Shown: positions 1-64,000 of the stretch, in pieces | Layout: the number at the start of each line of letters is the position of its first letter | How positions within the stretch are numbered: the first letter of the stretch is position 1 | Source of the DNA: Escherichia phage DK-13 | Reading direction: 5' to 3' (one strand) | Sequence record: MT611523.1 | DNA length: 64,000 nucleotides | Notes under the pieces: model-generated | The model's database searches: none | Told to the model about the DNA's origin: nothing | The model's input: only the letters and a program-made list of their open reading frames with translations | Program-made: the position numbers and the translations under genes

Positions 1-171
1 ATCAGTCAGAGTATTATACCCAGAAACCATAGCTGCGTTTTGAGTAATAGGTTCAATCAGTTGATAAGTTTTGTTAATTTCAATAGTCATATTTTGTTTC
101 TCAAGTTTTAATGGTTTAATTGGGCGAACATACATACTTACAACATCAAAGTCAATAAATTCTGGTTTCAT
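1..171 (-). CDS. hypothetical protein, N-terminal fragment (ORF runs off window start)
   Basis: ATG at 169-171 on minus strand, 57 sense codons to the window edge; start overlaps stop of ORF 171-428 (TAATG). Confidence 0.3.
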   Translation of the reverse strand, partial: MKPEFIDFDVVSMYVRPIKPLKLEKQNMTIEINKTYQLIEPITQNAAMVSGYNTLTD

Positions 172-428
172 TATGCAACCTTATTGAACATCGCCAGTTG
201 ATTAGGTTGTACAACCATAATTTCACGACGACCTTTTGCATTTGACACGTTCAGGTAGATGCCTTTGTTCATATCAGTTTCTTTATCATATACCGCAATT
301 TTATTGACAGTAAAGATTTTACCACGAATATTTGTAAATGCACATTCAAACGCTTTAGTCAGACCTGCTTCAGCAGCTTGAAGAGCAGACATTTCATATT
401 GTTGGCCAATTTCAAAAGAAGTAATCAT
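171..428 (-). CDS. hypothetical early protein (85 aa)
   Basis: ATG 426-428 lies 7 nt after GAGGA; ORF-track start at 476 is an in-frame read-through of the conserved leader (STTDEDNKM artefact). Confidence 0.5.
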   Translation of the reverse strand: MITSFEIGQQYEMSALQAAEAGLTKAFECAFTNIRGKIFTVNKIAVYDKETDMNKGIYLNVSNAKGRREIMVVQPNQLAMFNKVA

Positions 429-459
429 TTTGTTATCCTCATCAGTAGTTGATGAGATG

Positions 460-488
460 ATTATGTCTCTTTCCATTGGCCTTGTACA
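460..488 (-). promoter_or_regulatory. sigma70-type early promoter with class-A leader
   Basis: minus-strand -35 TGTACA (483-488), 17-nt spacer, -10 CATAAT (460-465), then conserved CATCAACTACTGATGAGGA leader carrying the SD. Confidence 0.5.
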
Positions 489-495
489 CTACTTT

Positions 496-1182
496 TTATC
501 GTTTTTTCGGTAAAGATAACGGGTCTGCATCTTCTTCGGAAGGAACTTCATCTAAACCAAGAGCATAGCGCTGGGCATACTTTAACATCAAAATATCTTT
601 CGCGCAGTCATGTACCGAATCGTGCGCCACAAATCCATCTAAAGTCCCTTTCGGTAATGGGGTTTCACACATCTTACGGACGAGTGATAGGGCTTCGATG
701 GCTGTCCTAATATCTCGCTGGTTCCAGAATACAACCGGCTCCAGGTTATAGGTATTCAATTCACGCTCAGGAATCCCCTCATTGCGCTGTAGGTCGCGGA
801 TAAGGTCAACAAACAACGGGAAGTCAAAAGACATCCCACGGCACCACATAAGGCTTTCGTATTTGTTAATTCCATTGCCATTCAGATAGTCAATCGCCTG
901 TTGGATACCGGTCAGAGTATCAACATCTTGCGCAGAAGGAGCCAGGTTAACACGGGCTTCTGCTGATTGCTTTTTCCACCAACCCATGGTTGTTGTATCA
1001 AACAGACGTTTTCCTTTTTGGTATTCGAGACTGAACTTAATACGTTTGCCGCGATTAACCAGAGTTTCGAATGATTCCACAATAGCAGGGTCAGATTCGA
1101 ACGTAATCAGGGCCAGGTCAATAACGGCTCCCTTCGAGCCGTTTCCCAGAGTTTCAAAGTCAATAATAGCATCAATCATCAC
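496..1182 (-). CDS. dexA: exonuclease A (DEDDh 3'-5' exonuclease)
   Basis: 228 aa; D-x-E motif (IDFET) near N-terminus and H-x4-D (HDSVHD) near C-terminus; T4 position next to dda; GTG start in ORF track. Confidence 0.75.
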   Translation of the reverse strand: MMIDAIIDFETLGNGSKGAVIDLALITFESDPAIVESFETLVNRGKRIKFSLEYQKGKRLFDTTTMGWWKKQSAEARVNLAPSAQDVDTLTGIQQAIDYLNGNGINKYESLMWCRGMSFDFPLFVDLIRDLQRNEGIPERELNTYNLEPVVFWNQRDIRTAIEALSLVRKMCETPLPKGTLDGFVAHDSVHDCAKDILMLKYAQRYALGLDEVPSEEDADPLSLPKKR

Positions 1183-1447
1183 ACATCTCTTTTAATTTCT
1201 GAATTTCACCAGCAACATAATCAGAGATAAAAATCCCTGGCTCTTCATTGTTAAAATATTCAATCGCGGCCATACGTTTCCGAATAAGATTCAGTTCCAG
1301 TAAAACGTAATTACCCTGCACGACGATAGTCGAATTATCTTCGAAAAATTCAACCGCGTCTTTAATACCGTAGATAAGATTATCTAAATCTTCTTTATGT
1401 ACTTTATACATAATATGCGTCGTACCTCGCTCGTGTGATTCCAACAT
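1172..1447 (-). CDS. hypothetical protein (dda.1 position)
   Basis: co-oriented ORF between dda and dexA; likely true start at internal Met (about 1411) because the 5' end overlaps dda. Confidence 0.4.
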   Translation of the reverse strand: MLESHERGTTHIMYKVHKEDLDNLIYGIKDAVEFFEDNSTIVVQGNYVLLELNLIRKRMAAIEYFNNEEPGIFISDYVAGEIQKLKEMCDD

Positions 1448-2732
1448 AAGCCAACTGGCTCGCTAATGAAGCTTCGGCCATATGGATGCATGGGGTATAG
1501 ATGAATGCTTTGTCTACTGAAACGCCCTGGGCCTTGTGGATTGTACTGACCGGAAGAGCACGAACTTTCAAGAAGGTCCGGCGAGCTTTCCAGAAGTCTT
1601 TCCACTCTGGACGTTTGCCAGCGGCTTTCATCTGTTTGTATGTGTCAGCAACTTTCGCCAGGTATGCCTGGAATTTTGGTTGCTGGTCTTCAGGTAAAAC
1701 TTTGATGCGGTCAACCTGATATTCTTCATCTTCATCAATTGACTCAACTTCCAGGTCCCAGTAATTAATCACCAACTGGTGCGATTCACCTTTACAACGG
1801 AGAATGGTGGAAGTGTATTTGCAATCCTTGATGCGAACCAACTGACCATTATTAAAAATGGTTTCGCTGAATTTCTTGCCTTCAAATTCCAGCTCTTTCA
1901 TGTGTGGCTCTTGCATAACCAGGACTTCATACGGTAAAAATGCTTTATCCGTTTCATAGAGCTTGCGACGAATAATATTGTTCAGTTTTTCAACTGATTT
2001 ATTCGTGTACGCGTACATCCTGTTTTCCATCAGCATATCAGCATCTTTTACAATACTGAAATAGTTTGCCATGAAATCCTTTAAAGCGGTTTGTGAGGTG
2101 AAACCCTGTACACCATGACCCTCATACATACAGTCACGGAACCAACCACCATTACGAATTTCTGTCGCCACTTCAATGATAGGAGCATTGCTTCGCATGA
2201 CCTCAGTCAGATGAATCTGTTTGAACTTAGGATGCGTAAAGAATGGGCTTATCTTTTGTTGTGTGCTTCCTGGGTCAACTGGCTGCAGCTGGTGCATATC
2301 ACCAATCCCAAGAATAGTACACCATTCTGGAACAGAGTTAAGAATAATCTTAAACAGAGACCCGTCATACATACTTGCTTCATCACAAACCAGAACATTA
2401 CATTTTGACATGTCAGGCATTTCGCGCTGTTCAAAAACGTTTTGGTCTTCATATGTGGTCGGGTTAATCTTCAGGATACTATGGATTGTATTCGCCGTTT
2501 GACCAGACAATTTAGATAGAACCTTTTTTGCCTGGTGAGTTGGTGCGGCAAGCACAATTCCCATAACTCCATTACGCACTAAGTGGTCAATGACAAATTT
2601 TGTCAGAGTAGTTTTACCTGTACCAGCTGGACCATTCAGAGTGATACATTCCCCTGAACGTCGTTGAATAGCTTCAGTGATATAATCAAAAGCTTCTTTT
2701 TGTCCTGTGTTCAAGTCTTCAAATTTAATCAT
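1404..2732 (-). CDS. dda: Dda DNA helicase (SF1)
   Basis: 442 aa; Walker A GPAGTGKTT; collinear similarity to T4 Dda over full length (MTFDDLTEGQK-type N-terminus, C-terminal YVGVTR motif). Confidence 0.92.
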   Translation of the reverse strand: MIKFEDLNTGQKEAFDYITEAIQRRSGECITLNGPAGTGKTTLTKFVIDHLVRNGVMGIVLAAPTHQAKKVLSKLSGQTANTIHSILKINPTTYEDQNVFEQREMPDMSKCNVLVCDEASMYDGSLFKIILNSVPEWCTILGIGDMHQLQPVDPGSTQQKISPFFTHPKFKQIHLTEVMRSNAPIIEVATEIRNGGWFRDCMYEGHGVQGFTSQTALKDFMANYFSIVKDADMLMENRMYAYTNKSVEKLNNIIRRKLYETDKAFLPYEVLVMQEPHMKELEFEGKKFSETIFNNGQLVRIKDCKYTSTILRCKGESHQLVINYWDLEVESIDEDEEYQVDRIKVLPEDQQPKFQAYLAKVADTYKQMKAAGKRPEWKDFWKARRTFLKVRALPVSTIHKAQGVSVDKAFIYTPCIHMAEASLASQLAYVGITRARYDAYYV

Positions 2733-3028
2733 GCCAATTTTACTCGCTTAACATATAAAGTATCTAAAACTAATTTCAATTCTCGTGCGTGTTCTTCAGT
2801 AGGAAAAACAGTTTTTGTTTCCCGCTTATCAAACCACCATTTTCTGGGAATATACCGTGTTTCAATACGTCCCATGCGTAAATAGCGGTTTGTAGTATAT
2901 GAATAGTTGGCAAGTTCATACTCTGCGCCCGGTTTTGTGGTGTATAAGGTAACCTTTCCATCATACTCCAATGGGCGTTCAAAACCATCTTTATCTTTGT
3001 GAACCAGCACATATGCGTAGTACATCAC
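2729..3028 (-). CDS. hypothetical protein (99 aa)
   Basis: co-oriented ORF, stop/start overlap with dda; no recognisable motif. Confidence 0.4.
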   Translation of the reverse strand: MMYYAYVLVHKDKDGFERPLEYDGKVTLYTTKPGAEYELANYSYTTNRYLRMGRIETRYIPRKWWFDKRETKTVFPTEEHARELKLVLDTLYVKRVKLA

Positions 3029-3029
3029 A

Positions 3030-3776
3030 TTAACCTCTAATCAGTTTAAAAATTGACGCGTTCAAAGGTAGACCACGTTTCAGTTTTAATTTACCAATAA
3101 AACCAATCTTCTCAAAACGCTCAAGACCTTGAATGATTTTATCATAGCAATCAAAAAGCGTTTCAGCATCAGTTAATTTCTTGGTAACTTTCCAGTCATT
3201 ACCTTTGAGCAGGACATTCAATTTAGTAAGCTCATGTCCTTCCGCAACACGGGAACCATCAATGCGAGCCTTCAGAGCAACCATTTTTAATTGGTTTTCT
3301 TTGGACTGCTCTGATTTACTCATTTGAGCATAATGCTTAACGCGATTATCACGTTTGTGCTGGATGTTCTTGATATGAGTATATGACTTTTTAATCTGTT
3401 CCCATTTCTCTGAAGTCAGATTTAACTTTTCAATCTTCTTGGCAGAGGGGCGAGCAATTTTTACAGCAACATCATCGCGACGTTGTTTAAGCTCATCCAG
3501 GGACCAATCAGAACGCATGGTATTGTATTTCTTTTTAACAGGAATAACATTACCCTTGATATAACCAATATCATTGTTAAAACGCTCTAATGATAACTTC
3601 TCACCTTCAATAGAGTTATTAAATGCTTCACCAGAATAGGCACAAACTTTTTGGTCAAGAATGTTAACCAGGTAATTGAAATCCAGGTTAAAGTCTTTAC
3701 CGCGGCGTTTAGCGGAAGCTTGAGTGTGTTCCAAACGACGTTTAACTTTCAGCGTTTTGGTTTTTGATAAAGTCAT
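3030..3776 (-). CDS. hypothetical early protein (248 aa), in the T4 srd position
   Basis: ATG 3774-3776; own class-B promoter upstream; lysine-rich; srd assignment is by position and size only. Confidence 0.5.
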   Translation of the reverse strand: MTLSKTKTLKVKRRLEHTQASAKRRGKDFNLDFNYLVNILDQKVCAYSGEAFNNSIEGEKLSLERFNNDIGYIKGNVIPVKKKYNTMRSDWSLDELKQRRDDVAVKIARPSAKKIEKLNLTSEKWEQIKKSYTHIKNIQHKRDNRVKHYAQMSKSEQSKENQLKMVALKARIDGSRVAEGHELTKLNVLLKGNDWKVTKKLTDAETLFDCYDKIIQGLERFEKIGFIGKLKLKRGLPLNASIFKLIRG

Positions 3777-3822
3777 GATATTTTTCTCATCTTACGGACG
3801 ATTGAAAACTCAGTATGGATTC

Positions 3823-3850
3823 ATTATATACTATTCATCTTTTATGTACA
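3823..3850 (-). promoter_or_regulatory. sigma70-type early promoter with class-B leader
   Basis: minus-strand -35 TGTACA (3845-3850), 16-nt spacer, -10 TATAAT (3823-3828), leader GAATCCATACTGAGTT. Confidence 0.5.
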
Positions 3851-3932
3851 CTACTTTTTCACCTTTAACGCTTTTATTTTTACTGTGTATAATGGTTCTA
3901 AGGTCTTTGGCCTTTTGTTAACCCAGAATACT

Positions 3933-4547
3933 TCAGTAAGAAAGAACGGAAAGATTCCATAATTTATAGTCTTCCCATCTATAAATGCTCTCAATAGAGT
4001 CCACGCGTAGCGTAGTTCCCGCAGGGAACATCATCTCATCTTCATCATTTACTAATTGCAAGTTTGAAGAACGAGTTATTTCAGGATATAGTCCGTTGAA
4101 CTCTTCAGGAGGTGCCGCACAAATCATTTTAAAAATCGCTTCCTGATAATCAAATGCGAATGGTGCATCATTAATACAGAAAATATTTTTGGTTCCATAG
4201 AAGCTAAAGGAAGCAAAGTTACGCGCAACACTGAAATCTTTGGAGAAACTCATTACACGGTCAAACTCAATCGTAGCACCAACACATCCTACGGTTTCAA
4301 GATATGCCAAAGTTTTCTTAGAAATCCCGCGATATAACTTACCAGGCACAGCAGAAGTCAAATTCTTACGAATAATTTTGTTCAAAGTTTCCTGGATAGT
4401 GTCTGGCTTATTTTCCATACACTGCCAGAGTGTACTCTGTTCCAACTCAGAGTAAATTTCATCAATTTCAATCTGGGTATTTTCACGAAAATATTCACAT
4501 TTAACTGCATTGATGTACTCTGCTAATTGGTGACTTGCGTACAGCAT
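3933..4547 (-). CDS. modA: ADP-ribosyltransferase, ModA-like
   Basis: about 204 aa from ATG 4545-4547; LYRG ... SFSKDFSVARNF ... E-rich motif set shared with adjacent paralogue; T4 modA/modB position; ORF-track start 4580 is a leader read-through. Confidence 0.6.
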   Translation of the reverse strand: MLYASHQLAEYINAVKCEYFRENTQIEIDEIYSELEQSTLWQCMENKPDTIQETLNKIIRKNLTSAVPGKLYRGISKKTLAYLETVGCVGATIEFDRVMSFSKDFSVARNFASFSFYGTKNIFCINDAPFAFDYQEAIFKMICAAPPEEFNGLYPEITRSSNLQLVNDEDEMMFPAGTTLRVDSIESIYRWEDYKLWNLSVLSY

Positions 4548-4578
4548 TTTATTATCCTCATCAGTAGTTGATAGGAAC

Positions 4579-4608
4579 ATCTTAACGTGTCTTATTGCTC
4601 TTGTACAC
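4579..4608 (-). promoter_or_regulatory. sigma70-type early promoter with class-A leader
   Basis: -35 TGTACA (4603-4608), -10 TAAGAT-like at 4579-4585, conserved CCTATCAACTACTGATGAGGA leader. Confidence 0.45.
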
Positions 4609-5152
4609 AGTCAAGAACATAATAATCACCAACAAATCCAGCATCAACTATCACGAATTTCTGGTCAACTGGAACAAACCATTCAAGCTCAGAATCAATC
4701 ATGTCCATGTATTCTTCACGTCTTAACGTTGCCGCCTGTTCGGAACCAGAAGCTGTATTGAAGAATTCCAGTGGAACATCAAGCGCGAGCTTACGCATTA
4801 CATCATGGTAACAAAAAGCTTTTGTCTGATTCAATCTGACGATAGTCCTTGTCACATATTCCATTGCAGCAAAATCCCTGGCAATACCATAGTCTTCTGT
4901 AAAGGAGGTTATCCTTCCAAATTCAAAAGGTTGCATTGATTCTTTTGCTTCATCTAACAAATCAATCTCTTGCTGGGTCACCCCACGATACAAGACTGTA
5001 TCAGGTATAGACAACCTTGACTTGATGATTGAGTTAACGTTTGAATGCAAGGTCTTATCAACCTTTGATGTGCGGCATTCAAATAATGAAGCTATCTCCA
5101 TTTCACTAAATTTTAACTGGTTGGGTTCGGTATCAGATTTGATGATGTTCAT
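4592..5152 (-). CDS. modB: ADP-ribosyltransferase, ModB-like
   Basis: 186 aa; paralogous to the ModA-like ORF (LYRGV ... TSFTEDYGIARDFA). Confidence 0.55.
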   Translation of the reverse strand: MNIIKSDTEPNQLKFSEMEIASLFECRTSKVDKTLHSNVNSIIKSRLSIPDTVLYRGVTQQEIDLLDEAKESMQPFEFGRITSFTEDYGIARDFAAMEYVTRTIVRLNQTKAFCYHDVMRKLALDVPLEFFNTASGSEQAATLRREEYMDMIDSELEWFVPVDQKFVIVDAGFVGDYYVLDCVQEQ

Positions 5153-5208
5153 AATGGCCTCTCTGTTGTAAGAAAGACCATTATGTCATTAGGAGGGGAG
5201 TAAGTAAA

Positions 5209-5463
5209 CTACTTAAATACTCCAAGTGGGACGCCAAAGACTGCAATGTCTACGGCCATGCCAATCGGAGATTGATATGATGAGTAAGAACTTTTCGATT
5301 CTGTCGGGCGTTTGACTTTAATTGTCTCGGATTCAGTCTTAAGCCTTTGTAAGCGATTAATTTTTTGTTGCTCAATTTCCTTATGATCGTGTTTACGGTC
5401 GATATCCAGCGTCGATGTGGGGATATTTGTTAACCAGTTCATCGTTTCACCCATGGTGCCCAT
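5209..5463 (-). CDS. hypothetical protein (84 aa)
   Basis: co-oriented ORF in early array. Confidence 0.4.
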   Translation of the reverse strand: MGTMGETMNWLTNIPTSTLDIDRKHDHKEIEQQKINRLQRLKTESETIKVKRPTESKSSYSSYQSPIGMAVDIAVFGVPLGVFK

Positions 5464-5617
5464 GGAGGTGGGTCGTCGTAATATGAGGCCAGGTCGCGTA
5501 GAACTTCCATTGGAAGACTAAAACCATGCTTCTGTATAATCGCATCAAGTTCGTCAACTAGGTCCACACGGGCTTCTGCGGGAGCTTTAGGCTCTTCAAA
5601 AAGTTCAAATAAATCCA

Positions 5618-6106
5618 TTAGTAGCCACCGATAGGACCGTAACCATACATACGAGCACGCATTTTAGTATCTTGAATAGCTTCTTCTGTTAAAGTAAAGC
5701 GCAAGCCGATATCAAAGTGCTTCCAAATCTGACGTTCGACTTCAGCAAGGTCGTCGGTAGTGGAAATCAGATATGTGCGACCTTGAAGACGTTCAGTGGC
5801 CATTTTATCTCTATCTTTATAGAAAATATCCGCAGTACCTTCTGCATATGGGTCCGGGTGACGATAGCCTTTGATGTGCAGAGCTTCAGAAACAGTAAAC
5901 GGACACCCTTCGGCAACATCAACGTTTTTTCTATGAAATACCTTCAGCATAACGTTTTCTGGCATCGTCAGGTTCATTAATTTTGTTTCCAATGCAGTGA
6001 CCGAATCCATGCCATTGTAAACCATGATAAGGCATGCGGTAGCATCGTAAGGTCGTGTTTGACCTGCCGAATCACGGACATAGAATTCTAATTCATATAC
6101 TTTCAT
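5618..6106 (-). CDS. hypothetical protein (162 aa), in the T4 mrh position
   Basis: co-oriented ORF; size and position match T4 mrh but no sequence-level confirmation. Confidence 0.45.
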
Positions 6107-6248
6107 AATGTTTTCCTCTTACCGACTAATGGACCATCAGGAACTTTATTTTCCTTGATGTACTTTTCGTTTTCTTCCATCATTTTACTGCCAATTTTCA
6201 AAAGCAAATCCAGTGCTTCTTTTGCTCGGCGTTCAGCATCTTCTTGTG

Positions 6249-6443
6249 TCATGATTTATCTCCGTAGATATCACGCATCAGTTTAAGCGCTGCTCGTTCA
6301 GTCTTCTTTTCCTGCATGGCTTTAAGCCCGTTAACGGCCCATTCTTCAGCTTCGCGCTGCATTTCTTCCTCGGCCCTGGCTACCCAGGAATCATCAATCC
6401 CTGGAGTAACCAACCAATCTTTAAGCCAACTTGTAATTCTCAT
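6249..6443 (-). CDS. hypothetical protein (64 aa)
   Basis: co-oriented ORF, acidic/helical. Confidence 0.35.
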
Positions 6444-6785
6444 TTAATCACACGAGCTGGAAGACGAATCACAGCTTCCCGAATCATAGGAGGAATAAGA
6501 CGAATCACCGGTCCACGAACTAACTGCGGCAGCGGTGACCACAATCGAAGTAGTATCGATACTGCTTTGCGCTTGGGCTCTTTGTTCTTGCAGTCGAGTT
6601 AAACGTTTTTGTAAGTCTTCTTCTGACATTGTAGAATATAGGTCTTTTGATTTCGATTTGACCACTTCTTCCATCATGCCATCACCCATGTAAACATATT
6701 CTCTTAGCTTGACATCTGGTATGCTAACAGGAACCACACCTTCACCCGGTTTGGTCTTGAATAAATTCTTGAGCCAACTAATCAT
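6444..6785 (-). CDS. hypothetical protein with Ser/Cys-rich C-terminus (113 aa)
   Basis: co-oriented ORF; C-terminal tail GDSSYSSYDSGSCDSSSSSCD. Confidence 0.4.
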   Translation of the reverse strand: MISWLKNLFKTKPGEGVVPVSIPDVKLREYVYMGDGMMEEVVKSKSKDLYSTMSEEDLQKRLTRLQEQRAQAQSSIDTTSIVVTAAAVSSWTGDSSYSSYDSGSCDSSSSSCD

Positions 6786-6979
6786 AGGAAACCACGTTTA
6801 AATTCAACTTTACCATCATCACAACGGATTTCAATATTGAATTCTAAAGAATCATCATCGTGCATCATAAACGAGTGCACGACAACCTCGTCAAACACAC
6901 CCAGACCATACTTAAAATGTACATCATGGGCAATAACTTCGTCTAAAGTTTTGTTCGGTTTAATCCAACGGTTTAACAT
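6782..6979 (-). CDS. hypothetical protein (65 aa)
   Basis: ATG 6977-6979 preceded by class-A-type leader (TATCTCAACTACAGAGGAG). Confidence 0.4.
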   Translation of the reverse strand: MLNRWIKPNKTLDEVIAHDVHFKYGLGVFDEVVVHSFMMHDDDSLEFNIEIRCDDGKVEFKRGFL

Positions 6980-7021
6980 AGTATTCTCCTCTGTAGTTGA
7001 GATAATTATACCATCTCTATT

Positions 7022-7050
7022 AAAAGCAAAAAGGGAACCCGAAGGTTCCC
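7022..7050 (-). terminator. rho-independent terminator downstream of soc
   Basis: GGGAACC-CGAA-GGTTCCC hairpin followed by T-run on the minus strand. Confidence 0.55.
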
Positions 7051-7055
7051 TATAA

Positions 7056-7289
7056 TTAAACTACTGGGGTAGGCGTAAACATCGCCGCGTTCTTAGTTCG
7101 CCAATCAGCTGCACTAGACGCTACGGTGACATAAGCGGCCTTTTCGGAAGGAAAAGTCTGATAGTGTGCATTAGCAATACGGTGCTCGTTCGAATAGATT
7201 TCAAACGGAACAGATACTTCAACACCTTTAACTTCAACACCTTCACCAGCTGGATGCGTAAAGGTTTTGATATTAACGAAACCACCCAT
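7056..7289 (-). CDS. soc: small outer capsid protein Soc
   Basis: 77 aa; GxVNIKTF ... AHYQTFPSEKAAY matches T4 Soc; canonical late promoter upstream. Confidence 0.85.
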   Translation of the reverse strand: MGGFVNIKTFTHPAGEGVEVKGVEVSVPFEIYSNEHRIANAHYQTFPSEKAAYVTVASSAADWRTKNAAMFTPTPVV

Positions 7290-7320
7290 AATTAACTCCT
7301 TTGTTGTTTAATTACAGGTG

Positions 7321-7328
7321 TATTTATA
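7321..7328 (-). promoter_or_regulatory. T4-type late promoter TATAAATA (soc)
   Basis: exact TATAAATA on minus strand about 30 nt upstream of soc ATG. Confidence 0.55.
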
Positions 7329-7332
7329 CTGC

Positions 7333-7566
7333 TTATTTTATCATAACCTTTTTAGTTAAAAGCTCGTCGGGATGCCTTCTGGCGTATGAAGGGCTTTCTT
7401 TTACTGGGGTATTTGAAATAACATCACTTAATTTATCAGCTCTAGCTTTTAATTCTACGTGTTCTTTTGAATCTTTAAAAGGATGACTAATTATTTGCAA
7501 ATTAAGACCATGTAATTCATATTTAAGCCCTTCCATAAATCTTGCTGGGCACCCGTAATTATTCAT
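7333..7566 (-). CDS. hypothetical protein (77 aa)
   Basis: co-oriented ORF between HNH gene and soc. Confidence 0.3.
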   Translation of the reverse strand: MNNYGCPARFMEGLKYELHGLNLQIISHPFKDSKEHVELKARADKLSDVISNTPVKESPSYARRHPDELLTKKVMIK

Positions 7567-8407
7567 TTTCGAACCTCTTTACCATGTTTATATAATTTTC
7601 GTCTGGATAACCTAAACTAACTGCTAACTTTCTAAAATTCACATATTTAGGTTTGTTATTACTAAGCCATAAATCTCTAAGCTCAATTTCATAATTCCAT
7701 TTAAGCTGGTTTCCTCTAGCAGTTTTGCTCAAAGTTTTTCCTTTATCTTTTAGAGCTTTTTCCGAAGACTGTTTTAATTTTTGGAGATTTAAAACTTCCT
7801 CAACAGATAAATTATTTTCTTCTGCATAGCGCGCACAAAAATCTTTTACTGTAGCTATTAGACAGTTTTTGTGGGTACCTAAAACTTCCGGATTATTTTC
7901 TTCAACCAAAACTCCCCAGTATCTTCGATAGCGAGGCATATCCCGCGAAATCCAGTCATTATACCAGAAATCAAAATTAGAATACATAAAGGATTTTCTT
8001 TTACGGAGAATGTCTTGCTCTATCCACTCCCCGCGTTTATCGGCCCATAACTTAATAGTAAGGTCTTTCTCTAAATCAGAAAGCTTCTTAAACTGGGCAC
8101 TATTTGTTAGTGTCATTCTCTGGAATGCATTAAGCAAACCCAACACCCGAGTTGAGCACAAAAGATAATGAACATATATGTGTTGGTATATAGGAAGATA
8201 CACCCTATTCCAAGGAGAGATTTTAAAATCGCTGTATTCTGGAAATGCACACTTCGGAAGTATATGATGAGCTTCCGTTTTAGATTTGGTATGGACGTTT
8301 AGTTTATACTTATCTATAATTTTTAAGTAATCATCTAAAAGTTCCCATTGCGGGAACTTTTCTTTAAGAACGGATTTGAAATTAATATCCATTGTCCTGA
8401 CGTTCAA
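7559..8407 (-). CDS. HNH homing endonuclease (Mob-like), freestanding
   Basis: TEAHHILPK HNH core motif; sits at the gene 56/soc junction where T4 carries segF; 5' end overlaps gene 56 so exact start is uncertain. Confidence 0.75.
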   Translation of the reverse strand: MNVRTMDINFKSVLKEKFPQWELLDDYLKIIDKYKLNVHTKSKTEAHHILPKCAFPEYSDFKISPWNRVYLPIYQHIYVHYLLCSTRVLGLLNAFQRMTLTNSAQFKKLSDLEKDLTIKLWADKRGEWIEQDILRKRKSFMYSNFDFWYNDWISRDMPRYRRYWGVLVEENNPEVLGTHKNCLIATVKDFCARYAEENNLSVEEVLNLQKLKQSSEKALKDKGKTLSKTARGNQLKWNYEIELRDLWLSNNKPKYVNFRKLAVSLGYPDENYINMVKRFENE

Positions 8408-8897
8408 AGTTGTGTTTATTTTTCAAATAATAAAGTTTAAACATTTCTTCGGCTGACATATTAAGACCAATAGCCATATTGAATACAAAGTGCATAATGT
8501 CAATTAATTCAAATTTAATTTCGAGTTGGTCTTCAGGAGACATTTCTGAAATAGGTTTAGCTTGTGCTTCCAGATAACGAGCTTTCCATTTTTTCCAGAC
8601 ACCTGAAGCATCTTTTTCACCTTTAGACATTTCACCGAGAGAAGTCAAAAGTTCACGGAATTCATCATCAATACAGTCTTTCTGTTCGCGCATCCAGGCA
8701 ACTACATCGCCTGCAGTGGCCAGTTTATCCGGATGGTAGCAATAATCACGGTCATTAGCCAGACGAACCTGCAATGATTTCTGCATATCAAGCATAACTT
8801 GCAGTGGGTCAGTGCCTTCAAAAATTGCATTATCATAAGCGCCTTGAGCTTTATCAACACCAGCAATCAGTTGAGAACACTCGTTAAAATGAGCCAT
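8382..8897 (-). CDS. 56: dCTP pyrophosphatase (MazG-like) gp56
   Basis: near-collinear match to T4 gp56 from MAHFNEC onward; ORF-track start 8915 extends 6 codons upstream. Confidence 0.9.
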   Translation of the reverse strand: MAHFNECSQLIAGVDKAQGAYDNAIFEGTDPLQVMLDMQKSLQVRLANDRDYCYHPDKLATAGDVVAWMREQKDCIDDEFRELLTSLGEMSKGEKDASGVWKKWKARYLEAQAKPISEMSPEDQLEIKFELIDIMHFVFNMAIGLNMSAEEMFKLYYLKNKHNFERQDNGY

Positions 8898-8957
8898 TAT
8901 ATTTTTCCTTATCAATTCATGTTGTTTGTATGTTAATTATATCGTATTGGTTTAAAG

Positions 8958-8965
8958 CATAAATA
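8958..8965 (+). promoter_or_regulatory. late-promoter-like CATAAATA
   Basis: CATAAATA 16 nt upstream of plus-strand ATG 8982; one mismatch from TATAAATA. Confidence 0.3.
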
Positions 8966-8981
8966 CACGGAAGGAGGATAT

Positions 8982-9179
8982 ATGCTCAAACTATCTAGTC
9001 TAATTCAAGCCATCAAAGGCAGTCGTAAGCGAACGATTCTGGTCCTTTCGATACTCTGTTTAGTTCTACTCTGGAACTTCGTTGTTGCCCCTATTGCATT
9101 GGCACATGGTGTTATATTGCCAGTCGTCGCGCTCGAATCAGTTGTAGATGTTTCACTGGCATTAATCGGCCTTATATAG
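8982..9179 (+). CDS. small hydrophobic protein (65 aa), plus strand
   Basis: strong SD GGAAGGAGGA 7 nt before ATG; two predicted TM segments; opposite orientation to the surrounding array. Confidence 0.5.
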   Translation: MLKLSSLIQAIKGSRKRTILVLSILCLVLLWNFVVAPIALAHGVILPVVALESVVDVSLALIGLI

Positions 9180-9221
9180 GTGGAACTATGTGAACATTAT
9201 TCTATCAGATTTGGAAATTAA

Positions 9222-9362
9222 CCAGTAAGAAAAGCCCATGATGTTTCTCTGTGGAACTTACTGGTTGTGCCTATCGCTGCAACACAAGGGGTGCACTTAC
9301 CTCAGGTCACAACGGAACATATCCATTCCATCATCGGTTACTTTACCGGAATCCCTTCCTAA
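9222..9362 (+). pseudogene. start-less, rearranged partial copy of the 8982-9179 gene
   Basis: translation ...LWNLLVVPIAATQGVHLPQV aligns with ...LWNFVVAPIALAHGVILPVV of the upstream gene; no start codon; preceded by a copy of that gene's 3' end. Confidence 0.35.
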
Positions 9363-10108
9363 ACTTTTGCGTACTTCCAAAAATGGCCGTTTGACCTATA
9401 CATTCGGCCTGTCTTTTTATTTCTTTTACAAGCTGTGTATATATTTTGAGTATTGCCCGCCAATTGTAATAATTCCTTTGCCTCAGCTCCCGAATTATAC
9501 TTTTCAAGTATATTACCAAATTCATCGCATCTACAAACCGGTGTTCCAGTTGCCTTTCGGCATGCTTCTCGGCGCAACTTTTTCGTTTCTTCGGTTTGCG
9601 GATTTTCTTTAAATCGTCTCATTTGTGCATCGCGATTCTTTTGCCGTTGTTCATCAGTAATTGGATTATTTTGATAATACAATTTTAATGAGTTGGCTAT
9701 TTTGCTTTTGGTTTTATCAGACGCAGGGTGGTCGTTATGTCGCTTGTGTAAAGCAATTAACATTTTGTCTTTAAACTCGGATTGACTCCATAAGTTTGAC
9801 ATATGTTCACTAACGGCTTTACTATGTTCTTTTCGCATCCATTCATATTTTGCGCTATCAAATTTGTCACCACACATCCGGTGTATAGCAAACATTAATT
9901 TAGAAAGTCGATAAATTTTAAAAAGTAACAAATGCGCAATAAAATGTTCTCTTGCTGATAACAATACCAAATTATCTTCGGTGTCAGGCCCACCCAAACA
10001 CCTTGGTAGTATATGATGGGACTCCGTATAAAATGGGATATTCTTTTTGTTTAGGCCCCTTGCGAGGCCTTTGTCTATTAATTTATTATATAATTTTAGA
10101 TAATTCAT
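9359..10108 (-). CDS. HNH homing endonuclease (Mob-like), freestanding
   Basis: ESHHILPRCLGG ... N ... H HNH motif; ATG overlaps gene 61 stop (ATGA). Confidence 0.8.
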   Translation of the reverse strand: MNYLKLYNKLIDKGLARGLNKKNIPFYTESHHILPRCLGGPDTEDNLVLLSAREHFIAHLLLFKIYRLSKLMFAIHRMCGDKFDSAKYEWMRKEHSKAVSEHMSNLWSQSEFKDKMLIALHKRHNDHPASDKTKSKIANSLKLYYQNNPITDEQRQKNRDAQMRRFKENPQTEETKKLRREACRKATGTPVCRCDEFGNILEKYNSGAEAKELLQLAGNTQNIYTACKRNKKTGRMYRSNGHFWKYAKV

Positions 10109-11133
10109 ATTTTTGCATATTTGGATAATCGAAGTTTTGCCATTAAACCTTGTGCAATATTATCATTCATATAGGCTTCAATTTGCTCAGGCGTTGCTCC
10201 TTCCGATTTAATCATTTCATTTATATCTTTCGTATGCCACGGTGCATTGTCCCAGAACATAACAGCTTCTCCTGCATCGACTAATTTCTTCATACGTTTA
10301 ATTGTATCAGGATGTCTTGCTTCTGAATCCATCACCCATACTCTGGTTTCTGGATAAGGAACAGCTTCCAATGACAATGTTCCACCAGTTATCGCAATGC
10401 TGTTAGGGATAAACAAACTATCAATCGGACCTTCCATTACCCATACACGTTTACGCTCATCAATCTTGTCTACGCCATAGACTTTGGAAGCTTCTGGGTG
10501 AGCTTTGATTGTGATATATTTTTGTGGTGCATCTTTGCGAAGAGCTCGTCCTTGGAAAGATTCGATTTCTTTTTTGCCGTTGAAGATAGGAATAACCAAG
10601 CGTGGTTCATTCGTTTCATTCTTATACGTCCCAGGATTAACGGAGTTAACTAATGCGGGCCATTGGTTTGTAAACCATAACCGGTTCCAAACATTGCTCG
10701 GAATACACCGACTTTTTACATACTTAACTATCGGATGCGCTTCTGGTAAAGTATCGAGTCTTTCACAAAAAGCAAGCTGCTCAATAACCGGAGTTTTTTC
10801 TGGTTCTTTCGGAGTTTCAATGACTTCATTGCGTTGTCGCCCGAAGGCGTTCTCCTTATACTTCTCAACCATATATTCCCGGTGTAAATCCGGCTCAAAC
10901 TCTTTTATGTATTTGCTTATATGCGTGGAGTAGTCACAGTTAAAACATTTCACGTAAACCGCACCATCAGCCGGATTAGTATACGCCCAGAATCGAGCCT
11001 TGTGTGAATCTTTCTGGGAGTCCCCACAAACCTTGCAACGACAGTTTGCTTTAAATGTGCTCCCGGTGACTTCTCTATAACGTGGTTGATACGATAAAGC
11101 TCTGACTGCAAATTCTTTATCAATATATGACAT
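10105..11133 (-). CDS. 61: DNA primase gp61
   Basis: 342 aa; N-terminal CxxC...CxxC zinc ribbon and TOPRIM-like core; T4 gene order 56-61-41. Confidence 0.9.
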   Translation of the reverse strand: MSYIDKEFAVRALSYQPRYREVTGSTFKANCRCKVCGDSQKDSHKARFWAYTNPADGAVYVKCFNCDYSTHISKYIKEFEPDLHREYMVEKYKENAFGRQRNEVIETPKEPEKTPVIEQLAFCERLDTLPEAHPIVKYVKSRCIPSNVWNRLWFTNQWPALVNSVNPGTYKNETNEPRLVIPIFNGKKEIESFQGRALRKDAPQKYITIKAHPEASKVYGVDKIDERKRVWVMEGPIDSLFIPNSIAITGGTLSLEAVPYPETRVWVMDSEARHPDTIKRMKKLVDAGEAVMFWDNAPWHTKDINEMIKSEGATPEQIEAYMNDNIAQGLMAKLRLSKYAKI

Positions 11134-11165
11134 AGTTTCCTCATTTCAATGGCCCCGAAGGACCA

Positions 11166-11333
11166 TTATACTGTAGGTTTATCGTCTTTGTTCTTACGCT
11201 TTTTTGATGGGATTTGTTCAGGGCCTTTATTGACAACTGCCCCGGAAGTGGTACCTGTTGCGATATTAGTTGGGTTTCCACCTGCATCACCGGCAACCAT
11301 ATTTTCGTTGATAAAATCTTTGAATGTTTTCAT
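11166..11333 (-). CDS. small protein with capsid-targeting-like N-terminus (55 aa)
   Basis: MKTFKDFINE followed by I-x-E resembles the T4 internal-protein CTS (MKTYQEFIAE); exact TATAAATA 17 nt upstream. Confidence 0.4.
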   Translation of the reverse strand: MKTFKDFINENMVAGDAGGNPTNIATGTTSGAVVNKGPEQIPSKKRKNKDDKPTV

Positions 11334-11349
11334 AACACCCCCTTTCCGC

Positions 11350-11357
11350 TATTTATA
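11350..11357 (-). promoter_or_regulatory. T4-type late promoter TATAAATA
   Basis: exact TATAAATA on minus strand upstream of ORF 11166-11333. Confidence 0.45.
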
Positions 11358-11544
11358 CAACGAAGATAGCTTTATCACCATTTGCATCAGTCACTTCATA
11401 AGTGTCTTCATGATACAATGGAATAATCCAGGTAACACCATCATCAGCGATAACATGGATTGCTTCTTGGTCTTGCGACACGATTTCATATTCTTCAAAA
11501 ATCTGGAAGACGGAAATCTTAGAGCCCGTACACATTGCACTCAT
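11353..11544 (-). CDS. hypothetical protein (63 aa)
   Basis: co-oriented acidic ORF. Confidence 0.3.
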   Translation of the reverse strand: MSAMCTGSKISVFQIFEEYEIVSQDQEAIHVIADDGVTWIIPLYHEDTYEVTDANGDKAIFVV

Positions 11545-11740
11545 ATTGTTCCCTTCTTTTAATCAGTTGGCGATGTGCCTTTTTAAGTTTACGAATCTGA
11601 CGTTTAGTCGGTCGAGCAACGTAAGCTTGAGTAGTTACTCGTCCAAAAACTCCATACTTGGGAGACGGAGTATCAATAAAGACTTCCCATTGACAAGAGT
11701 AACTATATATTGCTTTAGAGAATTGGGTCAAAACAAACAT
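11519..11740 (-). CDS. small basic protein, PTKRQIR paralogue 1 (73 aa)
   Basis: W..hI ... Y.ARPTKRQIRKLKK motif shared with ORFs 12887-13126 and 35730-35915. Confidence 0.45.
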   Translation of the reverse strand: MFVLTQFSKAIYSYSCQWEVFIDTPSPKYGVFGRVTTQAYVARPTKRQIRKLKKAHRQLIKRREQYECNVYGL

Positions 11741-11741
11741 A

Positions 11742-12095
11742 TTAACCTCGCTTCATGAAGGCATTAAAAATCTGGTCGTCAACAGACTGTTCTTGAGCTT
11801 TGACCCAAGCTCCTTCCAGAATGTCATTCGCTTCAGTAGATATCATGACCCCAATTTCAGGGTTTCCTGTTATCCATGCTGCACAATCGCGCACATTCTT
11901 TTTATCAAATGGGTAGCCGCGAGTATCTTCATAAGGTCCATTCATTACCATAAATGAGCGAGCCTTTATGATAACATCATCTTTAACGATAATATAACCA
12001 ATCGCCTGATTAAACCGAGGCTCACGGAATTCATAATGAGCATTACCGTCATTATTGCTCGCTAGTTCAAAATTCAGAAAATTATAATAACTCAT
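11742..12095 (-). CDS. hypothetical protein (117 aa)
   Basis: C-terminus VDDQIFNAFMKRG encoded by the 37-nt direct repeat shared with the next gene. Confidence 0.45.
   Translation of the reverse strand: MSYYNFLNFELASNNDGNAHYEFREPRFNQAIGYIIVKDDVIIKARSFMVMNGPYEDTRGYPFDKKNVRDCAAWITGNPEIGVMISTEANDILEGAWVKAQEQSVDDQIFNAFMKRG
11747..11783. repeat. 37-nt direct repeat, copy 1 (CTCGCTTCATGAAGGCATTAAAAATCTGGTCGTCAAC)
   Basis: identical to 12102-12138; encodes the last ~12 codons of both adjacent genes. Confidence 0.8.
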
Positions 12096-12096
12096 A

Positions 12097-12534
12097 CTAA
12101 TCTCGCTTCATGAAGGCATTAAAAATCTGGTCGTCAACTGAATATACAGGGGTTTCCAGAATTTTCAAAAGACTGTTTTTGATGTACTTACCCGGGATAC
12201 CCATATTAACAATACTGTCATTCAATTCATTGTCAGGGTTGATGTCTTTAAATTCAAACCCGTCAAACTCAACCTTGTCAGGAATACCATCAGCGAAAAA
12301 ATAAACCAATTGGTGCATTGTATTGCACGAAAATAATTTGGACTTGACCGCAATAAGTTCTTTCCAATGGTTTAATTCTTTGTTAAGAAGCTTATGAGCA
12401 AACGTAATTCTATCATCACTATCAACAAGAAAATAACCCAGGTATTGAATGTCGTCGCTCCAAAACACCCGGTATGCCTGTGCATTTGGATTTTTACAGC
12501 GAAGTTTTTTGATAACTAAATTTCTGTTAATCAT
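12097..12534 (-). CDS. hypothetical protein (about 145 aa)
   Basis: internal Met start chosen to avoid overlap with upstream ORF; C-terminus SVDDQIFNAFMKRD from repeat copy 2. Confidence 0.4.
   Translation of the reverse strand: MINRNLVIKKLRCKNPNAQAYRVFWSDDIQYLGYFLVDSDDRITFAHKLLNKELNHWKELIAVKSKLFSCNTMHQLVYFFADGIPDKVEFDGFEFKDINPDNELNDSIVNMGIPGKYIKNSLLKILETPVYSVDDQIFNAFMKRD
12102..12138. repeat. 37-nt direct repeat, copy 2
   Basis: identical to 11747-11783. Confidence 0.8.
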
Positions 12535-12535
12535 T

Positions 12536-12829
12536 TTATTCACCTGTAACCCATTGAACAATTTTGCTATTGTCAAATGAAGCATCGCAATACAGAACAT
12601 AGTTATACTGCATAACGTCACCAGAAGTCAATTTGTCAGATACTTCTTTAACCATATCAGGGCGGTCACGTTTAGTTATGTTCATAATATCAGCATAAAT
12701 CTGATGTTCAACATCAGTCTGGTCGGCAGTCATAGACCACTCACAAAGGTCTTTATCAAGTCCAGCAGTAACTGGAGCTGTACCACATGATGCTACGGTA
12801 AGAATTGCCGCGATTAATAACTTTTTCAT
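12536..12829 (-). CDS. secreted lipoprotein/periplasmic protein (97 aa), possibly Spackle-like
   Basis: signal peptide with lipobox-like VASC; T4 sp position between 61 and 41; own class-A promoter. Confidence 0.45.
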   Translation of the reverse strand: MKKLLIAAILTVASCGTAPVTAGLDKDLCEWSMTADQTDVEHQIYADIMNITKRDRPDMVKEVSDKLTSGDVMQYNYVLYCDASFDNSKIVQWVTGE

Positions 12830-12857
12830 TTCAATCTCCTCAGTAGTTGATAGGGAT

Positions 12858-12886
12858 AATATACAGCATTATCCCTTTGTTGTACA
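12858..12886 (-). promoter_or_regulatory. sigma70-type early promoter with class-A leader
   Basis: -35 TGTACA (12881-12886), 17-nt spacer, -10 TATATT; leader CCCTATCAACTACTGAGGAG. Confidence 0.5.
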
Positions 12887-13126
12887 CTATTTTAATGCAT
12901 CTTCCAGATAAATTTTGCGGAATTTGCGTTTTGTCTGACGAATCTGACGCTTGGTAGGTTTCACAGGAAATTCGAAGAACTCTACGTATTCTTGTTCATA
13001 ATCATTGTGGCCGACTGAAAGAACTAGTTCCCAGCTGCTTACGGTGCGTTGGATAAACATATTATGCTTACCAAAAGATTTATTCCAAAAAGAACTAGGG
13101 GTAGGTTTCATTAATGCGATATTCAT
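12887..13126 (-). CDS. small basic protein, PTKRQIR paralogue 2 (79 aa)
   Basis: VKPTKRQIRQTKRKFRK C-terminal motif. Confidence 0.45.
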   Translation of the reverse strand: MNIALMKPTPSSFWNKSFGKHNMFIQRTVSSWELVLSVGHNDYEQEYVEFFEFPVKPTKRQIRQTKRKFRKIYLEDALK

Positions 13127-13330
13127 TTAAATTTCCTCAATGCGGGCATCATATTCAAAAACTTTATTGTCATTAACAAAGGCTTTAACCAGCGCATTAT
13201 TCACTTCTGCATACTGCACTGTAACCCATTCAATCATATTTTTGTCACTAACATCCAGCGCGGTTTCTTTGGTAAACATATTACCGTTTTCAAACCAACC
13301 AATAAATACTACGTTCTCTAATTTATACAT
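13127..13330 (-). CDS. hypothetical protein (67 aa)
   Basis: co-oriented ORF. Confidence 0.4.
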   Translation of the reverse strand: MYKLENVVFIGWFENGNMFTKETALDVSDKNMIEWVTVQYAEVNNALVKAFVNDNKVFEYDARIEEI

Positions 13331-13648
13331 TTAGATTTCCTCGCAGAAGGCCCAGGCAGCGTGATAAACTGTTGCGCCTTTAGTATCATTTAAACAAACC
13401 ACGTCAACCGGTGCAATCACACGATAAAGACGGGGTTCTCCTCCATATGAGCGAGCTGCTCTTCCTGCATAGATACGTGCCAAACCAATATCTTCAGTAA
13501 AAAACACACGCCCTAAATTTTTCTTACGCCCAACTTCTGACAGAACACCAGTTGCATCAGGAGGGCAAAGCATATTTTGGATTCCAGCATTAGAGCTTGA
13601 CCCATGATAATAAACTTTGTATTCTGCCTTGCAATCAATGGTTTTCAT
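13331..13648 (-). CDS. small Arr-like ADP-ribosyltransferase-fold candidate (105 aa)
   Basis: YYHGSS ... FFTED ... GGEPRLYRV pattern resembles minimal Arr-type ART motifs; first gene after gene 41 where T4 has dmd. Confidence 0.3.
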   Translation of the reverse strand: MKTIDCKAEYKVYYHGSSSNAGIQNMLCPPDATGVLSEVGRKKNLGRVFFTEDIGLARIYAGRAARSYGGEPRLYRVIAPVDVVCLNDTKGATVYHAAWAFCEEI

Positions 13649-13674
13649 TTTATTCTCCAGTAGTTGATAGGGTC

Positions 13675-13703
13675 ATTATAACATAAGAAAAAGGGGCTGT
13701 AAG
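13675..13703 (-). promoter_or_regulatory. early promoter with class-A leader
   Basis: -10 TATAAT at 13675-13680; -35 lies inside the terminator hairpin; leader GACCCTATCAACTACTGGAG. Confidence 0.4.
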
Positions 13704-13708
13704 CCCCT
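13686..13708 (-). terminator. rho-independent terminator downstream of gene 41
   Basis: AGGGGCT-GTA-AGCCCCT hairpin followed by T-run on minus strand. Confidence 0.55.
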
Positions 13709-13719
13709 TTTAAAATATT

Positions 13720-15159
13720 TTAAAATTTCATTTGAGCAGCAAGGTCGTCCAGGTCGCTCCTGTTGACCCTGGTTTGTCGATTCATTTCAGCCTGGCGATT
13801 CATCTCACCGGTGGCTTCTTTAACTGTAGGGCCTTGTTTAGGAGCCGAATCATCATCAACCTCATACCAGCGCTGATTACCTTTCTTAACACCCATCTTG
13901 AATTTATTATAGTAGTTCTTATCACCATAACGAGACTTAAGCTGTTTGATTAACTGCAGCCCCATTTGAGCGAATTCTTCGGTCTCAACAACACCCAACA
14001 TAAAGTCAGCTGTATGAGCAATACCAAAGGATTCTGCGATGTCAGCCATATCAATCTCAGCTGCAACGTTCGCGCCCCTGGTTGTCTGCGCTGCAGTCCA
14101 CAGGACCACATTTTTCTCGACTGCCAGACCACGAAGTTCTTCTGCAACCATCTTAATCAGACCGTAACTATTTTCGGTAAACGTTTTCAGTCTTGAGCTT
14201 GCACAGATTGCCAGGTAGTCAACAATAATCACATCTGGTACAAACCCTTGCTTCAGCTTGTACTCGTTCAGTAATGCACGGAAGGTGTCCGCATGAGCAC
14301 CGCCAGTTGGATATTGTTTTATCTTCAGAGTCCCAAGAGTCCCGGAAGCACGCCATTTTTCCATCTTAGCTTTATATTCCGCCCATGACACATGACCTTC
14401 ATCAATATCATCCAGAGATACATCCAGCAAGTTGGCATCAATACGTTTGGCACATACTTCTTCAGCCATTTCCATGCTTATATAAAGCACATTATGACCA
14501 GTCTGAAGATAGTCAGCGGCTAACGAACAAAGTCCAAGGGATTTGCCGACGTTCGTCCCGGCCAGTAAAACGTTCTCTGTACCGTACTCAACCCCACCCT
14601 TTGTGATTTTATTCAGGATGTTAATACGGAACGGAACCTTCTTCGATTTGTTCAGATAAGTCTGGAATCGAGCTTCGTAATCGTTTAACCAGTCATGGCC
14701 CAGAGCGGAGTCAAAACAGATAGACAATGCATCGCGCATGATGTCGGGGATAGCACCAATATCCGGGATTCGTTTATCACGTTTATCTTTAGGAAGTTCG
14801 GCATTACTCTGGATTTCGATAATCCTGGATGTGGCATTGAACATCGCAGACTTCTGTACATACTTCTCGGTTTCTTTAACCAACCAGTCCTGGTCTTCTG
14901 GAGTATCGGCCAGGACTCCTAAGAGTTTCTTTGTGCCTTCATATTCGACTTCAGAAAGGTCAGAACTGTCGAGCGCGATATCAAGTGCAGTCTTAGTTGG
15001 TACCGCTTGATATTCTTTTACGTGTTCGTTAATCGTATTAAAAAGGGTCTTTGCAGGACCCTTTTCAAAATATGTGTTATTCAGATATGGCCAGACTTTA
15101 ACAAAATATTCCTTGTTAAAGAGTAGCTGGGATAAAATAGTTTCTACCACTTCCACCAC
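13720..15159 (-). CDS. 41: replicative DNA helicase gp41 (DnaB-like)
   Basis: 479 aa; Walker A GTNVGKS; T4 gene order 61-41-40-uvsX. Confidence 0.9.
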   Translation of the reverse strand: MVEVVETILSQLLFNKEYFVKVWPYLNNTYFEKGPAKTLFNTINEHVKEYQAVPTKTALDIALDSSDLSEVEYEGTKKLLGVLADTPEDQDWLVKETEKYVQKSAMFNATSRIIEIQSNAELPKDKRDKRIPDIGAIPDIMRDALSICFDSALGHDWLNDYEARFQTYLNKSKKVPFRINILNKITKGGVEYGTENVLLAGTNVGKSLGLCSLAADYLQTGHNVLYISMEMAEEVCAKRIDANLLDVSLDDIDEGHVSWAEYKAKMEKWRASGTLGTLKIKQYPTGGAHADTFRALLNEYKLKQGFVPDVIIVDYLAICASSRLKTFTENSYGLIKMVAEELRGLAVEKNVVLWTAAQTTRGANVAAEIDMADIAESFGIAHTADFMLGVVETEEFAQMGLQLIKQLKSRYGDKNYYNKFKMGVKKGNQRWYEVDDDSAPKQGPTVKEATGEMNRQAEMNRQTRVNRSDLDDLAAQMKF

Positions 15160-15488
15160 CTCTTTTTCATTTTAATCTTATCAATTTCATCTTGTATTTG
15201 CATTGTAACACACTTTTCTACATGCACAGCAAGCTCCGCTTTGCGGTCTTCGGAAGGGGTACCGAAATCAACTGAAACTTTTCCAGATGGTTCAATTTTA
15301 ATTCCGGTTACGTACACAATGTGACTGGACCCATCAGGGAGTGATAACAGAATTTCCTGTCGTACAGTTCCCATGGATTGCCGGATAATCTCCAAACTTT
15401 TTTCGTAGTAAGGTACAGAAGGAGCCTTAGCTCCCTCCGCATCTTTCTCGAAATTATCTAAATCAGATAAATCGATATCATTCATCAA
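15144..15488 (-). CDS. hypothetical protein (114 aa), in the T4 gene 40 position
   Basis: co-oriented ORF between uvsX and 41; assignment by position and size only. Confidence 0.4.
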   Translation of the reverse strand: MMNDIDLSDLDNFEKDAEGAKAPSVPYYEKSLEIIRQSMGTVRQEILLSLPDGSSHIVYVTGIKIEPSGKVSVDFGTPSEDRKAELAVHVEKCVTMQIQDEIDKIKMKKRWWKW

Positions 15489-16656
15489 GGTCTTCCATCA
15501 TATCTAAATCGTTTTCGATATCTGCAGCGGACGGTTTTGTCTTACCTTCAGGAGCAGAGTATTTTTCAACCTTGGAGGCAATAAGCGCATCAACTTCGGC
15601 ATCAACAACAGCATTGCTATCGATTGCACCCAGTTGGTAATGGCGTTTGATTGCATCACGGAAAGGTTCGTGTTTAAACAGCGGCCCCCAGAATTCGGTG
15701 CAGTTAGTATCTTTTGCGCGCCATGATTTTTCTTCGCGGACCATTTCCCCGGTCTCAACATCAAGATATTCACGGTTATACCAACCAACTTTTGGTTTAA
15801 CCACAAATCCGATTTCTATTGCCATATCAAGCAGGCCAGAATACGGGTCAATACCACCATCGAATTTTACATCAATGAAGAATTTACTTTTCTCTTTGAC
15901 CATACGAGATTTTTCGGCGTTCAGAACAAATTGGAAGCCTTCAAGTTCTTTACCAGTTTCTTTAATCTGACGTTTACCGATAATGAATACAGTGTCCGCG
16001 GAATACATAACACCTGTGCCACCGGTCATAACGGTTTTACTGTACATCTCAATCGTCTCGATTGTATGGTTAACCGCGACACAAGGAATATCCTTGATAC
16101 TAAAATAAGGGGTAACAATACGGAACAGAGATTTCAGGGATTTAGCACGAGTCATATCGCCAACGACTTTTTCGTTCATCGCATCTTCTGTTTCTTTTTT
16201 CGACGCCATGTTACCGATTGAGTCAATAAAGATAATGACTTTTTCACCACGCTCAATTGCTTCAAGCTGGTTAACCATATCAACTTTCAATTGTTCAACC
16301 GACTGGATTGGTGTATGGATAACACGCTCCGGGTCTACTTTCATTGCACGAAGATATGCTTCTGTGATACCAAATTCTGAATCATAGAACAAACAGATTG
16401 CGTCGGGGTATTTGTTCATATATGCAGAGACCATCGTTAAACCCATATTGGATTTAAAGTGTTTTGACGGACCAGCAAAAATAGTCAAACCTGACTGCAT
16501 ACCACCATCTAGTGCACCGCTGATTGCAATGTTCAGCATCGGGATTTTTGTACGAACTACATCTTTATCATTAAAGAACTTGGACTTGGTAAGAGTCGCA
16601 GTCATTTTGGATGTAGAAGCTTTAATCAAACGGGATTTCAAATCTGCAATAGACAT
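15478..16656 (-). CDS. uvsX: RecA-like recombinase UvsX
   Basis: 392 aa; Walker A GPSKHFKS; RecA-fold core. Confidence 0.9.
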   Translation of the reverse strand: MSIADLKSRLIKASTSKMTATLTKSKFFNDKDVVRTKIPMLNIAISGALDGGMQSGLTIFAGPSKHFKSNMGLTMVSAYMNKYPDAICLFYDSEFGITEAYLRAMKVDPERVIHTPIQSVEQLKVDMVNQLEAIERGEKVIIFIDSIGNMASKKETEDAMNEKVVGDMTRAKSLKSLFRIVTPYFSIKDIPCVAVNHTIETIEMYSKTVMTGGTGVMYSADTVFIIGKRQIKETGKELEGFQFVLNAEKSRMVKEKSKFFIDVKFDGGIDPYSGLLDMAIEIGFVVKPKVGWYNREYLDVETGEMVREEKSWRAKDTNCTEFWGPLFKHEPFRDAIKRHYQLGAIDSNAVVDAEVDALIASKVEKYSAPEGKTKPSAADIENDLDMMEDLDE

Positions 16657-16735
16657 TCATTTTTTCCATAGGCACCATTATATTTTTCTCACAGGTTTAA
16701 GATAGGATAATTATATCACTGTATTTTCAGAGCAA

Positions 16736-16864
16736 TTAACGATTGAATCCACGATTAATTGCACGTTCAACAATCTTCCGGGTCTGACGTTTGTCCCACC
16801 AGTACATAAAACCAATACCAAATGCAGACAACAGCCATAGGCTAATCAATAACATACCAATCAT
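16736..16864 (-). CDS. small membrane peptide (42 aa)
   Basis: hydrophobic N-terminus and basic tail; below the 60-aa track cutoff, found by hand translation. Confidence 0.3.
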   Translation of the reverse strand: MIGMLLISLWLLSAFGIGFMYWWDKRQTRKIVERAINRGFNR

Positions 16865-16885
16865 AATATTCTTCTCGCAGTTTGT

Positions 16886-17389
16886 TTAGTTAATACCTTG
16901 GCGTGCTTTCTCTTTAGCTACACATTTATTAATATAGCTCAGACGGTTTTGAGCAGAACGCTGATACATATCGCGGTACTCATTAGCTTTTGGAGAACCC
17001 GTCTCTGCTGCCTGATAAGCTTCTGCGCGCATGATGTTTATCTGCATATTGATGTATGACATGCAGACCTGTGAAATCTGGTTAACAGTATCCAGGTCAT
17101 TTTGTCGCTTGGTTTCTGCTTCCAGCTTGGCAATGATTTCGTCATGCTTCGCAGCTTGCTCGCGTTTGTACTCAATTTCTTGTTGAGCATATTTCGCGCA
17201 GTTGTTTCCACATTGATTGTTGTCGCGTTTGTAGATAAGTCCAGTACCACCTTTGAAATCAAAGGAACCATTATGCACCTGACGGTCTGCAGCAATTCGC
17301 GCTTTACCAATCTCGTTGGCATTAACAACATCACCCTGGTAAGCACAACCAGATAGCAGCATAACAGCTGCGATAGCTAACTTTTTCAT
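16886..17389 (-). CDS. lipoprotein (167 aa)
   Basis: signal peptide plus lipobox LLSGC; occupies the locus where T4 has beta-gt and gene 42. Confidence 0.6.
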   Translation of the reverse strand: MKKLAIAAVMLLSGCAYQGDVVNANEIGKARIAADRQVHNGSFDFKGGTGLIYKRDNNQCGNNCAKYAQQEIEYKREQAAKHDEIIAKLEAETKRQNDLDTVNQISQVCMSYINMQINIMRAEAYQAAETGSPKANEYRDMYQRSAQNRLSYINKCVAKEKARQGIN

Positions 17390-17397
17390 TTTGCTTC

Positions 17398-17541
17398 CTA
17401 ATTAAAACATTCATAGCGGGCTTGGAGCCCCAAAAATACCCAACCCAAAATTAAAGTTGGAATCATATGTGGAGTCATTATTGCCCAGTAGATTGACATA
17501 CTAAAAAATGCAATCAGTACAATAATTGTAATTATCTTCAT
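17398..17541 (-). CDS. small membrane peptide (47 aa)
   Basis: ATG overlaps imm stop (ATGA); hydrophobic; hand translation. Confidence 0.35.
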   Translation of the reverse strand: MKIITIIVLIAFFSMSIYWAIMTPHMIPTLILGWVFLGLQARYECFN

Positions 17542-17780
17542 TTTGATTCCTTGATGATAATTACTTGTGCGTTTGATTTACGTTCAGCAACGAGTGCCCA
17601 GATAAATGCAATAAACCATCCGACCATTGTCCAACCTAACAGAAGGTTAACAAAGAAGATTCCGCAATTACTTTTGGTACCACGCAGCAGCGCGATAATC
17701 CACGGCAGAAAATATGCCAGTGCAGCCAGGAAGAAAGAACCAGCCCCAAGAACAACAGTACCCGCAATTAATGTTTCCAT
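17538..17780 (-). CDS. imm: superinfection immunity membrane protein Imm-like
   Basis: 80 aa, two TM segments, LLGWTMVGWFIAFIWAL motif; T4 imm position adjacent to gene 43. Confidence 0.6.
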   Translation of the reverse strand: METLIAGTVVLGAGSFFLAALAYFLPWIIALLRGTKSNCGIFFVNLLLGWTMVGWFIAFIWALVAERKSNAQVIIIKESK

Positions 17781-17817
17781 TTTAATATCCTTAAGTTATT
17801 CATCAGTTGATGAGGTA

Positions 17818-17847
17818 ATCATACGGCAATCCATTGCCGTTGTAAAC
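17818..17847 (-). promoter_or_regulatory. early promoter (-35 GTTTAC / -10 TATGAT) with class-A leader
   Basis: T4-like GTTTAC -35 at 17842-17847, 18-nt spacer, TATGAT, leader TACCTCATCAACTGATGA. Confidence 0.5.
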
Positions 17848-17849
17848 AC

Positions 17850-20564
17850 TTAAAAGTCAAACATGTCAAAAAGAGTTGCTTTCTTTTCGTAATCAACCTT
17901 TGCAGCTTCAGAGAAACCTGTTAATGGCTTAACAAAAGTCTTCTGGAACAGTGTGTTGTAGTCCATCCACTGCAGAACCTGGTCACGGATTTCAATCGGG
18001 AGTTCAATCCCAGATGGCCATGCAATCACGGTTTCACCAAACGGGTTGCCGACTTTAAGAGGAAGTACATACACCTTTTCCCCTTCCATGATTTGCGGAA
18101 CAGTCTTCAGACCTTTAGTTGCACGCATATAAGCAAGCACACCTTTGATATGAGCCGGGCACTTAAATCCAGGGAAACCACCTTCATTATATTTCTGGAT
18201 GTTGTTAACCGATGATACACCTGCGATGGTCATGTAGTTAAGCTCATTAAATTCCTTATTGAATTCCTTGAAGTATGTCTGCAGAGATTCTTCACCTTCT
18301 TGCAGCATGCGGCGGATACATTCTTTCAGAGCTTTCTGACATGCCTTTGGAGTACTCGACTTTTGAGTTTCCAGACCCATAATTTTCAGTTTCGGAACAG
18401 CATAACGTGTGCCTTCCATATCGTACACGTTCAGCGCATAACGCTTCTTCGCCGTCCAGAATCCACCCACACCTTTAGAACCCAGCGGAGGACATGCAAT
18501 CGCCTCACGGTCCATAAACATAAGGTGCTGTTTGTTGTTCATGTATTCAGCCAGCTCACGGAAAGCTTTATCGATTGCCGGTTCCAGACGGTCTTTCGCA
18601 AACTTGTCCATGAAGTCAACCAGGTGGTTTGTATCACGGAATTTAGATTCGCCACCAACCTTTTTAATCAGGTTATCACACTGGATATAAATGGAGTCAG
18701 TATCGCCATAGAACACATAAGTTTCGCCGCTTGTCCCACAAACACTATCGAAGTATTCGTTAACTTTACGCTCAATCCACTGCAATGCAAGTTGTCCGAA
18801 AGATGTAATCGCGGTTGCATTTCGCAGGTCAAAGTAACGGAACCAGATATTGCCCAGAGCGCCATAACAGCTGTTGATAAGCAGCTTACGGTTAATCTGT
18901 GCGGTCATGCCTGCAACTTCTTCCATCTGCGCTTTATACAACATACCATTTAGGACTGTTTGATTCAGACCATGCAAGGTTGTTTTCATATTGTCATCAA
19001 AGTCATGACGATAATCAACTTCAGGTTCGGTTGTACCAGTTCCTGGATTGCGCAGAGCTTCCTTAATCAGTTCACCATTACGTTGAGCCGCAAGCATATA
19101 GCCTTTGTGCTCTTTACGCTGATTAAACACCTTGGTGACTTCTGTCGGAATAATACCCGCAACATCTTTAAAATACATCATACCATTTGGAGCACAACTA
19201 AATGTATCAGATGGACGGTCAGCAGTTCCGGCGATGTATTCATGCATTTGCGCAGGAGCAAATGAACCGGCAATCGTTTCTGGACTGATGTTAATCTGTC
19301 GGATAATGCTCGGATACAGAGATGTTAAGTCACAGCTCATTACATATTTGTACGCGTTCGGAATAGGTTCCTTAACAAATGCACCAGGGAACGATTGACG
19401 AACATGCGATTTGGTTTCCGGAATGACTTTGTTTTGAGTCTTCAGGCTGTTAAAGATAATCGCATCCCAAGTTTTGATTGGGCTGAATACAGACTGAATC
19501 TGCATTTTTGCGTAATAACCCATTGACTGACTCAGGTTAATAAACTGCCGCTTACGGTCAATCTGCACAACACGATAAACGTCGATGATGTTATAAGAAA
19601 TATACCGCTGGTGATTTGATTCGCGCAGTTTAGAAATCGGGCCATCATACGGGAGTTTACCAACACCCAGTTCAGATTCCGCAACATAATCCAACGAATA
19701 AGACGGTTGGTTTGTGAAGCTGAACTTTTTATACAGGTCCAGATAATCCAGAACAGAGATACCCAGAATCTGAATGATTTCTTGTTCTTCACCAAAGCCA
19801 TTGTTAATGACCTTAACTTTTGTACGACGATGTGGGCTCAGACGTTTTGCCGTAGCTTCACCAAATACATTTTTAAGGCGGTTGTAGATATATGGAATAT
19901 CAAATTTCTCGATGTTCCAACCAGTTAACATAACCGGAGTTTTCTCGTTCCAGAATACCAAATACTGCTGGAGCATTTCTTCTTCTGAATCGAAAGCCAT
20001 ATAAACAATTTTTTCCAGGATTTCTTCAGGGACTTCATCACCGCCGTCTTCCTGCAGCTTAGCAGCAATATCAATAGACCATTGCTCCACAGTGGCGTAT
20101 GGTGAGCCCAAAAGGTCAAAGACATAGAATTTATCGTCTACCGAATCATAGTGCGTCAGGGCATCAATAGGGTGACGTGCTTCAGACGGTTCAGGGAACC
20201 CATCAGGAGATGTCACCTCGATATCGAAGTTAGCAACACGGATTTTACTTGAATCATATTTGATTTCGTGTGGGTAACGGTCGGACAAGTATGCGAGTTT
20301 AAAGTCATCCATACCCATAGCTTCGAGACCCATGTCATTCATTCGCTTCATCCACTGGGATGCATCACGCATGGAATCGAATTCTTTTTTCACACAACCT
20401 TTATTATAGATGTCTGTATACTTTGCAGCCTGGCCTTCCCGGGCGTGCATAAACAAGCATGGGGCATAAGGGATTTCACGAACACGTTCATGACCATTCT
20501 TGTCAATATATCGTTCGAGTAGGTTGTCACCGATTTGTTCGATAGTTAAATAAAATTCTTGCAT
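17850..20564 (-). CDS. 43: DNA polymerase gp43 (family B)
   Basis: 904 aa; exo motif FDIEV, pol motifs DLTSLYPSI and YGDTDS; collinear with T4/RB69 gp43. Confidence 0.95.
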   Translation of the reverse strand: MQEFYLTIEQIGDNLLERYIDKNGHERVREIPYAPCLFMHAREGQAAKYTDIYNKGCVKKEFDSMRDASQWMKRMNDMGLEAMGMDDFKLAYLSDRYPHEIKYDSSKIRVANFDIEVTSPDGFPEPSEARHPIDALTHYDSVDDKFYVFDLLGSPYATVEQWSIDIAAKLQEDGGDEVPEEILEKIVYMAFDSEEEMLQQYLVFWNEKTPVMLTGWNIEKFDIPYIYNRLKNVFGEATAKRLSPHRRTKVKVINNGFGEEQEIIQILGISVLDYLDLYKKFSFTNQPSYSLDYVAESELGVGKLPYDGPISKLRESNHQRYISYNIIDVYRVVQIDRKRQFINLSQSMGYYAKMQIQSVFSPIKTWDAIIFNSLKTQNKVIPETKSHVRQSFPGAFVKEPIPNAYKYVMSCDLTSLYPSIIRQINISPETIAGSFAPAQMHEYIAGTADRPSDTFSCAPNGMMYFKDVAGIIPTEVTKVFNQRKEHKGYMLAAQRNGELIKEALRNPGTGTTEPEVDYRHDFDDNMKTTLHGLNQTVLNGMLYKAQMEEVAGMTAQINRKLLINSCYGALGNIWFRYFDLRNATAITSFGQLALQWIERKVNEYFDSVCGTSGETYVFYGDTDSIYIQCDNLIKKVGGESKFRDTNHLVDFMDKFAKDRLEPAIDKAFRELAEYMNNKQHLMFMDREAIACPPLGSKGVGGFWTAKKRYALNVYDMEGTRYAVPKLKIMGLETQKSSTPKACQKALKECIRRMLQEGEESLQTYFKEFNKEFNELNYMTIAGVSSVNNIQKYNEGGFPGFKCPAHIKGVLAYMRATKGLKTVPQIMEGEKVYVLPLKVGNPFGETVIAWPSGIELPIEIRDQVLQWMDYNTLFQKTFVKPLTGFSEAAKVDYEKKATLFDMFDF

Positions 20565-20621
20565 TTGATTTCCTTTATAGTCGAGTGATTGACTTTTGTT
20601 TTATGACTTGACGCTATTATA

Positions 20622-20646
20622 CTACAAAAGGGACCGAAGTCCCTTT
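20622..20646 (-). terminator. hairpin/terminator upstream of gene 43
   Basis: AAGGGAC-CGAA-GTCCCTT hairpin followed by TTTTG on minus strand. Confidence 0.45.
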
Positions 20647-20649
20647 GCT

Positions 20650-20877
20650 TTAAATTTCTATTATACGACGTTCGATAGTCGGATTACCATTTTCATCTTT
20701 AGTTCTAACCATAGCCTGGAAGACTCTCTGTCCAGGATGCAATAATTTATTGAGTTCCTTTTGAAATTCTATTTGAAGTTCTTCGGAAAGGTCAAAAATG
20801 GTTTGAGTTGGGGAAAGTCCATATATTTCTTTAAGGCGTTCACATGTTTCAATTTCATGCTTCATATCAATTACCAA
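20650..20877 (-). CDS. hypothetical protein (75 aa) inserted between regA and 43
   Basis: co-oriented ORF; 5' end overlaps regA 3' end by 11 nt. Confidence 0.4.
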   Translation of the reverse strand: MVIDMKHEIETCERLKEIYGLSPTQTIFDLSEELQIEFQKELNKLLHPGQRVFQAMVRTKDENGNPTIERRIIEI

Positions 20878-21235
20878 TTGTATATTTGGCTACGAGCTTC
20901 CAGTCATCTTTTTGTTTGAATGAGATAACACGGAAGTTATTTGTTACTGCGAACAATTCATTATGCTCTTCTTCTTTGATAGCGATTAAGCCCCAGTCTT
21001 CGAGCAATTGGGCGATGGAATCACGGCGCTGATAGTCTTCGCCGTCAATATCCACCTGACGACCATCCATGCGCAGCATTTCTTTGAAGTGAACAATATA
21101 ATAACGACCTTGCTTCTGGAGGATGTGGCAGCTCTGGTACAGCACACGGTCTTTATTATTTGCGATGCCCATACGGGTCAGAGTTTCTTTAACTTTCAGG
21201 AAGTCTTCAGGTTGCTTTAATGTAATTTCAATCAT
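20867..21235 (-). CDS. regA: translational repressor RegA
   Basis: 122 aa; MIEITLK...FRVISFKQK...KYTIGN closely matches T4 RegA. Confidence 0.9.
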   Translation of the reverse strand: MIEITLKQPEDFLKVKETLTRMGIANNKDRVLYQSCHILQKQGRYYIVHFKEMLRMDGRQVDIDGEDYQRRDSIAQLLEDWGLIAIKEEEHNELFAVTNNFRVISFKQKDDWKLVAKYTIGN

Positions 21236-21236
21236 T

Positions 21237-21815
21237 TTACCATTCCAATATTTGTTTTTTAATTTCTTTTTGTTCTTTCACATTACTGGTAACGGTCTTT
21301 AAGAATTCATCCGTCACCAGACCTTTTGTCTTTTTCAAAACATCTTTAAGACTACCTTTGACTTTCAATGTTTCCATATACATCAAAGCATCATCTGCAT
21401 TAATTGTATAATATTTCATTAAAAGCTTTAACACAAGCTGGACGCTGACTACATCCGGCTCAGCCTTCGCCCATTTACCATAACGCTTGCCTTGCGGAAC
21501 CGCATGCAGCAAATAATTATAATGCTGTTGGTCTGTTAACCCGGAACCAATTAAGTTCATCACGTTCACCTGCATGATGCAATCGACATGTTGGCTCAAT
21601 GCGTTTTCTAACCAGAATTTATTGTAGTTTTCCGATTGAATCAGGTTCCGTGGTTTTTTACTAACGGTTATGTCATTAAGAATCGCGAACAATTCATTTT
21701 CTGCTTTCTCTTTGTATGAATCGGACAATTCCTGAATTTTGTTAAAGTCGCGTGATTTCCACGCAACCTCATGTTCGTTTAATTGAACGTCATCATCAAA
21801 GAGACTTACAGCCAT
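21237..21815 (-). CDS. 62: clamp-loader subunit gp62
   Basis: 192 aa; directly downstream of gp44 with overlapping stop/start. Confidence 0.75.
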   Translation of the reverse strand: MAVSLFDDDVQLNEHEVAWKSRDFNKIQELSDSYKEKAENELFAILNDITVSKKPRNLIQSENYNKFWLENALSQHVDCIMQVNVMNLIGSGLTDQQHYNYLLHAVPQGKRYGKWAKAEPDVVSVQLVLKLLMKYYTINADDALMYMETLKVKGSLKDVLKKTKGLVTDEFLKTVTSNVKEQKEIKKQILEW

Positions 21816-22765
21816 TTCATTTCCCCAGCCAGTTGAGCAAACAGATAAGTCAAGTGAACTTCGGTATTGGCTGCAATGCCATGATACTGATTATTCTCAC
21901 CCACAATCTCATACATACGGATGATGCTTGCACCAGTCAGTTTGCCATACATTTCATCAGCCAGCTTTGCAATGAAGCTTGAATAATCATTTGCATGCTT
22001 AGGAGCCAGCCCACGGAGAACTTTAAAGTTACGGTCCTTAAGGGCATCAATCACATCATCAATTGGTGTGCGATTGTTTGTCACGATGCTCAGAATACCG
22101 GAATCGATAACACCTTTTGCAGAGTAACGGTCAAGCTCATTAATTGTCTTACGCAGGTCCGGGAAGTTATGCTTAACCAGAGCAGCAACAACTTTCAGGT
22201 CTTCGATTTCAACGCCTTCGTTTTTACATATCGCGACTGCACGATGAATCATCTCTTTCATCATAGTAGTCTGGTCAGCTGGAGTTGCTTCACCAAACTT
22301 AATTACGCGGCAACGAGACTGCAACGGAGTGATGATACCATCGATATTGTTCGCGGTCATAATGATTGAACAGTTGCTCGAATAAGCTTCCATAAAGCTA
22401 CGAAGGTGTCGTTGTGATTCAGCCAGACCCGCACGGTCAAACTCATCGATAACGATTACCTTACGGCGTCCTTCGATTGATTTAGATGATGCAAAGCGAG
22501 TCAATTCATTACGCACAAAGTCAATTCGACAATCGGAGCCGTTAACAAACAGCATATCAGAATTCGTATCCGCACACATAGCTTTTGCAACTGTTGTCTT
22601 ACCAGTACCAGGGGAACTACTGACCAGAATCAAGTTAGGAATCAAACCTTTTTTAACAATCGCCTCTAATGTTTCTTTATCATGAGCCGGAAGAATACAC
22701 TCTGATAATGTACCTGGACGGTATTTTTGTTCCCACATGAATTCTTTGTCATTAACCGTTAACAT
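21806..22765 (-). CDS. 44: clamp-loader ATPase gp44 (RFC-like AAA+)
   Basis: 319 aa; Walker A SPGTGKTT, Walker B VIVIDEFD, SRC motif QSRCRV. Confidence 0.92.
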   Translation of the reverse strand: MLTVNDKEFMWEQKYRPGTLSECILPAHDKETLEAIVKKGLIPNLILVSSSPGTGKTTVAKAMCADTNSDMLFVNGSDCRIDFVRNELTRFASSKSIEGRRKVIVIDEFDRAGLAESQRHLRSFMEAYSSNCSIIMTANNIDGIITPLQSRCRVIKFGEATPADQTTMMKEMIHRAVAICKNEGVEIEDLKVVAALVKHNFPDLRKTINELDRYSAKGVIDSGILSIVTNNRTPIDDVIDALKDRNFKVLRGLAPKHANDYSSFIAKLADEMYGKLTGASIIRMYEIVGENNQYHGIAANTEVHLTYLFAQLAGEMKWL

Positions 22766-22800
22766 ATATTTTCCTCATATTAGTTTCTACTTTGTACTCC

Positions 22801-22818
22801 ATGGGGCCGAAGCCCCAT
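22801..22818 (-). other. intercistronic RNA hairpin between 45 and 44
   Basis: TGGGGC-CGAA-GCCCCA perfect hairpin, no T-run on the sense strand. Confidence 0.4.
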
Positions 22819-22821
22819 TTA

Positions 22822-23517
22822 TTAATCTTGGAATTCGTGGCTAGAACCTTGTTCCATTGCAATCACATAGCTTGCTTGTGTACCTTCAAACTTCGTAGCA
22901 AATTTATCGTCTTTCGCCCAAAGCATAACACGGTAATCAGCCGGAATCATTTTCATGTTCAGTTTGTTAATGATAAATTTAAACGCTGCATCACCTTCGT
23001 AATCGCCACACACCAGGGAATACAATGGACGCGCTAACTCTTTATCTTCGAGCTGATTATAACCATGGATAACAATCTTACCGTCTTTGTTGGTGATTGC
23101 AAAAGTATCCAGTGACAAACCACCAGCCACACGCAGAAGTTGCTGCAGGTCACTACCTTTCAGGTCGAAGATAACCTTAGCTACCGGGAAAGGAATCTTC
23201 TTAGCAGGGAACACGATAGTGCTCGGGTCAGCCGCTGGCCAGTGAATCGTTGAACGTTGGTCTTTGATAATGATATTCGATGCATCTTCAGCCAGAGATA
23301 CTTCGGCTTGGTCAGTTACCAGGCCCAGGATACTTAAGAAGCCGTTCAGGTCATAAATTGCAGCTTCAAAGTCGATTGTATCATTGATTTCAGATTCACC
23401 ATATGACGCTCCAGTCACAGAACGAGTCAGGATGGTATTACCTGGCTTAAGCATAATGCCAGAGTAAATGGAAGTGAAGTTTTTCAGAACTGCGATAGTG
23501 TCTTTAGAGAATTTCAT
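22822..23517 (-). CDS. 45: sliding clamp gp45
   Basis: 231 aa; collinear with T4 gp45 (MKFSKDT...PADYRVMLWAKD). Confidence 0.9.
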   Translation of the reverse strand: MKFSKDTIAVLKNFTSIYSGIMLKPGNTILTRSVTGASYGESEINDTIDFEAAIYDLNGFLSILGLVTDQAEVSLAEDASNIIIKDQRSTIHWPAADPSTIVFPAKKIPFPVAKVIFDLKGSDLQQLLRVAGGLSLDTFAITNKDGKIVIHGYNQLEDKELARPLYSLVCGDYEGDAAFKFIINKLNMKMIPADYRVMLWAKDDKFATKFEGTQASYVIAMEQGSSHEFQD

Positions 23518-23547
23518 TTAATTACCTTTTATTCAAATCAAAATTAA

Positions 23548-23979
23548 TTAAGCAACAACTGCCATTTGTTTGCGGATAGCTTCCGGAAGAGATTCAATAT
23601 ACTCTGGAAGTTGCGCAGCAATAATAGAACCAGCTTGGACCAGGTGGTCGTCGAAGTCAACACAGTAATCATCTTCGAGACGTTCGGAACCGTCACGGTC
23701 GATAACCAGTTTAGCACCAGCAGCCAGTGAATCGTTGTAGTGATTACGCATCAGTTCAATCCACTTATCAGATACATCAGTATCAATCACACCGTACAGC
23801 ATGAATTTAATTTCTTGCGGCAGAGACTGCAGACGGGCAGCAGATGCTTCATCACATGCCAGGACCCAGGATTTGCGGATGCGGTTTTGGTTGTGTGGGT
23901 TGGCGTCGGTGCGGATGGTTTTAACTTGGATATCTTTAGCAGTTACGTTGTTCATAATATTCTCTCTATTCATTATCAA
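23548..23979 (-). CDS. hypothetical protein (143 aa), in the T4 rpbA position
   Basis: co-oriented ORF between 46 and 45; assignment by position only. Confidence 0.4.
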   Translation of the reverse strand: MIMNRENIMNNVTAKDIQVKTIRTDANPHNQNRIRKSWVLACDEASAARLQSLPQEIKFMLYGVIDTDVSDKWIELMRNHYNDSLAAGAKLVIDRDGSERLEDDYCVDFDDHLVQAGSIIAAQLPEYIESLPEAIRKQMAVVA

Positions 23980-24198
23980 TTAATCAAAGTATTCATATGC
24001 AAACCAGGCATTGTGTCTGTTCGCGATTATTTTAACATATTCTTCACCGAAAGCGTTTTGTAAGTCACGTTCAGTAACAAGGTGTTCATCTTTCGAAAAG
24101 GTATTAACTAACACATATCGTTTAATTTCAGGGACAGCCAGTAAATGCTGCCCGGTTAAAAAATTGCTCATAAATAATATTATCCGTTGCAGTATCAA
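23980..24198 (-). CDS. hypothetical protein (72 aa)
   Basis: co-oriented ORF. Confidence 0.35.
   Translation of the reverse strand: MILQRIILFMSNFLTGQHLLAVPEIKRYVLVNTFSKDEHLVTERDLQNAFGEEYVKIIANRHNAWFAYEYFD
24169..24176 (+). promoter_or_regulatory. late-promoter-like CATAAATA
   Basis: CATAAATA 35 nt upstream of plus-strand HNH ATG. Confidence 0.3.
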
Positions 24199-24211
24199 AC
24201 AAGGGTCTGAT

Positions 24212-24928
24212 ATGAATTATAACATCATTTACCAAAAGCTTATTAGCAGAGCATTGAATCGCAAATTAACCACATACTCTGAAAGTCATCACATTATACC
24301 CCGTTGCATGGGTGGGGCAGACGACGCTTCAAATCTTGTTGATTTAACTCCCGAGGAACATTTCGTTTGTCATCAACTGTTGGTCAAAATGCATCCAAAT
24401 AATGCTTCTTTGGTCTATGCCGCGCGCATGATGACAGTTTCCTCACCAAACGCCGACAGAAGCAAAAACAAATTATTTGGATGGCTTCGTCGTAAAAACT
24501 TGGAAGCTCAACAAAATAAAATTTTCTCCGATGAAACCAGAAAGAAAATGTCAGAATCCGCCAAATTAAAACCGAGAGTTGAATGTCCACACTGTGGAAA
24601 AACCGGTCTCGTTGGCAATATGAATCGTTGGCATTTTGATAACTGTTCCAAAGGTCCAAACAAGGTTGTTCATACTATTCCAGAAAAACAAAAGCAAAAA
24701 ATTTCAGTAGGATTAAAACAAGCTAAACATGAAATTTTAACTTGTGAATTTTGTGGTCTTGAAGGTAAAAAGTGTGTTATATCCACTCACCAACAATTCT
24801 GCAAATCCAATCCAAACCGGAAGAAAAAGGTGGACCCCAAAATTCAGTGTCCACATTGTAATGTAGTCGGTACGCCAGCCAATATGAAACGTTGGCATTT
24901 TGATAACTGCAAAATGAAGCCTCAATAA
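24212..24928 (+). CDS. HNH homing endonuclease with C-terminal zinc-finger repeats, plus strand
   Basis: SESHHIIPRCMGG...N...H HNH core; three CxxC-x(n)-W/HxFDNC repeats; ATG 24212 chosen (ORF track starts at 24011). Confidence 0.75.
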   Translation: MNYNIIYQKLISRALNRKLTTYSESHHIIPRCMGGADDASNLVDLTPEEHFVCHQLLVKMHPNNASLVYAARMMTVSSPNADRSKNKLFGWLRRKNLEAQQNKIFSDETRKKMSESAKLKPRVECPHCGKTGLVGNMNRWHFDNCSKGPNKVVHTIPEKQKQKISVGLKQAKHEILTCEFCGLEGKKCVISTHQQFCKSNPNRKKKVDPKIQCPHCNVVGTPANMKRWHFDNCKMKPQ

Positions 24929-24933
24929 GAGGC

Positions 24934-26616
24934 TCATTCCAGAACAGTAAATCGACCGACTTTTTTCATTTGAAGATGCTGTCCATATGCTTCTGGGTCG
25001 TGTTCACGATGGCTAATGATAAACACGTTTTGACCTTCCAATTTATTAATAATTGCCTGGATAGCTTTGATGCCTTCGGCGTCAGTGGCTGAATCCATGA
25101 CCTCATCCAGAATCAACGTACTAATTTGCACACCAGATACTTTCGCAGCAATATCACGCCATGTAAACAGCAATGCGATATCGATACGAGCTTTTTCACC
25201 CTGGCTAAATGATGCATAGCTGAAGTCTTCACGTCCACGAGATTTAATCGTTTCGTTGAACTCTTCATCTAACGTAAAACTATAATCAGCTTCCATAACT
25301 TTAAGATAAGCGTTTATCTGCTTATTAAAGATAGGAATATATTTCTTAATAATCGCGCCCTTAATACCAGAATCTTTCAACATATCCGTTAAGATACCAC
25401 GTTGATATTTTTCCATCACAAGGTCGGATTTTTGTTTGACTATTTTATCAAGCTGGTCTTGAAGCATTTTAATGTCTGCTGCATGGTCAATAAATTCCGA
25501 CTTAGCTTGCTCGATTAATGCTTTAACCTTTTTAGCTTTTTCGACAGTCTGGACTAAGGTTTGTTTCTTAGTTTGAATGTCTTGAGCTATTGTACGCTGG
25601 TTTTGTCTTGCCTTGGTATACGCATCAAATTGCTCTTGAACAGCATTCTGGCGAGCTTTATGCTTATCAGCTGATGCATTACATTCTTCAATCTTTGACT
25701 CAATCCTGGCGACAATGGGGTCTCCTGGATGCAACTGACTGGCACAAGTCTGACAACAACCACCTTTCTCGTACAGACCAACAACCTTTCGGTAATCGTC
25801 TATCTTCGACTTAATCAGGAATGATTCCTGCTTTAACTTCGTGAGTTCATGCTCAGGGTCTTCTCCCAAGATTATCTCGGTCAGTCTTGTTGTTGCTTCT
25901 TCGATAGTCGTCTTGATTCCACGTGCTTCTGTGGCAAGTTCATCATACATCGTTTGCAGCCGCAACAGATTATCACCTGATAATTTTCTTTGACGGTCTT
26001 CGTTGTCCTGATAGATTTTAATCTGTTGAACAATACCATCATGCTGCACATCCATCACCTGGATTTGACTATTGACTTCACGGATAAGAGATTTGTTCAG
26101 CTTATCCATATCGGCCAGTACAGAAACCTCTAAAAGGTCTTCGACGAGTTTTCTTCTTGCAGGAGTGGATAGGCCCATAAAAGGGGTATATCCAGCTGTG
26201 CCGAGTACGACAATCTGTTTGAAGCTTGCGTAGGACATTCCAATGAGCTGTTCAAATTCCGCTTGGAAGTCTTTACTGCTGGCAGATTCATCAAGACGTT
26301 TACCGCCACAAGAGATTTCAAAAACATTGGGTTTTTGCCCGCGTTTGATATAGTATTCTTTTCCATCATATTCCATCCACAATTCAACGAGCATATCTTT
26401 TTTGTTGCTCGAGTTAATCAACTGGCCTTTCTTTACATCACGGAAAGGCTTACCGAACATAGCAAAGGTAACCGCTTCAAGGAACGTAGATTTACCCGCA
26501 CCATTCTTGCCGGTGACCAGAGTTTTTTGGACTTTATCCAGTTCAACAGTAATCGGTTGAGCACCAACCGACATAATATTTTTATAGATAACTTTCTTAA
26601 GCTTAAAAGTCTTCAC
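24934..26616 (-). CDS. 46: recombination nuclease subunit gp46 (Rad50/SbcC-like)
   Basis: 560 aa; Walker A GKNGAGKST, zinc hook GGCCQTC, Walker B LILDEVMD. Confidence 0.92.
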   Translation of the reverse strand: MKTFKLKKVIYKNIMSVGAQPITVELDKVQKTLVTGKNGAGKSTFLEAVTFAMFGKPFRDVKKGQLINSSNKKDMLVELWMEYDGKEYYIKRGQKPNVFEISCGGKRLDESASSKDFQAEFEQLIGMSYASFKQIVVLGTAGYTPFMGLSTPARRKLVEDLLEVSVLADMDKLNKSLIREVNSQIQVMDVQHDGIVQQIKIYQDNEDRQRKLSGDNLLRLQTMYDELATEARGIKTTIEEATTRLTEIILGEDPEHELTKLKQESFLIKSKIDDYRKVVGLYEKGGCCQTCASQLHPGDPIVARIESKIEECNASADKHKARQNAVQEQFDAYTKARQNQRTIAQDIQTKKQTLVQTVEKAKKVKALIEQAKSEFIDHAADIKMLQDQLDKIVKQKSDLVMEKYQRGILTDMLKDSGIKGAIIKKYIPIFNKQINAYLKVMEADYSFTLDEEFNETIKSRGREDFSYASFSQGEKARIDIALLFTWRDIAAKVSGVQISTLILDEVMDSATDAEGIKAIQAIINKLEGQNVFIISHREHDPEAYGQHLQMKKVGRFTVLE

Positions 26617-26831
26617 AAAAGATTCCTTTTAATGTATCTTTTAGACCATTCTATCATATCATCATAATCTAAAAAGCATTCATCAAATTCAGCCATGTAA
26701 ACCACTCCCTGCGCCGTTTTTGATGTGATATAAATTATTCCGACATATCTAGAATCTTCTTCGGTATAATCAATATTTGCTACAAATTCATCATCAAGAT
26801 TAAATTCAAAAGTCTTCATCATAATAAGCAT
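26613..26831 (-). CDS. hypothetical protein (72 aa)
   Basis: co-oriented ORF between 47 and 46. Confidence 0.4.
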   Translation of the reverse strand: MLIMMKTFEFNLDDEFVANIDYTEEDSRYVGIIYITSKTAQGVVYMAEFDECFLDYDDMIEWSKRYIKRNLL

Positions 26832-27069
26832 CCTTGATGCATGATTCAGCCATATGAATTAATGTCTCTGGAGTATCATCTTCCATTACATTAAAGCTAA
26901 ATTCCACGGCCCAATCGGTGACTACATAGACTTTGATAAGTTGACCAGTTTCCCGGTCAGTGATAGCTTCAAACCAATACTTAATAGTATTCGGTTGATT
27001 ATCGTCGTCAACCACAGCACATTCGCGGATATGTTCAAGACCCGCTTCATTAAAATCATAAAGTCTCAC
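26806..27069 (-). CDS. hypothetical protein (87 aa)
   Basis: co-oriented acidic ORF. Confidence 0.4.
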   Translation of the reverse strand: MRLYDFNEAGLEHIRECAVVDDDNQPNTIKYWFEAITDRETGQLIKVYVVTDWAVEFSFNVMEDDTPETLIHMAESCIKDAYYDEDF

Positions 27070-28085
27070 GGTTGCACCTCAAGGTATAATTTGTTGGCCA
27101 ATGCTTTGAGAGCTTTTGATTCTTTCTCATTGGCGTCAGGTAATGCATCGATATATTCTGCCATCATATCTGTTAAGCGTTTTATGTCTAACTCTTCATC
27201 AGAGTCTGATGTGTCAACACTGTTATCAACCTTATTGACAACACGCAATTCATGCACACGCTTTTCTAATTCAGATTCGAACTTGGTCAGGTCTTTATCG
27301 ACTTTTTCTACAATAACACGGACTGATAAGTCTTTGAAGTCGTCGTAGTTAATAGTTTCGTTTGGATAGAAAATCTTCCGATGCCAGGTGGTTTCATTCG
27401 GAATAAATTTCATCTCTTCGGTTTCGGTATCAAATTCCCAGAACCCGCGCGGGTCGTTCTCGTCACCTGCTGTTAATGTCCATGGTGTCCCGATGTACTT
27501 AACGTTTGCAGCTTCTGAAATTGTGTGGAAGTGACCAGACCAAACTTGCTTGTACTTCTTAAGGAAATCAGGCTCAAGTCCGTGGGATTTCAATCCTTTA
27601 TAGAAATAAAACCCGGTTAATTCCCAGTGACCGATGCAATATTCAGCCCCAGAAGTTTTGATATGTTGGTGAATGTCAGTTGCGTTCTCGTCACACATCC
27701 ATGGAATCATATCAATCTGACAACCGTCAAAATCAACAGTCGTTGGCTTATCGTAGATTTTAACATGGTCATACTTATTCAGGAGTTCAGTGATAGCATT
27801 AGGATGAATCTTATTCTTCAGATTCATGTCATGGTTCCCGACTATCGTGTGCATAGTAATTCCTGCTTCACGAAGGAGTTCCATAATCTCACGGCTGAAT
27901 TCCATCGTCTTATGCGTTACGGCCTTACGGACGTCAAAAATATCACCATATTGAATCCAGACTTTAATCCCATTCGCTTTGGAATATGCAATCGCCTGTA
28001 AAATACCATCGCGTTGAATGTTTTGAGCCCATGGGTCGTCAGCTTTGACACCTAAGTGCCAATCACCTAAATTTAAAATTTTCAT
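27066..28085 (-). CDS. 47: recombination nuclease subunit gp47 (Mre11/SbcD-like)
   Basis: 339 aa from MKILNLGDWHLG; phosphoesterase motifs D-x-H, GDIFD, GNHD; ORF-track start 28112 is 9 codons upstream. Confidence 0.92.
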   Translation of the reverse strand: MKILNLGDWHLGVKADDPWAQNIQRDGILQAIAYSKANGIKVWIQYGDIFDVRKAVTHKTMEFSREIMELLREAGITMHTIVGNHDMNLKNKIHPNAITELLNKYDHVKIYDKPTTVDFDGCQIDMIPWMCDENATDIHQHIKTSGAEYCIGHWELTGFYFYKGLKSHGLEPDFLKKYKQVWSGHFHTISEAANVKYIGTPWTLTAGDENDPRGFWEFDTETEEMKFIPNETTWHRKIFYPNETINYDDFKDLSVRVIVEKVDKDLTKFESELEKRVHELRVVNKVDNSVDTSDSDEELDIKRLTDMMAEYIDALPDANEKESKALKALANKLYLEVQP

Positions 28086-28225
28086 AAGCCAAGCGCCGTT
28101 ATCGCAGTGCAAAATAAAATTATTGAAATGAACCCGTCAGGAGTGGAAAAGAATCCTATCCAACAAGCTCTTGTGAATGTGTAGAATGCCATGAATAGCA
28201 CGACATATCCTAAAAATAATTCCAT
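28082..28225 (-). CDS. small hydrophobic peptide (47 aa)
   Basis: SD GAGGAG, stop overlaps gene 47 ATG (ATGA); hand translation. Confidence 0.35.
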   Translation of the reverse strand: MELFLGYVVLFMAFYTFTRACWIGFFSTPDGFISIILFCTAITALGL

Positions 28226-28264
28226 ATACTCTCCTCAGTTGGTTCATTTTATCATCCCGAATAT

Positions 28265-28292
28265 AAAGCAAAAAAGGAAGCACTAGGCTTCC
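28265..28292 (-). terminator. rho-independent terminator
   Basis: AGGAAGC-ACTA-GGCTTCCT hairpin followed by T-run on minus strand. Confidence 0.5.
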
Positions 28293-28514
28293 TTTCCAAT
28301 TAATACACCATACAGAGGTTCATGAGAAGACCTGAACTTGATAGGCTTATAGGTAATAGTACCTTCATTTTCTGCTTTAATACGAGCAGCTTCAAATTGA
28401 AGAATCATCTCGTTTTTGTCAGATTTAATCTTATCAAAATCCGTCGAATTCGTCATTCATATGACCTCTTAAAAATCTGGATGTTCGTCGTTCATTAGCC
28501 ACCTGTCCATGTTA

Positions 28515-28715
28515 TCATCGTTGCCACCATTTCTTAAGTTGATGAGAATCGACCCAAACCTTGGCTACAGGCTCAATCTGAAAAATACCATCAGAATATT
28601 GGCCCATCATTTTGTATTCGGTTTCGGTTTGCTTGATACAGATATTACCGTATGAGCGAAGTCTGAAAGCGGCTCCAACAAGAAGCCGTTTAAAAGGTTT
28701 ATTTACTAATGCCAT
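28515..28715 (-). CDS. hypothetical protein (66 aa)
   Basis: co-oriented ORF in the locus where T4 has alpha-gt. Confidence 0.35.
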   Translation of the reverse strand: MALVNKPFKRLLVGAAFRLRSYGNICIKQTETEYKMMGQYSDGIFQIEPVAKVWVDSHQLKKWWQR

Positions 28716-29010
28716 TTACGATTTCCCAAATTTGTTTGCGAGTAGAATCCCACATCAACTTAATCAGGTCTTCCGTAACTGGTTGGCGGTAAATTCCACG
28801 CAGTTTAACAAGAGCATATTTGTATGCTTCAAAATTGTTTTCCAGCACTGCCCCTTGAGCATGCTTATTCAGTCGTGCAATTTCACGAGCATTCTTTTTC
28901 AGAATCTTCGCTGCTTGACTGGTTGCTTCGAGTGCGTTCGCTTCTTCGAGACGTTCCTGTGCTTCTTCAATCTGCTTATCGGTCAGTTGAGAAATATCTG
29001 GAGCTTGCAT
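28699..29010 (-). CDS. hypothetical protein (103 aa)
   Basis: co-oriented helical ORF. Confidence 0.4.
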   Translation of the reverse strand: MQAPDISQLTDKQIEEAQERLEEANALEATSQAAKILKKNAREIARLNKHAQGAVLENNFEAYKYALVKLRGIYRQPVTEDLIKLMWDSTRKQIWEIVNGISK

Positions 29011-29011
29011 A

Positions 29012-29281
29012 TTAATCCTTGGGAGTTAACTCAATTGTAAAATATAGATTAGCATTATCCACATGATAACGGTAATCAACGTTATTGTCCGGAGAAGTAA
29101 ATTCCAGATTCCGGACGTTTAAAGGGTCGATATCAATTGGAAGACCTTTTATGTCTCGCAGATAAAGTTTAATGAAATATGGGAGAGCCGTAAAGTCTTC
29201 CTCGATTTTATCTAAAAAATCGGTAATATCAAATTGATGTTCCATATAAAAAATCCAAATCACCCTCTTTATCTTTGGCAC
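29012..29281 (-). CDS. hypothetical protein (89 aa)
   Basis: co-oriented ORF; 5' end overlaps gene 55 so true start is probably internal. Confidence 0.35.
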
Positions 29282-29786
29282 TCTTATCAGACCCTGGCGC
29301 TTTAACTAAGGAGGATTCGTACTGTGTCATTTTGTCATAGATGTCCTGGATAAATGTTTCATCAGCCAGAGCCACCATATCGTCATCACGTGAATCATAT
29401 ACGTTATGGACGAAGTAGCTATATTTCTTTGCCATTTCTTTACGTTCTTTTTTGATACGCTGAACGAAAGCATTGAAGCAAGCCATTGTTATGTAAGCAT
29501 GTGGATTATCGTATTTTGTTTCGTCGAAGTTGTGAAGACCTTTTATTGCGGCCTCAATACCGTCAGCAATCATTTCTTGCTTCCAGGATTGGGTATATCC
29601 GGAGAAGTTGAAACGTTTGCTAAGACCTTCGGCTATAAGCATAATCGCCAGACCAATAACATCGTTCTGGCGAATAATTTTGTTCGGGTCGGTGTTCGCA
29701 TTCAGCTTCTGTTTCCACTCCGAAATAGCTTTCAAAAGCTCTTTATTATTTACATAGTTATTCTTGGTTAATTTAATTTCGTTCAT
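29229..29786 (-). CDS. 55: late sigma factor gp55
   Basis: 185 aa; NYVNNKELL...[18 protein letters not shown] collinear with T4 gp55. Confidence 0.92.
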
Positions 29787-29834
29787 ATCGCCTCACTTAG
29801 TATATGAATATTATATCATCCTTTATACAAAGCA

Positions 29835-30101
29835 TTAGCGAAGTAAACAGTAAGCCTGAAAGACCTTCTCCATAATTGCCTTAAATTCATGGATGTCAAT
29901 ATAAGGGATAACCTCGGCATCACTAATGAATTCCATCAAACGGTCATGCTCGTTGCGGTATTGTCCTTCATTCAACATGCCGATATGGGACTCCCAAGAG
30001 CCATACCCTTCTACGTGTGGGAAGAATGTTATTTTCATGAATTCATCCACCCAAAACGTTCCCAGGTCCTGGATGGATATCATTGTATGATTGATGTGCA
30101 T
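29835..30101 (-). CDS. hypothetical protein (88 aa)
   Basis: co-oriented ORF. Confidence 0.4.
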   Translation of the reverse strand: MHINHTMISIQDLGTFWVDEFMKITFFPHVEGYGSWESHIGMLNEGQYRNEHDRLMEFISDAEVIPYIDIHEFKAIMEKVFQAYCLLR

Positions 30102-30367
30102 CAGTACACCAATTGGGCAGCTTCTAAAACATCATCAAGCTTATCAAACTGGTCAATATAATCAATCCCACCAACTTCATCTTTAGCATACAACCAATAT
30201 TGGTGAAATTCATATTCAATAATAAAGTGGTCACCTTCAATCTGGAGAACGCCAGCATTATTAAATTGAACTGCATAACCCGTAAAGCGAACATCATTCA
30301 GGAGTTCTTCTTTCATAGTAATCATTTCCAAGTTTTTATCGTAATTAGAGAGTTTTATTTTAATCAT
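30101..30367 (-). CDS. hypothetical protein (88 aa)
   Basis: co-oriented ORF. Confidence 0.4.
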   Translation of the reverse strand: MIKIKLSNYDKNLEMITMKEELLNDVRFTGYAVQFNNAGVLQIEGDHFIIEYEFHQYWLYAKDEVGGIDYIDQFDKLDDVLEAAQLVY

Positions 30368-30623
30368 TTAAGTAGTCCAGGAATTCGTCTAATGTCATGC
30401 CTTCCGCCCAAGCTTCCCAAGCATCGATTTTAGTGTACTTGGTTTTAGTACACATAGGATAGATTTTGAATTCATATCCCATTGAAATGAAATAATTTAA
30501 AGTCCTTTGTAAATAGTAACCTTGACTAATTTTATGAGCTCGGCGAATTCCATTAGCATACGTATGTTTGTATGATACTATTACCGCAACACCTTCAGGT
30601 AATTCAATAGCAGGACACATCAT
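30360..30623 (-). CDS. hypothetical protein (87 aa)
   Basis: co-oriented ORF. Confidence 0.4.
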   Translation of the reverse strand: MMCPAIELPEGVAVIVSYKHTYANGIRRAHKISQGYYLQRTLNYFISMGYEFKIYPMCTKTKYTKIDAWEAWAEGMTLDEFLDYLND

Positions 30624-30946
30624 TTCGCACCCTTAACAATTTTCAGGTCAACAAAACCTTTCTTACGTTGGGAATTCATACGCTTGATGGCTTTGTCAGA
30701 AACTTCTTTGTTTTCACGTGGAAGCGGCAGACCAAACGCTACTACATCAAATTCATTCAGGATATACTGAACAAGACTTTCACGAATACGCGCTTTACCC
30801 ATTGTCTGACCTTCTGCAATAATCAACTTCTGTACATCGCCTTCCCACTGGTCCAGAATCTCAGGGGTAACGAAACCAGATTTCATCAGAGTGTTAACTT
30901 TAGCAAATGCGAAATTAGCGATGATGTTAGTGATAGATGCAGTCAT
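30620..30946 (-). CDS. hypothetical protein (108 aa)
   Basis: co-oriented ORF. Confidence 0.4.
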   Translation of the reverse strand: MTASITNIIANFAFAKVNTLMKSGFVTPEILDQWEGDVQKLIIAEGQTMGKARIRESLVQYILNEFDVVAFGLPLPRENKEVSDKAIKRMNSQRKKGFVDLKIVKGAK

Positions 30947-31018
30947 GATATATTCCTCAGTCTCATTAAATTAAAATTTTATTATCCTGGGGCCATTATA
31001 CCATGACCCCGTTGGTTT

Positions 31019-31216
31019 TTACTGCGCTTTAGCGCCTTTCCAACCTTCATACATCATCGCGGCGGAAATTAATATTGCTCCTGCACATTTTGAATAATAG
31101 AGATTCCAAAACCAGTTTAGAAAAACTTCATCATCAATACCTTGAGCTATCATATTTTCAAAGAACTGACGACGAGATTCAGCAATTCGCTGTGATAATT
31201 TAGATTGTGGATTCAT
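31019..31216 (-). CDS. hypothetical protein (about 65 aa)
   Basis: internal Met start chosen; the longer track ORF overlaps 31224-31517. Confidence 0.3.
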   Translation of the reverse strand: MNPQSKLSQRIAESRRQFFENMIAQGIDDEVFLNWFWNLYYSKCAGAILISAAMMYEGWKGAKAQ

Positions 31217-31223
31217 ATTTTCC

Positions 31224-31517
31224 TCAGCTGTAACGATAACACTCGTTTGATTTACGTTTTGCAACACGATGAGAAGTATTATAATCCAAATCATCCTCAA
31301 CGTATACATCTTTTTTCAACTGACGAACTTCTTTACGCAGTTGACGATTCATCTCATTCTTGACTTCTGAATCAACGCCACGCATACGCTTCCATTTGTC
31401 TGAACGGAAGATATTTTCTTCAACTTGTTCTTGACTTACACCATCAGGCGCCTGACGACGCCCTGAATAATAAAAATCTTTTACAGACAATTCTTTGCGA
31501 CGAATAGTTTTACCCAT
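31224..31517 (-). CDS. hypothetical basic protein (97 aa)
   Basis: co-oriented ORF, Arg/Lys-rich. Confidence 0.35.
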   Translation of the reverse strand: MGKTIRRKELSVKDFYYSGRRQAPDGVSQEQVEENIFRSDKWKRMRGVDSEVKNEMNRQLRKEVRQLKKDVYVEDDLDYNTSHRVAKRKSNECYRYS

Positions 31518-31519
31518 AG

Positions 31520-31774
31520 TTACCTCAGCAGTTTGTATCCAATAAGATTTTTAATGTACTGGATATCTTTGACATCCAAATCCAACTTAAGGTCTTTCAG
31601 ACGGTCACCCAGGGTCAAAAAGGTTACATGTTTCCAATTCTTCACTGGGCAACAATAAGTCTTAGGACCATTTGCAATTTCAATATTCTTATCAGTGACG
31701 GTGAGAAAAATCAGGCGCTCATCATCCAGATTAAGGGTAATGATATTTTTCATTGAGTGTAATTTCAGGCTCAT
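31520..31774 (-). CDS. hypothetical protein (84 aa)
   Basis: co-oriented ORF; ATG overlaps upstream stop. Confidence 0.4.
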   Translation of the reverse strand: MSLKLHSMKNIITLNLDDERLIFLTVTDKNIEIANGPKTYCCPVKNWKHVTFLTLGDRLKDLKLDLDVKDIQYIKNLIGYKLLR

Positions 31775-31947
31775 AATTTAATTTCCTTAGCTACTGAACA
31801 AAATACACCACGGTCACAAATCATTTTAATATTAAGGTCAATTATGGTATACCACACATCCAGGCTAGATATTTCAGTTACTAGAACAGCTTTGCCGTTG
31901 ATTGAATAATACTGGTTGACTTTAATTTCTTTATCTTGGATAGTCAT
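31771..31947 (-). CDS. small protein (58 aa)
   Basis: ATG 31945-31947 directly after class-A leader; stop overlaps next ATG. Confidence 0.4.
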   Translation of the reverse strand: MTIQDKEIKVNQYYSINGKAVLVTEISSLDVWYTIIDLNIKMICDRGVFCSVAKEIKL

Positions 31948-31978
31948 TATGTTTTCCTCATCAGTAGTTGATGGGATA

Positions 31979-32007
31979 ATGATACATCATTCAAAGGGGC
32001 TTGTACA
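31979..32007 (-). promoter_or_regulatory. early promoter with class-A leader; -35 sits in a hairpin loop
   Basis: -35 TGTACA (32002-32007) inside the AGGGG...CCCCT hairpin, 17-nt spacer, -10 TATCAT, leader CCCATCAACTACTGATGAGGA. Confidence 0.5.
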
Positions 32008-32015
32008 CCCCTTTT

Positions 32016-32333
32016 TTAATCTTCAATTAAGTCCTGGTCATACCCCAGGGATATCAGTTTTGTTTTAAAGGCAGGAATATTGGTCATTTTTTCATCATTG
32101 ACAAAAATCACCGGGTAACGAATGTTAAGGGTAGGATATCCAGCACGCTTAGCCAGAGACACGATTAAAGGCCTGTCATAAGCGATTTCAGAGCCTTGTT
32201 TGTTAAGGACTGAATAGAATGTATAAGGAAGGTTTAAGGAGCCCAGAAGGCTCCTGACGTGCATACAACCAGGGCATCGACCGACTTCTTCGGGGATACC
32301 ATAGATTTCAATCTTAGTCGAGTTTTGGCCCAC
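32016..32333 (-). CDS. nrdH: glutaredoxin-like NrdH
   Basis: 105 aa; CPGC redox motif near N-terminus; upstream of nrdG/nrdD. Confidence 0.65.
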   Translation of the reverse strand: MGQNSTKIEIYGIPEEVGRCPGCMHVRSLLGSLNLPYTFYSVLNKQGSEIAYDRPLIVSLAKRAGYPTLNIRYPVIFVNDEKMTNIPAFKTKLISLGYDQDLIED

Positions 32334-32613
32334 AGGAAATCACTCCTTGGTAGTTCCAGGTTTTAATAACTTCTTCATCGCTGGCAGTTGCGTACGGGAC
32401 ATAAACCTGTACAAGAAAACCCGTGTCATCGAAAGAGAAATAAACCGTCGGTTTGATTCCGTGAATCTCTGATAGAGCATAGATGTCTTTAAGGTCTTCT
32501 TCCTTATCGACAAAGAATTCCGGGTTCAGGTCGCAGTCATGGAAGTACCATTCATCGCCGAACTTGTCCCATGCGGTCCAATTAATAGTTACATATTCTT
32601 CAAAACGTTTCAT
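32314..32613 (-). CDS. hypothetical protein (99 aa)
   Basis: co-oriented ORF. Confidence 0.4.
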   Translation of the reverse strand: MKRFEEYVTINWTAWDKFGDEWYFHDCDLNPEFFVDKEEDLKDIYALSEIHGIKPTVYFSFDDTGFLVQVYVPYATASDEEVIKTWNYQGVISCGPKLD

Positions 32614-32849
32614 TCTTTCACCTTCATCATTTTAGCAATAACACTATGGACAGCCTGGATTCGTTTGTCGAACTCAGACCCTTCAAGACCCTTTTCAGTA
32701 CTCAGGGCACCAATCATCACAAACAGCAATCCAAATGGGATAACCAGGATTAAAAGGCACACAATAAACAGAACAAATGTAATATTGGCCAGAATATCTG
32801 CTGCAGCATTACGAAATTTATACATATTTACCCTTAATTGATTAACCAA
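32610..32849 (-). CDS. small membrane protein (79 aa)
   Basis: co-oriented ORF with a long hydrophobic segment. Confidence 0.4.
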   Translation of the reverse strand: MVNQLRVNMYKFRNAAADILANITFVLFIVCLLILVIPFGLLFVMIGALSTEKGLEGSEFDKRIQAVHSVIAKMMKVKE

Positions 32850-32939
32850 GCATTGATAAGCACTAAACTATACTGCGAATAAAATTCTGGACCAAAATGA
32901 AAAATCATATCATTTATAGTATCCATAATATAATTAAAT

Positions 32940-33410
32940 TTAATCATGTTTCCACACCCCATTGGTATTTGACCAAAGTCGCTGATTATCTGACCCTCGC
33001 CACAGTTTTTTGGTCGGAAGATTTTTCTCATACTTCCCATCAATAATAACATCAACATATTTAAGCATTTCTAGTTGTTTAATATCTTCAAACTTATATC
33101 CTGTCCACAGCCAAATGTTTTTATTGGGATAAAGATTTTTAATAGTTTGAACCACAGAGTGAATAACATCTCGGTTATCAGGATAGAGAGGGTCTCCTCC
33201 AGTTATAGTTAATCCTTCTATATAATCATTATTCAAACATTCAATTAATTGTTCTAGTGTTTCACCAGTGAATGGAACACCATTTCTAGCATTCCATGTT
33301 GATTTATTATAACACCCTTCGCATTTATGCAAACAACCTGTAACGAAAAGAACGACCCTACATCCAGGGCCATTCACAAAATCGCAAGGATAAAATCTAT
33401 CATAATTCAT
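32940..33410 (-). CDS. nrdG: anaerobic ribonucleotide reductase activase NrdG (radical SAM)
   Basis: 156 aa; CxxxCxxC cluster (GCLHKCEGC). Confidence 0.88.
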   Translation of the reverse strand: MNYDRFYPCDFVNGPGCRVVLFVTGCLHKCEGCYNKSTWNARNGVPFTGETLEQLIECLNNDYIEGLTITGGDPLYPDNRDVIHSVVQTIKNLYPNKNIWLWTGYKFEDIKQLEMLKYVDVIIDGKYEKNLPTKKLWRGSDNQRLWSNTNGVWKHD

Positions 33411-35224
33411 TGGTGTTTAACCCTATGCATGATTTCTTTATTTTTGCCGAGATTAAATCCGCGTTCGTTCGGATTTCCCAAATAGCCGCATGTTCTTCTT
33501 ATTGTGTTCATCTTTTTAGGGTCAGTTTCTCCACAAATAGAACAAACAAATCCGTTTTCAGTAGGAGTCATTTCATGGGTACTTCCACATGTAAAACATT
33601 TATCCACTGGCATATTAACACCAAAATAATCTAAATGCTGTGCAGCATAATCCCATACAGCCTCAAGACCTTTTAGGTTATTTTTCATATCAGGAAGTTC
33701 AACATAAGAAATGTGACCGCCTGTCGCAATGAAATGATATGGGGCTTCACGAGAAATCTTTTCAAACGGGGTAATATTTTTTTCTACTGAAACATGGAAA
33801 CTGTTAGTGTACCAGCCTTTATCGGTAACATCTTTTACACTTCCATATTTTTCGGTATCAAGTTTACAGAAGCGATAGCACAGGTTTTCAGCAGGAGTAG
33901 AATACAAACTAAAAGCAAATCCGGTTCTTTCAGTCCACTGCTTAAGACGAGCATTCATTTTAGTCAAAATTTCTTGCCCAATATCACGACCGGCAAGAAT
34001 ATTCAATTCGTGAATACCGATGTATCCTAGGGACACTGAACTTCTACCGTTTTTAAATAACTCAATTATATCATCATCAGGTTTAAGACGAACCCCGAAT
34101 GCACCTTCTTGGTAAAGAATAGGAGCAACAGTCGCTTTAACTCCTTTTAAGGAACTAATTCTACACATCAAAGCTTCAAAACATAAATCCATTCGCTCAT
34201 TGAACAATTCAGTAAATTTCTGTTCATTGAACTGTGTTCCAATATAAGAATCTAACGCAATACGAGGAAGATTCAGTGTTACAACACCAAGATTATTACG
34301 TCCATCAAGAATTTCATTACCAGTCGAATCTTTCCATACGCCCAAGAAACTACGGCAACCCATTGGAGAAACAGGAATAGATGAACCGGTGATAGCTTTA
34401 TTGTTCTTAGCCGAAATGATGTCAGGATACATTCTTTTGCTTGCACACTCTAGAGCAAGCTGCTTAATATCATAGTTCGGGTCGTCTTTATAAAGATTAA
34501 CACCTTCTTCAACAAACATAACAAGCTTAGGGAAAATAGGAGTTATCCCATCGCGACCGAGACCTTTAATACGATTTTTCAGAATTGCTTTCTGAATCAT
34601 TCGTTCGGTCCAGTCAGTTCCGGTACCAAATGTAATTGTTACAAAAGGCGTTTGTCCGTTTGAACTAAAGAGAGTATTTACTTCATATTCATAAGCTTGG
34701 AATGCATCATATACGTCTTTTTCTGTTTTAGATTGAGCATAATTCAACGCATCAGTGATTTGCCATTTTTCCGCGTCCTCAATATGTTTCGCATAGGTAC
34801 GTTTAACATAAGGAGAAAGTACTTTATCTACATTCGCAAAAGTCGTTCCGCCATATTGATGGGAAGCAACCTGCGCAGTAATTTGTGCCATAATTGCAGT
34901 AGCAACACTGATTGATTTAGGAGTTTCAATCTGTGCATTACCGAGCTTAAACCCGTTCTCAAGCATTCCTTTTAAATCTACTAAACAGCAATTAGTAAAT
35001 GGAAGAGCAGGGGAATAATCAATATCATGGAAATGAATAATTCCGCTTTCATGTGCTTTCATAATAAAAGACGCGACCATATTTTTGGCAATGTGTTTAG
35101 ATACAATACCAGCCATAAGGTCACGTTGAGTTGGAAAAACACGAGAATCTTTATTAGCATTCTCGTTTAAAAGGTCTTTATTAGTTTTATGAATCAATCC
35201 TTCAATTTCGTTTTCAATTGTCAT
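33407..35224 (-). CDS. nrdD: anaerobic ribonucleoside-triphosphate reductase NrdD
   Basis: 605 aa, same length as T4 NrdD; C-terminal glycyl-radical motif RTCGYLG and Cys cluster; uninterrupted (no intron). Confidence 0.93.
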   Translation of the reverse strand: MTIENEIEGLIHKTNKDLLNENANKDSRVFPTQRDLMAGIVSKHIAKNMVASFIMKAHESGIIHFHDIDYSPALPFTNCCLVDLKGMLENGFKLGNAQIETPKSISVATAIMAQITAQVASHQYGGTTFANVDKVLSPYVKRTYAKHIEDAEKWQITDALNYAQSKTEKDVYDAFQAYEYEVNTLFSSNGQTPFVTITFGTGTDWTERMIQKAILKNRIKGLGRDGITPIFPKLVMFVEEGVNLYKDDPNYDIKQLALECASKRMYPDIISAKNNKAITGSSIPVSPMGCRSFLGVWKDSTGNEILDGRNNLGVVTLNLPRIALDSYIGTQFNEQKFTELFNERMDLCFEALMCRISSLKGVKATVAPILYQEGAFGVRLKPDDDIIELFKNGRSSVSLGYIGIHELNILAGRDIGQEILTKMNARLKQWTERTGFAFSLYSTPAENLCYRFCKLDTEKYGSVKDVTDKGWYTNSFHVSVEKNITPFEKISREAPYHFIATGGHISYVELPDMKNNLKGLEAVWDYAAQHLDYFGVNMPVDKCFTCGSTHEMTPTENGFVCSICGETDPKKMNTIRRTCGYLGNPNERGFNLGKNKEIMHRVKHQ

Positions 35225-35694
35225 TTTAAACTCTTTCTAAGCTGCTTCTTAAATGAAGCCATTAATTGTGTTTTTGTGTCAGATTCATTATAAGTCATAC
35301 CGTTCAAAAGCATTTCCCGAATCATTTCTTCTTTCCCCAGACGACCGAACTCTTTGGCTTTGTCTGTTACAAAATTGGGGTGAATATTGTTTTCGGTATA
35401 ATCAGATTTCAGATAGACAAGCAAACTCTCCAACCATTCCAGGTAGTCAACATTGCGACCTTTCAGACCCGAACGGCTGAACTTATGCTTCATTTGCCCT
35501 TCTGTTCCATTGCACAGATTGCATAGTAACCCGCGAACCTTACCAGCTTTTGGCCCGTTCAATTCGTGGTCATGGTCAAGATGGTTGGCCTGAACATCGG
35601 AGTCCAAATCACGGTGGCAAATTGGACACTTACCAGCTTGTGCATCATAAAGTTTTTGTTTTTCTTCTTTGTATAATTTGCCAGTCAACAACAT
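35221..35694 (-). CDS. 49: endonuclease VII (Holliday junction resolvase) gp49
   Basis: 157 aa; HLDHDHELNGPKAGKVRGLLCNLCN block nearly identical to T4 gp49. Confidence 0.93.
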   Translation of the reverse strand: MLLTGKLYKEEKQKLYDAQAGKCPICHRDLDSDVQANHLDHDHELNGPKAGKVRGLLCNLCNGTEGQMKHKFSRSGLKGRNVDYLEWLESLLVYLKSDYTENNIHPNFVTDKAKEFGRLGKEEMIREMLLNGMTYNESDTKTQLMASFKKQLRKSLK

Positions 35695-35732
35695 AATAAA
35701 CCCTTACCATTATTAGATAAGGGTATTTATTA
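35695..35732 (-). promoter_or_regulatory. gene 49 leader: SD-sequestering hairpin plus late-promoter-like AATAAATA
   Basis: minus strand AATAAATA-ACCCTTATC...GGTAAGGGT-TTATT-ATG; the stem closes just before the start codon. Confidence 0.45.
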
Positions 35733-35915
35733 TTTTTCAAATGTGCTATAGAACGAACGATGCAACCGTTTAAATTGACGAATCATCTTTTTGGTAGGAC
35801 GAGTATACAATCCCACACAGGTGGCCATAAACTGGTCAGTAGGACTTCCTTTAATAAGAAGTTTCCAGACCTTGTCACCGTTTAACTTTTCGGTATAGAC
35901 TAATTTAGTTTTCAT
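35730..35915 (-). CDS. small basic protein, PTKRQIR paralogue 3 (61 aa)
   Basis: TRPTKKMIRQFKRLHR motif shared with ORFs 11519-11740 and 12887-13126. Confidence 0.45.
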   Translation of the reverse strand: MKTKLVYTEKLNGDKVWKLLIKGSPTDQFMATCVGLYTRPTKKMIRQFKRLHRSFYSTFEK

Positions 35916-36214
35916 ACAGCCTCAAATTCATTATCATCGTTAGTCCAAAAACACCAGAATGCAGATTTGGTGCCTTCATACATTTCTTTGGTGTATTCAT
36001 ATACCTTACCATTGAACTCAATAGCAGTCACACCAATGATTTCAGGATTGCCCCAGGGAGAAATCTCCACCTTCAAGATTTTAACTTTTGCACCTTCACA
36101 GAGCTTACCAGATTCAAAACCGCGATTTCCGTTTAATTCAGGCCAGTCAACATAATGGTCAACGGTTTCTTCAGTAATACGAACAGTTTTACCTTCAAAT
36201 TCAAATAAATTCAT
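35912..36214 (-). CDS. hypothetical protein (100 aa)
   Basis: co-oriented ORF. Confidence 0.4.
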   Translation of the reverse strand: MNLFEFEGKTVRITEETVDHYVDWPELNGNRGFESGKLCEGAKVKILKVEISPWGNPEIIGVTAIEFNGKVYEYTKEMYEGTKSAFWCFWTNDDNEFEAV

Positions 36215-36503
36215 CAGAATGCCTCATCAGAAAAGCGGAGTTGAGCTTCAAGCCAATGAATGTAGTCAGCTGCAGCAAAAATTAAAGCAGATTCTTCATC
36301 GGGTAACTTATGAGAATCTGACAATTCGTAAAGTGAATGCTCAATCAGACGGCCTTTGTGACGGCCAACTTCAATTTTGGTACTCATATCCAAACTCCAT
36401 ATCGATTAACTCATTGTTTGAAGGTTCATTATAATCTATTTCGGAATCGTTGTAAACAGGTTCCTCTGGCTCGACAGTTTCAAATCTACATACAAACCAA
36501 GGT

Positions 36504-37274
36504 TTATTCATTATTCTTTTTCCTAGCATCAGAAGCAGCTTTTCTTCTAGTTCTAGTCCTTTCTAAATCAGCAGCAATCAAATTAGCTATATTAGTAACC
36601 GGATTACCAAATTCATCATAAGTAATATATTTCCAAGCATATCCAAATGTATGATTTCTCTCATTAAGCAGGCACCTTTTAATAGCGCTGCCTGCTTTAT
36701 AAATTGAAAGAAATTTAGCTGCATCTGGTAAATAATCAAAAGTTTCTACCAATTCACCTGAACTTAAATCAAATGCACCAAAAAGCTCAATAGTGTATTT
36801 ACTCCTATCAAGACTGGCTTTAGCTTCATGCTTTAAGTGGTTTATTTCTTTTAGAATTTTAAGGTCTAATTGTCCTGGTATTTTATCTATCTGTACACCC
36901 ATTCTAGATAAAGCATACCCCATTTTATAGTTTCCTGATTTGGCCAACCAATAGTGAGCCATAATATGGCTTTCTATACTTAGATTTACAAGATTCCATT
37001 TAGACGTTTTAAATTCAGGAAATAAGGATTTAGGTAATATATGGTGAGACTCGGTTTTACCTTTTATTAAAGGCCCGGAAGACTCTATTAAAGAGAAATA
37101 GTTTTCAGCAAATTGCCAATAAGGCAATTTGCTTTTAAGAAGTTCTTTAATTTCGTCTAAGGTTTTAGTAGGCTTAACGGTCACTCCAATAGCTTGATAC
37201 TTCAAAATCAGGCTCGCCGTCGTCCCAGTACCAGGGACCCACCGGATGCCAATCGCCATGCTTATCTTCTTCAT
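36504..37274 (-). CDS. HNH homing endonuclease (Mob-like), freestanding
   Basis: TESHHILPK...N...H HNH core; 5' 100 nt overlap the upstream ORF, so the true start (possibly GTG near 37184) is uncertain. Confidence 0.7.
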   Translation of the reverse strand: MKKISMAIGIRWVPGTGTTASLILKYQAIGVTVKPTKTLDEIKELLKSKLPYWQFAENYFSLIESSGPLIKGKTESHHILPKSLFPEFKTSKWNLVNLSIESHIMAHYWLAKSGNYKMGYALSRMGVQIDKIPGQLDLKILKEINHLKHEAKASLDRSKYTIELFGAFDLSSGELVETFDYLPDAAKFLSIYKAGSAIKRCLLNERNHTFGYAWKYITYDEFGNPVTNIANLIAADLERTRTRRKAASDARKKNNE

Positions 37275-37482
37275 ATTCTATAGATTCAAGCCCAACGTAT
37301 TGCCATTGGACTTCATAAGCAGTGCCCCCGATTACAACAGTGTTCTCACCATACGGGTTAGCCACAGCAAAGTCAATACCTTCTTCCTTTGCCAGGGCTA
37401 CCATGTATTCATAGAGTTTATATTCCAGGTCGTCTTCGTTGCCGTCACCCAGATAAATTGTTTGTCCGTCTAATTCACTCAT
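37174..37482 (-). CDS. hypothetical acidic protein (102 aa)
   Basis: co-oriented ORF. Confidence 0.4.
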   Translation of the reverse strand: MSELDGQTIYLGDGNEDDLEYKLYEYMVALAKEEGIDFAVANPYGENTVVIGGTAYEVQWQYVGLESIEYEEDKHGDWHPVGPWYWDDGEPDFEVSSYWSDR

Positions 37483-37504
37483 AATTCCACCATAAATTCG
37501 TCAA

Positions 37505-37672
37505 TCATTTAAAGTTCCAGAATGAAGCACCGACCAGAAATAAAGGCCAACAAATCATAGACGTCAGCCACCAACAAAAATCACCTGCACCGAAATCATC
37601 TAATTTAGCTAGGGTCTTAGCATAACCAATACCGATGATAAGATACAAAATACCCAACAATAATTCAATCAT
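37505..37672 (-). CDS. small membrane peptide (about 55 aa)
   Basis: ATG overlaps nrdC stop (ATGA); hydrophobic; hand translation, ends approximate. Confidence 0.3.
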   Translation of the reverse strand: MIELLLGILYLIIGIGYAKTLAKLDDFGAGDFCWWLTSMICWPLFLVGASFWNFK

Positions 37673-37932
37673 TTAAAATATTCTCGCAGTTGGTCAAAGC
37701 CACCAATATGACTTCCATCAGGGGCAAATACTTGCGGCATGGTCAAACCAATTTGGGATTCGCGACCAAGCGCAACCAGGAGTTGAGCAATCTTCTCATC
37801 ATCAAACACACCTTTTTCCGGCATAACATTGATGAACTCGTAAGGTTGTTTTTTAACGTCAAGTAAACGTTTTGCATTGTCGCAGAAAACGCAACGATGA
37901 ATGTTTGAATCGTAACCATATACTTTAAACAT
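37669..37932 (-). CDS. nrdC: glutaredoxin/thioredoxin NrdC
   Basis: 87 aa; [22 protein letters not shown] nearly identical to T4 NrdC. Confidence 0.92.
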
Positions 37933-38170
37933 CTTGAATTCCTAATACTTGTTTGAATACTTCAGAGCGGTCGAGCTCTGTTCCGGTTTCTTTAAGATGT
38001 GCATTTCTGATATCATGCACTTCAGTAAGGATATTATTATACGAACGAGTTAAAGCAGATTTCAATACCGAATAACTATCCGGAAATTTACCATGTTCTT
38101 TATAATAGGCCAGAGTTAATTCACGGACCACCCTTTCAGCGGTCTCAACATATTCTTTACGCTTTGCCAT
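37925..38170 (-). CDS. hypothetical protein (81 aa)
   Basis: co-oriented ORF. Confidence 0.4.
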
Positions 38171-38483
38171 TATCTACAATCTCATTATAAGCGGTATGGG
38201 CTGCTATTACAATACGCTCTTCTGGCGGTAAGTTTGTATTTGGCTGGTTCAATAAAGCCGAATTGGCGCAGATTTTAAAAACAGTAATGTCATAATCAAT
38301 TGAAGCTTGAATATTACGATGGATGGAATCTATACTAACTGTTGTACCGCAATCTTCAACGTATTGGAGACATATTCGGGTCGTTAATTCCTGAAGTTCT
38401 TTAAACAAGCCTTTCATCTCATCAGTCTCAATGATATTTTGACTTTTAAATGGGTTTAAATTATTCATTTTCTTCTCGCTCAA
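38157..38483 (-). CDS. hypothetical protein (108 aa)
   Basis: co-oriented ORF. Confidence 0.4.
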
Positions 38484-38799
38484 ATCGGTGTTTACAATGT
38501 CTGCATTTATAACGAAGATTACTAGTCTGCCAATGGACTAACTGGACCTGCTCAGTTCCACATTCTGGACAGTTTGGAATACGCTTAGAAGCACGTTCAC
38601 GGCGTCGAACCATAGTCATTACCATATCCCAATCAGTAACCTGACTATAATCGTCACAGCCATGAATCTTTCCCAACTGCACAAGGTCAGCACCCTCAGC
38701 GTTTTCAATAAATTTTAAAAGACCTTTATTAACCCCCGCAGCGGGGGTCCATTCTGGAAATGCAGTTTCTGCAATATCTTCAGCTAAACGTTGTTTCAT
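38461..38799 (-). CDS. zinc-ribbon protein (112 aa)
   Basis: CPECG...CRHC four-Cys motif. Confidence 0.4.
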   Translation of the reverse strand: MKQRLAEDIAETAFPEWTPAAGVNKGLLKFIENAEGADLVQLGKIHGCDDYSQVTDWDMVMTMVRRRERASKRIPNCPECGTEQVQLVHWQTSNLRYKCRHCKHRFEREENE

Positions 38800-39785
38800 T
38801 TCAGCAGCTCCAGAGCCTGTTCCAGTTTATCCAGACGATTAGTTGATTCTTCCCAAAGTCGCTTGGCTTTGGTATAGTCTTCAGTTGCCTTTTTATTAAC
38901 AGCAAGAGCTTTATTATACGCCATTTCCAGAGCAACAATTTCAGGCGCTTTTTGTTCCACTGGCTCATTATTCAGATTATCAATCAGGTCTTCAAGGGTG
39001 GTTTCTTGTGGTGCATTCATAATTTCCTCACTTTTCTTTTTATAAATTTCTGCAACAGTTGGTTGTTTTGCACATTTAACTTCATGCAATGTCGTCACAA
39101 TTTTCCAACCTTTCCAACCATGAGTACTGGTGATAGGGTCTACTTTAATTTTTTCAACAGTACGCATATAGTTAAGGGCACACTGCAGCTGATGAGTAAG
39201 AACGCATGCAACGTCAAGATACTTTTTGACATTTTCTGGAGTAGCCACTGGTGTAAAGAACTCATACTTAACTGTAATAATTACCTGGTTTTCACCAGAC
39301 TCTTTAACATTTATCATGTGCCCAGCCAGATGGGAGATAGTGCGATAATCGCCACCCATCAATTTTGTCGCTGATTTGATGATAGACATTTTGTTATCTC
39401 TGAATTCACGAGCCCAACAATTTGCGAATTCAGAAGCAGTATAGCCTTGTTTATCAAGATAGTATTTTTCAACATCGCCAAACCAATGATATCCAATTGT
39501 ACCTTTACCACGTCTGGATTCAACACCAAACTTGTTAAGAATGTCTTTATTAACCAGGTATGCCAGGACTCGGGAACTTTTAAAAGTTTTCTTGATATCA
39601 TCGTTACCAGCACGACTCGCAATAGTTGCAATGTCTTTCTTGAAGCGGCCAGATGCAACAATCGTCGAGTCAATCTGATTTAACCAATAATTGATAATTA
39701 AAAGGATAGCCGATTCGCCTATCAATGGTTTTACTTTTGTGTCGATAGTTGCGTTAAAGGCCTGGATATATTCGTTACGTGTCAT
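38796..39785 (-). CDS. hypothetical protein with C-terminal coiled coil (329 aa)
   Basis: long co-oriented ORF; heptad-like C-terminus ...LDKLEQALELLK. Confidence 0.5.
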   Translation of the reverse strand: MTRNEYIQAFNATIDTKVKPLIGESAILLIINYWLNQIDSTIVASGRFKKDIATIASRAGNDDIKKTFKSSRVLAYLVNKDILNKFGVESRRGKGTIGYHWFGDVEKYYLDKQGYTASEFANCWAREFRDNKMSIIKSATKLMGGDYRTISHLAGHMINVKESGENQVIITVKYEFFTPVATPENVKKYLDVACVLTHQLQCALNYMRTVEKIKVDPITSTHGWKGWKIVTTLHEVKCAKQPTVAEIYKKKSEEIMNAPQETTLEDLIDNLNNEPVEQKAPEIVALEMAYNKALAVNKKATEDYTKAKRLWEESTNRLDKLEQALELLK

Positions 39786-39843
39786 AGTGTTCTCCTCATA
39801 AAGTAGGAATTCATTATACTCCCTCCATCCTTGGAAGTAAACA

Positions 39844-40743
39844 TTATTTTAATGCTTTGATTGCAGCTTGCAATTTATTGCGTTGTTTTTCCATGTTCTT
39901 GATGCGATTCAGAACATCCTGGATACCCTTTTTCTCATCTTCAATCAGACCATTTAAACGGTTGACTGATTCCTGGATAGCATCAGCATGATGTTTCTCA
40001 ATAGGCTTCATTGACGGGTTAAAGCTAGCCGATTGGTCTTTCCATTGGTACATATTTTTAACGCCCAGCGGTGAAATAGGCTGTGTTTTATATTGTCCTG
40101 CAAATGCTGGACCATATTCTGCAGTAGGGATACGTTCTGCCATTTCTGGTTCCTTTTTCTCTTGATAAGGAGCATAAGACAAAAGATATTCCTTTGTCAG
40201 TTTAATATCGATAGTTACGGTTTTAAGGAATTTTTCCGTTTGGTGGATATAATTGGTATCTTCATCAAACGTGTACGATTCAACAGCATGGCGCATATAA
40301 AGCAGCGCAATACCCATAACCTCTTTAAAGTTATGACAAAGAGCAACATCGCCCTTGGTGGTTGGTTTGAACTTAATCTGTACACCATCATTCTTGATAT
40401 TGATAATCAAGTTGTCAGAGTTAAAATTATAGTTCTTGATGTTAACCGGAGCTTTACGAATACGAAATCCGCCGGCCAGAATTTCCTTGATACTCTTACG
40501 AACCGTGGCACCAAACAAAAACGCTGGGCGGCGGCAGTAATCATTCAGAGAGTTAATTCTTACAATACGTTGACCATACCCCTGGGTAGCAGAACCTGAT
40601 TTGATTTTGCCAAAGTTAACCAAAGAATTCATTGCGATAAGACGAGTCACACGACCGTCATGTGGTTCATAACTACTAGCATATTCAGCGCGAGTTTTAA
40701 TTTTCATATCATAGTCCAAATAATTTTTCATAGAATTTAGCAA
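39844..40743 (-). CDS. hypothetical protein with C-terminal coiled coil (299 aa)
   Basis: long co-oriented ORF; C-terminus ...KLQAAIKALK. Confidence 0.5.
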   Translation of the reverse strand: MLNSMKNYLDYDMKIKTRAEYASSYEPHDGRVTRLIAMNSLVNFGKIKSGSATQGYGQRIVRINSLNDYCRRPAFLFGATVRKSIKEILAGGFRIRKAPVNIKNYNFNSDNLIINIKNDGVQIKFKPTTKGDVALCHNFKEVMGIALLYMRHAVESYTFDEDTNYIHQTEKFLKTVTIDIKLTKEYLLSYAPYQEKKEPEMAERIPTAEYGPAFAGQYKTQPISPLGVKNMYQWKDQSASFNPSMKPIEKHHADAIQESVNRLNGLIEDEKKGIQDVLNRIKNMEKQRNKLQAAIKALK

Positions 40744-40924
40744 TAGGCCAAAACACCATCATAATTGCCCAAACAAACCAAAGCAGAGGCCATACTAGTG
40801 TAATGAATACTGCGTCATAGCTTGATTCAATTTCGATTGGATTCCAATCACCCGATTTATGAATGATAATGGTCGTTATGAATCCTAGCACAAAATAAAG
40901 GAGAATAAAACCTACTATTTCCAT
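40709..40924 (-). CDS. small membrane protein (71 aa)
   Basis: co-oriented ORF with two hydrophobic segments. Confidence 0.4.
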   Translation of the reverse strand: MEIVGFILLYFVLGFITTIIIHKSGDWNPIEIESSYDAVFITLVWPLLWFVWAIMMVFWPIAKFYEKLFGL

Positions 40925-41008
40925 ATTAACCTACAATATTTGAGAATATCAGCCACAGAATACCTGTGGCAACGATTACATAACCAAGAACAGCAAGCCA
41001 TTCCATTA

Positions 41009-41854
41009 TTAATCCTTAAGCAATTCAATGACGTTCATCAGTTTCTGACGTTCAGCTTTCGCTGCACTGTTCAACCCTGACAGGCGGAAAATTTCATCAT
41101 CTTGTTGCTGGATGGTGATGTTAAGTTCTTCAATCTGTTTAGTGAAAAGCTCAATTTGCTCTGAATATTTTTCATTGCTTCGCACTGGAACAGGTTCCAT
41201 TTTAGGAGCTTGTTCTGAAGGACTGACTTCAACTTGGTCTTTAATTTGACATAATTTAATACGCTGGACGCCTCCAGTTTTAACATCATAAAAGGTAAGA
41301 ACACCATGGCATTCCAGTACAGACAACGCCAAACGAAGATGGAATTTCCAGTTTTCGTATTGACATCCACTAAAAGAAGAAATACTGTATTCACCTTCAT
41401 TTTGACCTTTAATAACATTAAATAGTTTATAATCTAAAGAATTATTGGTTTTAAAGGTCATTTGTTTATCTTGACCACTTGCAAGACGCGCGCCAAGCGC
41501 CAGTAAACGACGTTGGTTCTTCCAAAGGTCTTTGACCACTTCATCAAATGTCATGGTGCTAATCGCACGACCATAAAGGTCATAGCCTTTGTTATAATTT
41601 TTAAGTAGAATTTTAGCATTAGCACGAGACAACATACCTGAACGATGAAGAGATTTCATGACTCGGTCTTCTAATGTAAGCAATCCTGTTGTTTTATTAA
41701 AGATTTTAGTGAATTCAGCAGAATTAGTACAAACATTGAACTTATCCCACATCATATATAGAACCTTTAAAACCACATCTTTAGTACTTGGAATACTGTT
41801 AAATTTAACAACTTTTTTAACTTCAGAACGAATTTCATTAATTGCTTGCGACAT
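41009..41854 (-). CDS. hypothetical protein with C-terminal coiled coil (281 aa)
   Basis: long co-oriented ORF; C-terminus ...KLMNVIELLKD. Confidence 0.5.
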   Translation of the reverse strand: MSQAINEIRSEVKKVVKFNSIPSTKDVVLKVLYMMWDKFNVCTNSAEFTKIFNKTTGLLTLEDRVMKSLHRSGMLSRANAKILLKNYNKGYDLYGRAISTMTFDEVVKDLWKNQRRLLALGARLASGQDKQMTFKTNNSLDYKLFNVIKGQNEGEYSISSFSGCQYENWKFHLRLALSVLECHGVLTFYDVKTGGVQRIKLCQIKDQVEVSPSEQAPKMEPVPVRSNEKYSEQIELFTKQIEELNITIQQQDDEIFRLSGLNSAAKAERQKLMNVIELLKD

Positions 41855-41917
41855 AATAATTTCCTCAATAGATTAATCAAAGGTCAGAACCATTATACCA
41901 TCCTTGGTATAAAGCGT

Positions 41918-42442
41918 TTATGCGAGAACCGTCTTTAAACGCTCTTCAAACTTCTGAAGGAGTACCTGGCGCTCTGCTCTTTGTTTGGTATAGGTTTCAA
42001 TACGCTCTGAAGTGAGATTGTATTGTTCATTAACTGATTCCCGCATGAATTCAGGAATCTCTTTACATGCTTTGATTTCATTGAACTTATCAAGCACCGC
42101 TTGTTGTTCAGCAATCAGACCATCATAATATTGGATATCTGATTTGATGTTTTGTACATCAGATTCAGTAGGCATATTTTTCTTCGCTCTTGCCGCTTGA
42201 TATTCTGCATTAGTCTCTCTTGACCAGAACAAAGAGCGGTTTTTGTTGGTGTTTTTATACACATCAACAATACCAACTGAATCAACAGTCGCAATCCAGT
42301 TCCAGGCGTTTTTATAAGTCTGACCACCTGATACTGTAATCTCACCCGCACAAGCAACATCATTAAAGAACTTACTTTGTGCTTCTGATTTAAAATTACC
42401 ATTATTGTAATTAATCAGATTAAAGATTGATTTGGCTTCCAT
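41918..42442 (-). CDS. hypothetical protein (174 aa)
   Basis: ATG 42440-42442 after class-B leader. Confidence 0.45.
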   Translation of the reverse strand: MEAKSIFNLINYNNGNFKSEAQSKFFNDVACAGEITVSGGQTYKNAWNWIATVDSVGIVDVYKNTNKNRSLFWSRETNAEYQAARAKKNMPTESDVQNIKSDIQYYDGLIAEQQAVLDKFNEIKACKEIPEFMRESVNEQYNLTSERIETYTKQRAERQVLLQKFEERLKTVLA

Positions 42443-42478
42443 TTTATTCTCCAGTATTTGGTAACTCAGTATGGGAAC

Positions 42479-42508
42479 ATTATACGTCTATCCCCATACT
42501 ATGTACAC
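42479..42508 (-). promoter_or_regulatory. early promoter with class-B leader
   Basis: -35 TGTACA (42503-42508), -10 TATAAT (42479-42484), leader CCATACTGAGTTACCAAATACTGGAG. Confidence 0.5.
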
Positions 42509-42510
42509 AT

Positions 42511-42813
42511 TTAATTAAAAGTTCTTTCAGTATTTTCACCGCTGAACCAGACGCTCTTAACGGCTTGCTGGGCGCGATGGAGCTGCTCTGCCATATAAAC
42601 ACCAAGGGCCTCAGCTTTACGTGCCCTGTGAGCTTCTGCGGCGACTATTTGCAACTTATCCATCATGATAAGAGCTTTACATTTCTCCTTCAGAGCATAT
42701 CGCTTCTTCTCTTCTGGGGTTTTGACCATTCCTCTTAACTTGTGCATTTTCAACTTAAAATGGTCAGCAGATTTCAGACATGCCTCAATCATGTCAAGTT
42801 CATACTTTTTCAT
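42511..42813 (-). CDS. hypothetical protein (100 aa)
   Basis: co-oriented ORF, Lys/Ala-rich helical. Confidence 0.4.
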   Translation of the reverse strand: MKKYELDMIEACLKSADHFKLKMHKLRGMVKTPEEKKRYALKEKCKALIMMDKLQIVAAEAHRARKAEALGVYMAEQLHRAQQAVKSVWFSGENTERTFN

Positions 42814-42819
42814 AATTCC

Positions 42820-43026
42820 TCACTTGCGACGACGTTTTGGTAATGGTTTAGGGAAGAACATTGCTTTACCTGCAGGGGTCAAAGTCACACGCAAAGCATT
42901 ACCAATACCAAGGGATGCTTTAACCAGACCTTTGGCTTTTAACTCACCAAATGCTTGACGTTGTTCAGGGTCACGAGTGTTAACCATCAGACCTTTTTCA
43001 CCAGCAGCTTTGATTAATTCTAACAT
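42820..43026 (-). CDS. small basic protein (68 aa)
   Basis: ATG after class-B leader; C-terminal KPLPKRRRK tail. Confidence 0.4.
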   Translation of the reverse strand: MLELIKAAGEKGLMVNTRDPEQRQAFGELKAKGLVKASLGIGNALRVTLTPAGKAMFFPKPLPKRRRK

Positions 43027-43067
43027 TTTATTCTCCGTTTGTTTATTTGGTAACTCAGTATGGAATC

Positions 43068-43096
43068 ATTATGCCTCATGACCATCTGGTTGTACA
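43068..43096 (-). promoter_or_regulatory. early promoter with class-B leader
   Basis: -35 TGTACA (43091-43096), 17-nt spacer, -10 CATAAT (43068-43073), leader GATTCCATACTGAGTTACCAAATAAAC. Confidence 0.5.
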
Positions 43097-43143
43097 CATA
43101 TACTAAATAAAAATACTTAATAAAACCATAAAGGAGAAAGTTT

Positions 43144-43890
43144 ATGATTTTATCCGGAAGAACTGTTGATGAACTCAATGAAAAAGTCCAGGCTGCCTTG
43201 GCTGATAATTGGTATTTGTTTGGTTCTACTATGGTGTTGCCGAATACCCCTACAGATAGCAAAGAGCGTTTTTTCCAAACTATGTCCAGCTCGGAAACTC
43301 AGATACCGGGTCCGCCTGGTCCCAAAGGAGAACCGGGTGTACCCGGACCAAAAGGAGACCCAGGTGGGGATGGAAAATCTTCTTATCAGATATGGCTTGA
43401 CTTGGGAAATACAGGAACTGTTGATGATTTTTTAACTGATACAGCAGGAAAGAGGGAAAAATCCGAGGTGTTTTGGAGTGGTATAAACGTTCTATTAACT
43501 AATGGTACGACTTCAAACATAATTAGTGTTTTAAAGGGGATTCCACCGACTGCAGGGACTCTATCTCCGTTTTTTAGAACCACTGATGATAAGTTGTGGC
43601 CATATAACCAAGACAGAAGCCTAATGTTTAAACTCAACCTTATTGGTAATTTTGCAGGAGCCTCGCAAGCTCGAAGTATAACATTAAATTTCGTTGGAAC
43701 CAACGGAAACACTTATATACAGAATCGTCCGGAAAATGCTACAGATATTTTGTCTTTTACAACGTTCTTTAGCATTGATAAAGATGGGGCAATGGCAACC
43801 AATGGTACAGCTATAACTGTTATGCCAAATGGCGGCAACTTTACAATAACCTCCGCATTGTTAGTAGCCGAACAAACAGTGACTTCATAA
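43144..43890 (+). CDS. collagen-repeat protein (248 aa), plus strand
   Basis: SD AAGGAGAAAG 5 nt before ATG; seven consecutive G-X-Y triplets (GPPGPKGEPGVPGPKGDPGGDG) after a ~60-aa N-terminal domain, then a ~165-aa Gly/Thr/Asn-rich C-terminal domain. Confidence 0.6.
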   Translation: MILSGRTVDELNEKVQAALADNWYLFGSTMVLPNTPTDSKERFFQTMSSSETQIPGPPGPKGEPGVPGPKGDPGGDGKSSYQIWLDLGNTGTVDDFLTDTAGKREKSEVFWSGINVLLTNGTTSNIISVLKGIPPTAGTLSPFFRTTDDKLWPYNQDRSLMFKLNLIGNFAGASQARSITLNFVGTNGNTYIQNRPENATDILSFTTFFSIDKDGAMATNGTAITVMPNGGNFTITSALLVAEQTVTS

Positions 43891-43913
43891 ACAAAAAAGG
43901 GCCATCCGGCCCT
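43891..43913 (-). terminator. rho-independent terminator
   Basis: AGGGCC-ATCC-GGCCCT hairpin followed by T-run on minus strand. Confidence 0.5.
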
Positions 43914-44155
43914 TAGATTGCACTCCAAAAATTATGGAATCTTATAGTATTGATAGCCCAGTTAACAAACCTGCGAGTTTGTTTGGGAGTTGGTTTGCAT
44001 ATGTACTTATTGTTGATTCGTCTGCCAGTTTCCCGACAGACTGCTTCGAGATACCAGCGCCGACCTTTATTAGGTCTTCCGTATGATAAGAAGACCTTCA
44101 TTTCTTCATTAACGATAATAGGAATTGTGGTTGTCAAGGTATACCTCTTCAACAA
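43913..44155 (-). CDS. hypothetical basic protein (80 aa)
   Basis: co-oriented ORF; overlaps the 3' end of the nucleotidyltransferase-like gene in another frame. Confidence 0.3.
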   Translation of the reverse strand: MLKRYTLTTTIPIIVNEEMKVFLSYGRPNKGRRWYLEAVCRETGRRINNKYICKPTPKQTRRFVNWAINTIRFHNFWSAI

Positions 44156-45119
44156 ACTTGTCCCAGAACTTCATGTCTACCTTATCAGGCATACCATTCT
44201 TAGCAGCCTGGATGGCCAGAACTTCAACTAAATCGACAGTATCTTCAAGAAGTTCTTGAACTTCTTTAAATGGTAATTCACCAGCTTTAATCAGCTTAAT
44301 GATAGAGGCTTCACGCAATGGGAATACCAAGTCACCTGTTTGGTAGATTTCCATCAATTGATACCCTGCACGATAAGCATGGCTCAGTGCTTTCCAATCA
44401 ATACCTTCGTTAGCTTCTGCTTTACGAGCACGTTCACCATATTCGGCGTCGAGTTTATTCAGAGATTGCTTGAGCTCGATTAATGACAGAGTAGTTTGGT
44501 ATTTACGACCGAGGACAGTATAGAACGTTTGAGGACCTGTTTTCTCATGGTTATGAAATACCCATTCGCAGAACTCGTTTTCAGGGAGTCTGTGTTTGAT
44601 ATCTTCTACCTTAGTACGTCGTTGCTTAGCGGAACCATCTTCTTGATAGTCAACCCATTGTTCAGGAATCTGGTTAACAATTTCCAATACACCACGCAGT
44701 GCAGCCAATCGAGAACCTTTAACACCATATTTGGAAGCTTGCTTACGGACGTACCCCAAATAGGCTTTCATGTTAGTTGTATAGAACCGTGAACGGTTGT
44801 CCTGAATAAACTTCCATACATCTGGTAAATCGGATTTGACTACCAGGTCAGCCGGGGTGTGAATCATATCCAGAGCAACGGTTTCGCCATCGGCCGCCAG
44901 TTTAAAGAAATATTTCAGACTATAAAGTTCATGGTCAACATCATCTTTTGTATTTTTGGTGGCCGTGTTATTCGTGTTCAGGTTGGTATGGTTCATCGCC
45001 GTCCCAAGTAGAATATCACGAGGATGCGGAACAAAGATTTCTTTAAAATCGACATCAGATTCTGGGGTACTTGTTCCATAAAGGTGGCTACCGAAGTAGC
45101 CTTTCATAACTGTTCTCAT
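44109..45119 (-). CDS. Pol-beta-superfamily nucleotidyltransferase-like protein (about 336 aa)
   Basis: G-S-x9-D-x-D motif (GSHLYGTSTPESDVDF) with a third acidic residue ~60 aa later (LDMIHT); ATG 45117-45119 overlaps upstream stop (ATGA). Confidence 0.55.
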   Translation of the reverse strand: MRTVMKGYFGSHLYGTSTPESDVDFKEIFVPHPRDILLGTAMNHTNLNTNNTATKNTKDDVDHELYSLKYFFKLAADGETVALDMIHTPADLVVKSDLPDVWKFIQDNRSRFYTTNMKAYLGYVRKQASKYGVKGSRLAALRGVLEIVNQIPEQWVDYQEDGSAKQRRTKVEDIKHRLPENEFCEWVFHNHEKTGPQTFYTVLGRKYQTTLSLIELKQSLNKLDAEYGERARKAEANEGIDWKALSHAYRAGYQLMEIYQTGDLVFPLREASIIKLIKAGELPFKEVQELLEDTVDLVEVLAIQAAKNGMPDKVDMKFWDKFVEEVYLDNHNSYYR

Positions 45120-45568
45120 TTTTTGTCCTCGAAGTGGATTACAGGACACATCTTAGATTTACGAGCTTTAATGTATTGAATAACGATGTTTTCTTTAGTT
45201 TCCTTTCCTTCACGTTTGGCTAGAATACGTTGCCATTCCTTTTCTTCTTTACGTAAATCATACCATGCGTGTAAATTCATCGCACCTAATGCCAAACCAA
45301 TGGATAGTGCAATAATAAGAGCTATTGCAACCAACCCTAAAACAAACCCTAGACTCAACAGAACAGGAGTACTTAATACAAAGAAATTCTCTAATACACC
45401 AACGCCTGCAACAGTTAATCCGAAAAGCGTACCACCTGCAACAACAGCACAAGCAAAACAAGCCCAAACCATTTTCCAGAAATAAGCACATAGAGAGTGC
45501 GGTCGAGAATGACTGTCATAAAAACGGTCATGTAATTTAACGTGCCAAGAGTTTGCATTGATAATCAT
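45116..45568 (-). CDS. membrane protein (150 aa)
   Basis: co-oriented ORF with three or four hydrophobic helices. Confidence 0.45.
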   Translation of the reverse strand: MIINANSWHVKLHDRFYDSHSRPHSLCAYFWKMVWACFACAVVAGGTLFGLTVAGVGVLENFFVLSTPVLLSLGFVLGLVAIALIIALSIGLALGAMNLHAWYDLRKEEKEWQRILAKREGKETKENIVIQYIKARKSKMCPVIHFEDKK

Positions 45569-45578
45569 AATATTTTCC

Positions 45579-46139
45579 TTAAGAGTTCATAGTTGGGATA
45601 ACAGAGTTCAGATAAGAGACTAAAACTTTTAGCTCGTCCTTAGTAAATACCACTTCATTAAAACCATCGTGTACTTGGGTAATACATAGTTGGTCACGAC
45701 CGCCATGTTGAACAACAGCCAGTTCAGTATTATAATTCAATTCTTCTTCGTCGCCATCAAAGGTTTCACTGGAGCGAATCAGCGCATCTTGACCTGGTAC
45801 TTTCCATTCAACTTCTGGCTTGCATTCTTCCTGGAAGAGTTTGAAAATACAATCAAAGAATTTATCAGAATCGCTAATGCTTAAGCATTCTGTATCGGTT
45901 TCAATATTAAACCCATCTTCATTTTTATAAACTTTGACCCATAAATCATAATTGATATCAAACGATGCACTATGACGTCCACCAAGATAATCCTGTTTAT
46001 CTAAAACCTTTAAATCATAAAGCGGTTTAATATCTTGGATAGTCAGTACGATTTTATCGTCTTCTTGACAAAGTTCAATTGCATTATTAACTACTTCAGC
46101 GGTCAGTTCGCCAAACAATTCAGTTGTTTCAATAATCAT
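45579..46139 (-). CDS. hypothetical acidic protein (186 aa)
   Basis: co-oriented ORF. Confidence 0.45.
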   Translation of the reverse strand: MIIETTELFGELTAEVVNNAIELCQEDDKIVLTIQDIKPLYDLKVLDKQDYLGGRHSASFDINYDLWVKVYKNEDGFNIETDTECLSISDSDKFFDCIFKLFQEECKPEVEWKVPGQDALIRSSETFDGDEEELNYNTELAVVQHGGRDQLCITQVHDGFNEVVFTKDELKVLVSYLNSVIPTMNS

Positions 46140-46149
46140 TTTCTGTTCC

Positions 46150-46440
46150 TCAACGGTTATGTTTTAAAATACTATAAAGTGCTTCTACTTGGCTTGCATC
46201 CAGGTAAATAACATCATCATCTTGCTCAATGGAAATCCCACCGGTATTTCCTTTAACAAAATTACATTCGCATACTTCAACTGGGCGGTATACGTCACCA
46301 ACTGGATGCTCAGGCTCCAGAACAATCACACCATTTTCAGAATTACCACTTGGGTCATATAACATTACAGTTTCCTCGCTAACCATGAAAAGAATAAACC
46401 AATTAAAACAGGCCCTACAGCCATTGTTAACCAAGCCCAA
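46150..46440 (-). CDS. hypothetical protein (96 aa)
   Basis: co-oriented ORF. Confidence 0.4.
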   Translation of the reverse strand: MGLVNNGCRACFNWFILFMVSEETVMLYDPSGNSENGVIVLEPEHPVGDVYRPVEVCECNFVKGNTGGISIEQDDDVIYLDASQVEALYSILKHNR

Positions 46441-46456
46441 GGTTCAAGATAGTAAA

Positions 46457-46714
46457 TCATCTCATGCTCCTGTGCCAGCAATTTCGTGGCTCACGTTTAA
46501 AAATTTTGTCGTGCATTGATTGACAACCAACACAATATATCACACCTTTAATCGCTTGTCTCCGCGCTTCAGGAATTTTTTCGTCGCAGTCAAAACAGAA
46601 TTCAGCAGACTCCCTTTCAACTGCAACTTGTGCTCTCGCATGGGTGATAGCGGCTTGGACAACCGCTTCCATCTCTAACTGTTCAGCACCATCTTTTGCA
46701 AATCCAACAGCCAT
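46457..46714 (-). CDS. TraR/DksA-type C4 zinc-finger protein (85 aa)
   Basis: CFDC-x17-CVGC four-Cys motif near C-terminus. Confidence 0.45.
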   Translation of the reverse strand: MAVGFAKDGAEQLEMEAVVQAAITHARAQVAVERESAEFCFDCDEKIPEARRQAIKGVIYCVGCQSMHDKIFKREPRNCWHRSMR

Positions 46715-46896
46715 TATTCTTTCAACTCATTCAGATAAGCAATTAATTCTTCTTTAGAACTATTCAAATCACGCTTGCACTGCTCTATTCCAGAATATGA
46801 ATAACCTTCACAATATTCAACAGCCAGGTCATTAGCAGCATTTTCAATATGCCATGCGAGTTTAATAATTTTTTCAATTTGTTCAGTAGTTAACAT
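46714..46896 (-). CDS. hypothetical protein (60 aa)
   Basis: co-oriented ORF. Confidence 0.35.
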   Translation of the reverse strand: MLTTEQIEKIIKLAWHIENAANDLAVEYCEGYSYSGIEQCKRDLNSSKEELIAYLNELKE

Positions 46897-46900
46897 AATG

Positions 46901-47137
46901 TCACCAGTATTTGTTAATGGTAGAAATTAATTCTTGGACTTGAGTGGTCTTCAGCTTGCACCCACAACCCTTTAAGGTGTCTTTAAGGAGCCATGGTTCC
47001 TTGAGCTCATCCTTTTCCAGGCGGATTCTATATCCGCGGTAATCAGCAAATATGCTTCCGTCATCAAATATCTTAATTTCAAGAATATGATTATTGGTTT
47101 CATATTCCAATGAAACCATGGTATTTGTAAGTTTCAT
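46901..47137 (-). CDS. hypothetical protein (78 aa)
   Basis: co-oriented ORF. Confidence 0.4.
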   Translation of the reverse strand: MKLTNTMVSLEYETNNHILEIKIFDDGSIFADYRGYRIRLEKDELKEPWLLKDTLKGCGCKLKTTQVQELISTINKYW

Positions 47138-47340
47138 TATTCCACCACATATGATAATGAGAAAATTGCTGATGAAAGATGGGTAGCATCTTCTTCACAC
47201 AGTTCAAATGGAGCTTTCTGTAAGAGTTCAACCACTTCTTCATCAGTGGCACTGTCCATAAAGATTGCATAATTATTAAGATAGATAACAACCTCATCAC
47301 CAGTATTAACTGCATCAATCTTGATATTTTTAATTCTCAT
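47137..47340 (-). CDS. hypothetical acidic protein (67 aa)
   Basis: ATG directly after class-A leader (CCCATCAACTACTGAGGAG). Confidence 0.45.
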   Translation of the reverse strand: MRIKNIKIDAVNTGDEVVIYLNNYAIFMDSATDEEVVELLQKAPFELCEEDATHLSSAIFSLSYVVE

Positions 47341-47409
47341 TGTGTTCTCCTCAGTAGTTGATGGGATAATAGTACACCCTTTTTATGGTGATGTAAACCC
47401 CCTAAATGA

Positions 47410-47438
47410 AAAAAGGTCCACCCGAAGGCAGACCTTTT
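47410..47438 (-). terminator. rho-independent terminator
   Basis: GGTCTGCC-TTCG-GGTGGACC hairpin followed by TTTTT on minus strand. Confidence 0.5.
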
Positions 47439-47441
47439 GAA

Positions 47442-47825
47442 TTACTCTAGTGTTAACAGATACTTAGTCTGAAAGAAAACTCCAACGATATCGTCCAGAG
47501 TCGATTGAATAGCCTTGGGTACAACTTTATAGACTCTTTCCGAGCTTTTAATCATTTCATCTAAAAACAAAATTGTATCTTTCGGCAAGTCCGAGGCGGA
47601 CGGTAATGCAGCTTTGTATTGTTTCCCGCTGTAACCTAACCATTGCTCACTGAACTGGTCGAGTGGACCTTGGATTTCTGTGAAGTAGAAATCATAAGCT
47701 TTATGGCGGGCGTAACTTTTGGTTTCAAGATGGGCGGACTTAAAATAAGCCAAAGAGACTAACAACCACCCAATATATGAATCCACCTCAGACCCACGAC
47801 CCGTTACGAAATCATCAAATTTCAT
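47442..47825 (-). CDS. hypothetical protein (127 aa)
   Basis: co-oriented ORF. Confidence 0.4.
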   Translation of the reverse strand: MKFDDFVTGRGSEVDSYIGWLLVSLAYFKSAHLETKSYARHKAYDFYFTEIQGPLDQFSEQWLGYSGKQYKAALPSASDLPKDTILFLDEMIKSSERVYKVVPKAIQSTLDDIVGVFFQTKYLLTLE

Positions 47826-48108
47826 CTTCCAATTTTACCTTCATTAATTTAGCGTACTCTCTCGCCGCAGCTTTACCATCGCTTTTGCAGGTAATTTCAG
47901 TTTCGCATTGGCTTTTGTTGTTCCATTCAGTCTTGATAAACGCCCAGAACTGTTCGGATTGGTGCACGCTTGGTTCTTTGAATTGCGAATAAATCTTCAT
48001 CGCACTATCTGCATATTGGGTAAACTTCCCATCTGTTGCAGAGGACAGATTTGGACCTAAACAGCCCAGGATTATTAGACTTAATGAAAGTCCTCGAATA
48101 AGGTCCAT
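47815..48108 (-). CDS. rI: lysis-inhibition regulator rI-like
   Basis: 97 aa; N-terminal signal anchor; SEQFWAF and KLE motifs; adjacent to tk as in T4. Confidence 0.5.
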   Translation of the reverse strand: MDLIRGLSLSLIILGCLGPNLSSATDGKFTQYADSAMKIYSQFKEPSVHQSEQFWAFIKTEWNNKSQCETEITCKSDGKAAAREYAKLMKVKLEDEI

Positions 48109-48180
48109 AAGGACTCCTATTGTTGGTCATGATTACGCTTTGCAGCCTTAACATAGCGGAATACTAGTTAGTAACTGTAT

Positions 48181-48456
48181 TTATAATCTTTTAAAATTAA
48201 AGCAGTACTCTGAAAATAAACTTGCAAAATTACGTTCGACCCAGACCCGTTGTTTTGGGCTGGTAATCGTTGACAAATAGTACGCTTGTTGCAGGCTTAT
48301 TCCGTTTTTATTCGGGCACTCTTTGTTGAACGAGTGATAGGTACTTGCAACGATTTCGACTTCGCGCTCATACCTTTCCTGGTCCTGTTGCATAGGAACA
48401 AAAACCAAAACCAGGAATATCAAAATAGAGATATACGTCCAAACCTTGTATACCAT
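48181..48456 (-). CDS. membrane-anchored protein (91 aa)
   Basis: co-oriented ORF with N-terminal TM helix. Confidence 0.4.
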   Translation of the reverse strand: MVYKVWTYISILIFLVLVFVPMQQDQERYEREVEIVASTYHSFNKECPNKNGISLQQAYYLSTITSPKQRVWVERNFASLFSEYCFNFKRL

Positions 48457-48463
48457 GCGAACC

Positions 48464-49036
48464 TCAGCTTGTTAATTCGAGCCAATGTTTTCTGCACAAA
48501 GATACGTACGATTCATTCCCACCGACCAATACTTGCTCGCCGTCCTTTACAGCAGCACCGTCGATTACTCGAGCGGTCATGGTTGCTTTCCGGCCGCAAT
48601 GACAGACGCCCTTTAATTCAACCAGTTTATCCGAAATAGCCAGAAGTCTGGCCGAACCGGGAAATAATTGACCCCGAAAATCTGTTCTTAACCCGTAACA
48701 CATAACGGGAATATTGTAATTATCAACCACTTGAGCTAACTGGTCAATTTGCTCTGGTAACAAAAATTGAGCTTCATCGACCAGGACACAATGGATATCC
48801 TTTTGAGACTCGGCCCATTTATAGAATTCAAACAGGTTCATGTCGGCCGTTACCAGGTTTGCTTCCTGGCTAATACCGATGCGTGATTTAATTTCGCCTT
48901 CCGAGTCCCGATTATCAATAACAGGTTTTAGCAAAAGCACACTCATTCCACGCTCTTTATAGGAATAAGCTGCAGTCAGCAATGAAGCTGTTTTGCCTGC
49001 ATTCATTGCTGCGTAATGATAAATTAAACTCGCCAT
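48464..49036 (-). CDS. tk: thymidine kinase
   Basis: 190 aa; P-loop YAAMNAGKT; C-terminal CHCG...C zinc motif; collinear with T4 Tk. Confidence 0.93.
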   Translation of the reverse strand: MASLIYHYAAMNAGKTASLLTAAYSYKERGMSVLLLKPVIDNRDSEGEIKSRIGISQEANLVTADMNLFEFYKWAESQKDIHCVLVDEAQFLLPEQIDQLAQVVDNYNIPVMCYGLRTDFRGQLFPGSARLLAISDKLVELKGVCHCGRKATMTARVIDGAAVKDGEQVLVGGNESYVSLCRKHWLELTS

Positions 49037-49045
49037 ATCACCTTC

Positions 49046-49231
49046 TTAAAGCGTATTCACATAAGCTATTAATTCGTTTTCTTTCGCATCAAATCGATTG
49101 GCAAATTCTTCCTGATGTTCGGCATCTATTGGACCGTATTCATCATAAAAGGCGTTTGCTTCTGTATGCTCATCCAAAAGCTCATGGATAAGCTCAAATA
49201 ATCTACTTTTCTGACTAATGCTTAAACTCAT
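49046..49231 (-). CDS. hypothetical acidic protein (61 aa)
   Basis: co-oriented ORF. Confidence 0.35.
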   Translation of the reverse strand: MSLSISQKSRLFELIHELLDEHTEANAFYDEYGPIDAEHQEEFANRFDAKENELIAYVNTL

Positions 49232-49434
49232 TTCGGTTCCCCATATCGCACAAATTTAGGATGTTCGCAATAACCAGAATGAAAACCTTCACCCTTATGA
49301 TTAGAACATCCTTTATTAGAACAGTACCACCAGTAATCAAATTCACATTCCATTTCATCGTTGCACAAAGCTGCGATTACTGGCCATTCACATTTTTCAC
49401 ATTTGGCCGTTTTAAGAATTCGGGCTTGGCTCAT
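49228..49434 (-). CDS. Cys-rich small protein (68 aa)
   Basis: multiple CxxC pairs (CEKCEWP...CNDEMEC...CSNKGC). Confidence 0.4.
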   Translation of the reverse strand: MSQARILKTAKCEKCEWPVIAALCNDEMECEFDYWWYCSNKGCSNHKGEGFHSGYCEHPKFVRYGEPK

Positions 49435-49593
49435 AATTCAATTCCGTCCATAGCCAAAATTCTTTTTCGTTGGGCCTTGAGAGCCTCGGCAGCTTGGTCA
49501 TAATCTTCTTTACTGCCGTGGGGTTGTAAAGCTGCCACCTTTTTAGCTAAATGAATAAGCTTATCTAAGTTTTCAACAATACGTTCTTGTTCT

Positions 49594-50058
49594 TCATTCA
49601 GGCTCATAATCCACCACTATCAAATCAATGTCAGGGGTAAAAATATCAATTAACATAGAGACCTTTTCCCAATCTCCACCTGCAATACCACATCCAATCC
49701 GTGGGATATAAACCACTGGTCGGAATAGTGTTCCTTCACTCAGGACTCGATTTAATTCTACCATACAATTTACTAAAGCATGATAATCAAGATTTGGTCC
49801 TGGTTCATATTGGGTGTAAAGATTAAAGCAAGTTGACGGACCTCGGGAATATTTGAAAACAATAGACATATCGCCTAGTTTTCCTCTGTAACCATAGTCG
49901 GTTGAGGTTTTGTCTATTTCTAAAATCCTTGGATAAGCCTTCGCCAACTGACCAGCTACTCCTGAACCCATTGTATGGAAGCAATTGCAACCATGTGCAA
50001 TGTTTTTACCACTAAGAAAGAGGGCGACGATATCGCCCTTAATATACTGGGTAATCAT
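49594..50058 (-). CDS. macro-domain protein (154 aa)
   Basis: IKGDIVAL ... AHGCNCFHTMGSGVAGQL follows the macro-domain ADP-ribose-binding pattern (GDIT...NAAN...GGGVAGAI). Confidence 0.55.
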   Translation of the reverse strand: MITQYIKGDIVALFLSGKNIAHGCNCFHTMGSGVAGQLAKAYPRILEIDKTSTDYGYRGKLGDMSIVFKYSRGPSTCFNLYTQYEPGPNLDYHALVNCMVELNRVLSEGTLFRPVVYIPRIGCGIAGGDWEKVSMLIDIFTPDIDLIVVDYEPE

Positions 50059-50414
50059 TTAGAGTTCAACCCTCTATTATATGAATCCACTAACCTGTCA
50101 ACCATACTGGTGCAGGCCGCCTTATATTTTGCACTTGAAAGAATGCAATCCATTTCAAATAATTTCTTTTCATATTTGTTGGATAATACATTCTTTTTCA
50201 AAAGTGTATGTTCAACATCATTTTGGCCATCTTTATATGCCGCGGTGAGCTTGGCGCTGAACTGGATTACACAATCCACATTGCTTGGTGCGCAATAATC
50301 TTTAGCCGTCCTCGTTGCATATTCTATGATGCTGTTGTTGTCATCGCTCTGTACTGAAGCTATTCCTCCCATGCTGAATACTAACCCTATGGCTAAAGTG
50401 ATAACTCTTACCAT
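50055..50414 (-). CDS. secreted protein (119 aa)
   Basis: N-terminal signal peptide; six Cys. Confidence 0.4.
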   Translation of the reverse strand: MVRVITLAIGLVFSMGGIASVQSDDNNSIIEYATRTAKDYCAPSNVDCVIQFSAKLTAAYKDGQNDVEHTLLKKNVLSNKYEKKLFEMDCILSSAKYKAACTSMVDRLVDSYNRGLNSK

Positions 50415-50416
50415 TT

Positions 50417-50959
50417 TTAATCCACCGTTTTTAATAGGCCTCGTGATTTTAAGTAGTTAGCTTTTTCTAGGACCTGTGAAGCATACGTATTACCAGCTTT
50501 CACATTCCATCCTGCGTTATATGATGATAGTGTTTTCCTTATATCCCCCTTATGAATATTCAACCAGTATGAAAGCTCAATGTAAGCCCAGCGTGCACTG
50601 TTCTCTCTCTTGCTTATCATCTTGATTATTTCTTTATCTGTCATTGTCCACCCAACCTGTTTCACGCGTTCGCGCACGGTTGGAAGATAATTTTGGAATA
50701 TACCATATGCATGATGCTTATCTTTATTTAATCCAGTATTAATCCCAGCAGAACTCTCCTGCCAGGTTAAACCAGCCATGATATATCCCAAACCATTATG
50801 TTGGTGCGGATTTTCTTTGTACTTACCATTTTTCTGGAACTGTTCTCCAAACGCATAAGCATATTGGAGGTTTTCCATTTGTTCATTACTGAAAGTAGGC
50901 TCTACGCTATGGGCAGACATACTAACTGTCAATAGTAAGGTGGCGATTACTTTTTTCAT
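50417..50959 (-). CDS. secreted lytic-transglycosylase-like protein (180 aa)
   Basis: signal peptide; SLT-like TWQESSAG ... AYGIFQ motif. Confidence 0.45.
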   Translation of the reverse strand: MKKVIATLLLTVSMSAHSVEPTFSNEQMENLQYAYAFGEQFQKNGKYKENPHQHNGLGYIMAGLTWQESSAGINTGLNKDKHHAYGIFQNYLPTVRERVKQVGWTMTDKEIIKMISKRENSARWAYIELSYWLNIHKGDIRKTLSSYNAGWNVKAGNTYASQVLEKANYLKSRGLLKTVD

Positions 50960-50969
50960 GAATTCCCCA

Positions 50970-51428
50970 TTAGATATAAATCACTTTTGTGCTAATTTTT
51001 CCTTCCAGACGATTAGAGTTAACAAACGCCATACGACAACACATGGTCGGAGACTTCCCAGGAATAGCGGGGTTAACTGTCATTCCTAACCACAGGTTCT
51101 TGTCCGTGATTTCCAGACGAAGTGGACGGTAGTTCACATTCGGGTCAATTTGTGCTTCAACTTCCGGGAGTGGTTTCATCTCCAAGAATTCAACGATTTC
51201 TTTTACATGTGGTGTGATTTTTCCAAACAAGTCAAAAACATATTGTTCATCAATTTCACGTTGGATTGCACGGTCCAACAGGTGTGGACTGTACTTAATG
51301 AAGAATGCCTCAAGGCCTGCTTCTTTACAAGCCTTGTTGATAGCATTATTAATTTTGAGGAACTCCGTTTCAAAAATGCGACGAAGTTTATTGCGGCGAA
51401 TGTAAACACTTGAATCGATAGTAGTCAT
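50970..51428 (-). CDS. regB: endoribonuclease RegB
   Basis: 153 aa from MTTIDSS; VYIRRNKLRR...KYS.HLLDRAIQREIDE.YVF collinear with T4 RegB; ORF-track start 51485 overlaps the promoter -35. Confidence 0.9.
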   Translation of the reverse strand: MTTIDSSVYIRRNKLRRIFETEFLKINNAINKACKEAGLEAFFIKYSPHLLDRAIQREIDEQYVFDLFGKITPHVKEIVEFLEMKPLPEVEAQIDPNVNYRPLRLEITDKNLWLGMTVNPAIPGKSPTMCCRMAFVNSNRLEGKISTKVIYI

Positions 51429-51455
51429 GATTATCTCCTTTTGTTTGATGGGATA

Positions 51456-51484
51456 ATCATAACTCATTTCAATCTGCTTGTACA
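51456..51484 (-). promoter_or_regulatory. early promoter with class-A-variant leader (regB)
   Basis: -35 TGTACA (51479-51484), 17-nt spacer, -10 TATGAT (51456-51461). Confidence 0.55.
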
Positions 51485-52064
<580 letters not shown>

Positions 52065-52068
<4 letters not shown>

Positions 52069-52283
52069 TTTACTTCCTCATCAGATGCAGTATCATATTC
52101 TACCAAACGAAGGCCATCATATCCACCACGAACAGAGATATATGTGCTCGGATAAACAATTTCTTTACCGTTCCATTGGCCGCCGTCCCAACATTCCATA
52201 AAGTCTTGTTCGCCTTGTCCCTGGAACCAATCAACAAACATCTTCAGAGCTTCATCAGAGCCTTCAATTGTCAATTTAGACAT
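52065..52283 (-). CDS. hypothetical protein (72 aa)
   Basis: co-oriented ORF. Confidence 0.4.
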
Positions 52284-52572
52284 ATTTTTTCCAATCAGAA
52301 ATCATATGAATCTCTTGGTCATAAGTCAAGAGACTACGAGTAATAATACCCTTACAAGGCCCAGAAATAAATTCCAGAGTAAAGTAAGGAACCTGTTTCA
52401 TTAATCGGATGCTTGGCGCATGACATCTAAAACGAGAGCCCTTAAAGGGCCCTGTCATGAATACATATTCTAATGGATAGAAATAAGCATATTCGAAATT
52501 TGTAGTAAGGTCCTCTCTTCGGACCTTACGTGAGAAATAGCAGAACTCAAAAAGTTCTTCATCAGTCATCAT
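52276..52572 (-). CDS. hypothetical protein (98 aa)
   Basis: co-oriented ORF. Confidence 0.4.
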   Translation of the reverse strand: MMTDEELFEFCYFSRKVRREDLTTNFEYAYFYPLEYVFMTGPFKGSRFRCHAPSIRLMKQVPYFTLEFISGPCKGIITRSLLTYDQEIHMISDWKKYV

Positions 52573-53096
52573 TGCATTCCTATCACAAAGAACAGTGGCA
52601 GAGGTTTAGAACCTTGGCACATAAATTTATTCATCATTGTCTGATAAGCTTCATAGAACTTATCCATCGCTGGTAGGCGAATAGGCTCTTCAATAATAAT
52701 CAATAATCGGGTAACAGACAGTCCACGATATTTGTGAAAATGATCTTCATCTAAAAATGAACGAACAGTATCATATACAACAAAACCAGGTCGTTCAACA
52801 TTAAGATGTGGCTGTGCTTTAGAAACCCGCTTTATTATATCACAGATTTCTCGTGAGCGATGCGAAGAACTCGACATAACAATTACATCATTACCCTTAG
52901 AAACCCAATCCGCAGCAAATTGTGCAATGGCACTTGTTTTACCTGTTTGCCTTCCGCCGTCAAGTCTAAGAGTACCAAACTCTTGCATTCTTGAAGCGGG
53001 TTCATACCAGGTGTATTGGTCTGAATCTAAGCGTTCAATGGCGCGTTCAGCGAAGGCGTGCATTAAGGTTAGATAAATGGGAGTTAAAAATTTCAT
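52569..53096 (-). CDS. small P-loop NTPase (175 aa)
   Basis: Walker A GGRQTGKTS and Walker-B-like LLIIIEEP. Confidence 0.5.
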   Translation of the reverse strand: MKFLTPIYLTLMHAFAERAIERLDSDQYTWYEPASRMQEFGTLRLDGGRQTGKTSAIAQFAADWVSKGNDVIVMSSSSHRSREICDIIKRVSKAQPHLNVERPGFVVYDTVRSFLDEDHFHKYRGLSVTRLLIIIEEPIRLPAMDKFYEAYQTMMNKFMCQGSKPLPLFFVIGMQ

Positions 53097-53256
53097 AGTT
53101 GCCTCTTAGTTGTGGGGCCGTTCCTTGGCACATAATTCATCCGTGTATCCGTATGTAAACCCTTTACCGCACTTGGGCTCGACCTTATTACAGGTAGGGA
53201 AAGGTCCATCACTCAGAGGACGCAACGTTCATGAGGAGAGGGTCGGCTTGCCTTTA

Positions 53257-53565
53257 TTAGAAAGAACCAGAGCCTTTAATTGTGTTCTGGCGACCTTTAT
53301 TTTCTAATTCAGAATGGTCGATTTCGTATGCTTGTGCTACACCAAAGGCCTTTTTAACTTTAGCTAAAGAACCTTTAGATGTAACAATATTAAAAGTATT
53401 ACCTTTGGTAAAATCAACCAAATCAACCAAATCAACTTGTACACCCTGTTTACCGAGGCTTGCGACAATAGCATCAACATATTGTTGGTCTAAAGTACCT
53501 TGGACTCCAATTTGGAATGCTTTAGGGGCTTTGGCTTCTGTGATAAATTCTTGATAAGTTTTCAT
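53257..53565 (-). CDS. internal (head) protein with capsid-targeting sequence, IPIII-like
   Basis: starts MKTYQEFITE (T4 CTS MKTYQEFIAE) with I-x-E processing-type site; ORF-track start 53604 lies upstream of the promoter -10. Confidence 0.6.
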   Translation of the reverse strand: MKTYQEFITEAKAPKAFQIGVQGTLDQQYVDAIVASLGKQGVQVDLVDLVDFTKGNTFNIVTSKGSLAKVKKAFGVAQAYEIDHSELENKGRQNTIKGSGSF

Positions 53566-53595
53566 TTTATATTCCATTGTTTGGCTGATAAAATC

Positions 53596-53624
53596 ATTAT
53601 ACAACCTTTTTAGTTAAGCGTACA
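53596..53624 (-). promoter_or_regulatory. sigma70-type early promoter (internal protein gene)
   Basis: -35 TGTACG (53619-53624), 17-nt spacer, -10 TATAAT (53596-53601). Confidence 0.45.
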
Positions 53625-54030
53625 CAGCTTTCCCATAGTATTTGTACCAAGCAGGCTTTTGAGAAATTTTCTCATTCAGTCTGGCTTGACTGATTTCAAT
53701 TGACCAGATTGATGGTTGATAATCATTCTTCCATTCATCAGGAATATCAGTTAAATCTTGGGTAGAAATATCTTTTATGTTAAACCCTCGCTTTAAACAT
53801 TCCGCAATAAGTTCTTGATGCCGGTTTTTAAGGAACAAAAGCTTATCATAAAAGAAGGTGACATGACCAGTCCCTAAAAGGAAAGATGATGGGATTTTAA
53901 AGTCAGAAACCTTTTTACCATTTTGCACATGCTTACGAACAGCACCAAACACGCGAGGAAGCTCACGATATTCAGCCATAAGGTGTTGGTCAGCAAGTTC
54001 AGATACCAGGGTCAAATTAATGCGAGTCAT
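53614..54030 (-). CDS. denV: endonuclease V (pyrimidine-dimer DNA glycosylase)
   Basis: 138 aa, same length as T4 DenV; [12 protein letters not shown]...[10 protein letters not shown]-terminal catalytic region. Confidence 0.92.
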
Positions 54031-54056
54031 GTTTGTTCTCCGTAGTTGATAGGGTC

Positions 54057-54085
54057 ATTATAACCCTATCGTTTGGAGATGTACA
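54057..54085 (-). promoter_or_regulatory. early promoter with class-A leader (denV)
   Basis: -35 TGTACA (54080-54085), 17-nt spacer, -10 TATAAT (54057-54062), leader GACCCTATCAACTACGGAG. Confidence 0.55.
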
Positions 54086-54355
54086 TCATTTCTTAGAGTA
54101 TTGACCCATAAGTTTAGCGATATCACCCAATTTCTGATTAAACAAATAATCCACTTCTTTGCCAGATTTATCTACAATTTGCCACTGGCCATTTCCTTTG
54201 TTACCAAAGGTCCAATCACCAACTTTAAATGAAGTTCCATTAACTTTTTTAATAGAAGTAAACTCAAAGCCTTCTTTCTTAGCTAAAAATGCCATGCGGC
54301 TTTCATCTGATTCATTTAATACAGATTCAGCCAAAAATTCTTGATACGTTTTCAT
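54086..54355 (-). CDS. internal (head) protein with capsid-targeting sequence, IPII-like
   Basis: starts MKTYQEFLAESVLNE; 89 aa. Confidence 0.6.
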   Translation of the reverse strand: MKTYQEFLAESVLNESDESRMAFLAKKEGFEFTSIKKVNGTSFKVGDWTFGNKGNGQWQIVDKSGKEVDYLFNQKLGDIAKLMGQYSKK

Positions 54356-54363
54356 ATTTTACC

Positions 54364-54855
54364 TTATTTGTATGCGTCAAAAGTTCCGGTGCGGAAAGTT
54401 TCAATAACTCGTTTAGCCCGGTTCGGAGTCTGGACTTTATACCATCTTGAGTCTGCCAGTTCCTTGGCAGCCGCTTCCCATGATTTAGCCTTCAGCAATC
54501 GCATACCCTTAGGAAAACCAGCAACACCAGCAACACCCATCTGGAATACCATATTAATGAGTGCACAACGACGAACTTCATCAAGTACATCATAAACAGG
54601 TTTTAAGACAGGATGCCTCAAGATTCCGGCTTTAGCTTTTTCGACCGAACGGTTAAACAATGTTTCAGCTTCGTGCTGGGTTATGCGACCATTACAGACG
54701 CGACCCATGAGCTTATCGAGCTCAGCACGAGCAACATCTTTTGATGGGTTCTTAGTTATCAGTTGCCCAATACCAATGGTCCAAAAACCTTCGGTATCTT
54801 TATACAAATCTAACTTACAACCTTCATCTATGCGTAACATTTCGAATATATTCAT
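54364..54855 (-). CDS. e: lysozyme (T4 e-type endolysin)
   Basis: 163 aa; [12 protein letters not shown]...YKDTEG...TIGIG with E11/D20/T26 catalytic residues; collinear with T4 lysozyme. Confidence 0.95.
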
Positions 54856-54883
54856 AATACCCCCTTATATAGGGGTATTTATT
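54856..54883 (-). promoter_or_regulatory. gene e leader: SD-sequestering hairpin plus late-promoter-like AATAAATA
   Basis: minus strand AATAAATA-CCCCTATATAAGGGGGTATT-ATG; 8-bp inverted repeat AATACCCC/GGGGTATT flanks the SD. Confidence 0.5.
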
Positions 54884-55343
54884 ATCCGAAAATTTGAGTC
54901 ATTACCTTGTACATCGATTTGCCCATCACATACTGCCATTGACTCGGTTTAATCAGAGCAAATGCATCGAACTCTGGAACCGAACTACCATCCGGGAAGG
55001 TATGATAGGCAGAGCATTTACTATGTCTGAACTGCTCATGCTCGACCGGAACCGTGTACAGAAACAGGTGAAGATTTTTGTTATCTGAATAACGGAATTC
55101 ACCCAGGTCCTTTAAGAATGCTGGGTCATATTGGGTAAACCCGGTTTCTTCTTCGGTTTCACGGATAGCAGCTTCAATCGGGGATTCACCAGCTTCAACA
55201 TGACCCTTAGGGATGTCCCATTTGTGTGCAGGCATACCTGGTTTACGAGAACCAGTCACACGACCCATGAATAACTCTTTATCTTCAGTCATGAAAATAA
55301 TACCAGCAGATAATTCTTTCACCTTGTTTTTCTTACTCATCAT
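54882..55343 (-). CDS. nudE: Nudix hydrolase NudE
   Basis: Nudix box GHVEAGESPIEAAIRETEEETGF; internal Met chosen (ORF track begins 42 codons upstream); adjacent to e as in T4. Confidence 0.8.
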   Translation of the reverse strand: MMSKKNKVKELSAGIIFMTEDKELFMGRVTGSRKPGMPAHKWDIPKGHVEAGESPIEAAIRETEEETGFTQYDPAFLKDLGEFRYSDNKNLHLFLYTVPVEHEQFRHSKCSAYHTFPDGSSVPEFDAFALIKPSQWQYVMGKSMYKVMTQIFG

Positions 55344-55569
55344 CGCGTTCCCAAGATTTTTTAAAGATTTCAGCCATAATAATTTCGATGCGTGTTTCTG
55401 TTGAAGGCGATTCACTATCAGAAGTTTGAACTCTGTATTCAGAAATCGGGCAGAACAAGTCCAGGTCAATTTCTAAATCATCTTTGATTTCAATTTCGGG
55501 TGTACCTGTATCATAGGAATACAGATAAGAATCACATGACTCAGATTTAATATAAATTGCAATACTCAT
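55333..55569 (-). CDS. hypothetical acidic protein (78 aa)
   Basis: co-oriented ORF. Confidence 0.4.
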   Translation of the reverse strand: MSIAIYIKSESCDSYLYSYDTGTPEIEIKDDLEIDLDLFCPISEYRVQTSDSESPSTETRIEIIMAEIFKKSWERDDE

Positions 55570-56150
55570 TTACGGCATTCCTCAATAAAAGAATTTAATG
55601 TATTTTTCTTAGCGATATCGTCGTATACCTTTTTAACTTTAGAAATACGAAAAGGTACTTCAATAGCCATAGTCCATAAAAATGATGCAATAAGACCTAA
55701 GATAGCGGCAGAAATCGCTGAAGCGAATACACAAATAGGCAGGTCGTTATCTGTTGTCAGGAAAAACCCTAGGAGTGGGAAAAATAATATCCCCATCCAA
55801 ACATAGAACCTAGAACTCACTAATTTGTCATATTCATCACTCCAGGTACGAAATCCATATTTCTTACTATAAGAAATTAATGGGTCGGGTGTCTGTTCTT
55901 TGAGTGGTTCCGGTTGATACCCATTAACAATATATCCCATTTTATATTCCTTAATTAAAAGCTCTTTCACATGACGATTACATCGCGACCAATCAACGTT
56001 TTCAACCTTGATTCCTTCATCACCATCATCAAGGTCCGCCCAATATCTTTTGGTAATCATAAATTCGTCTCTTGAGACAATAATTCCGGCATTTTCTGGG
56101 CGACGGATGAAGTTTACATCAACACCCATACAACCAGGTTCATACAGCAT
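55566..56150 (-). CDS. membrane protein (194 aa)
   Basis: co-oriented ORF; two C-terminal TM helices. Confidence 0.45.
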   Translation of the reverse strand: MLYEPGCMGVDVNFIRRPENAGIIVSRDEFMITKRYWADLDDGDEGIKVENVDWSRCNRHVKELLIKEYKMGYIVNGYQPEPLKEQTPDPLISYSKKYGFRTWSDEYDKLVSSRFYVWMGILFFPLLGFFLTTDNDLPICVFASAISAAILGLIASFLWTMAIEVPFRISKVKKVYDDIAKKNTLNSFIEECRK

Positions 56151-56836
56151 TACCAGCCCTCCATAGGGAATTCCAGATAAACTTGAGCATTAACGCGGAT
56201 TTCGTTTGTAATCTTTTTAACACGGTCAGTGTTACGAGATACACGACCAAACCAACGCCAACCGTTACTTACTGCGCGAGAACCTGTATGCCATGTCTGC
56301 CAATCAAACTGGAGCAACGTGCGGTCAGGAGCATCCCACTTGGTTAATTCATTGGACTCAATTTTTTCCAGAACTTCTTTATGCCACTGGCGATAGATAA
56401 GTTCGCCTTCAGGAATCTGACTAAATTGCGCAGTTCCGGTTGCAAAATAAGTAGGACACACATCAGCGTTAACAAGACCAAGAATATGTTCAGAATGGTA
56501 ACGAGGATTATCATAATCAGGTTGCCCTGCGGTAATAAAGTGTTGACCAACCGGAATATCCGGGCGTGGTACATCATCATGGTGATAACCTGGGATAGCG
56601 GGGTACCAACCAGGCATCAGCATATGAACCCGAGAATCAAATACAACCTGGTCGGTGTTCCAATCATCCGGCAGACTCATGATAAAGCTACGAGTAATAG
56701 GGCCACCATTGTCAAAAGCGAAAGCCAATGAGCTGTTAAAGAACATAGTTTCGTTTTTGATTTTATCATTAGAAATTTTACCAGCGAAACTGCCTACTGC
56801 ATGAGCTTGAGAATTAAAAGTTTTTGGACCGTTCAT
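56150..56836 (-). CDS. hypothetical protein (228 aa)
   Basis: ATG 56834-56836 after class-A-variant leader; His/Asp-rich patch YHHDD. Confidence 0.5.
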   Translation of the reverse strand: MNGPKTFNSQAHAVGSFAGKISNDKIKNETMFFNSSLAFAFDNGGPITRSFIMSLPDDWNTDQVVFDSRVHMLMPGWYPAIPGYHHDDVPRPDIPVGQHFITAGQPDYDNPRYHSEHILGLVNADVCPTYFATGTAQFSQIPEGELIYRQWHKEVLEKIESNELTKWDAPDRTLLQFDWQTWHTGSRAVSNGWRWFGRVSRNTDRVKKITNEIRVNAQVYLEFPMEGW

Positions 56837-56863
56837 AATATTTTCCTCATTGATTGTGGGACC

Positions 56864-56892
56864 ATTGTGTCATAGCCCCACTTGGATGTACA
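56864..56892 (-). promoter_or_regulatory. early promoter with class-A-variant leader
   Basis: -35 TGTACA (56887-56892), 17-nt spacer, -10 CACAAT, leader ...CAATCAATGAGGA. Confidence 0.45.
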
Positions 56893-56895
56893 CAA

Positions 56896-57855
56896 TTATT
56901 TTTCGAAAGGGCGAATTAAATGCTGGTTAGCTTTGAAACGTTTAACATAGTCTTCGTGACCCAGGGTGTTATACATATTAACCACTTCCTGGTAATGTTC
57001 CCAGGCATACTCACGGAACCATCCAGAAGTAATGGAGGTGCAGACTTTTTCCAGCGCAATATGGAAGCTCACGGATGGAGAGATATTGAACTCATTGGGA
57101 ACCTGCGAACGCTCCAGAGCAAGTACACATGCTTCTTCATAAACCCCTGCCAGTTTAATAATCTCAGGGAGTGCTTCAAATTTTTCACGCGAGGTCATAA
57201 CTTCTGAATCATCTTTCATATAGAACTTATATGCAGGCTTATCAGCAAGCGCCACGGCCTCGTGGATGGAGTCATGGTCAAGGGTATAGATTGTATCATT
57301 AAAGAAAGTTTTCTTGCCCACGTCTAGTTTAGGGTGACTATATGACAATGTTTCTGCCTGGCGCTGCAGCATGATTTTATGCAGTTCGTCATTAAGAACA
57401 ACACCCTTATTGCGAAGGTAATTAATATGACTCATAGTCTTCAGGAAGAATGGATTGTTCTTCAGGTAACGATGAGACAATTTAATTGCCAGACAAATAT
57501 CAGGAGTCGCCCAATAGAAACCTGTAAGACGGTCTTTCTTAATATGATTTTCAGCGTATTTCAAGAGACGATAACTTGAGGTAAAATCTTCCTCTTGCAA
57601 CTCATCAGTCAGCTCACGAACGCTTGTCAGCGCGCGGACAATGTACGCTTCAAAATAGGTTTCTTTACCATTGTGCATACATTTAAAAGCTTGGACATCA
57701 GGGTTATCCACAGGAACATGAGCACCGAACATACGTGCTTTAAAGTGGTTCCAGGAGCCCTGGTCAGCGATAAAGTCCCAATCAGAGTTTTCAATTTTCT
57801 GACTTTCAATCAGACCAGAGTTATGTAATGCACGAGAACCAATAACTAACATCAT
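56896..57855 (-). CDS. hypothetical protein (319 aa)
   Basis: long co-oriented ORF with own class-A promoter. Confidence 0.5.
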   Translation of the reverse strand: MMLVIGSRALHNSGLIESQKIENSDWDFIADQGSWNHFKARMFGAHVPVDNPDVQAFKCMHNGKETYFEAYIVRALTSVRELTDELQEEDFTSSYRLLKYAENHIKKDRLTGFYWATPDICLAIKLSHRYLKNNPFFLKTMSHINYLRNKGVVLNDELHKIMLQRQAETLSYSHPKLDVGKKTFFNDTIYTLDHDSIHEAVALADKPAYKFYMKDDSEVMTSREKFEALPEIIKLAGVYEEACVLALERSQVPNEFNISPSVSFHIALEKVCTSITSGWFREYAWEHYQEVVNMYNTLGHEDYVKRFKANQHLIRPFEK

Positions 57856-57883
57856 AATATTTTCCTCATTAGTTGACGAGATA

Positions 57884-57912
57884 ATGATACTACGTTTCTT
57901 TAGACTTGTATA
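57884..57912 (-). promoter_or_regulatory. early promoter with class-A leader
   Basis: -35 TATACA (57907-57912), 17-nt spacer, -10 TATCAT, leader TCTCGTCAACTAATGAGGA. Confidence 0.45.
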
Positions 57913-57956
57913 CTAAATCTTGTACATAATTTTCTTATCACATCCTTGTGATTAAA

Positions 57957-58184
57957 TTATTTTCCTAACGAAATACGAGTAGGTTTTTTGCCAAAATATT
58001 CTTCATAAGAACCATCTAAACGACCCGCTTTAGACCGACAGTATGAATCGTACTTTTTGTAATAAGTCATCTCAGTATTATAACGCGGGTGTCTATCAGC
58101 CATAATAATACTTAATGGCCAACCTTTGGCATAATCGCGAAGACCATTTATTTTACTAATGTATCTTTTCTTTAATTTTAGCAT
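57957..58184 (-). CDS. hypothetical protein (75 aa)
   Basis: co-oriented ORF. Confidence 0.4.
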   Translation of the reverse strand: MLKLKKRYISKINGLRDYAKGWPLSIIMADRHPRYNTEMTYYKKYDSYCRSKAGRLDGSYEEYFGKKPTRISLGK

Positions 58185-58402
58185 GAGCTCGGGTACCAGA
58201 TTTTACCGTCGGCGCGGGCAACGAAGGTACGACCAGCTTCTTCGCCGTAACAAGAGCTATTCAGCCAATCTTCAAGACGAACTTCACCGTCATAATCATC
58301 TAGCTCAACACCAAAATCCTGAGCAGAAGCCATATCTTTTACTTTCTTATACAGGGCAGCCAGTTCAAGAGCAGCTTTTTCTAATTCGTTAATATCAGTC
58401 AT
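58178..58402 (-). CDS. hypothetical acidic protein (74 aa)
   Basis: co-oriented ORF. Confidence 0.4.
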   Translation of the reverse strand: MTDINELEKAALELAALYKKVKDMASAQDFGVELDDYDGEVRLEDWLNSSCYGEEAGRTFVARADGKIWYPSSC

Positions 58403-58411
58403 TTTTATTCC

Positions 58412-58624
58412 TTAGCATTCGTAAGAGGAGGACACCCAAGAGGTACCACTAATTGTAATACAACCATTATAAAGCGTAATATGTCGTTCTAGGTCACGAA
58501 CACCATCAATGTAGATATCAGCTTCTTCGCGTTCTTCTTTACAAATCTGGATAACGTTTTCAATAGCTGCCGCGGCAGTACGGATTGCACAATCTAATTC
58601 ACGAGACATATAATTCCTTAACAT
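58412..58624 (-). CDS. small protein, WVSSSxxC paralogue 1 (70 aa)
   Basis: C-terminus SWVSSSYEC shared with the two next ORFs. Confidence 0.45.
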   Translation of the reverse strand: MLRNYMSRELDCAIRTAAAAIENVIQICKEEREEADIYIDGVRDLERHITLYNGCITISGTSWVSSSYEC

Positions 58625-58899
58625 TCAGAAGAGGAGGACACCCAACCGCCATTTTCCAGGTCAGTTGTATAGTCATGAGTGTTAACAATAGCCCATTCAG
58701 GATGGCCATATTCTTCCCAATGGGCAAGGTCAGCTTTCAAGGCACCAAGAGAATAATAGTCACCGCCCATACCGCGAGCAGGGTATATATTAAAATGAGT
58801 CTCATATTTGTTTGCAATTTCCTCGGCACGCCGAATAGCTTTATGGATGTCATTTACTGCGTTAGCCAGTTCTTTATTTTTACGGTAATCATTCACCAT
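58618..58899 (-). CDS. small protein, WVSSSxxC paralogue 2 (93 aa)
   Basis: C-terminus GWVSSSSEC. Confidence 0.45.
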   Translation of the reverse strand: MVNDYRKNKELANAVNDIHKAIRRAEEIANKYETHFNIYPARGMGGDYYSLGALKADLAHWEEYGHPEWAIVNTHDYTTDLENGGWVSSSSEC

Positions 58900-58908
58900 A
58901 ACGTTTCC

Positions 58909-59199
58909 TTAGCACATTGCCGAAGAGGAGACCCAAGCACCAACTGTAACGACACCGTTTTCAACTTCACCGCCGTTGTTTTCAATTTCATCTTTAAACC
59001 ACTGGGAGCATTCATAACCGACAGGATAATATGTACGGCCTGAACCATAATCACCGGTACCGAATTGGATACCATATTCATCTGCGATTTCTTCGCAGTG
59101 TTTTTCAATTTCAGAGGTCTTATTTAGAAGAGAATAGATGGCTTTTTCTGCAGATTTCTCATCATAATACTTGGGGATAGCAATTTCAATTTTATTCAT
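58909..59199 (-). CDS. small protein, WVSSSxxC paralogue 3 (96 aa)
   Basis: C-terminus AWVSSSAMC. Confidence 0.45.
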   Translation of the reverse strand: MNKIEIAIPKYYDEKSAEKAIYSLLNKTSEIEKHCEEIADEYGIQFGTGDYGSGRTYYPVGYECSQWFKDEIENNGGEVENGVVTVGAWVSSSAMC

Positions 59200-59642
59200 G
59201 ATTTACATTCCTTAATAAAGGTTTCAAGGTCATTACGTTTTGTTTTGTCTAGGAACTTATTATACTCAGCCATTGCCGAAGCATATCTCTTACGGCTAGG
59301 AGCATTCACTGCATTTGTGTGACAGATATCATAAACAACCGGGATAAAATAAGCCACAACAGCCGGAGCAATTATCATAAAGAAGCCCATCTCAATAGGC
59401 ATGACTCCCTCGATTGCAGCCATAACCGTGGTCATTACCAGACCAACCAAACCACCGAGCATACCGGTGACAATTCCCAATAATAAATTGCCGCCAATAT
59501 CATATTCAGCCAATTGATAAACATGTGATGCAAGACTAGGCCGTTCCATTACGAACCTCCTTAATAAATTCTTCGGCACATTTAATTTTGTGCTCTTCTT
59601 GTAGGGAAACACATTTTTGTTCCCACGCTTTAACTCGCCCAC
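59196..59642 (-). CDS. membrane protein (148 aa)
   Basis: co-oriented ORF with three TM helices. Confidence 0.4.
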   Translation of the reverse strand: MGELKRGNKNVFPYKKSTKLNVPKNLLRRFVMERPSLASHVYQLAEYDIGGNLLLGIVTGMLGGLVGLVMTTVMAAIEGVMPIEMGFFMIIAPAVVAYFIPVVYDICHTNAVNAPSRKRYASAMAEYNKFLDKTKRNDLETFIKECKS

Positions 59643-59931
59643 GATAACCTTTATTCATATGATTTTGATGCCACACGTTTATCAATATCATGCTCAGGAC
59701 TGTAATAAAAGGTGCTGCAATTATTAGTGACCAGGCGACTCCAACACTGATAATATCCATATCCCCACAAACCACCATCATTATAACCCCAACAATGCAC
59801 ATGGACAAAGCTCCAAATGGAGGCATAAGGTCTTTATCAATCTTGTCTGCGTATACAAATTTTTCTGGTTTACTTGGCAGATATAACGTTCGCATTTTGA
59901 ACCCCTTTAGCATATTCACGACATTCAGCAA
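59536..59931 (-). CDS. membrane protein (131 aa)
   Basis: co-oriented ORF with TM helices; overlaps neighbours at both ends, start uncertain. Confidence 0.35.
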   Translation of the reverse strand: MLNVVNMLKGFKMRTLYLPSKPEKFVYADKIDKDLMPPFGALSMCIVGVIMMVVCGDMDIISVGVAWSLIIAAPFITVLSMILINVWHQNHMNKGYRGRVKAWEQKCVSLQEEHKIKCAEEFIKEVRNGTA

Positions 59932-60442
59932 TAAAACGATTAAGCTTACGTTTCCGTTTACGACCCTCTAATGTATACTCAGCCGCCAAATCAAGAAGCT
60001 CATCTTTATCATAATTTTTAATATCAGTATAAGTTGGGCGGCGGTCAACCATTCCAAAGTGGTCACCATTTTCCAACATCAAATAACACACCAAATGGTC
60101 ATCATCGTCCGCATTAATAAGCTGCTTATAATCACTTGGTTCATTTAACGCATACACAGAATAACTCAGCCCAGCGAATTCCACTCGTTGAATACCCAGA
60201 TTTACGTCAATAATTTCCAAGGCATCTGCAAAAGAAAGGTCTTCAGCTAAAGCAAAAATAAAAGGCAATTTGGTAGTATCGCCGCGACTTGTTGTTCTTC
60301 TTAAGAAATCATTGGAATAGCCCAAGTCGCGGCGGATTCTATAAAGAACTGTGTTAGTTTCAGTGGCAAGACCACTACCGCCAAACCATTCCACATTTGA
60401 TAAAAGATTATCATATAAAGTCATAATTTTCTCCTCTCCCAA
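59870..60442 (-). CDS. hypothetical protein (190 aa)
   Basis: co-oriented ORF. Confidence 0.45.
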   Translation of the reverse strand: MGEEKIMTLYDNLLSNVEWFGGSGLATETNTVLYRIRRDLGYSNDFLRRTTSRGDTTKLPFIFALAEDLSFADALEIIDVNLGIQRVEFAGLSYSVYALNEPSDYKQLINADDDDHLVCYLMLENGDHFGMVDRRPTYTDIKNYDKDELLDLAAEYTLEGRKRKRKLNRFIAECREYAKGVQNANVISAK

Positions 60443-60466
60443 TTAGGGGGCTTTGCCCCCTTTATC

Positions 60467-61060
60467 TTACTTAAGTGAATTAATGTATTCTTCAATGTCA
60501 GCGGACGTGGTATCCACACCAACCTGTGGGCCTTTGAAGGTTTCAACACGCATCAGAGTGTCTTCAATATCAATCTTAGTCAATGCAGCGATTTCAACAA
60601 CATCATCTGCAGTCGCAATACCCAGGGCAGATACCTTACGGGTTTCGCGGATGTATTCCAGTTTAACAGCTAGTTCCTGACGAGAATCATCCAACTCTTT
60701 AACTTTCAATTTAATTTCATTACGCATTTCAACATAATCATCTGCCTTCTTACGAAGTTGTTTAGCAGTACGACGATACAGGAGACCCAGTTTAGCATGG
60801 ACCTGGACATCCGCACCATCAGCAATCAGTTTGCGGATTTCACGCTCTTTTGAAGCGGCGAGTTGGTCTTTTTCATTCGCTAACTCACGGATGCGTTTTT
60901 CTTCATTAACCGACTTAACGTGGGCGGTCTGGAGCTCAGTAATCTTGTCAATCAGGGTAGACGCTGCTTGAGTATATTGGTCTTCAATAGACAGATTTTT
61001 TGTCATTGCAGTACCCAGTTTGGAGCGGATGAATTCAACAAGTTTCTTTAAAGTATTCAT
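60467..61060 (-). CDS. coiled-coil protein, possibly PspA/IM30-like (197 aa)
   Basis: continuous heptad-rich helical sequence of PspA-like length. Confidence 0.3.
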
Positions 61061-61126
61061 GGTATTTCCTTCAGTTGGTTAATATTTTATTATCCAATGT
61101 TTTATTGTGTAACTCAGTATGGAATC

Positions 61127-61155
61127 ATTATGCCTTAAAGCAGGGGGCTTGTATA
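61127..61155 (-). promoter_or_regulatory. early promoter with class-B leader; -35 in hairpin loop
   Basis: -35 TATACA (61150-61155) inside the GGGGG...CCCCC hairpin, 17-nt spacer, -10 CATAAT. Confidence 0.5.
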
Positions 61156-61167
61156 CCCCCTTTTGAA

Positions 61168-61611
61168 TTAAATTTCAAATTCTTTGCGGAAGTTGGAAGC
61201 ATAAGACTGAACTGATGCTTTGTTGAATCCAAACTCACGCACAATCATATCAATAACAGCTCTGCGAGCAGCACCATTAGACATATTAACAGTTTTGAAC
61301 ATATCATAGCATAAATCTTTGTTGCTCATACCGGAGCGTTTAGGTGCCTTACGTTCAGCTTTTGGTTCAGTCTTAGGAGTAGGTTTAACTTCTGGTTTAA
61401 CCTGTCCATCATTCAGACCTTTAAAAATTTTACCTGCCAGAGTTGCCAGTTTAGCAGCTTCGCCACGAGTGATACCAAATACTGCCGGGTTAAATGAAAT
61501 ACCTTCAGCTGTCAGACGTTTGAAGAACATACGTGCGGCGGATTGTGCTTCAGCTTCAGAAGAGTTGTTTAATGCCAGTTTAATGTACTTAACCAGTTTT
61601 GAAGTTTTCAT
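61168..61611 (-). CDS. hypothetical protein (147 aa), paralogous C-terminal domain
   Basis: C-terminal block NGAARRAVIDMIV...VQSYASNFRK shared with ORF 62064-62489. Confidence 0.45.
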   Translation of the reverse strand: MKTSKLVKYIKLALNNSSEAEAQSAARMFFKRLTAEGISFNPAVFGITRGEAAKLATLAGKIFKGLNDGQVKPEVKPTPKTEPKAERKAPKRSGMSNKDLCYDMFKTVNMSNGAARRAVIDMIVREFGFNKASVQSYASNFRKEFEI

Positions 61612-61653
61612 TTTATTATCCCGTTTGTTTATTTGGTAACTCAGTATGGAATC

Positions 61654-61682
61654 ATTATGTCTTAGTTAAATTCCAAAGTACA
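61654..61682 (-). promoter_or_regulatory. early promoter with class-B leader
   Basis: -35 TGTACT (61677-61682), 17-nt spacer, -10 CATAAT. Confidence 0.45.
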
Positions 61683-61684
61683 CA

Positions 61685-61981
61685 TTAATTTTCAGAAGTT
61701 GGGAAATAAACTTCAAAGTCATACATGTTTACTACCGCAGACGCGATTGCCTGGTACTGCATACCTAAGAAAGTTTTCTTATTCTTGCGCCACAAGTTAA
61801 CCATTTCTGTTTTGATGCATGCCAGGGAATAGTTGGATGCAGGATACTGTTTGATGATTGCAACAACTTCTTCAGAAGCAGTTTCACACAATTCATTCAG
61901 TTGAGCTTCAATTTTAGCAGAAATGATTGCTTTGTTTTCTTCTTGAGCTTGGGTAGCGTGCCATGCAGGTGCGTTAAACAT
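61685..61981 (-). CDS. hypothetical protein (98 aa)
   Basis: co-oriented ORF with class-B promoter. Confidence 0.45.
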   Translation of the reverse strand: MFNAPAWHATQAQEENKAIISAKIEAQLNELCETASEEVVAIIKQYPASNYSLACIKTEMVNLWRKNKKTFLGMQYQAIASAVVNMYDFEVYFPTSEN

Positions 61982-62022
61982 TTTATTCTCCAGTGTTTTA
62001 TTTGGTAACTCAGTATGGGATA

Positions 62023-62051
62023 ATTATACACTATCCCACCTGGAAGTAAAA
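62023..62051 (-). promoter_or_regulatory. early promoter with class-B leader
   Basis: -35 TTTTAC (62046-62051), 17-nt spacer, -10 TATAAT (62023-62028). Confidence 0.45.
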
Positions 62052-62063
62052 CACTTTTCTCAA

Positions 62064-62489
62064 TTATTTTTGAGCTTTGCGGAAGTTGGAAGCATAAGAC
62101 TGAACAACAGTCTTTTTGATATCATGGGTGTTAACCAGAACATCAATCAGGGCGCGGCGAGCTGCACCATCTGCCATATCAATTTCTGCAAATGCCTGGA
62201 AGCAAATGTCGCGGGCGTTACCAGATTTAGACTGGATTTTTTCTTCTTTAACTTCTTCAATTGGGAATTCAATCATTTCAGCTTGGATTAATTCAATGAT
62301 AGATTCTTTTGACTGTTTGGTGTTTACCTTCAGTTCAGAATTAAGGGACTTGGCGATGGCAACAATCTGGGTTGAAGTCAGATGAATAAGTGCATCTTCA
62401 CGAATGCAGATTTCACATACTTCGTCAGCAACCATTTTGTTGGTGATGCGGGTAACAGAGAATGCAGAGGTCAGGGTCAGAAAGTTCAT
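62064..62489 (-). CDS. hypothetical protein (about 141 aa), paralogous C-terminal domain
   Basis: start at MNFLTL (ORF-track start 62570 overlaps the promoter -35); C-terminal DGAARRALIDVLV...VQSYASNFRK. Confidence 0.45.
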   Translation of the reverse strand: MNFLTLTSAFSVTRITNKMVADEVCEICIREDALIHLTSTQIVAIAKSLNSELKVNTKQSKESIIELIQAEMIEFPIEEVKEEKIQSKSGNARDICFQAFAEIDMADGAARRALIDVLVNTHDIKKTVVQSYASNFRKAQK

Positions 62490-62540
62490 TTTATTTCTCC
62501 AAAGTTTTGTTTGATTCAGTGTGTAACTCAGTATGGAATC

Positions 62541-62569
62541 ATTATGCATCCAGTCAATTCGGATGTACA
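62541..62569 (-). promoter_or_regulatory. early promoter with class-B leader
   Basis: -35 TGTACA (62564-62569), 17-nt spacer, -10 CATAAT (62541-62546). Confidence 0.5.
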
Positions 62570-62604
62570 CTACTTTTTGAAGAAAATTTCAAATTTATTC
62601 GGGG

Positions 62605-62629
62605 TATAAAAAAGCCCGCATTGCGGGCT
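62605..62629 (-). terminator. rho-independent terminator
   Basis: GCCCGCA-TT-GCGGGC hairpin followed by TTTTTT on minus strand. Confidence 0.55.
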
Positions 62630-62630
62630 G

Positions 62631-63185
62631 TTAGTTCTTATAAAAGCGGAACGGATTTATATGAAAGGCGAGCATAGCCTTAGGGATTGGTCGGGACAGA
62701 AGACTCTTGAGCTTCCAGCCACAATAAACGCGCAGATAAAAGGTGATTCCACCGACCTTGAGATAAGGAACAGAAGCAAAAACACCCCAGGCATTATCCG
62801 TCCACATAAAGAGCCATCCGTGATGAGCTTTATCCGGGGAGCCGGATTCAACATCAGGATTACCTTTATAATGGAATTCTGAATTGCAATCACGACCGAG
62901 CTTGTGGTAAGCAAAATTGTATGCTTTGTTTCGCCAGAGCCAAGCCACTCGTTGGAAGTAAACACCTAACGGCCATTTTCGGATTTTTGACCAACGCTCG
63001 ATATGACCCCGGTCGCCATCAATCGGATTATCATAAGTCATCATCCAATCAAACCCGAACGGAAGTTTACCAGTCTTTTTATTATGGAACGGAACTACAA
63101 ATGGAGCCAGGATAACGGCCAGAATCATGGAGATAAAATCCAGTGGAACTAACAGAATCCAACTCAAATATTTTAACAGTTTCAT
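62631..63185 (-). CDS. membrane-anchored protein (about 184 aa)
   Basis: start at MKLLKYLSW with N-terminal TM helix; late-like TATAAATC about 20 nt upstream. Confidence 0.45.
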   Translation of the reverse strand: MKLLKYLSWILLVPLDFISMILAVILAPFVVPFHNKKTGKLPFGFDWMMTYDNPIDGDRGHIERWSKIRKWPLGVYFQRVAWLWRNKAYNFAYHKLGRDCNSEFHYKGNPDVESGSPDKAHHGWLFMWTDNAWGVFASVPYLKVGGITFYLRVYCGWKLKSLLSRPIPKAMLAFHINPFRFYKN

Positions 63186-63206
63186 ACGTTTCTCTTTAGT
63201 TGATTT

Positions 63207-63237
63207 ATAAAAAAGCCCCAACCTTTCGGAAGGGGCT
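63207..63237 (-). terminator. rho-independent terminator overlapping a late-like promoter
   Basis: AGCCCC...GGGGCT hairpin followed by TTTTTTATAAATC on minus strand. Confidence 0.45.
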
Positions 63238-63274
63238 ATACCTTGTCGGGGTTCCACCTGCAAGGCAAGTGTTC

Positions 63275-63658
63275 TTATCCGCGAGCGAATGCCATTGCAG
63301 CGCGTTCGTTGGCACGGTCAGTGATGTTCAAGAATTTATCACGAGCGATTTCGATTGGAGCACCAACCCAGTCAGCAGCACCATTACCTGGAGACTGTTT
63401 AGGGCGAACCATATAAGTTGAAACTTTGGAACCGGCTAGTTTGGCACCTGGTGCCGCGGCATTTTTAACGTCTTTAGCTTTGATGCCAAACCCAGTTACG
63501 ATACCCCAAGAAACACCATTAACGGGTTTCTTGAACATAACACGGTCACCAATTGAAACACCGGCTTTTTCTGGAGCCACTAAAGAAAATTTGCCAGCTT
63601 CAGTCAGTACGGATTCGGTGATGGTATTGCGATTTAAAAATTCTGCATATGTAAGCAT
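63275..63658 (-). CDS. internal-protein-like protein with CTS-like N-terminus (127 aa)
   Basis: starts MLTYAEFLNRNTITE (two I/L-x-E sites); exact TATAAATA 32 nt upstream. Confidence 0.45.
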   Translation of the reverse strand: MLTYAEFLNRNTITESVLTEAGKFSLVAPEKAGVSIGDRVMFKKPVNGVSWGIVTGFGIKAKDVKNAAAPGAKLAGSKVSTYMVRPKQSPGNGAADWVGAPIEIARDKFLNITDRANERAAMAFARG

Positions 63659-63689
63659 TTTGTTTTTCCATTATTAGGGTTGTTGTTAA

Positions 63690-63697
63690 TATTTATA
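63690..63697 (-). promoter_or_regulatory. T4-type late promoter TATAAATA
   Basis: exact TATAAATA on minus strand upstream of ORF 63275-63658. Confidence 0.5.
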
Positions 63698-63703
63698 TTC
63701 CAT

Positions 63704-63771
63704 AGTACCGGATGCACCATCCGCTCGGATTTCTCATACTACCGGGCGCACCGCCCGCTCTGGAAAAACTC
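63704..63771. repeat. tandem ~34-nt repeat, each unit carrying a 13-bp palindrome
   Basis: GGATGCACCATCC (63710-63722) and GGGCGCACCGCCC (63744-63756), each followed by GCTC(T)GGA; arms differ but stay complementary. Confidence 0.6.
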
Positions 63772-64000
63772 CGTAAAAGGGTGCGCCGTTTCTGCTGTGA
63801 TATAAGGGGACATCAACAAATCGTAAAGATTTATTAATGTCAGTCCTTAAACAGGGAACATCAGTCCGACGACTTACCGGTAGCGACCCGGTTTCTCATT
63901 CAATTGTAATAGCTAATTTGACTTTAACAACCTTATAATTGGAATCAAGGTCATTGAATTCCATAAAATTTGTTGCTAGTCTGCGAGTCGGGAAACTTAG

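What the first reader, a model, noticed from the sequence alone, without database searches (positions are those of the whole stretch)
44109..45119. Pol-beta-type nucleotidyltransferase-like protein of unknown target
The protein has the minimal nucleotidyltransferase signature G-S-x9-D-x-D (GSHLYGTSTPESDVDF) with a third acidic residue about 60 aa later, followed by a ~230-aa helical region. Phage-encoded enzymes of this fold include tRNA CCA-adding or repair enzymes, nucleotide-signal synthases, and antitoxin-like adenylyltransferases. It is translationally coupled (ATGA) to an upstream membrane protein.
Basis: inference. Interest (0 to 1): 0.6.

Follow-up and report, generated by a model that had tools for sequence, protein, structure and literature searches.

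The report
T4 NrdC.11-type RlaP RNA nucleotidyltransferase
This gene is the T4-like phage protein NrdC.11, a member of the already described RlaP family of enzymes that add one or two nucleotides to broken RNA ends during RNA repair, so it is real but already catalogued.

Summary
The ORF is real: 44109..45119 on the minus strand, 336 aa. It is 100% identical to a protein of Escherichia phage DK-13 and is the orthologue of T4/KVP40 nrdC.11, found in 1,515 phage records. [quoted passage not shown]

A December 2025 preprint shows that two Pseudomonas RlaPs add 1-2 NMPs to RNA 3'-OH ends. It names T4 NrdC.11 as a family member but did not assay it.

The active-site residues G10, S11, D22, D24 and D62 are 95-100% conserved in 147 diverse relatives. 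AlphaFold gives pLDDT 89.6 and a Pol-beta NTase core. After the core come helices, a beta-rich insert and a HEPN/KNTase-like helical bundle.

Among 80 genome-collection loci holding relatives of this long form, mostly bacterial, 18 have RNA-repair genes within 6 kb (RtcB, Ro60, PrfH, Pnkp/Hen1, or T4-type Pnkp plus Rnl1). In 19 of 68 loci a canonical short RlaP follows directly.

The sister phage RZ carries Pnkp and Rnl1 elsewhere in its genome. The likely role is filling in nucleotides lost from cleaved tRNA between the Pnkp and Rnl1 steps; this is inferred, not shown.

- The spacing is x10, not x9.
- The catalytic third Asp is at +38, not about +60.
- The C-terminal region is not all helical.
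- The membrane-protein coupling is not conserved.

Verdict: already known, low interest.

The parts
44109..45119 (-). nrdC.11 orthologue: long-form RlaP-family (PF10127) Pol-beta nucleotidyltransferase, 336 aa
   Evidence: ORF. Pfam RlaP 2.3e-12, 47.6 bits against a cut-off of 23. PHROG 388 at 3.8e-132. Orthologues are labelled nrdC.11 in ime09, KVP40, SP18, Bp7 and VR7. 100% identical to the Escherichia phage DK-13 protein.
44835..45119 (-). N-terminal Pol-beta NTase core (residues 1-95)
45048..45092 (-). G10-S11-x10-D22-x-D24 nucleotidyltransferase signature
   Evidence: Translation GSHLYGTSTPESDVD. G10 100%, S11 99%, D22 100% and D24 100% conserved in 147 representatives.
44934..44936 (-). 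D62, probable third catalytic carboxylate (with D60 two residues upstream)
   Evidence: 95% Asp and 99% acidic. Lies on beta-strand 61-67. Aligns with the invariant D72 of canonical RlaP.
44868..44870 (-).
   Evidence: 95% Asp and 97% acidic. Lies in helix 80-86. Aligns with the invariant E94 of canonical RlaP.
44490..44672 (-). Beta-rich insert (residues ~150-210) that canonical short RlaPs lack
   Evidence: AF2 strands 154-158, 164-168, 184-191, 195-202 and 205-208, pLDDT 83-92. The Pfam profile match is interrupted here. The region is variable in length across the clade.
44115..44483 (-). C-terminal helical bundle (residues 213-335), HEPN/KNTase-C-like
44370..44393 (-). K243-x3-H247-x2-R250 motif in the helical domain
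   Evidence: K243 99%, H247 100% and R250 100% conserved. Parallels the invariant K149-x3-Y153-x2-R156 of canonical short RlaPs. The equivalence is inferred.
45127..45130 (-). GAGG ribosome-binding site 7 nt upstream of the ATG, inside the end of the upstream gene
   Evidence: Sequence TTCGAGGACAAAAAATG.
45116..45568 (-). Upstream 150-aa hydrophobic protein (context only); its stop overlaps the nrdC.11 start as ATGA
   Evidence: PHROG 944 'membrane protein' at 1.8e-55. Hydropathy. Not conserved as a neighbour in other genera.
43913..44101 (-). Downstream 62-aa ORF (DUF7279 / PHROG 8921), starting 7 nt after the nrdC.11 stop (context only)
43897..43914 (-). Terminator-like hairpin plus T-run ending the minus-strand unit
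   Evidence: AAGGGCCGGATGGCCCTT followed by TTTTTGTTT. This is a consensus match only.

Best explanation
The gene encodes the NrdC.11 orthologue of a T4-like (Gaprivervirus-type) phage. It is a long-form member of the RlaP (PF10127) family of Pol-beta nucleotidyltransferases.

Proposed mechanism: D22, D24 and D62 bind two divalent metals (Mn2+ is preferred in characterised RlaPs). The enzyme then transfers one or two NMPs from NTPs to the 3'-OH of a damaged RNA held in the cleft between the NTase core and the C-terminal helical bundle.

Proposed role in infection: it acts between the phage's own Pnkp, which heals the ends to 3'-OH and 5'-P, and Rnl1, which seals them. It would replace nucleotides that host anticodon nucleases of the RloC type trim away after cutting tRNA, so that ligation can regenerate a usable tRNA.

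Shown here: gene reality, family membership, active-site conservation, fold, and RNA-repair gene neighbourhoods of clade members.
Taken from the literature: the RNA 3'-end nucleotide-addition activity of two Pseudomonas RlaPs.
Inferred: that NrdC.11 has the same activity, that tRNA is its target, and the order of steps.
For: - Pfam RlaP 47.6 bits, above the cut-off of 23. Every homologue listed carries PF10127.
- PMC12776372 reports that PfRlaP and PaRlaP label RNA but not DNA or protein, need a 3'-OH, add 1-2 NMPs, prefer a cleaved-tRNA mimic, and partly restore aminoacylation of a tRNA lacking one anticodon-loop nucleotide. It places T4 NrdC.11 in the family (SSN cluster 5).
- G10, S11, D22, D24, D60, D62 and D84 are 95-100% conserved in 147 representatives at 34-54% identity.
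- AF2 model: pLDDT 89.6 and pTM 0.74, with an NTase core plus a helical domain.
- The clade of this long form is linked to RNA repair. Among 80 genome-collection loci with 30-51% identical relatives, RtcB occurs in 7, Ro60 in 4, PrfH-like RF in 3, Hen1 in 3, bacterial Pnkp in 4, T4-type PNKP in 3, T4 Rnl1-type ligase in 3 and a CCA/HD enzyme in 4. In all, 18 loci have at least one such gene within 6 kb.
- L015 and L076 have NrdC.11-like, T4-type PNKP and Rnl1 genes side by side.
- The gut-phage contig L006 has an RNA ligase 1.6 kb downstream.
- The sister phage RZ encodes Rnl1 and T4-type Pnkp.
- Counts of phage records with NrdC.11 and with Rnl1 run in parallel by host genus: Klebsiella 286/287, Shigella 83/83, Acinetobacter 69/69, Enterobacter 56/56.
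- A 3'-OH product is chemically compatible with a 5'-phosphate ligase such as Rnl1 (PMC12776372).
Against: - No NrdC.11-type protein has been assayed. The characterised enzymes are short-form RlaPs, which align with this clade only over the N-terminal ~100 residues by profile-profile comparison (E 1e-6).
- The C-terminal half matches the Pfam profile only weakly (E 0.09 for this protein).
- A beta-rich insert of about 60 residues is absent from canonical RlaPs, so substrate choice could differ.
- In this phage the gene is not next to any RNA-repair gene, and the window holds no tRNA genes.
- 47 of the 80 loci show neither an RNA-repair neighbour nor a canonical short RlaP.
- T4 tolerates deletion of nrdC.11-mobD.3 in the laboratory (PMC9825161). 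The gene is therefore dispensable on standard hosts, and no phenotype links it to anticodon nucleases.
- Non-specific nucleotide addition could also harm repair of ordinary single-cut damage, as the preprint itself notes.
Confidence: 0.6

Rival explanations
1. It is an RNA 3'-end nucleotidyltransferase with a different target. Examples are patching trimmed tRNA acceptor (CCA) ends, or tailing host or phage RNAs to alter their stability, independently of Pnkp and Rnl1.
For: - Characterised RlaPs label rRNA-sized, full-length tRNA and cleaved tRNA species and show little NTP specificity.
- CCA/HD-type enzymes neighbour 4 of the 80 clade loci.
- The gene is not adjacent to ligase or kinase genes in T4-like phages.
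Against: - RtcB, Pnkp/Hen1 and Pnkp+Rnl1 neighbours, which imply a ligation step, are more frequent than CCA-type neighbours.
- RlaP preferred the 5' half of a cleaved-tRNA mimic over the acceptor-end fragment.
Confidence: 0.17
2. It synthesises a free or protein-primed oligonucleotide or nucleotide signal, like the Hailong HalB oligodeoxyadenylate synthase. Alternatively it perturbs such host signalling as an anti-defence factor.
For: - RlaP can use dATP on RNA primers.
Against: - Sequence identity to HalB is only 12% and Foldseek E-values are 0.03 or weaker. The similarity is at the level of the shared minimal NTase fold.
- PADLOC finds no defence-system family.
- Clade neighbourhoods are RNA-repair genes, not effector channels.
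- RlaPs stop after 1-2 additions and need an RNA 3'-OH.
Confidence: 0.06
3. It nucleotidylylates a protein or small molecule, like MntA antitoxins that AMPylate HEPN toxins or KNTase/ANT(4') acting on aminoglycosides.
For: - There is a weak NCBIfam MntA motif hit.
Against: - The MntA score is 15.5 bits against a cut-off of 60 and covers only the G-S...D motif.
- Pseudomonas RlaPs did not label E. coli proteins.
- No HEPN toxin partner is conserved next to the gene.
Confidence: 0.05
4. It is a catalytically dead or purely structural remnant carried in a dispensable region.
For: The nrdC.11-mobD.3 region is deletable in T4.
Against: - All catalytic residues and about 35 further positions are 90% or more conserved, across phage and bacterial relatives down to about 34% identity.
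- The gene is present in 1,515 phage records.
Confidence: 0.02

Closest known systems
T4 NrdC.11 (and KVP40 NrdC.11 'nucleotidyltransferase')
   Same: Orthologue. It is 81-83% identical to the T4/T2-group proteins and 30% identical to KVP40. It has the same length and the same position in the nrdC-tk early region.
   Different: Nothing of substance. The flanking small genes differ between genera.
RlaP family, PF10127 (PfRlaP/PaRlaP of Pseudomonas; Burroughs & Aravind 2016; Carruthers, Fatma & Huang 2025 preprint)
   Same: - Passes the Pfam threshold.
- Same G-S...D-x-D, third Asp and conserved acid on the following helix.
- NTase domain followed by a helical domain and a terminal helix, as described for the PfRlaP crystal structure.
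- Clade members sit beside RtcB, Pnkp/Hen1 and Rnl genes.
   Different: - About 70-80 residues longer, with a beta-rich insert.
- Only the N-terminal ~100 residues align at profile level.
- The helix motif has His where short forms have Tyr.
- Not adjacent to a ligase in T4-like phages.
- Never assayed.
Kanamycin nucleotidyltransferase / ANT(4') and 3c18 nucleotidyltransferase-like protein
   Different: 7-10% identity, TM-scores of about 0.3 and a different Pfam family. The substrates are small molecules; the clade context here is RNA repair.
Hailong HalB oligodeoxyadenylate synthase
   Different: 12% identity. HalB is 217 aa and lacks both the insert and the long C-terminal bundle. It works with a HalA effector in a defence system; no such partner is present here.
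Class II CCA-adding enzymes / MntA antitoxins / CD-NTases
   Same: Pol-beta superfamily catalytic motif.
   Different: No family-level match in Pfam, NCBIfam or PADLOC.

Membership tests
RlaP (Pfam PF10127) | Sequence match to the family profile above the curated gathering score | tested here: met
   47.6 bits against a cut-off of 23, E 2.3e-12, residues 8-133 on profile positions 25-141. Diverse clade members score 48-69 bits, some with two collinear stretches.
RlaP (Pfam PF10127) | Pol-beta catalytic set: G-S, D-x-D and a third strictly conserved Asp | tested here: met
   G10 100%, S11 99%, D22 100%, D24 100% and D62 95% (99% acidic) in 147 representatives. D22/D24/D62 align with D39/D41/D72 of canonical RlaPs.
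RlaP (Pfam PF10127) | N-terminal NTase domain fused to a C-terminal helical domain that forms a cleft (PfRlaP crystal structure) | tested here: inconclusive
   The AF2 model has an NTase core plus a helical bundle. The C-terminal half alone hits RlaP profile positions 139-199 at E 0.09, and 129-224 at E 6.5e-4 for P0353. An extra beta-rich insert is present. The PfRlaP coordinates are not in the PDB copies searched, so no direct superposition was possible.
RlaP (Pfam PF10127) | Gene neighbourhood with RNA ligases / RNA-repair genes (origin of the family name) | tested here: met
   Met for the clade: 18 of 80 loci have RtcB, Ro60, PrfH, Pnkp/Hen1, T4-type PNKP+Rnl1, CCA/HD or Rnl2-like genes within 6 kb, and L006 has an RNA ligase 1.6 kb away. 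Not met in this window, which holds no ligase, kinase or tRNA gene. Pnkp and Rnl1 lie about 80 kb away in sister phage RZ.
RlaP (Pfam PF10127) | Adds 1-2 NMPs to RNA 3'-OH ends, Mn2+-stimulated | not testable with these tools
   Biochemistry is available only for PfRlaP and PaRlaP (PMC12776372).
T4 NrdC.11 orthologous group (PHROG 388) | Full-length similarity and conserved position in the nrdC-tk early region of Straboviridae | tested here: met
   PHROG 388 at 3.8e-132 over residues 1-335. 1,438 phage records cover at least 80% of the protein. The locus lies between tk/rI and nrdC in RZ.
MntA-type adenylyltransferase antitoxin | NCBIfam NF047752 equivalog score and an adjacent HEPN toxin gene | tested here: not met
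   15.5 bits against a cut-off of 60. There is no HEPN gene neighbour.
Class II CCA-adding enzyme | PolyA_pol head domain and RNA-binding body domains | tested here: not met
   No such Pfam hit even at E 0.1.
CD-NTase / other defence-system nucleotide-signal synthases, including Hailong HalB | Match to defence-system profiles and a linked effector gene | tested here: not met

The most novel reading that the evidence does not exclude
The NrdC.11-type long form may be a functionally distinct RlaP subfamily. Its beta-rich insert and diverged helical domain could give it a substrate or nucleotide specificity that canonical RlaPs lack, for example recognising or measuring a shortened anticodon loop.

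In 19 of 68 genome-collection loci, mostly bacterial, the long form is encoded directly upstream of a canonical short RlaP, often with overlapping stop and start codons. This suggests the two enzymes work as a pair or in sequence. T4-like phages would have kept only the long-form half, to serve the classical Pnkp-Rnl1 tRNA repair pathway against nucleotide-excising anticodon nucleases.
Probability: 0.25. Interest if true: 0.5.

Novelty: already known. Interest (0 to 1): 0.22.

Why it matters
T4 tRNA repair by Pnkp and Rnl1 is the textbook case of a virus undoing host RNA damage. RloC-type nucleases are thought to defeat that repair by excising a nucleotide.

If NrdC.11 restores the missing nucleotide, it would be a third component of that pathway, and it is present in well over a thousand sequenced T4-like phages.

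That idea is already in the literature (Burroughs & Aravind 2016; Iyer et al. 2021; Carruthers et al. 2025), so this window adds no new kind of system. Its practical value is to correct widespread mis-annotation ('thioredoxin', 'hypothetical protein') and to point to the untested long-form subfamily and its tandem pairing with short RlaPs in bacteria.

Tried and rejected
- phmmer and profile hmmsearch against PDB sequences found no relative, so the PfRlaP crystal structure could not be used.
- Foldseek against the PDB gave only weak hits, E 0.012 or worse. The afdb50 library was unavailable.
- NCBIfam and PADLOC gave no family-level hit.
- I looked in the window for tRNA genes, a second RlaP, Pnkp, Rnl1, RtcB and CCA enzymes. 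There were none.
- I tested whether the upstream membrane protein is a conserved partner. It is not: the upstream genes in KVP40, phiWae14, RB43 and Apostate are unrelated, with blastp E above 0.4.
- Profile-profile alignment of long against short RlaPs recovered only the N-terminal domain. Equivalence of the C-terminal domains rests on weak Pfam hits and a shared K-x3-[HY]-x2-R motif.
I rejected it in favour of D62 on secondary-structure and alignment grounds.
- A literature search for nrdC.11 returned four papers, none with functional data beyond dispensability.
Full report
**Observation**

- The window carries a 336-codon ORF on the minus strand at 44109..45119.
- Its ATG overlaps the TGA of the preceding 150-aa ORF (45116..45568) in the sequence ATGA. 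A GAGG lies 7 nt upstream.
- The upstream protein is strongly hydrophobic over residues ~25-100 and matches PHROG 944 'membrane protein'.
- Residues 10-25 read GSHLYGTSTPESDVDF.
- The gene is followed after 7 nt by a 62-aa DUF7279 ORF (43913..44101). A terminator-like hairpin with a T-run comes next, at 43897-43914.

**Identity**

- The protein is 100% identical to a 'hypothetical protein' of Escherichia phage DK-13 and 99% identical to one of Yersinia phage vB_YenM_P8.
- The surrounding 4 kb is 96% identical in DNA to Escherichia phage vB_EcoM_RZ (Straboviridae, Tevenvirinae, Gaprivervirus).
- tblastn finds the protein in 1,515 phage records, and 1,438 of them cover at least 80% of it. These include T2/T4-group phages at 81-83% identity, Klebsiella, Acinetobacter and Aeromonas T4-like phages at 45-73%, and KVP40 at 30%. 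Several records label the gene nrdC.11.
- It matches PHROG 388 'nucleotidyltransferase' over its full length at 3.8e-132.
- This is therefore the NrdC.11 orthologue. Dozens of database records call it 'thioredoxin', evidently carried over from the nrdC locus name.

**Family**

- Pfam assigns it to PF10127, RlaP ('RNA repair pathway DNA polymerase beta family'), at 47.6 bits against a gathering score of 23. All listed homologues carry the same precomputed assignment.
- An exhaustive HMMER search of 1.84 billion cluster representatives finds 3,243 clusters at E<=1e-3 and 834 at E<=1e-30. The best 150 listed are nearly all 300-360 aa and match over the full length.
- In 147 of those representatives (34-54% identical), G10, D22 and D24 are invariant. 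S11 is 99% conserved, D60 97%, D62 95% (99% acidic) and D84 95% (97% acidic).
- A second conserved block lies in the C-terminal part: Y227, G228, R230, D241, W242, K243, H247, R250, P267, K278 and G280.

**Structure**

- AlphaFold2 on a 134-sequence alignment gives mean pLDDT 89.6 and pTM 0.74.
- The elements in order are:
  - a beta/alpha NTase core (strands 2-9, 23-30, 44-48, 61-67);
  - helices to residue 149;
  - a beta-rich insert (strands between 154 and 208);
  - a helical bundle (213-335).
- The '~230-aa helical region' is therefore only partly right.
- D62 sits on strand 61-67, next to the D-x-D strand, whereas D84 sits in helix 80-86.
- Profile-profile alignment with canonical short RlaPs pairs D22/D24 with their D39/D41, D62 with their invariant D72, and D84 with their invariant E94.
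- I therefore take D62, not the residue '~60 aa later', to be the third catalytic carboxylate. This is an inference, because I could not measure distances in the model.
- No solved structure is related by sequence.
- In the viral structure library the best matches are other phage 'nucleotidyltransferases'.

**What the family does**

- Burroughs and Aravind named RlaP for its association with RNA ligase genes. They predicted that it restores nucleotides lost from cleaved RNA before ligation (as summarised in PMC7824862, and PMC6514570).
- A preprint of 30 December 2025 (PMC12776372) reports the following for two Pseudomonas RlaPs:
  - they label RNA but not DNA or protein;
  - they require a 3'-OH and add one or two NMPs with little base specificity;
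  - they prefer Mn2+ and favour the broken end of a cleaved-tRNA mimic;
  - they partly rescue aminoacylation of a tRNA that lacks one anticodon-loop nucleotide.
- The preprint explicitly lists T4 NrdC.11 as a family member (SSN cluster 5) but does not assay it.
- T4 tolerates loss of nrdC.11-mobD.3 (PMC9825161).

**Independent check of the RNA-repair link for this clade**

- A scan of 185,579 species genomes with the clade profile gave 259 relatives. I examined the best 80 loci, which are 30-51% identical over the full length and are mostly bacterial MAGs and isolates, some on megabase contigs.
- I clustered the neighbouring ORFs and confirmed cluster representatives with Pfam. Neighbour counts were:

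| Neighbour | Loci |
|---|---|
| RtcB | 7 |
| Ro60 (TROVE + vWA) | 4 |
| PrfH-like release factor | 3 |
| Hen1 | 3 |
| Bacterial Pnkp | 4 |
| T4-type PNKP | 3 |
| T4 Rnl1-type ligase | 3 |
| CCA/HD-type enzyme | 4 |
| Rnl2-like ligase | 1 |

- Eighteen of the 80 loci have at least one such gene within 6 kb. That is far more than expected for genes that occur about once per genome; this is an estimate, not a computed statistic.
- In L015 and L076 the NrdC.11-like gene, a T4-type PNKP and an Rnl1-type ligase are adjacent.
- A ~200-kb gut-phage contig has an RNA ligase 1.6 kb downstream.
- In the window itself there is no ligase, kinase, second RlaP or tRNA gene.
- Sister phage RZ encodes Rnl1 and a T4-type Pnkp about 80 kb away. 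RefSeq labels the Pnkp 'ATPase', while GenBank labels it 'polynucleotide kinase'.
- The numbers of phage records with NrdC.11 and with Rnl1 are nearly the same genus by genus.

**Mechanism proposed**

1. Pnkp converts the 2',3'-cyclic phosphate and 5'-OH ends left by an anticodon nuclease to 3'-OH and 5'-P.
2. [quoted passage not shown]
3. Rnl1 seals the nick.

The chemistry fits a 5'-phosphate ligase pathway. Family membership, fold and context were shown here, and RlaP activity was shown by others. Application to NrdC.11, the tRNA target and the order of steps are inferred. Overall confidence is about 0.6, and about 0.95 for family membership alone.

**Differences from canonical RlaP**

- The long form aligns with short RlaPs at profile level only over its first ~100 residues.
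- Its C-terminal half gives only weak, collinear Pfam matches.
- It carries the beta-rich insert.
- A K243-x3-H247-x2-R250 motif parallels K149-x3-Y153-x2-R156 of short forms.
- In 19 of 68 loci with enough downstream sequence, a canonical short RlaP (PF10127 over its full length, 272 bits) follows the long form directly, often with overlapping codons.
- This suggests, but does not show, that the two forms have distinct roles. It is the most novel reading left open.

**Rivals**

- Another RNA target, such as acceptor ends or RNA tailing.
- A HalB-like oligonucleotide synthase.
- A protein or small-molecule nucleotidyltransferase.
- An inactive remnant.

Each is weighed in the rival list. None has family-level support.

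**The membrane-protein coupling**

KVP40, phiWae14 and RB43 also overlap the nrdC.11 start by 4 nt, but with unrelated upstream proteins, and Apostate has a 100-nt gap. The overlap reflects compact T4-type gene packing, not a functional pair.

**Verdict**

This is a real gene that was correctly recognised as a Pol-beta nucleotidyltransferase. It is an orthologue of a named T4 gene, in a named and now biochemically characterised family, and its probable role is already proposed in print. Novelty: already known. Interest: low (0.22). The untested long-form subfamily and its tandem pairing with short RlaPs are a modest open lead.

Noticed in passing
window 43144-43890 (+): A lone plus-strand gene sits among minus-strand early genes. 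It encodes a 248-aa protein with a collagen-like Gly-X-Y run and an Sf6-type tail-needle-knob domain (Pfam PF16532 at 2.6e-32, PHROG 1030). It converges on the hairpin at 43897-43914. This is an unusual place for a tail-type domain in a T4-like genome.
   Followed up: partly
GenBank/UniRef records of NrdC.11 orthologues: Dozens of orthologues are named 'thioredoxin'. One is named 'putative HNH homing endonuclease' and one 'ArsR family regulator'. The 'thioredoxin' label appears to be propagated mis-annotation derived from the nrdC locus label.
   Followed up: partly
L018, L020, L028, L030, L037, L040, L044, L053, L056, L061, L063, L066, L072, L078-L080, L082-L084 (about 6000-7800 in the full-flank loci): In 19 of 68 genome-collection loci, mostly bacterial, a long NrdC.11-like RlaP gene is followed directly by a canonical short RlaP paralogue. 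The stop and start codons often overlap by 4-8 nt. I found no mention of this pairing in the papers read.
   Followed up: partly
L091 17991-18896 (-) = NC_070780.1 142990-143895: RefSeq annotates RZ gp258 as 'ATPase'. It is a 301-aa T4-type polynucleotide kinase-phosphatase: phmmer gives 5e-50 to a PNKP whose family representative was confirmed by Pfam HAD_PNKP, and the GenBank twin record calls it polynucleotide kinase.
   Followed up: yes
L006 5448-7747 and L010 2920-7153: Two gut-phage contigs (201 kb for L006; 30 kb for the copy read as L010) carry ThiF (E1-like) and RVT_1 reverse-transcriptase genes a few kb upstream of their RlaP gene. L010 also has a weak Prok-E2-like hit.
   Followed up: no
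window 45579-46139 (-) and 46457-46714 (-): Upstream in the same apparent transcription unit are a T4 y05I-like putative transcription factor (PF24449 + PF24448) and an ORF that related records annotate as a TraR/DksA-type C4 zinc-finger protein. The unit appears bounded by terminator-like hairpins at 47411-47438 and 43897-43914, with a promoter-like site at 47369-47397.
   Followed up: no

Follow-up and report, generated by a model that had tools for sequence, protein, structure and literature searches.

The 154-aa open reading frame (ORF) studied herein, which begins with ATG on the minus strand of a 64-kb window of Escherichia phage DK-13 (the whole stretch of DNA that was analyzed), is an ordinary ortholog of the T-even phage gene tk.4. 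Its product is a stand-alone macrodomain protein with a predicted active site of the glutamine type described for SCO6735 of Streptomyces coelicolor, not of the lysine type that characterizes DarG. We consider it likely that this site serves to remove the ADP-ribose that host DarT2 places on thymidines of single-stranded phage DNA, a judgment that draws on alignments and on analogy with SCO6735. As a discovery this is minor, given that the T4 annotation is two decades old and that the anti-DarTG2 role was reported in 2025.

Identity and locus of the gene

Domain and family matches, homolog counts, and dN/dS together indicate that the ORF, whose coordinates are exact (Table 1), is real and not a chance occurrence. 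First, the sequence-only reading had called its product a macro-domain protein and suggested a profile search against macro-domain families; that search bore it out, with Pfam Macro (PF01661) scoring 28.4 bits, above its gathering cut-off of 22, over residues 22-134. GDIV occupies residues 8-11 and AHGCNCFHTMGSGVAGQL residues 21-38. PHROG 335 (“phosphatase”), to which T4 Tk.4 also belongs, matched the product at E=1e-63. Second, an alignment with T4 Tk.4 that covers 154 of 155 residues gave 57% identity (E=2e-69). Third, tk.4 homologs are spread over the Straboviridae and genera such as Felixounavirus and Pakpunavirus, with tblastn matches in 2,733 of 50,697 phage records, and a family profile built from 72 homologs recovered 1,173 clusters (50% identity) at E<=1e-30, and 9,618 once the cut-off was relaxed to E<=1e-10, from 1.84 billion representatives. 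Finally, tk.4 had a dN/dS of 0.15-0.23 (0.18 versus the SP18 allele), with a dS of 0.79.

A macrodomain gene at this locus is already known, and nothing is new there. Phage records from several depositors label the homologs “macro domain protein”, “Poa1p-like”, or “Appr-1-p processing protein”, and RefSeq lists T4 tk.4 (NC_000866, NP_049723) as “phosphatase; contains A1pp phosphatase motif”. The suggestion that T4 has no macro-domain gene here was therefore wrong, since T4 tk.4 sits in the same place, carries the A1pp motif, and encodes a protein 57% identical to ours.

The surroundings are equally conventional. The 3.1 kb around tk.4 share 90-97% identity with T-even phages of Escherichia, Shigella, and Yersinia from the SP18/VR20 group (Gaprivervirus), and the order tk...tk.4-vs-vs.1-regB, all on the minus strand, is the same in DK-13, T4, and SP18. 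In SP18, whose annotation names tk.4, the genes run tk, tk.2, an unnamed ORF, tk.3, tk.4, vs, vs.1, and regB, while in T4, tk.4 is flanked by tk.3 and vs. The vs stop codon overlaps the tk.4 start codon (an ATGA junction), and the final 14 nt of tk.4 are shared with the start of the 58-aa ORF downstream, overlaps of the kind that keep T-even prereplicative genes tightly packed. A promoter/terminator scan of positions 48300-52800 returned 17 versus 13.6±3.5 in shuffled sequence and 4 versus 2.9±1.8, which is not above expectation.

Table 1. Coordinates of the features discussed in the text, with the basis of each assignment
Feature	Position	Strand	Basis
tk.4 / adfM ortholog, 154-aa stand-alone macrodomain protein	49594..50058	-	
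Putative first ADP-ribose-binding loop, residues 21-33 (AHGCNCFHTMGSG), including H22 and N25	49960..49998	-	alignments
NLYTQ, residues 79-83, including Q83	49810..49824	-	hhalign, MAFFT
Putative phosphate-binding loop PRIGCGIAGG, residues 119-128	49675..49704	-	alignments
Diverged cassette: ORF in the tk.3 slot and most of tk.4	49420..50035	.	60-nt identity bins versus SP18
vs (valyl-tRNA synthetase modifier), upstream of tk.4	50055..50414	-	tblastn with T4 Vs and SP18 Vs
58-aa ORF, directly downstream of tk.4, in the tk.3 slot	49431..49607	-	
tk (thymidine kinase), synteny anchor	48464..49036	-	100% identity to SP18 Tk, 71% to T4 Tk
modA	~3933-4580	-	
modB	~4592-5152	-	
nudE	54885-55340	-	

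A predicted glutamine-type active site

A structure model was built from the 72-sequence alignment (pLDDT 96.3, pTM 0.91) and used in place of a single-sequence AlphaFold model, which was unusable at a pLDDT of 43. The sequence-only reading had raised a non-macro fold as the outcome that would undermine it; the model instead has a three-layer alpha/beta/alpha macro fold, for which the best Foldseek matches in the PDB were TARG1, Poa1p, DarG, and BT1257 (E ~1e-9 to 1e-7, TM 0.75-0.83). Searched against PDB sequences, the family profile ranked BT1257 (9e-21), SCO6735 (3e-17), TARG1 (1e-16), Poa1p (9e-15), and DarG (9e-12). By profile and by model, Tk.4 falls into the ALC1-like class (TARG1/DarG/SCO6735/Poa1p), nearer to it than to the MacroD, viral Mac1, or PARG classes.

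The assignment of active-site residues rests on profile-profile (hhalign) and multiple (MAFFT) alignments, not on the HMMER pairwise alignment to SCO6735, which misplaces the loop bearing the Gln. In hhalign, NLYTQ of Tk.4 fell on NMIGQ of SCO6735 and BT1257 (probability 98.7% and 99.1%), and N79-L-Y-T-Q83 fell on N76-F-P-T-K80 of DarG, with MAFFT in agreement on both. Specifically, both methods equate H22 with SCO6735 His24, N25 with Asn27 (and also with DarG N22), Q83 with Gln85, and G124 with Gly128. Q83 thereby occupies the position of the catalytic lysine, K80 in DarG and K84 in TARG1, so that the profile-profile alignment with DarG implies replacement of this lysine by Gln. A126 lies at the position of TARG1 Asp125, and Gln83 and Ala126 thus stand where human TARG1/OARD1 has its Lys84/Asp125 dyad. 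The putative site is closely kept across the family: Q83 and Y81 are present in 263/263 Tk.4-family homologs, N25 in 261/263, and H22 in 255/263, while P119, G122, and G124 of the phosphate-binding loop are each found in 261 of the 263. All 80 bacterial homologs retrieved likewise have the H, N, and Q of the Tk.4 site. As judged by these alignments, the active site of the Tk.4 family is of the SCO6735 Gln type and not of the DarG Lys type.

What such a site can do has been worked out for SCO6735, which cleaves the thymidine ADP-ribose made on DNA by DarT faster than DarG or TARG1, despite having neither the Lys nor the Asp residues of those enzymes (PMC9411070). Its Q85A variant is inactive, N27S is nearly inactive, and G128E has reduced activity; the mechanism proposed is water mediated, with Gln85 positioning the distal ribose (PMC9411070). 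Mutagenesis and mechanistic work on the T-even protein should accordingly be planned around Gln83, Asn25, and His22, given that it appears to carry the SCO6735-type Gln and to lack the DarG lysine.

The likeness to SCO6735 (PDB 5e3b) and to BT1257 of Bacteroides (2fg1), both Gln-type ALC1-like proteins with ~28-30% identity to Tk.4, has its bounds. Both have a mobile loop after the Gln that is 5-6 residues longer, where Tk.4 has a gap following Q83; of the two lysines that position DNA in SCO6735, Lys34 corresponds to Ser32 in Tk.4, and Lys89, which lies in the loop, is absent. They are also bacterial chromosomal proteins, whereas Tk.4 is encoded by a phage early gene. Hence, we describe Tk.4 as sharing, by alignment, the catalytic constellation of SCO6735/BT1257 and do not count it within their subclass.

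DarG itself (DarG2; PDB 5m3i, 5m31, 7omu) is set further apart, with Lys80 where Tk.4 has Gln, a C-terminal domain that Tk.4 lacks, and an adjacent darT, of which Tk.4 has none; a DarT2 query gave no significant tblastn match in the 64-kb window. With the PADLOC DarG model, a match to the macro part of Tk.4 was obtained (2.4e-8), while the NCBIfam DarG model NF048014 scored 26.9 bits relative to a cut-off of 250, over model positions 19-148 of 338, and so missed the equivalog threshold. The bacterial relatives of Tk.4 are many, at identities of up to 44% (for example, in Ruegeria, Verrucomicrobia, and Desulfobacteraceae). Within 5 kb of the 80 bacterial homolog loci no DarT2 was detected with a single DarT2 query, a search that divergent DarTs could have escaped, so that the family is not evidently a captured DarG antitoxin. 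An origin of Tk.4 as such an antitoxin finds no support in the equivalog score, the missing Lys, or the 0/80 bacterial loci with a match to this one DarT2 query.

Likely function and competing readings

The strongest functional indication comes from T4. In HIDEN-SEQ, a transposon sequencing approach for T4, tk.4 alone was significantly depleted when the host expressed DarTG2, and its clean knockout was DarTG2 sensitive, for which the gene was named adfM (anti-DarT factor Macrodomain); hydrolysis of DNA ADP-ribose by T4 AdfM was deduced there from similarity to DarG (bioRxiv 10.1101/2025.11.20.689424). This phenotype fits the earlier observation that T4 without adfA and adfN is still DarTG2 resistant (PMC11825919). 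T4 Tk.4 and the DK-13 protein are orthologs of 155 and 154 aa, respectively, both encoded between the tk cluster and vs and alike in H22/N25/Q83 and in the residues of the phosphate-binding loop; they differ at 43% of residues, and the tk.3 neighbor of the T4 gene is replaced in DK-13 by the unrelated 58-aa ORF. From the 57% identity we infer that the DK-13 allele shares the role of its T4 counterpart. The suggestion in the sequence-only reading that a phage macro domain could counter host ADP-ribosylation defenses thus found a footing in the T4 knockout, unlike its companion idea that the protein tunes the phage's own modifications, which the arginine linkage discussed below makes unlikely. 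As for other anti-DarT factors, T4 gp61.2 (AdfA) had no tblastn match in the window at E<=1e-3. The adfN gene is T4 gene 30.3, which on the T4 map lies outside the region covered by the window.

The course of events that we consider likely would run as follows. The gene would be expressed early in infection as part of the leftward prereplicative gene block, at a time when DarT2 of a DarTG2 host may be ADP-ribosylating thymidines on single-stranded phage DNA. Tk.4 would then strip this ADP-ribose from the thymidines, allowing phage replication to continue. Catalysis would most likely proceed as proposed for SCO6735 and not by the DarG/TARG1 lysine scheme: Asn25 would keep Gln83 in place, Gln83 would orient the distal ribose, and water would carry out the hydrolysis; action by hydrolysis on DNA is thus what analogy would predict for Tk.4. 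Tk.4 may also protect in part by binding DarT2 itself and inhibiting it.

Several observations weigh against this reading. The allele shares no more than 57% identity with T4 Tk.4 and 80% with SP18 Tk.4, and the bacterial homolog loci showed no DarT2 within 5 kb with the one query used. The protein lacks the DarG/TARG1 Lys, the TARG1 Asp125, and the Lys34/Lys89 and mobile loop of SCO6735. Further, homologs in distant phages lie beside NAD+ salvage genes, and in a single-sequence alignment the positions of Poa1p H23/S30 appear to be shared, both of which make small-molecule substrates possible.

Such substrates form the core of a different proposal, in which Tk.4 would belong to the NAD+/ADP-ribose economy of the phage and would not be a DNA repair-type eraser, acting instead as an ADP-ribose-1''-phosphate phosphatase, as an O-acetyl-ADP-ribose deacetylase, or in the degradation of immune signals derived from ADP-ribose. 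The RefSeq and PHROG labels (“phosphatase”, “A1pp motif”) speak for it, but they go back to a SMART/Pfam domain name, not to an assay. Poa1p is among the best structural matches, and H22/T29 align with Poa1p H23/S30, the residues mutated in PDB 6lfs and 6lft, in a single-sequence alignment that spans residues 4-70 and 117-148 only. In yeast, Poa1p acts as an Appr1p phosphatase in the metabolism of tRNA splicing, and T-even infection is not known to involve a counterpart of that pathway. The homologs in Pakpunavirus (K5) and in some Vibrio and Acinetobacter phages adjoin NAMPT or PRPP synthetase genes. DUF4326 fusions have been proposed to process ribose-linked phosphates, an earlier interpretation of the NADAR and DUF4326 fusions had them act on soluble ADP-ribose derivatives (PMC9503650), and Iyer et al. 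favored such derivatives as the substrates of phage Macro proteins. Against this, the sole known phenotype of a Tk.4 ortholog is DarTG2 sensitivity, and the Gln/Asn pair is essential for hydrolysis of thymidine ADP-ribose on DNA by SCO6735. As the principal role of Tk.4, small-molecule processing is thus unlikely in our view, with the reservation that activities on DNA and on small molecules are not mutually exclusive. The fusions themselves can also be read another way. P0259 joins a Tk.4-like macrodomain to NADAR and DUF4326, and P0229 joins one to DUF4326 alone; NADAR is a fold that reverses guanosine ADP-ribosylation by DarT1, and the Macro-NADAR fusion would fit anti-DarT functions combined in one protein.

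The genomic context had suggested yet another substrate to the sequence-only reading, which placed the ORF in an ADP-ribose writer/eraser gene set with ModA- and ModB-like transferases, an Arr-like candidate, and NudE. Under such an arrangement, Tk.4 would remove or tune, together with NudE, the ADP-ribose placed by Alt, ModA, and ModB. The genes modA, modB, and nudE are indeed all present in the window, and the activity of SCO6735 and TARG1 extends to protein-linked ADP-ribose, on PARP1 E988Q (PMC9411070). The three phage genes do not form a module with tk.4, however, since the distance is 45 kb to modA/modB and 5 kb to nudE, in an SP18-like gene order that represents the standard T-even complement. 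The Arr-like candidate did not materialize in the ORFs searched: no Arr or other additional ADP-ribosyltransferase domain was detected among 20 of the larger unannotated ORFs (150-346 aa) with Pfam or among 10 of these with PHROG. The chemistry is also unfavorable, because the R-S-E transferases Alt, ModA, and ModB are specific for arginine (PMC8120803), and Arg-ADP-ribose is a substrate of ARH/DraG-type hydrolases, whereas the class of TARG1, DarG, and SCO6735 is documented to act on thymidine-linked ADP-ribose on DNA and on Glu/Asp-linked ADP-ribose on protein (PMC9411070). Finally, the HIDEN-SEQ description of tk.4 gives a DarTG2-specific loss of insertions only. We accordingly regard an eraser that serves the phage's own writers as very unlikely.

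A substrate other than DNA or protein has to be weighed as well, namely RNA, in which case Tk.4 would counter defenses whose transferases target RNA, such as CmdTAC, or uracil-modifying enzymes. Recent papers on the reversal of RNA ADP-ribosylation (PMC11833690, PMC13036486) reportedly mention SCO6735, which would favor this idea. CmdTAC, however, defends robustly against wild-type T4 and other T-even phages, which carry tk.4 (PMC11618068), so Tk.4 does not neutralize CmdT, and we hold a role on RNA to be very unlikely.

Having preferred the removal of DarT2-made ADP-ribose from phage DNA, we can compare Tk.4 with the other phage protein that bears the name AdfM, gp104 of the chimallivirus PhiKZ. 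Like Tk.4, this DarG2-like protein is a stand-alone macrodomain that counters DarTG2, and it removes ADP-ribose from DarT2-modified DNA in vitro (PMC13309987). In contrast to the Gln-type Tk.4, it is of the DarG-like Lys type (FPTK), and its match to the Tk.4 profile (hhalign E=3.8e-9) is weaker than those of DarG, SCO6735, and BT1257. The F-P-T-K of gp104 versus the Gln of Tk.4, together with the weaker profile match, puts the T4 and PhiKZ proteins in different subfamilies, and the shared name should not lead to their being treated as one family. A more tentative proposal, in which our confidence falls slightly short of even, is that the Tk.4-type AdfM is a mechanistically separate, Gln-type hydrolase of thymidine ADP-ribose on DNA, water mediated as in SCO6735, which phages recruited from a widespread family of stand-alone bacterial macrodomains, independently of the DarG-like, Lys-type AdfM of PhiKZ. 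If so, “AdfM” would cover two convergent counter-defenses.

Allele exchange in an SP18-like backbone

The DK-13 genome is close to that of SP18 around tk.4, except for one short stretch. In 60-nt bins, DNA identity between the two is 32-90% at ~49420-50035 and 97-100% in nearly all flanking bins, with a backbone that is ~99% identical to SP18 outside the cassette. At the protein level, Tk, Tk.2, Vs, Vs.1, and RegB share 98-100% identity with SP18, as opposed to 80% for Tk.4. Together, tk.4 and the 58-aa ORF constitute a diverged cassette under purifying selection in an SP18-like backbone. Judged by sequence divergence and dN/dS, tk.4 is an old functional allele acquired by recombination, neither decaying nor diversifying quickly. 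An exchangeable allele under purifying selection in near-identical genomes is the pattern expected for a gene that faces variable host defenses.

The exchange bears on one further account of the protection, in which Tk.4 would act as a stoichiometric inhibitor: protection would come chiefly from its binding to DarT2 or to the DNA on which DarT2 acts, in the manner of AdfA/AdfB, and not from hydrolysis. An allele swap in a near-identical backbone would fit matching to DarT2 variants, and the catalytically dead Q85A variant of SCO6735 retains an inhibition of DarT that exceeds that of DarG/TARG1 mutants (PMC9411070). On the other hand, the strict retention of the catalytic-site residues in the 263 homologs and the 80 bacterial homologs argues for enzymatic activity, and Tk.4, at 154 aa, lacks the C-terminal DarT-binding domain of DarG. 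Inhibition as the main mode of action is decidedly unlikely on this evidence. Were Tk.4 instead the recruited Gln-type hydrolase proposed above, exchange of the tk.4 cassette could still represent the matching of alleles to different DarT2 variants, to which an additional contribution from inhibition by binding is one conceivable route.

The two parts of the cassette differ in their distribution. SP18 Tk.3 had no tblastn match anywhere in the 64-kb window, and the 58-aa ORF that takes its slot is, by sequence comparison, unrelated to the Tk.3 of either T4 or SP18 and is kept in 40 phage records. The sole deposited phage with the DK-13 allele of tk.4 is pEC-M719-6WT.2, at 97% identity.

Divergence across the tk.3 slot and tk.4

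The region holding tk.4 (adfM), the stand-alone macrodomain gene, is sharply set off from its surroundings when DNA is compared with SP18, a closely related Gaprivervirus T-even phage. Specifically, a patch of ~620 bp shares only 32-90% identity with SP18, whereas the flanks on either side are 97-100% identical. Given this drop in identity, together with a dS of 0.79 and a dN/dS of 0.18 for tk.4 relative to the SP18 allele, sequence comparison indicates that the allele of a functional gene was replaced by recombination. The tk.3 position within the patch is occupied by a 58-aa ORF (MSLNEEQERIVENLDKL...) that, by sequence comparison, is unrelated to the Tk.3 of T4 and SP18. This ORF is shared by 40 phage records, and its carriers include some Gapriverviruses, as well as Edwardsiella, Klebsiella, and Enterobacter phages.

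Further, a G+C-rich hairpin with an 8-bp stem and, after it, a T-rich tract (AGGGCGATATCGTCGCCCT CTTTCTT) sit ~20 nt into the tk.4 coding region. In a regional scan, terminator-like sites around tk.4 were no more numerous than expected by chance.

Tk.4-like macrodomains in phages, metagenomes, and bacteria

The Tk.4-like macro genes of Pakpunavirus, Vibrio, and Acinetobacter phages lie in an NAD+ salvage neighborhood, given that genes for nicotinamide phosphoribosyltransferase and/or ribose-phosphate pyrophosphokinase adjoin them; Pseudomonas phage K5 has such a neighborhood, with a like setting in two further phage matches. The Felix-O1-type homolog (261 aa) of Felixounavirus UAB_Phi87 retains the NLYTQ motif, carries a C-terminal extension of ~100 residues, and is encoded 2.3 kb from a pseT polynucleotide kinase gene.

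Among bacteria, the relatives at 80 loci (L008-L087) are stand-alone proteins, and marine Rhodobacterales, Verrucomicrobia, and Desulfobacteraceae supply most of them. All 80 keep the H/N/Q residues (H22, N25, and Q83 of Tk.4) and the motif N-x-Y-T-Q, which takes the form NAYTQ in 66, and a search with one DarT2 query showed no homolog of this DNA ADP-ribosylating toxin within 5 kb of the relative at any of the 80 loci.

Two metagenomic homologs are fusions: P0229 (302 aa) has the architecture DUF4326-Macro, and P0259 (472 aa) has Macro-NADAR-DUF4326, with the Macro domain Tk.4-like in both. P0259 thereby unites, in a single protein, folds known to reverse DarT2-type and DarT1-type DNA ADP-ribosylation.

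Gene content of the gene 56/61 and nrdC regions

Three homing-endonuclease-like ORFs adjoin gene 56/61 and stand near gene 49, places where SP18 has no such genes, and they explain the additional ~1.6 kb that lies between modB and gene 61. Two of these ORFs have PHROG matches, to PHROG 655 (homing endonuclease) and to PHROG 12434 (HNH endonuclease); the remaining one has a weak Pfam HNH match. The window does contain genes 56 and 61, but tblastn (E<=1e-3) found no homolog in it of dam, of segF, or of gp61.2, the anti-DarT factor AdfA of T4.

In the nrdC region, a 248-aa ORF with a tail-needle-knob domain, which also matches a collagen-repeat model below threshold, is surrounded by early genes of the opposite strand, whereas the SP18 annotation has only small minus-strand ORFs at this place. 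The nrdC.11-like ORF carries RlaP, an RNA repair pathway domain of the DNA polymerase beta-type nucleotidyltransferase family.

Coordinates of the features discussed (window positions unless another phage is named)
Feature	Position	Strand	Content
Homing-endonuclease-like ORF	7559-8407	-	
Homing-endonuclease-like ORF	9359-10108	-	
Gene 61 region	10000-13000		
Homing-endonuclease-like ORF	36504-37274	-	
248-aa ORF	43144-43890	+	Sf6-type tail-needle-knob, PF16532, 2.6e-32
nrdC.11-like ORF	44109-45149	-	RlaP, PF10127, 1.2e-12
Diverged patch	49420-50035		tk.3-slot ORF and most of tk.4
58-aa ORF	49431-49607	-	
Hairpin	50021-50039	-	
Pseudomonas phage K5 (L007)	607-2980		Tk.4-like macro gene neighborhood
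UAB_Phi87 (L006)	2495-3280		Tk.4 homolog

Follow-up and report, generated by a model that had tools for sequence, protein, structure and literature searches.

In bacteriophage T4, the genes e, soc, 49, and I-TevI carry inhibitory helices at their translation initiation regions (Uzan and Miller, PMC3014915). Long early transcripts of e form such a structure, and lysozyme synthesis is lowered about 100-fold (PMC3014915); e transcripts begun at two late promoters, which are missing the 5′ portion, are translated well (McPheeters et al. 1986, via PMC3014915). In closely related phages of the T4 type the e leaders are similar, and in each leader a late promoter codes for the structure's 5′ strand (PMC3014915). 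At T4 gene 49, a late promoter is likewise combined with a hairpin, and the hairpin limits how far early transcripts are translated into the full-length protein (Barth et al. 1988, via PMC2988022, PMC3014915), and the same arrangement has been described for I-TevI, I-TevII, I-TevIII, segB, and mobE of phage Aeh1 (Edgell et al., PMC2988022). The late-promoter octamer of T4 spans positions −13 to −6, with little conservation of the T at −13 among T4-like phages (Nolan et al., PMC1524935).

Escherichia phage DK-13 (MT611523.1) was analyzed over a stretch of 64,000 nucleotides, referred to here as the window. The window region shares 93–98% identity with SP18/VR7-type phages of Escherichia, Shigella, and Yersinia (genus Gaprivervirus, Tevenvirinae). 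The elements in front of DK-13 genes e and 49 are very probably orthologues of the T4 switches in which a late promoter sits inside an inhibitory hairpin. The initial annotation had proposed the known T4 mechanism for these two genes, and positional orthology, conservation, covariation in the gene 49 stem, the predicted placement of +1, and the presence of genes for gp55 and gp45 all argue in favor of that proposal. By analogy with T4 and from the published literature, it is presumed that the promoters are active, that +1 lies where predicted, that early read-through RNA exists, and that translation is affected. The features of the e locus are as follows.

54876–54883, minus strand: late-promoter octamer AATAAATA of gene e, with A at −13; orthologous by position to TATAAATA, the upstream late promoter of T4 e
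54856–54879, minus strand: e leader RNA hairpin of 9 bp, with 5′ arm AAUACCCCU (54879–54871), loop AUAUAA (54870–54865), and 3′ arm GGGGGUAUU (54864–54856)
54870, minus strand: predicted late +1 for e, an A and the first loop base, placed by the −13 to −6 rule for the octamer (PMC1524935)
54364–54855, minus strand: gene e, T4-type lysozyme of 163 aa (Pfam Phage_lysozyme; 67% identity to T4 e)
54882–55340, minus strand: nudE, Nudix hydrolase, 5′ end approximate (Pfam NUDIX; tblastn with T4 NudE, 54888–55325; SP18 annotation)

On the minus strand the e locus reads ...TTCGGATAATAAATACCCCTATATAAGGGGGTATTATGAATATATTC..., in which the last four bases of the octamer double as the first four of the hairpin 5′ arm and the nudE stop codon TAA (54884–54882) overlaps the octamer. 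The 3′ arm holds the Shine-Dalgarno sequence and adjoins the AUG (ATG at 54855–54853), and the minimal hairpin element folds at −13.1 kcal/mol. The 8-bp inverted repeat that the initial annotation had noted before e (AATACCCC/GGGGTATT) is present as described, and a closing U-G pair extends it to 9 bp. Since the predicted +1 is the first base of the loop, the late RNA would lack the entire 5′ arm. The nudE gene is co-oriented with e and lies directly upstream, and would thereby offer an entry route for read-through transcripts.

The DK-13 e element resembles that of T4 in its position after nudE, in an outer stem (AAUAC.../...GUAUU) that adjoins the AUG, in the octamer 3′ half that opens the 5′ arm, and in the placement of the Shine-Dalgarno sequence in the 3′ arm. 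The T4 leader, TATAAATAccttcTATAAATActtaggaggtattATG, features two exact octamers, the second of which is in the loop. DK-13, in contrast, has a single late promoter octamer at e in the window, and in place of the T4 loop promoter TATAAATA it has a short loop within CTATATAAG, of 6 nt instead of the 8 nt in T4. The DK-13 octamer also has A at −13 where T4 has T. The stem core is CCCC/GGGG in DK-13 and CCUUC/GGAGG in T4 e, a difference of one compensatory and one wobble-to-Watson-Crick change, and this removes the GGAG motif from the Shine-Dalgarno sequence, which in DK-13 is GGGGG. RegB, which is also encoded in the window, cleaves the GGAG motif. A similar leader is that of T4 I-TevI (AATAAATActtctatatttaaagaggtatttATG), which has A at −13 and a stem much like the DK-13 e stem. 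In T4, eight tRNA genes along with RNAs C and D are carried in the region just upstream of the e cluster; in the 64 kb of DK-13, no tRNA was detected at the Rfam gathering score.

Gene 49 was said in the initial annotation to share the layout of e, and it does; the coordinates and description given there for both sites are correct. The features of this locus are listed below.

35724–35731, minus strand: late-promoter octamer AATAAATA of gene 49, with the same sequence as in T4 gene 49
35693–35733, minus strand: gene 49 leader RNA hairpin, with upper stem ACCCUUAUC/GGUAAGGGU (35724–35716 with 35708–35700) and loop UAAUAAU
35718, minus strand: predicted late +1 for gene 49, an A, placed by the same −13 to −6 rule (PMC1524935)
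35221–35694, minus strand: gene 49, recombination endonuclease VII of 157 aa (Pfam Endonuclease_7 and Endonuc-dimeris; 84% identity to T4 gp49)

The minus strand here reads ...GAAAAATAATAAATACCCTTATCTAATAATGGTAAGGGTTTATTATGTTG..., and the octamer overlaps the stop codon TAA (35732–35730) of an upstream 61-aa ORF. Below the upper stem, a lower A-U stem (35733–35727 with 35699–35693) takes in the A and U of the AUG (35694–35692). With the predicted +1 at 35718, the late RNA would keep just 3 bases of the 5′ arm. Compared with the T4 gene 49 leader (AATAAATAcccttatctatttaaggtaagggtttattATG), the octamer, the whole stem ACCCUUAUC/GGUAAGGGU, and UUUAUUAUG are identical, and within the hairpin only the loop differs (UAAUAAU in DK-13, UAUUUAA in T4). 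The downstream gene order 49-nrdD is common to both phages, but the upstream gene differs. In DK-13 it is the 61-aa DUF7279 ORF (35730–35915, minus strand), the C-terminus of which resembles that of Pin, and T4 has the 161-aa pin at this place. A separate 59-aa ORF (36214–36393, minus strand) matches Pin residues 102–145 at 41% identity, and from these sequence matches pin appears to be fragmented or rearranged in DK-13.

The course of events that these elements would support is that described for T4. Genes e and 49 would lie within minus-strand runs of early genes, so that transcripts from distant upstream promoters would read through nudE or the 61-aa ORF. In the long early RNA, the C-rich stretch past the octamer would pair with the Shine-Dalgarno sequence, and at gene 49 an A-U stem on the AUG would be added. 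A ribosome-binding site sealed in this way would not admit the 30S subunit, and neither lysozyme nor the Holliday-junction resolvase would be made early. After the onset of replication, RNA polymerase carrying gp55 would read AATAAATA at −13 to −6 and start 6 nt downstream, at 54870 and 35718; the resulting late RNAs would be without the 5′ arm, leaving the ribosome-binding site open for translation. The genes around e and 49 are indeed all co-oriented, and an early-type promoter (GTTTACA-17-TATAAT) is found at 36456 on the same strand, about 760 nt upstream of gene 49. For e, a stringent search revealed no convincing early promoter within about 7 kb upstream, the best candidate being TTTTACT-16-TATAAT at 62051. 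As in general gp55-dependent T4 late promoters, the DK-13 sites consist of an 8-bp box of the TATAAATA type with no −35 element. The protein for reading them is encoded in the window:

29244–29786, minus strand: gene 55, late sigma factor for reading the octamers (tblastn with T4 gp55; 80% identity over residues 1–181)

The gp45 sliding-clamp activator is encoded as well, at 22831–23517 (tblastn; 60% identity to T4). Gene 33 presumably lies outside the window, judging by T4 gene order.

Predicted folding agrees with such a switch. The e and gene 49 regions fold at −17.8 and −16.7 kcal/mol, respectively, with z = −3.2 each against dinucleotide shuffles. The two sites also have a 13-mer in common, ATAATAAATACCC, for which 0.12 matches are expected. 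The opening energy, here the free energy needed to unpair the 16 nt that run from the Shine-Dalgarno sequence to the end of the AUG, was ranked over the 57 minus-strand ORF starts with a Shine-Dalgarno-like motif (mean 5.7 kcal/mol, sd 3.4). In this ranking the ribosome-binding site of gene 49 is the second most buried (16.7 kcal/mol) and that of e the third (14.8 kcal/mol). These values are for an early-type leader, modeled with 120 nt of upstream sequence; when the leader instead starts at the predicted +1, as in the late-type model, the predicted cost falls to 2.7 kcal/mol for e and 3.1 kcal/mol for gene 49. A search of the whole 64 kb with Rfam covariance models gave no match at the gathering score, with chance-level scores only (E at least 0.2, far short of the gathering score) near the two hairpins; the e and 49 leaders are without an Rfam family.

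The octamers themselves might be explained without any promoter function. Both overlap the upstream stop codon within the shared 13-mer, so they could be by-products of upstream TAATAA stop signals, with late expression of e and 49 driven from distant promoters and the hairpin opened by ribosomes that terminate on the upstream ORF (translational coupling). At both sites, position −13 is also off consensus, and the octamer gives way to C-rich instead of AT-rich sequence. However, AATAAATA is depleted elsewhere in the window: 8.6 occurrences are expected over the two strands of the 64 kb and 3 are present, and both minus-strand copies are the e and gene 49 sites. In addition, the identical octamer of T4 gene 49 and the AATAAATA that precedes I-TevI are listed late promoters (PMC2988020, PMC2988022).

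Comparison with relatives bears further on this explanation. From IMG/VR, 65 loci with e relatives and 46 loci with gp49 relatives were sampled. The motif NATAAATA is directly fused to a hairpin in 33/33 T4-like e loci, and it is kept in place even where the upstream sequence and gene wholly differ (for example in L016, L026, and L036), which means that one particular stop-codon context does not explain it. At the gene 49 loci, NATAAATA is present in 41/46 and ATTAAATA in 1; in the remaining 4, from large Aeh1-type genomes, the motif switches to CTAAATA, the late consensus of the Aeh1 group itself (PMC1524935). Such a switch is expected only if gp55 reads the motif. An origin of the octamers as mere stop-codon by-products is thus very unlikely, and they are better read as late promoters. 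A more limited part for the stop codons is conceivable, since both sit at the feet of the hairpins: terminating ribosomes could transiently melt the structures and permit some coupled translation.

The hairpins are retained as consistently as the motif. All of the recovered T4-like e and 49 loci feature a motif-fused hairpin of 7–16 pairs, the fold being kept in 18/18 distinct e leaders, and more distant lysozyme homologues outside the T4 group (L037–L068) have neither octamer nor hairpin. Across the homologues, the hairpin ends between 6 nt before the start codon and 5 nt inside the ORF, and a late RNA starting 6 nt past the octamer would retain 0–6 bases of the 5′ arm in every one of them. 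This geometry is relevant to the view that the hairpins act mainly as intrinsic terminators or 3′-end stabilizers of the upstream early units (nudE and the 61-aa ORF), shielding e and 49 from early transcription. At gene 49, the hairpin and the TTATTATGTT behind it do pass simple terminator criteria on the minus strand, and both hairpins begin a few bases from the stop codons upstream. The e hairpin, though, has no U-run on the sense strand and is not called a terminator there, and in relatives the sequence after the stem is often not U-rich (e.g., GGTGAACTTATGCTT). What stays constant is instead the 3′ arm over the Shine-Dalgarno sequence or AUG, and a terminator has no need of such a placement. 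Moreover, early transcripts running into e are on record for T4 (PMC3014915). A mainly terminating or stabilizing role is therefore unlikely, although a partial dual role, as terminator and switch, is possible for the gene 49 hairpin.

The gene 49 stem was also examined for covariation. In a MAFFT alignment of 29 distinct leaders, 91.3% of the cells of the 8-pair stem are paired, as against 69.6% in column shuffles (0/500 as high) and 39–49% when the partner strand is slid, and changes on both sides occur in 6/8 pairs (56 cells). The gene 49 stem is therefore strongly conserved through compensatory change. The same analysis of the e stem detected no covariation (88.9% paired vs. 88.3% in shuffles, 248/500 as high), and the sole double change in the stem core is that of the window type, U-A to C-G. 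The e stem is too constrained to be informative here: its 3′ arm is the conserved Shine-Dalgarno sequence, and the alignment mixes two stem registers.

The alignments also indicate the strand and molecule on which selection acts. An inverted repeat can serve as DNA, through a cruciform or as an operator for a protein, and I-TevI does bind an operator that overlaps its own late promoter (PMC2988022). It can also act on the antisense strand, as a plus-strand terminator whose T-run comes from the octamer complement. On the plus strand at 54861–54885, the complement of the e hairpin, CCCCTTATATAGGGG, followed by the octamer complement TATTTATTAT, scores as terminator-like, which is probably incidental. 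Against both possibilities, the mRNA-sense strand folds more stably than its complement in 28/29 gene 49 leaders and 12/18 e leaders. One pair of the gene 49 stem is U-G in 23/29 sequences, and in a cruciform or on the opposite strand it would turn into a C-A mismatch. This asymmetry and the U-G pair indicate that selection acts on the RNA rather than on a DNA cruciform or antisense transcript, and no gene or promoter is found nearby on the plus strand. A DNA-level or antisense function is accordingly hardly credible.

The octamer variant deserves separate comment. The initial annotation had pointed out that e and 49 carry AATAAATA instead of TATAAATA; the sequence is as stated and matches 7/8 of the TATAAATA box at both sites, but it is no peculiarity of DK-13. 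The T4 gene 49 octamer is identical, so AATAAATA is already the T4 state for this gene. Of the T4 late promoters listed, 50 in all, 32 match the consensus perfectly, and the commonest variant is A at −13, with nine; variant promoters are active in vitro, with several tied to RNA 5′ ends in vivo (Geiduschek and Kassavetis, PMC2988020). In a scan of the T4 genome, AATAAATA preceded not only gene 49 and I-TevI but inh and gene 15 as well. The idea that A at −13 marks hairpin-coupled promoters was rejected, as T4 e and soc use T and inh and gene 15 have AATAAATA without the layout.

T4 late promoters are usually AT-rich just downstream of the box (PMC2988020). In DK-13, the segment from −5 to −1 is C-rich instead (CCCCT at e, CCCTT at gene 49), because it doubles as the anti-Shine-Dalgarno arm. 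An AT-rich segment is similarly absent from the accepted promoters of T4 e and gene 49, and AT-richness at this position is a statistical tendency, not a requirement. The C-rich segment and A at −13 together suggest that the promoters are weak. The base at −13 is T in 4/18 distinct e leaders and 5/29 gene 49 leaders, as compared to 13/14 for soc, where the sample is phylogenetically narrower. A more speculative and rather doubtful reading is that the hairpin-coupled late promoters of low-abundance, potentially harmful enzymes such as e and 49 form a deliberately weak subclass, in which −13 can vary freely and the melted region is C-rich of necessity. Dose and timing would then be determined together by the −13 base, the composition of the arm, and the stop codon overlapping from upstream, in place of a simple on/off state. 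The features above lend weak support to such tuned, low-output promoters.

Exact copies of TATAAATA had been placed by the initial annotation at soc and at two genes with N-termini resembling capsid-targeting sequences, and a scan of the window confirmed these, with four sites in total, all on the minus strand (7328, before soc; 11357; 48185; and 63697). Although that annotation had set soc apart, a hairpin over the start codon follows the soc octamer directly here too:

7277–7328, minus strand: soc (Pfam Soc), third instance of the layout, with TATAAATA at 7328–7321, then one base, then the hairpin ACCUGUAAUUAA/UUAAUUAUGGGU over the AUG (7289)

Unlike that of e, the soc hairpin is A-U rich and lies over the AUG instead of the Shine-Dalgarno sequence. 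Its opening energy is 10.6 kcal/mol in the early-type leader vs. 3.0 kcal/mol in the late-type leader, and the promoter-plus-hairpin layout is kept in 17 related loci.

Several other features of the window were observed alongside. The most buried ribosome-binding site is that of ORF 4592–5152 (5138–5200, minus strand), with an opening energy of 18.8 kcal/mol and a fold of −22.7 kcal/mol (z −4.7). This ORF is a ModB-like ADP-ribosyltransferase gene, 33% identical to T4 ModB. Its hairpin, CAUAAUGGUCUUUCU/AGAGAGGCCAUUAUG, covers the Shine-Dalgarno sequence and AUG, and an early-type promoter (GTTTAC-18-CATAAT) has its −10 box in overlap with the 5′ arm. The layout recurs at T4 modB, where the stem has a different but compensating sequence (AUAUGAUAGCUUC/GGAGGCUAUCAUG) and the promoter is GTTTAC-18-TATGAT. 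From its sequence, the ModB-like leader looks like a mirror image of the e/49 switch, one that would be translatable only from the proximal early promoter; its recovered relatives are only 3 and near-identical.

The fourth exact TATAAATA (48178–48185, minus strand) is 77 nt upstream of the rI antiholin ORF (47815–48108, minus strand; Pfam Antiholin, E 2e-30). The rI Shine-Dalgarno sequence, AGGAGUCCU, has a potential pairing partner, AGGACU, shortly after the start of the ORF, and its opening energy of 10.2 kcal/mol is the fourth highest. On the plus strand (8958–9179), CATAAATA, GGAGG, and an ATG (8982) precede a 65-aa hydrophobic ORF with no Pfam match, which lies a little past the start of the minus-strand ORF 8382–8915. 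Its opening energy is 11.5 kcal/mol with a long leader vs. 3.4 kcal/mol from the predicted late start, and it may be the gene of a small late membrane protein. Motifs of HNH-type homing endonucleases (ESHHI[IL]P...) occur in three ORFs (9359–10108, minus strand; 24212–24928, plus strand; and 36504–37274, minus strand). The plus-strand member of this group has CATAAATA upstream (24169–24176) and no hairpin at its ribosome-binding site (opening energy 5.6 vs. 6.0 kcal/mol).

Taken as a whole, the observation at DK-13 e and 49 is real yet ordinary, the layout being that of a textbook T4 device in a related phage. The classic T4 silencing of lysozyme and Holliday-junction resolvase until late infection would thus be intact in another T4-like genus, and the gene 49 hairpin gains clean covariation support across dozens of phages. 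The layout should be of use in annotating late promoters and start codons in T4-like genomes. Where it is present, the abundance of early e or 49 transcripts would be no predictor of the corresponding protein.
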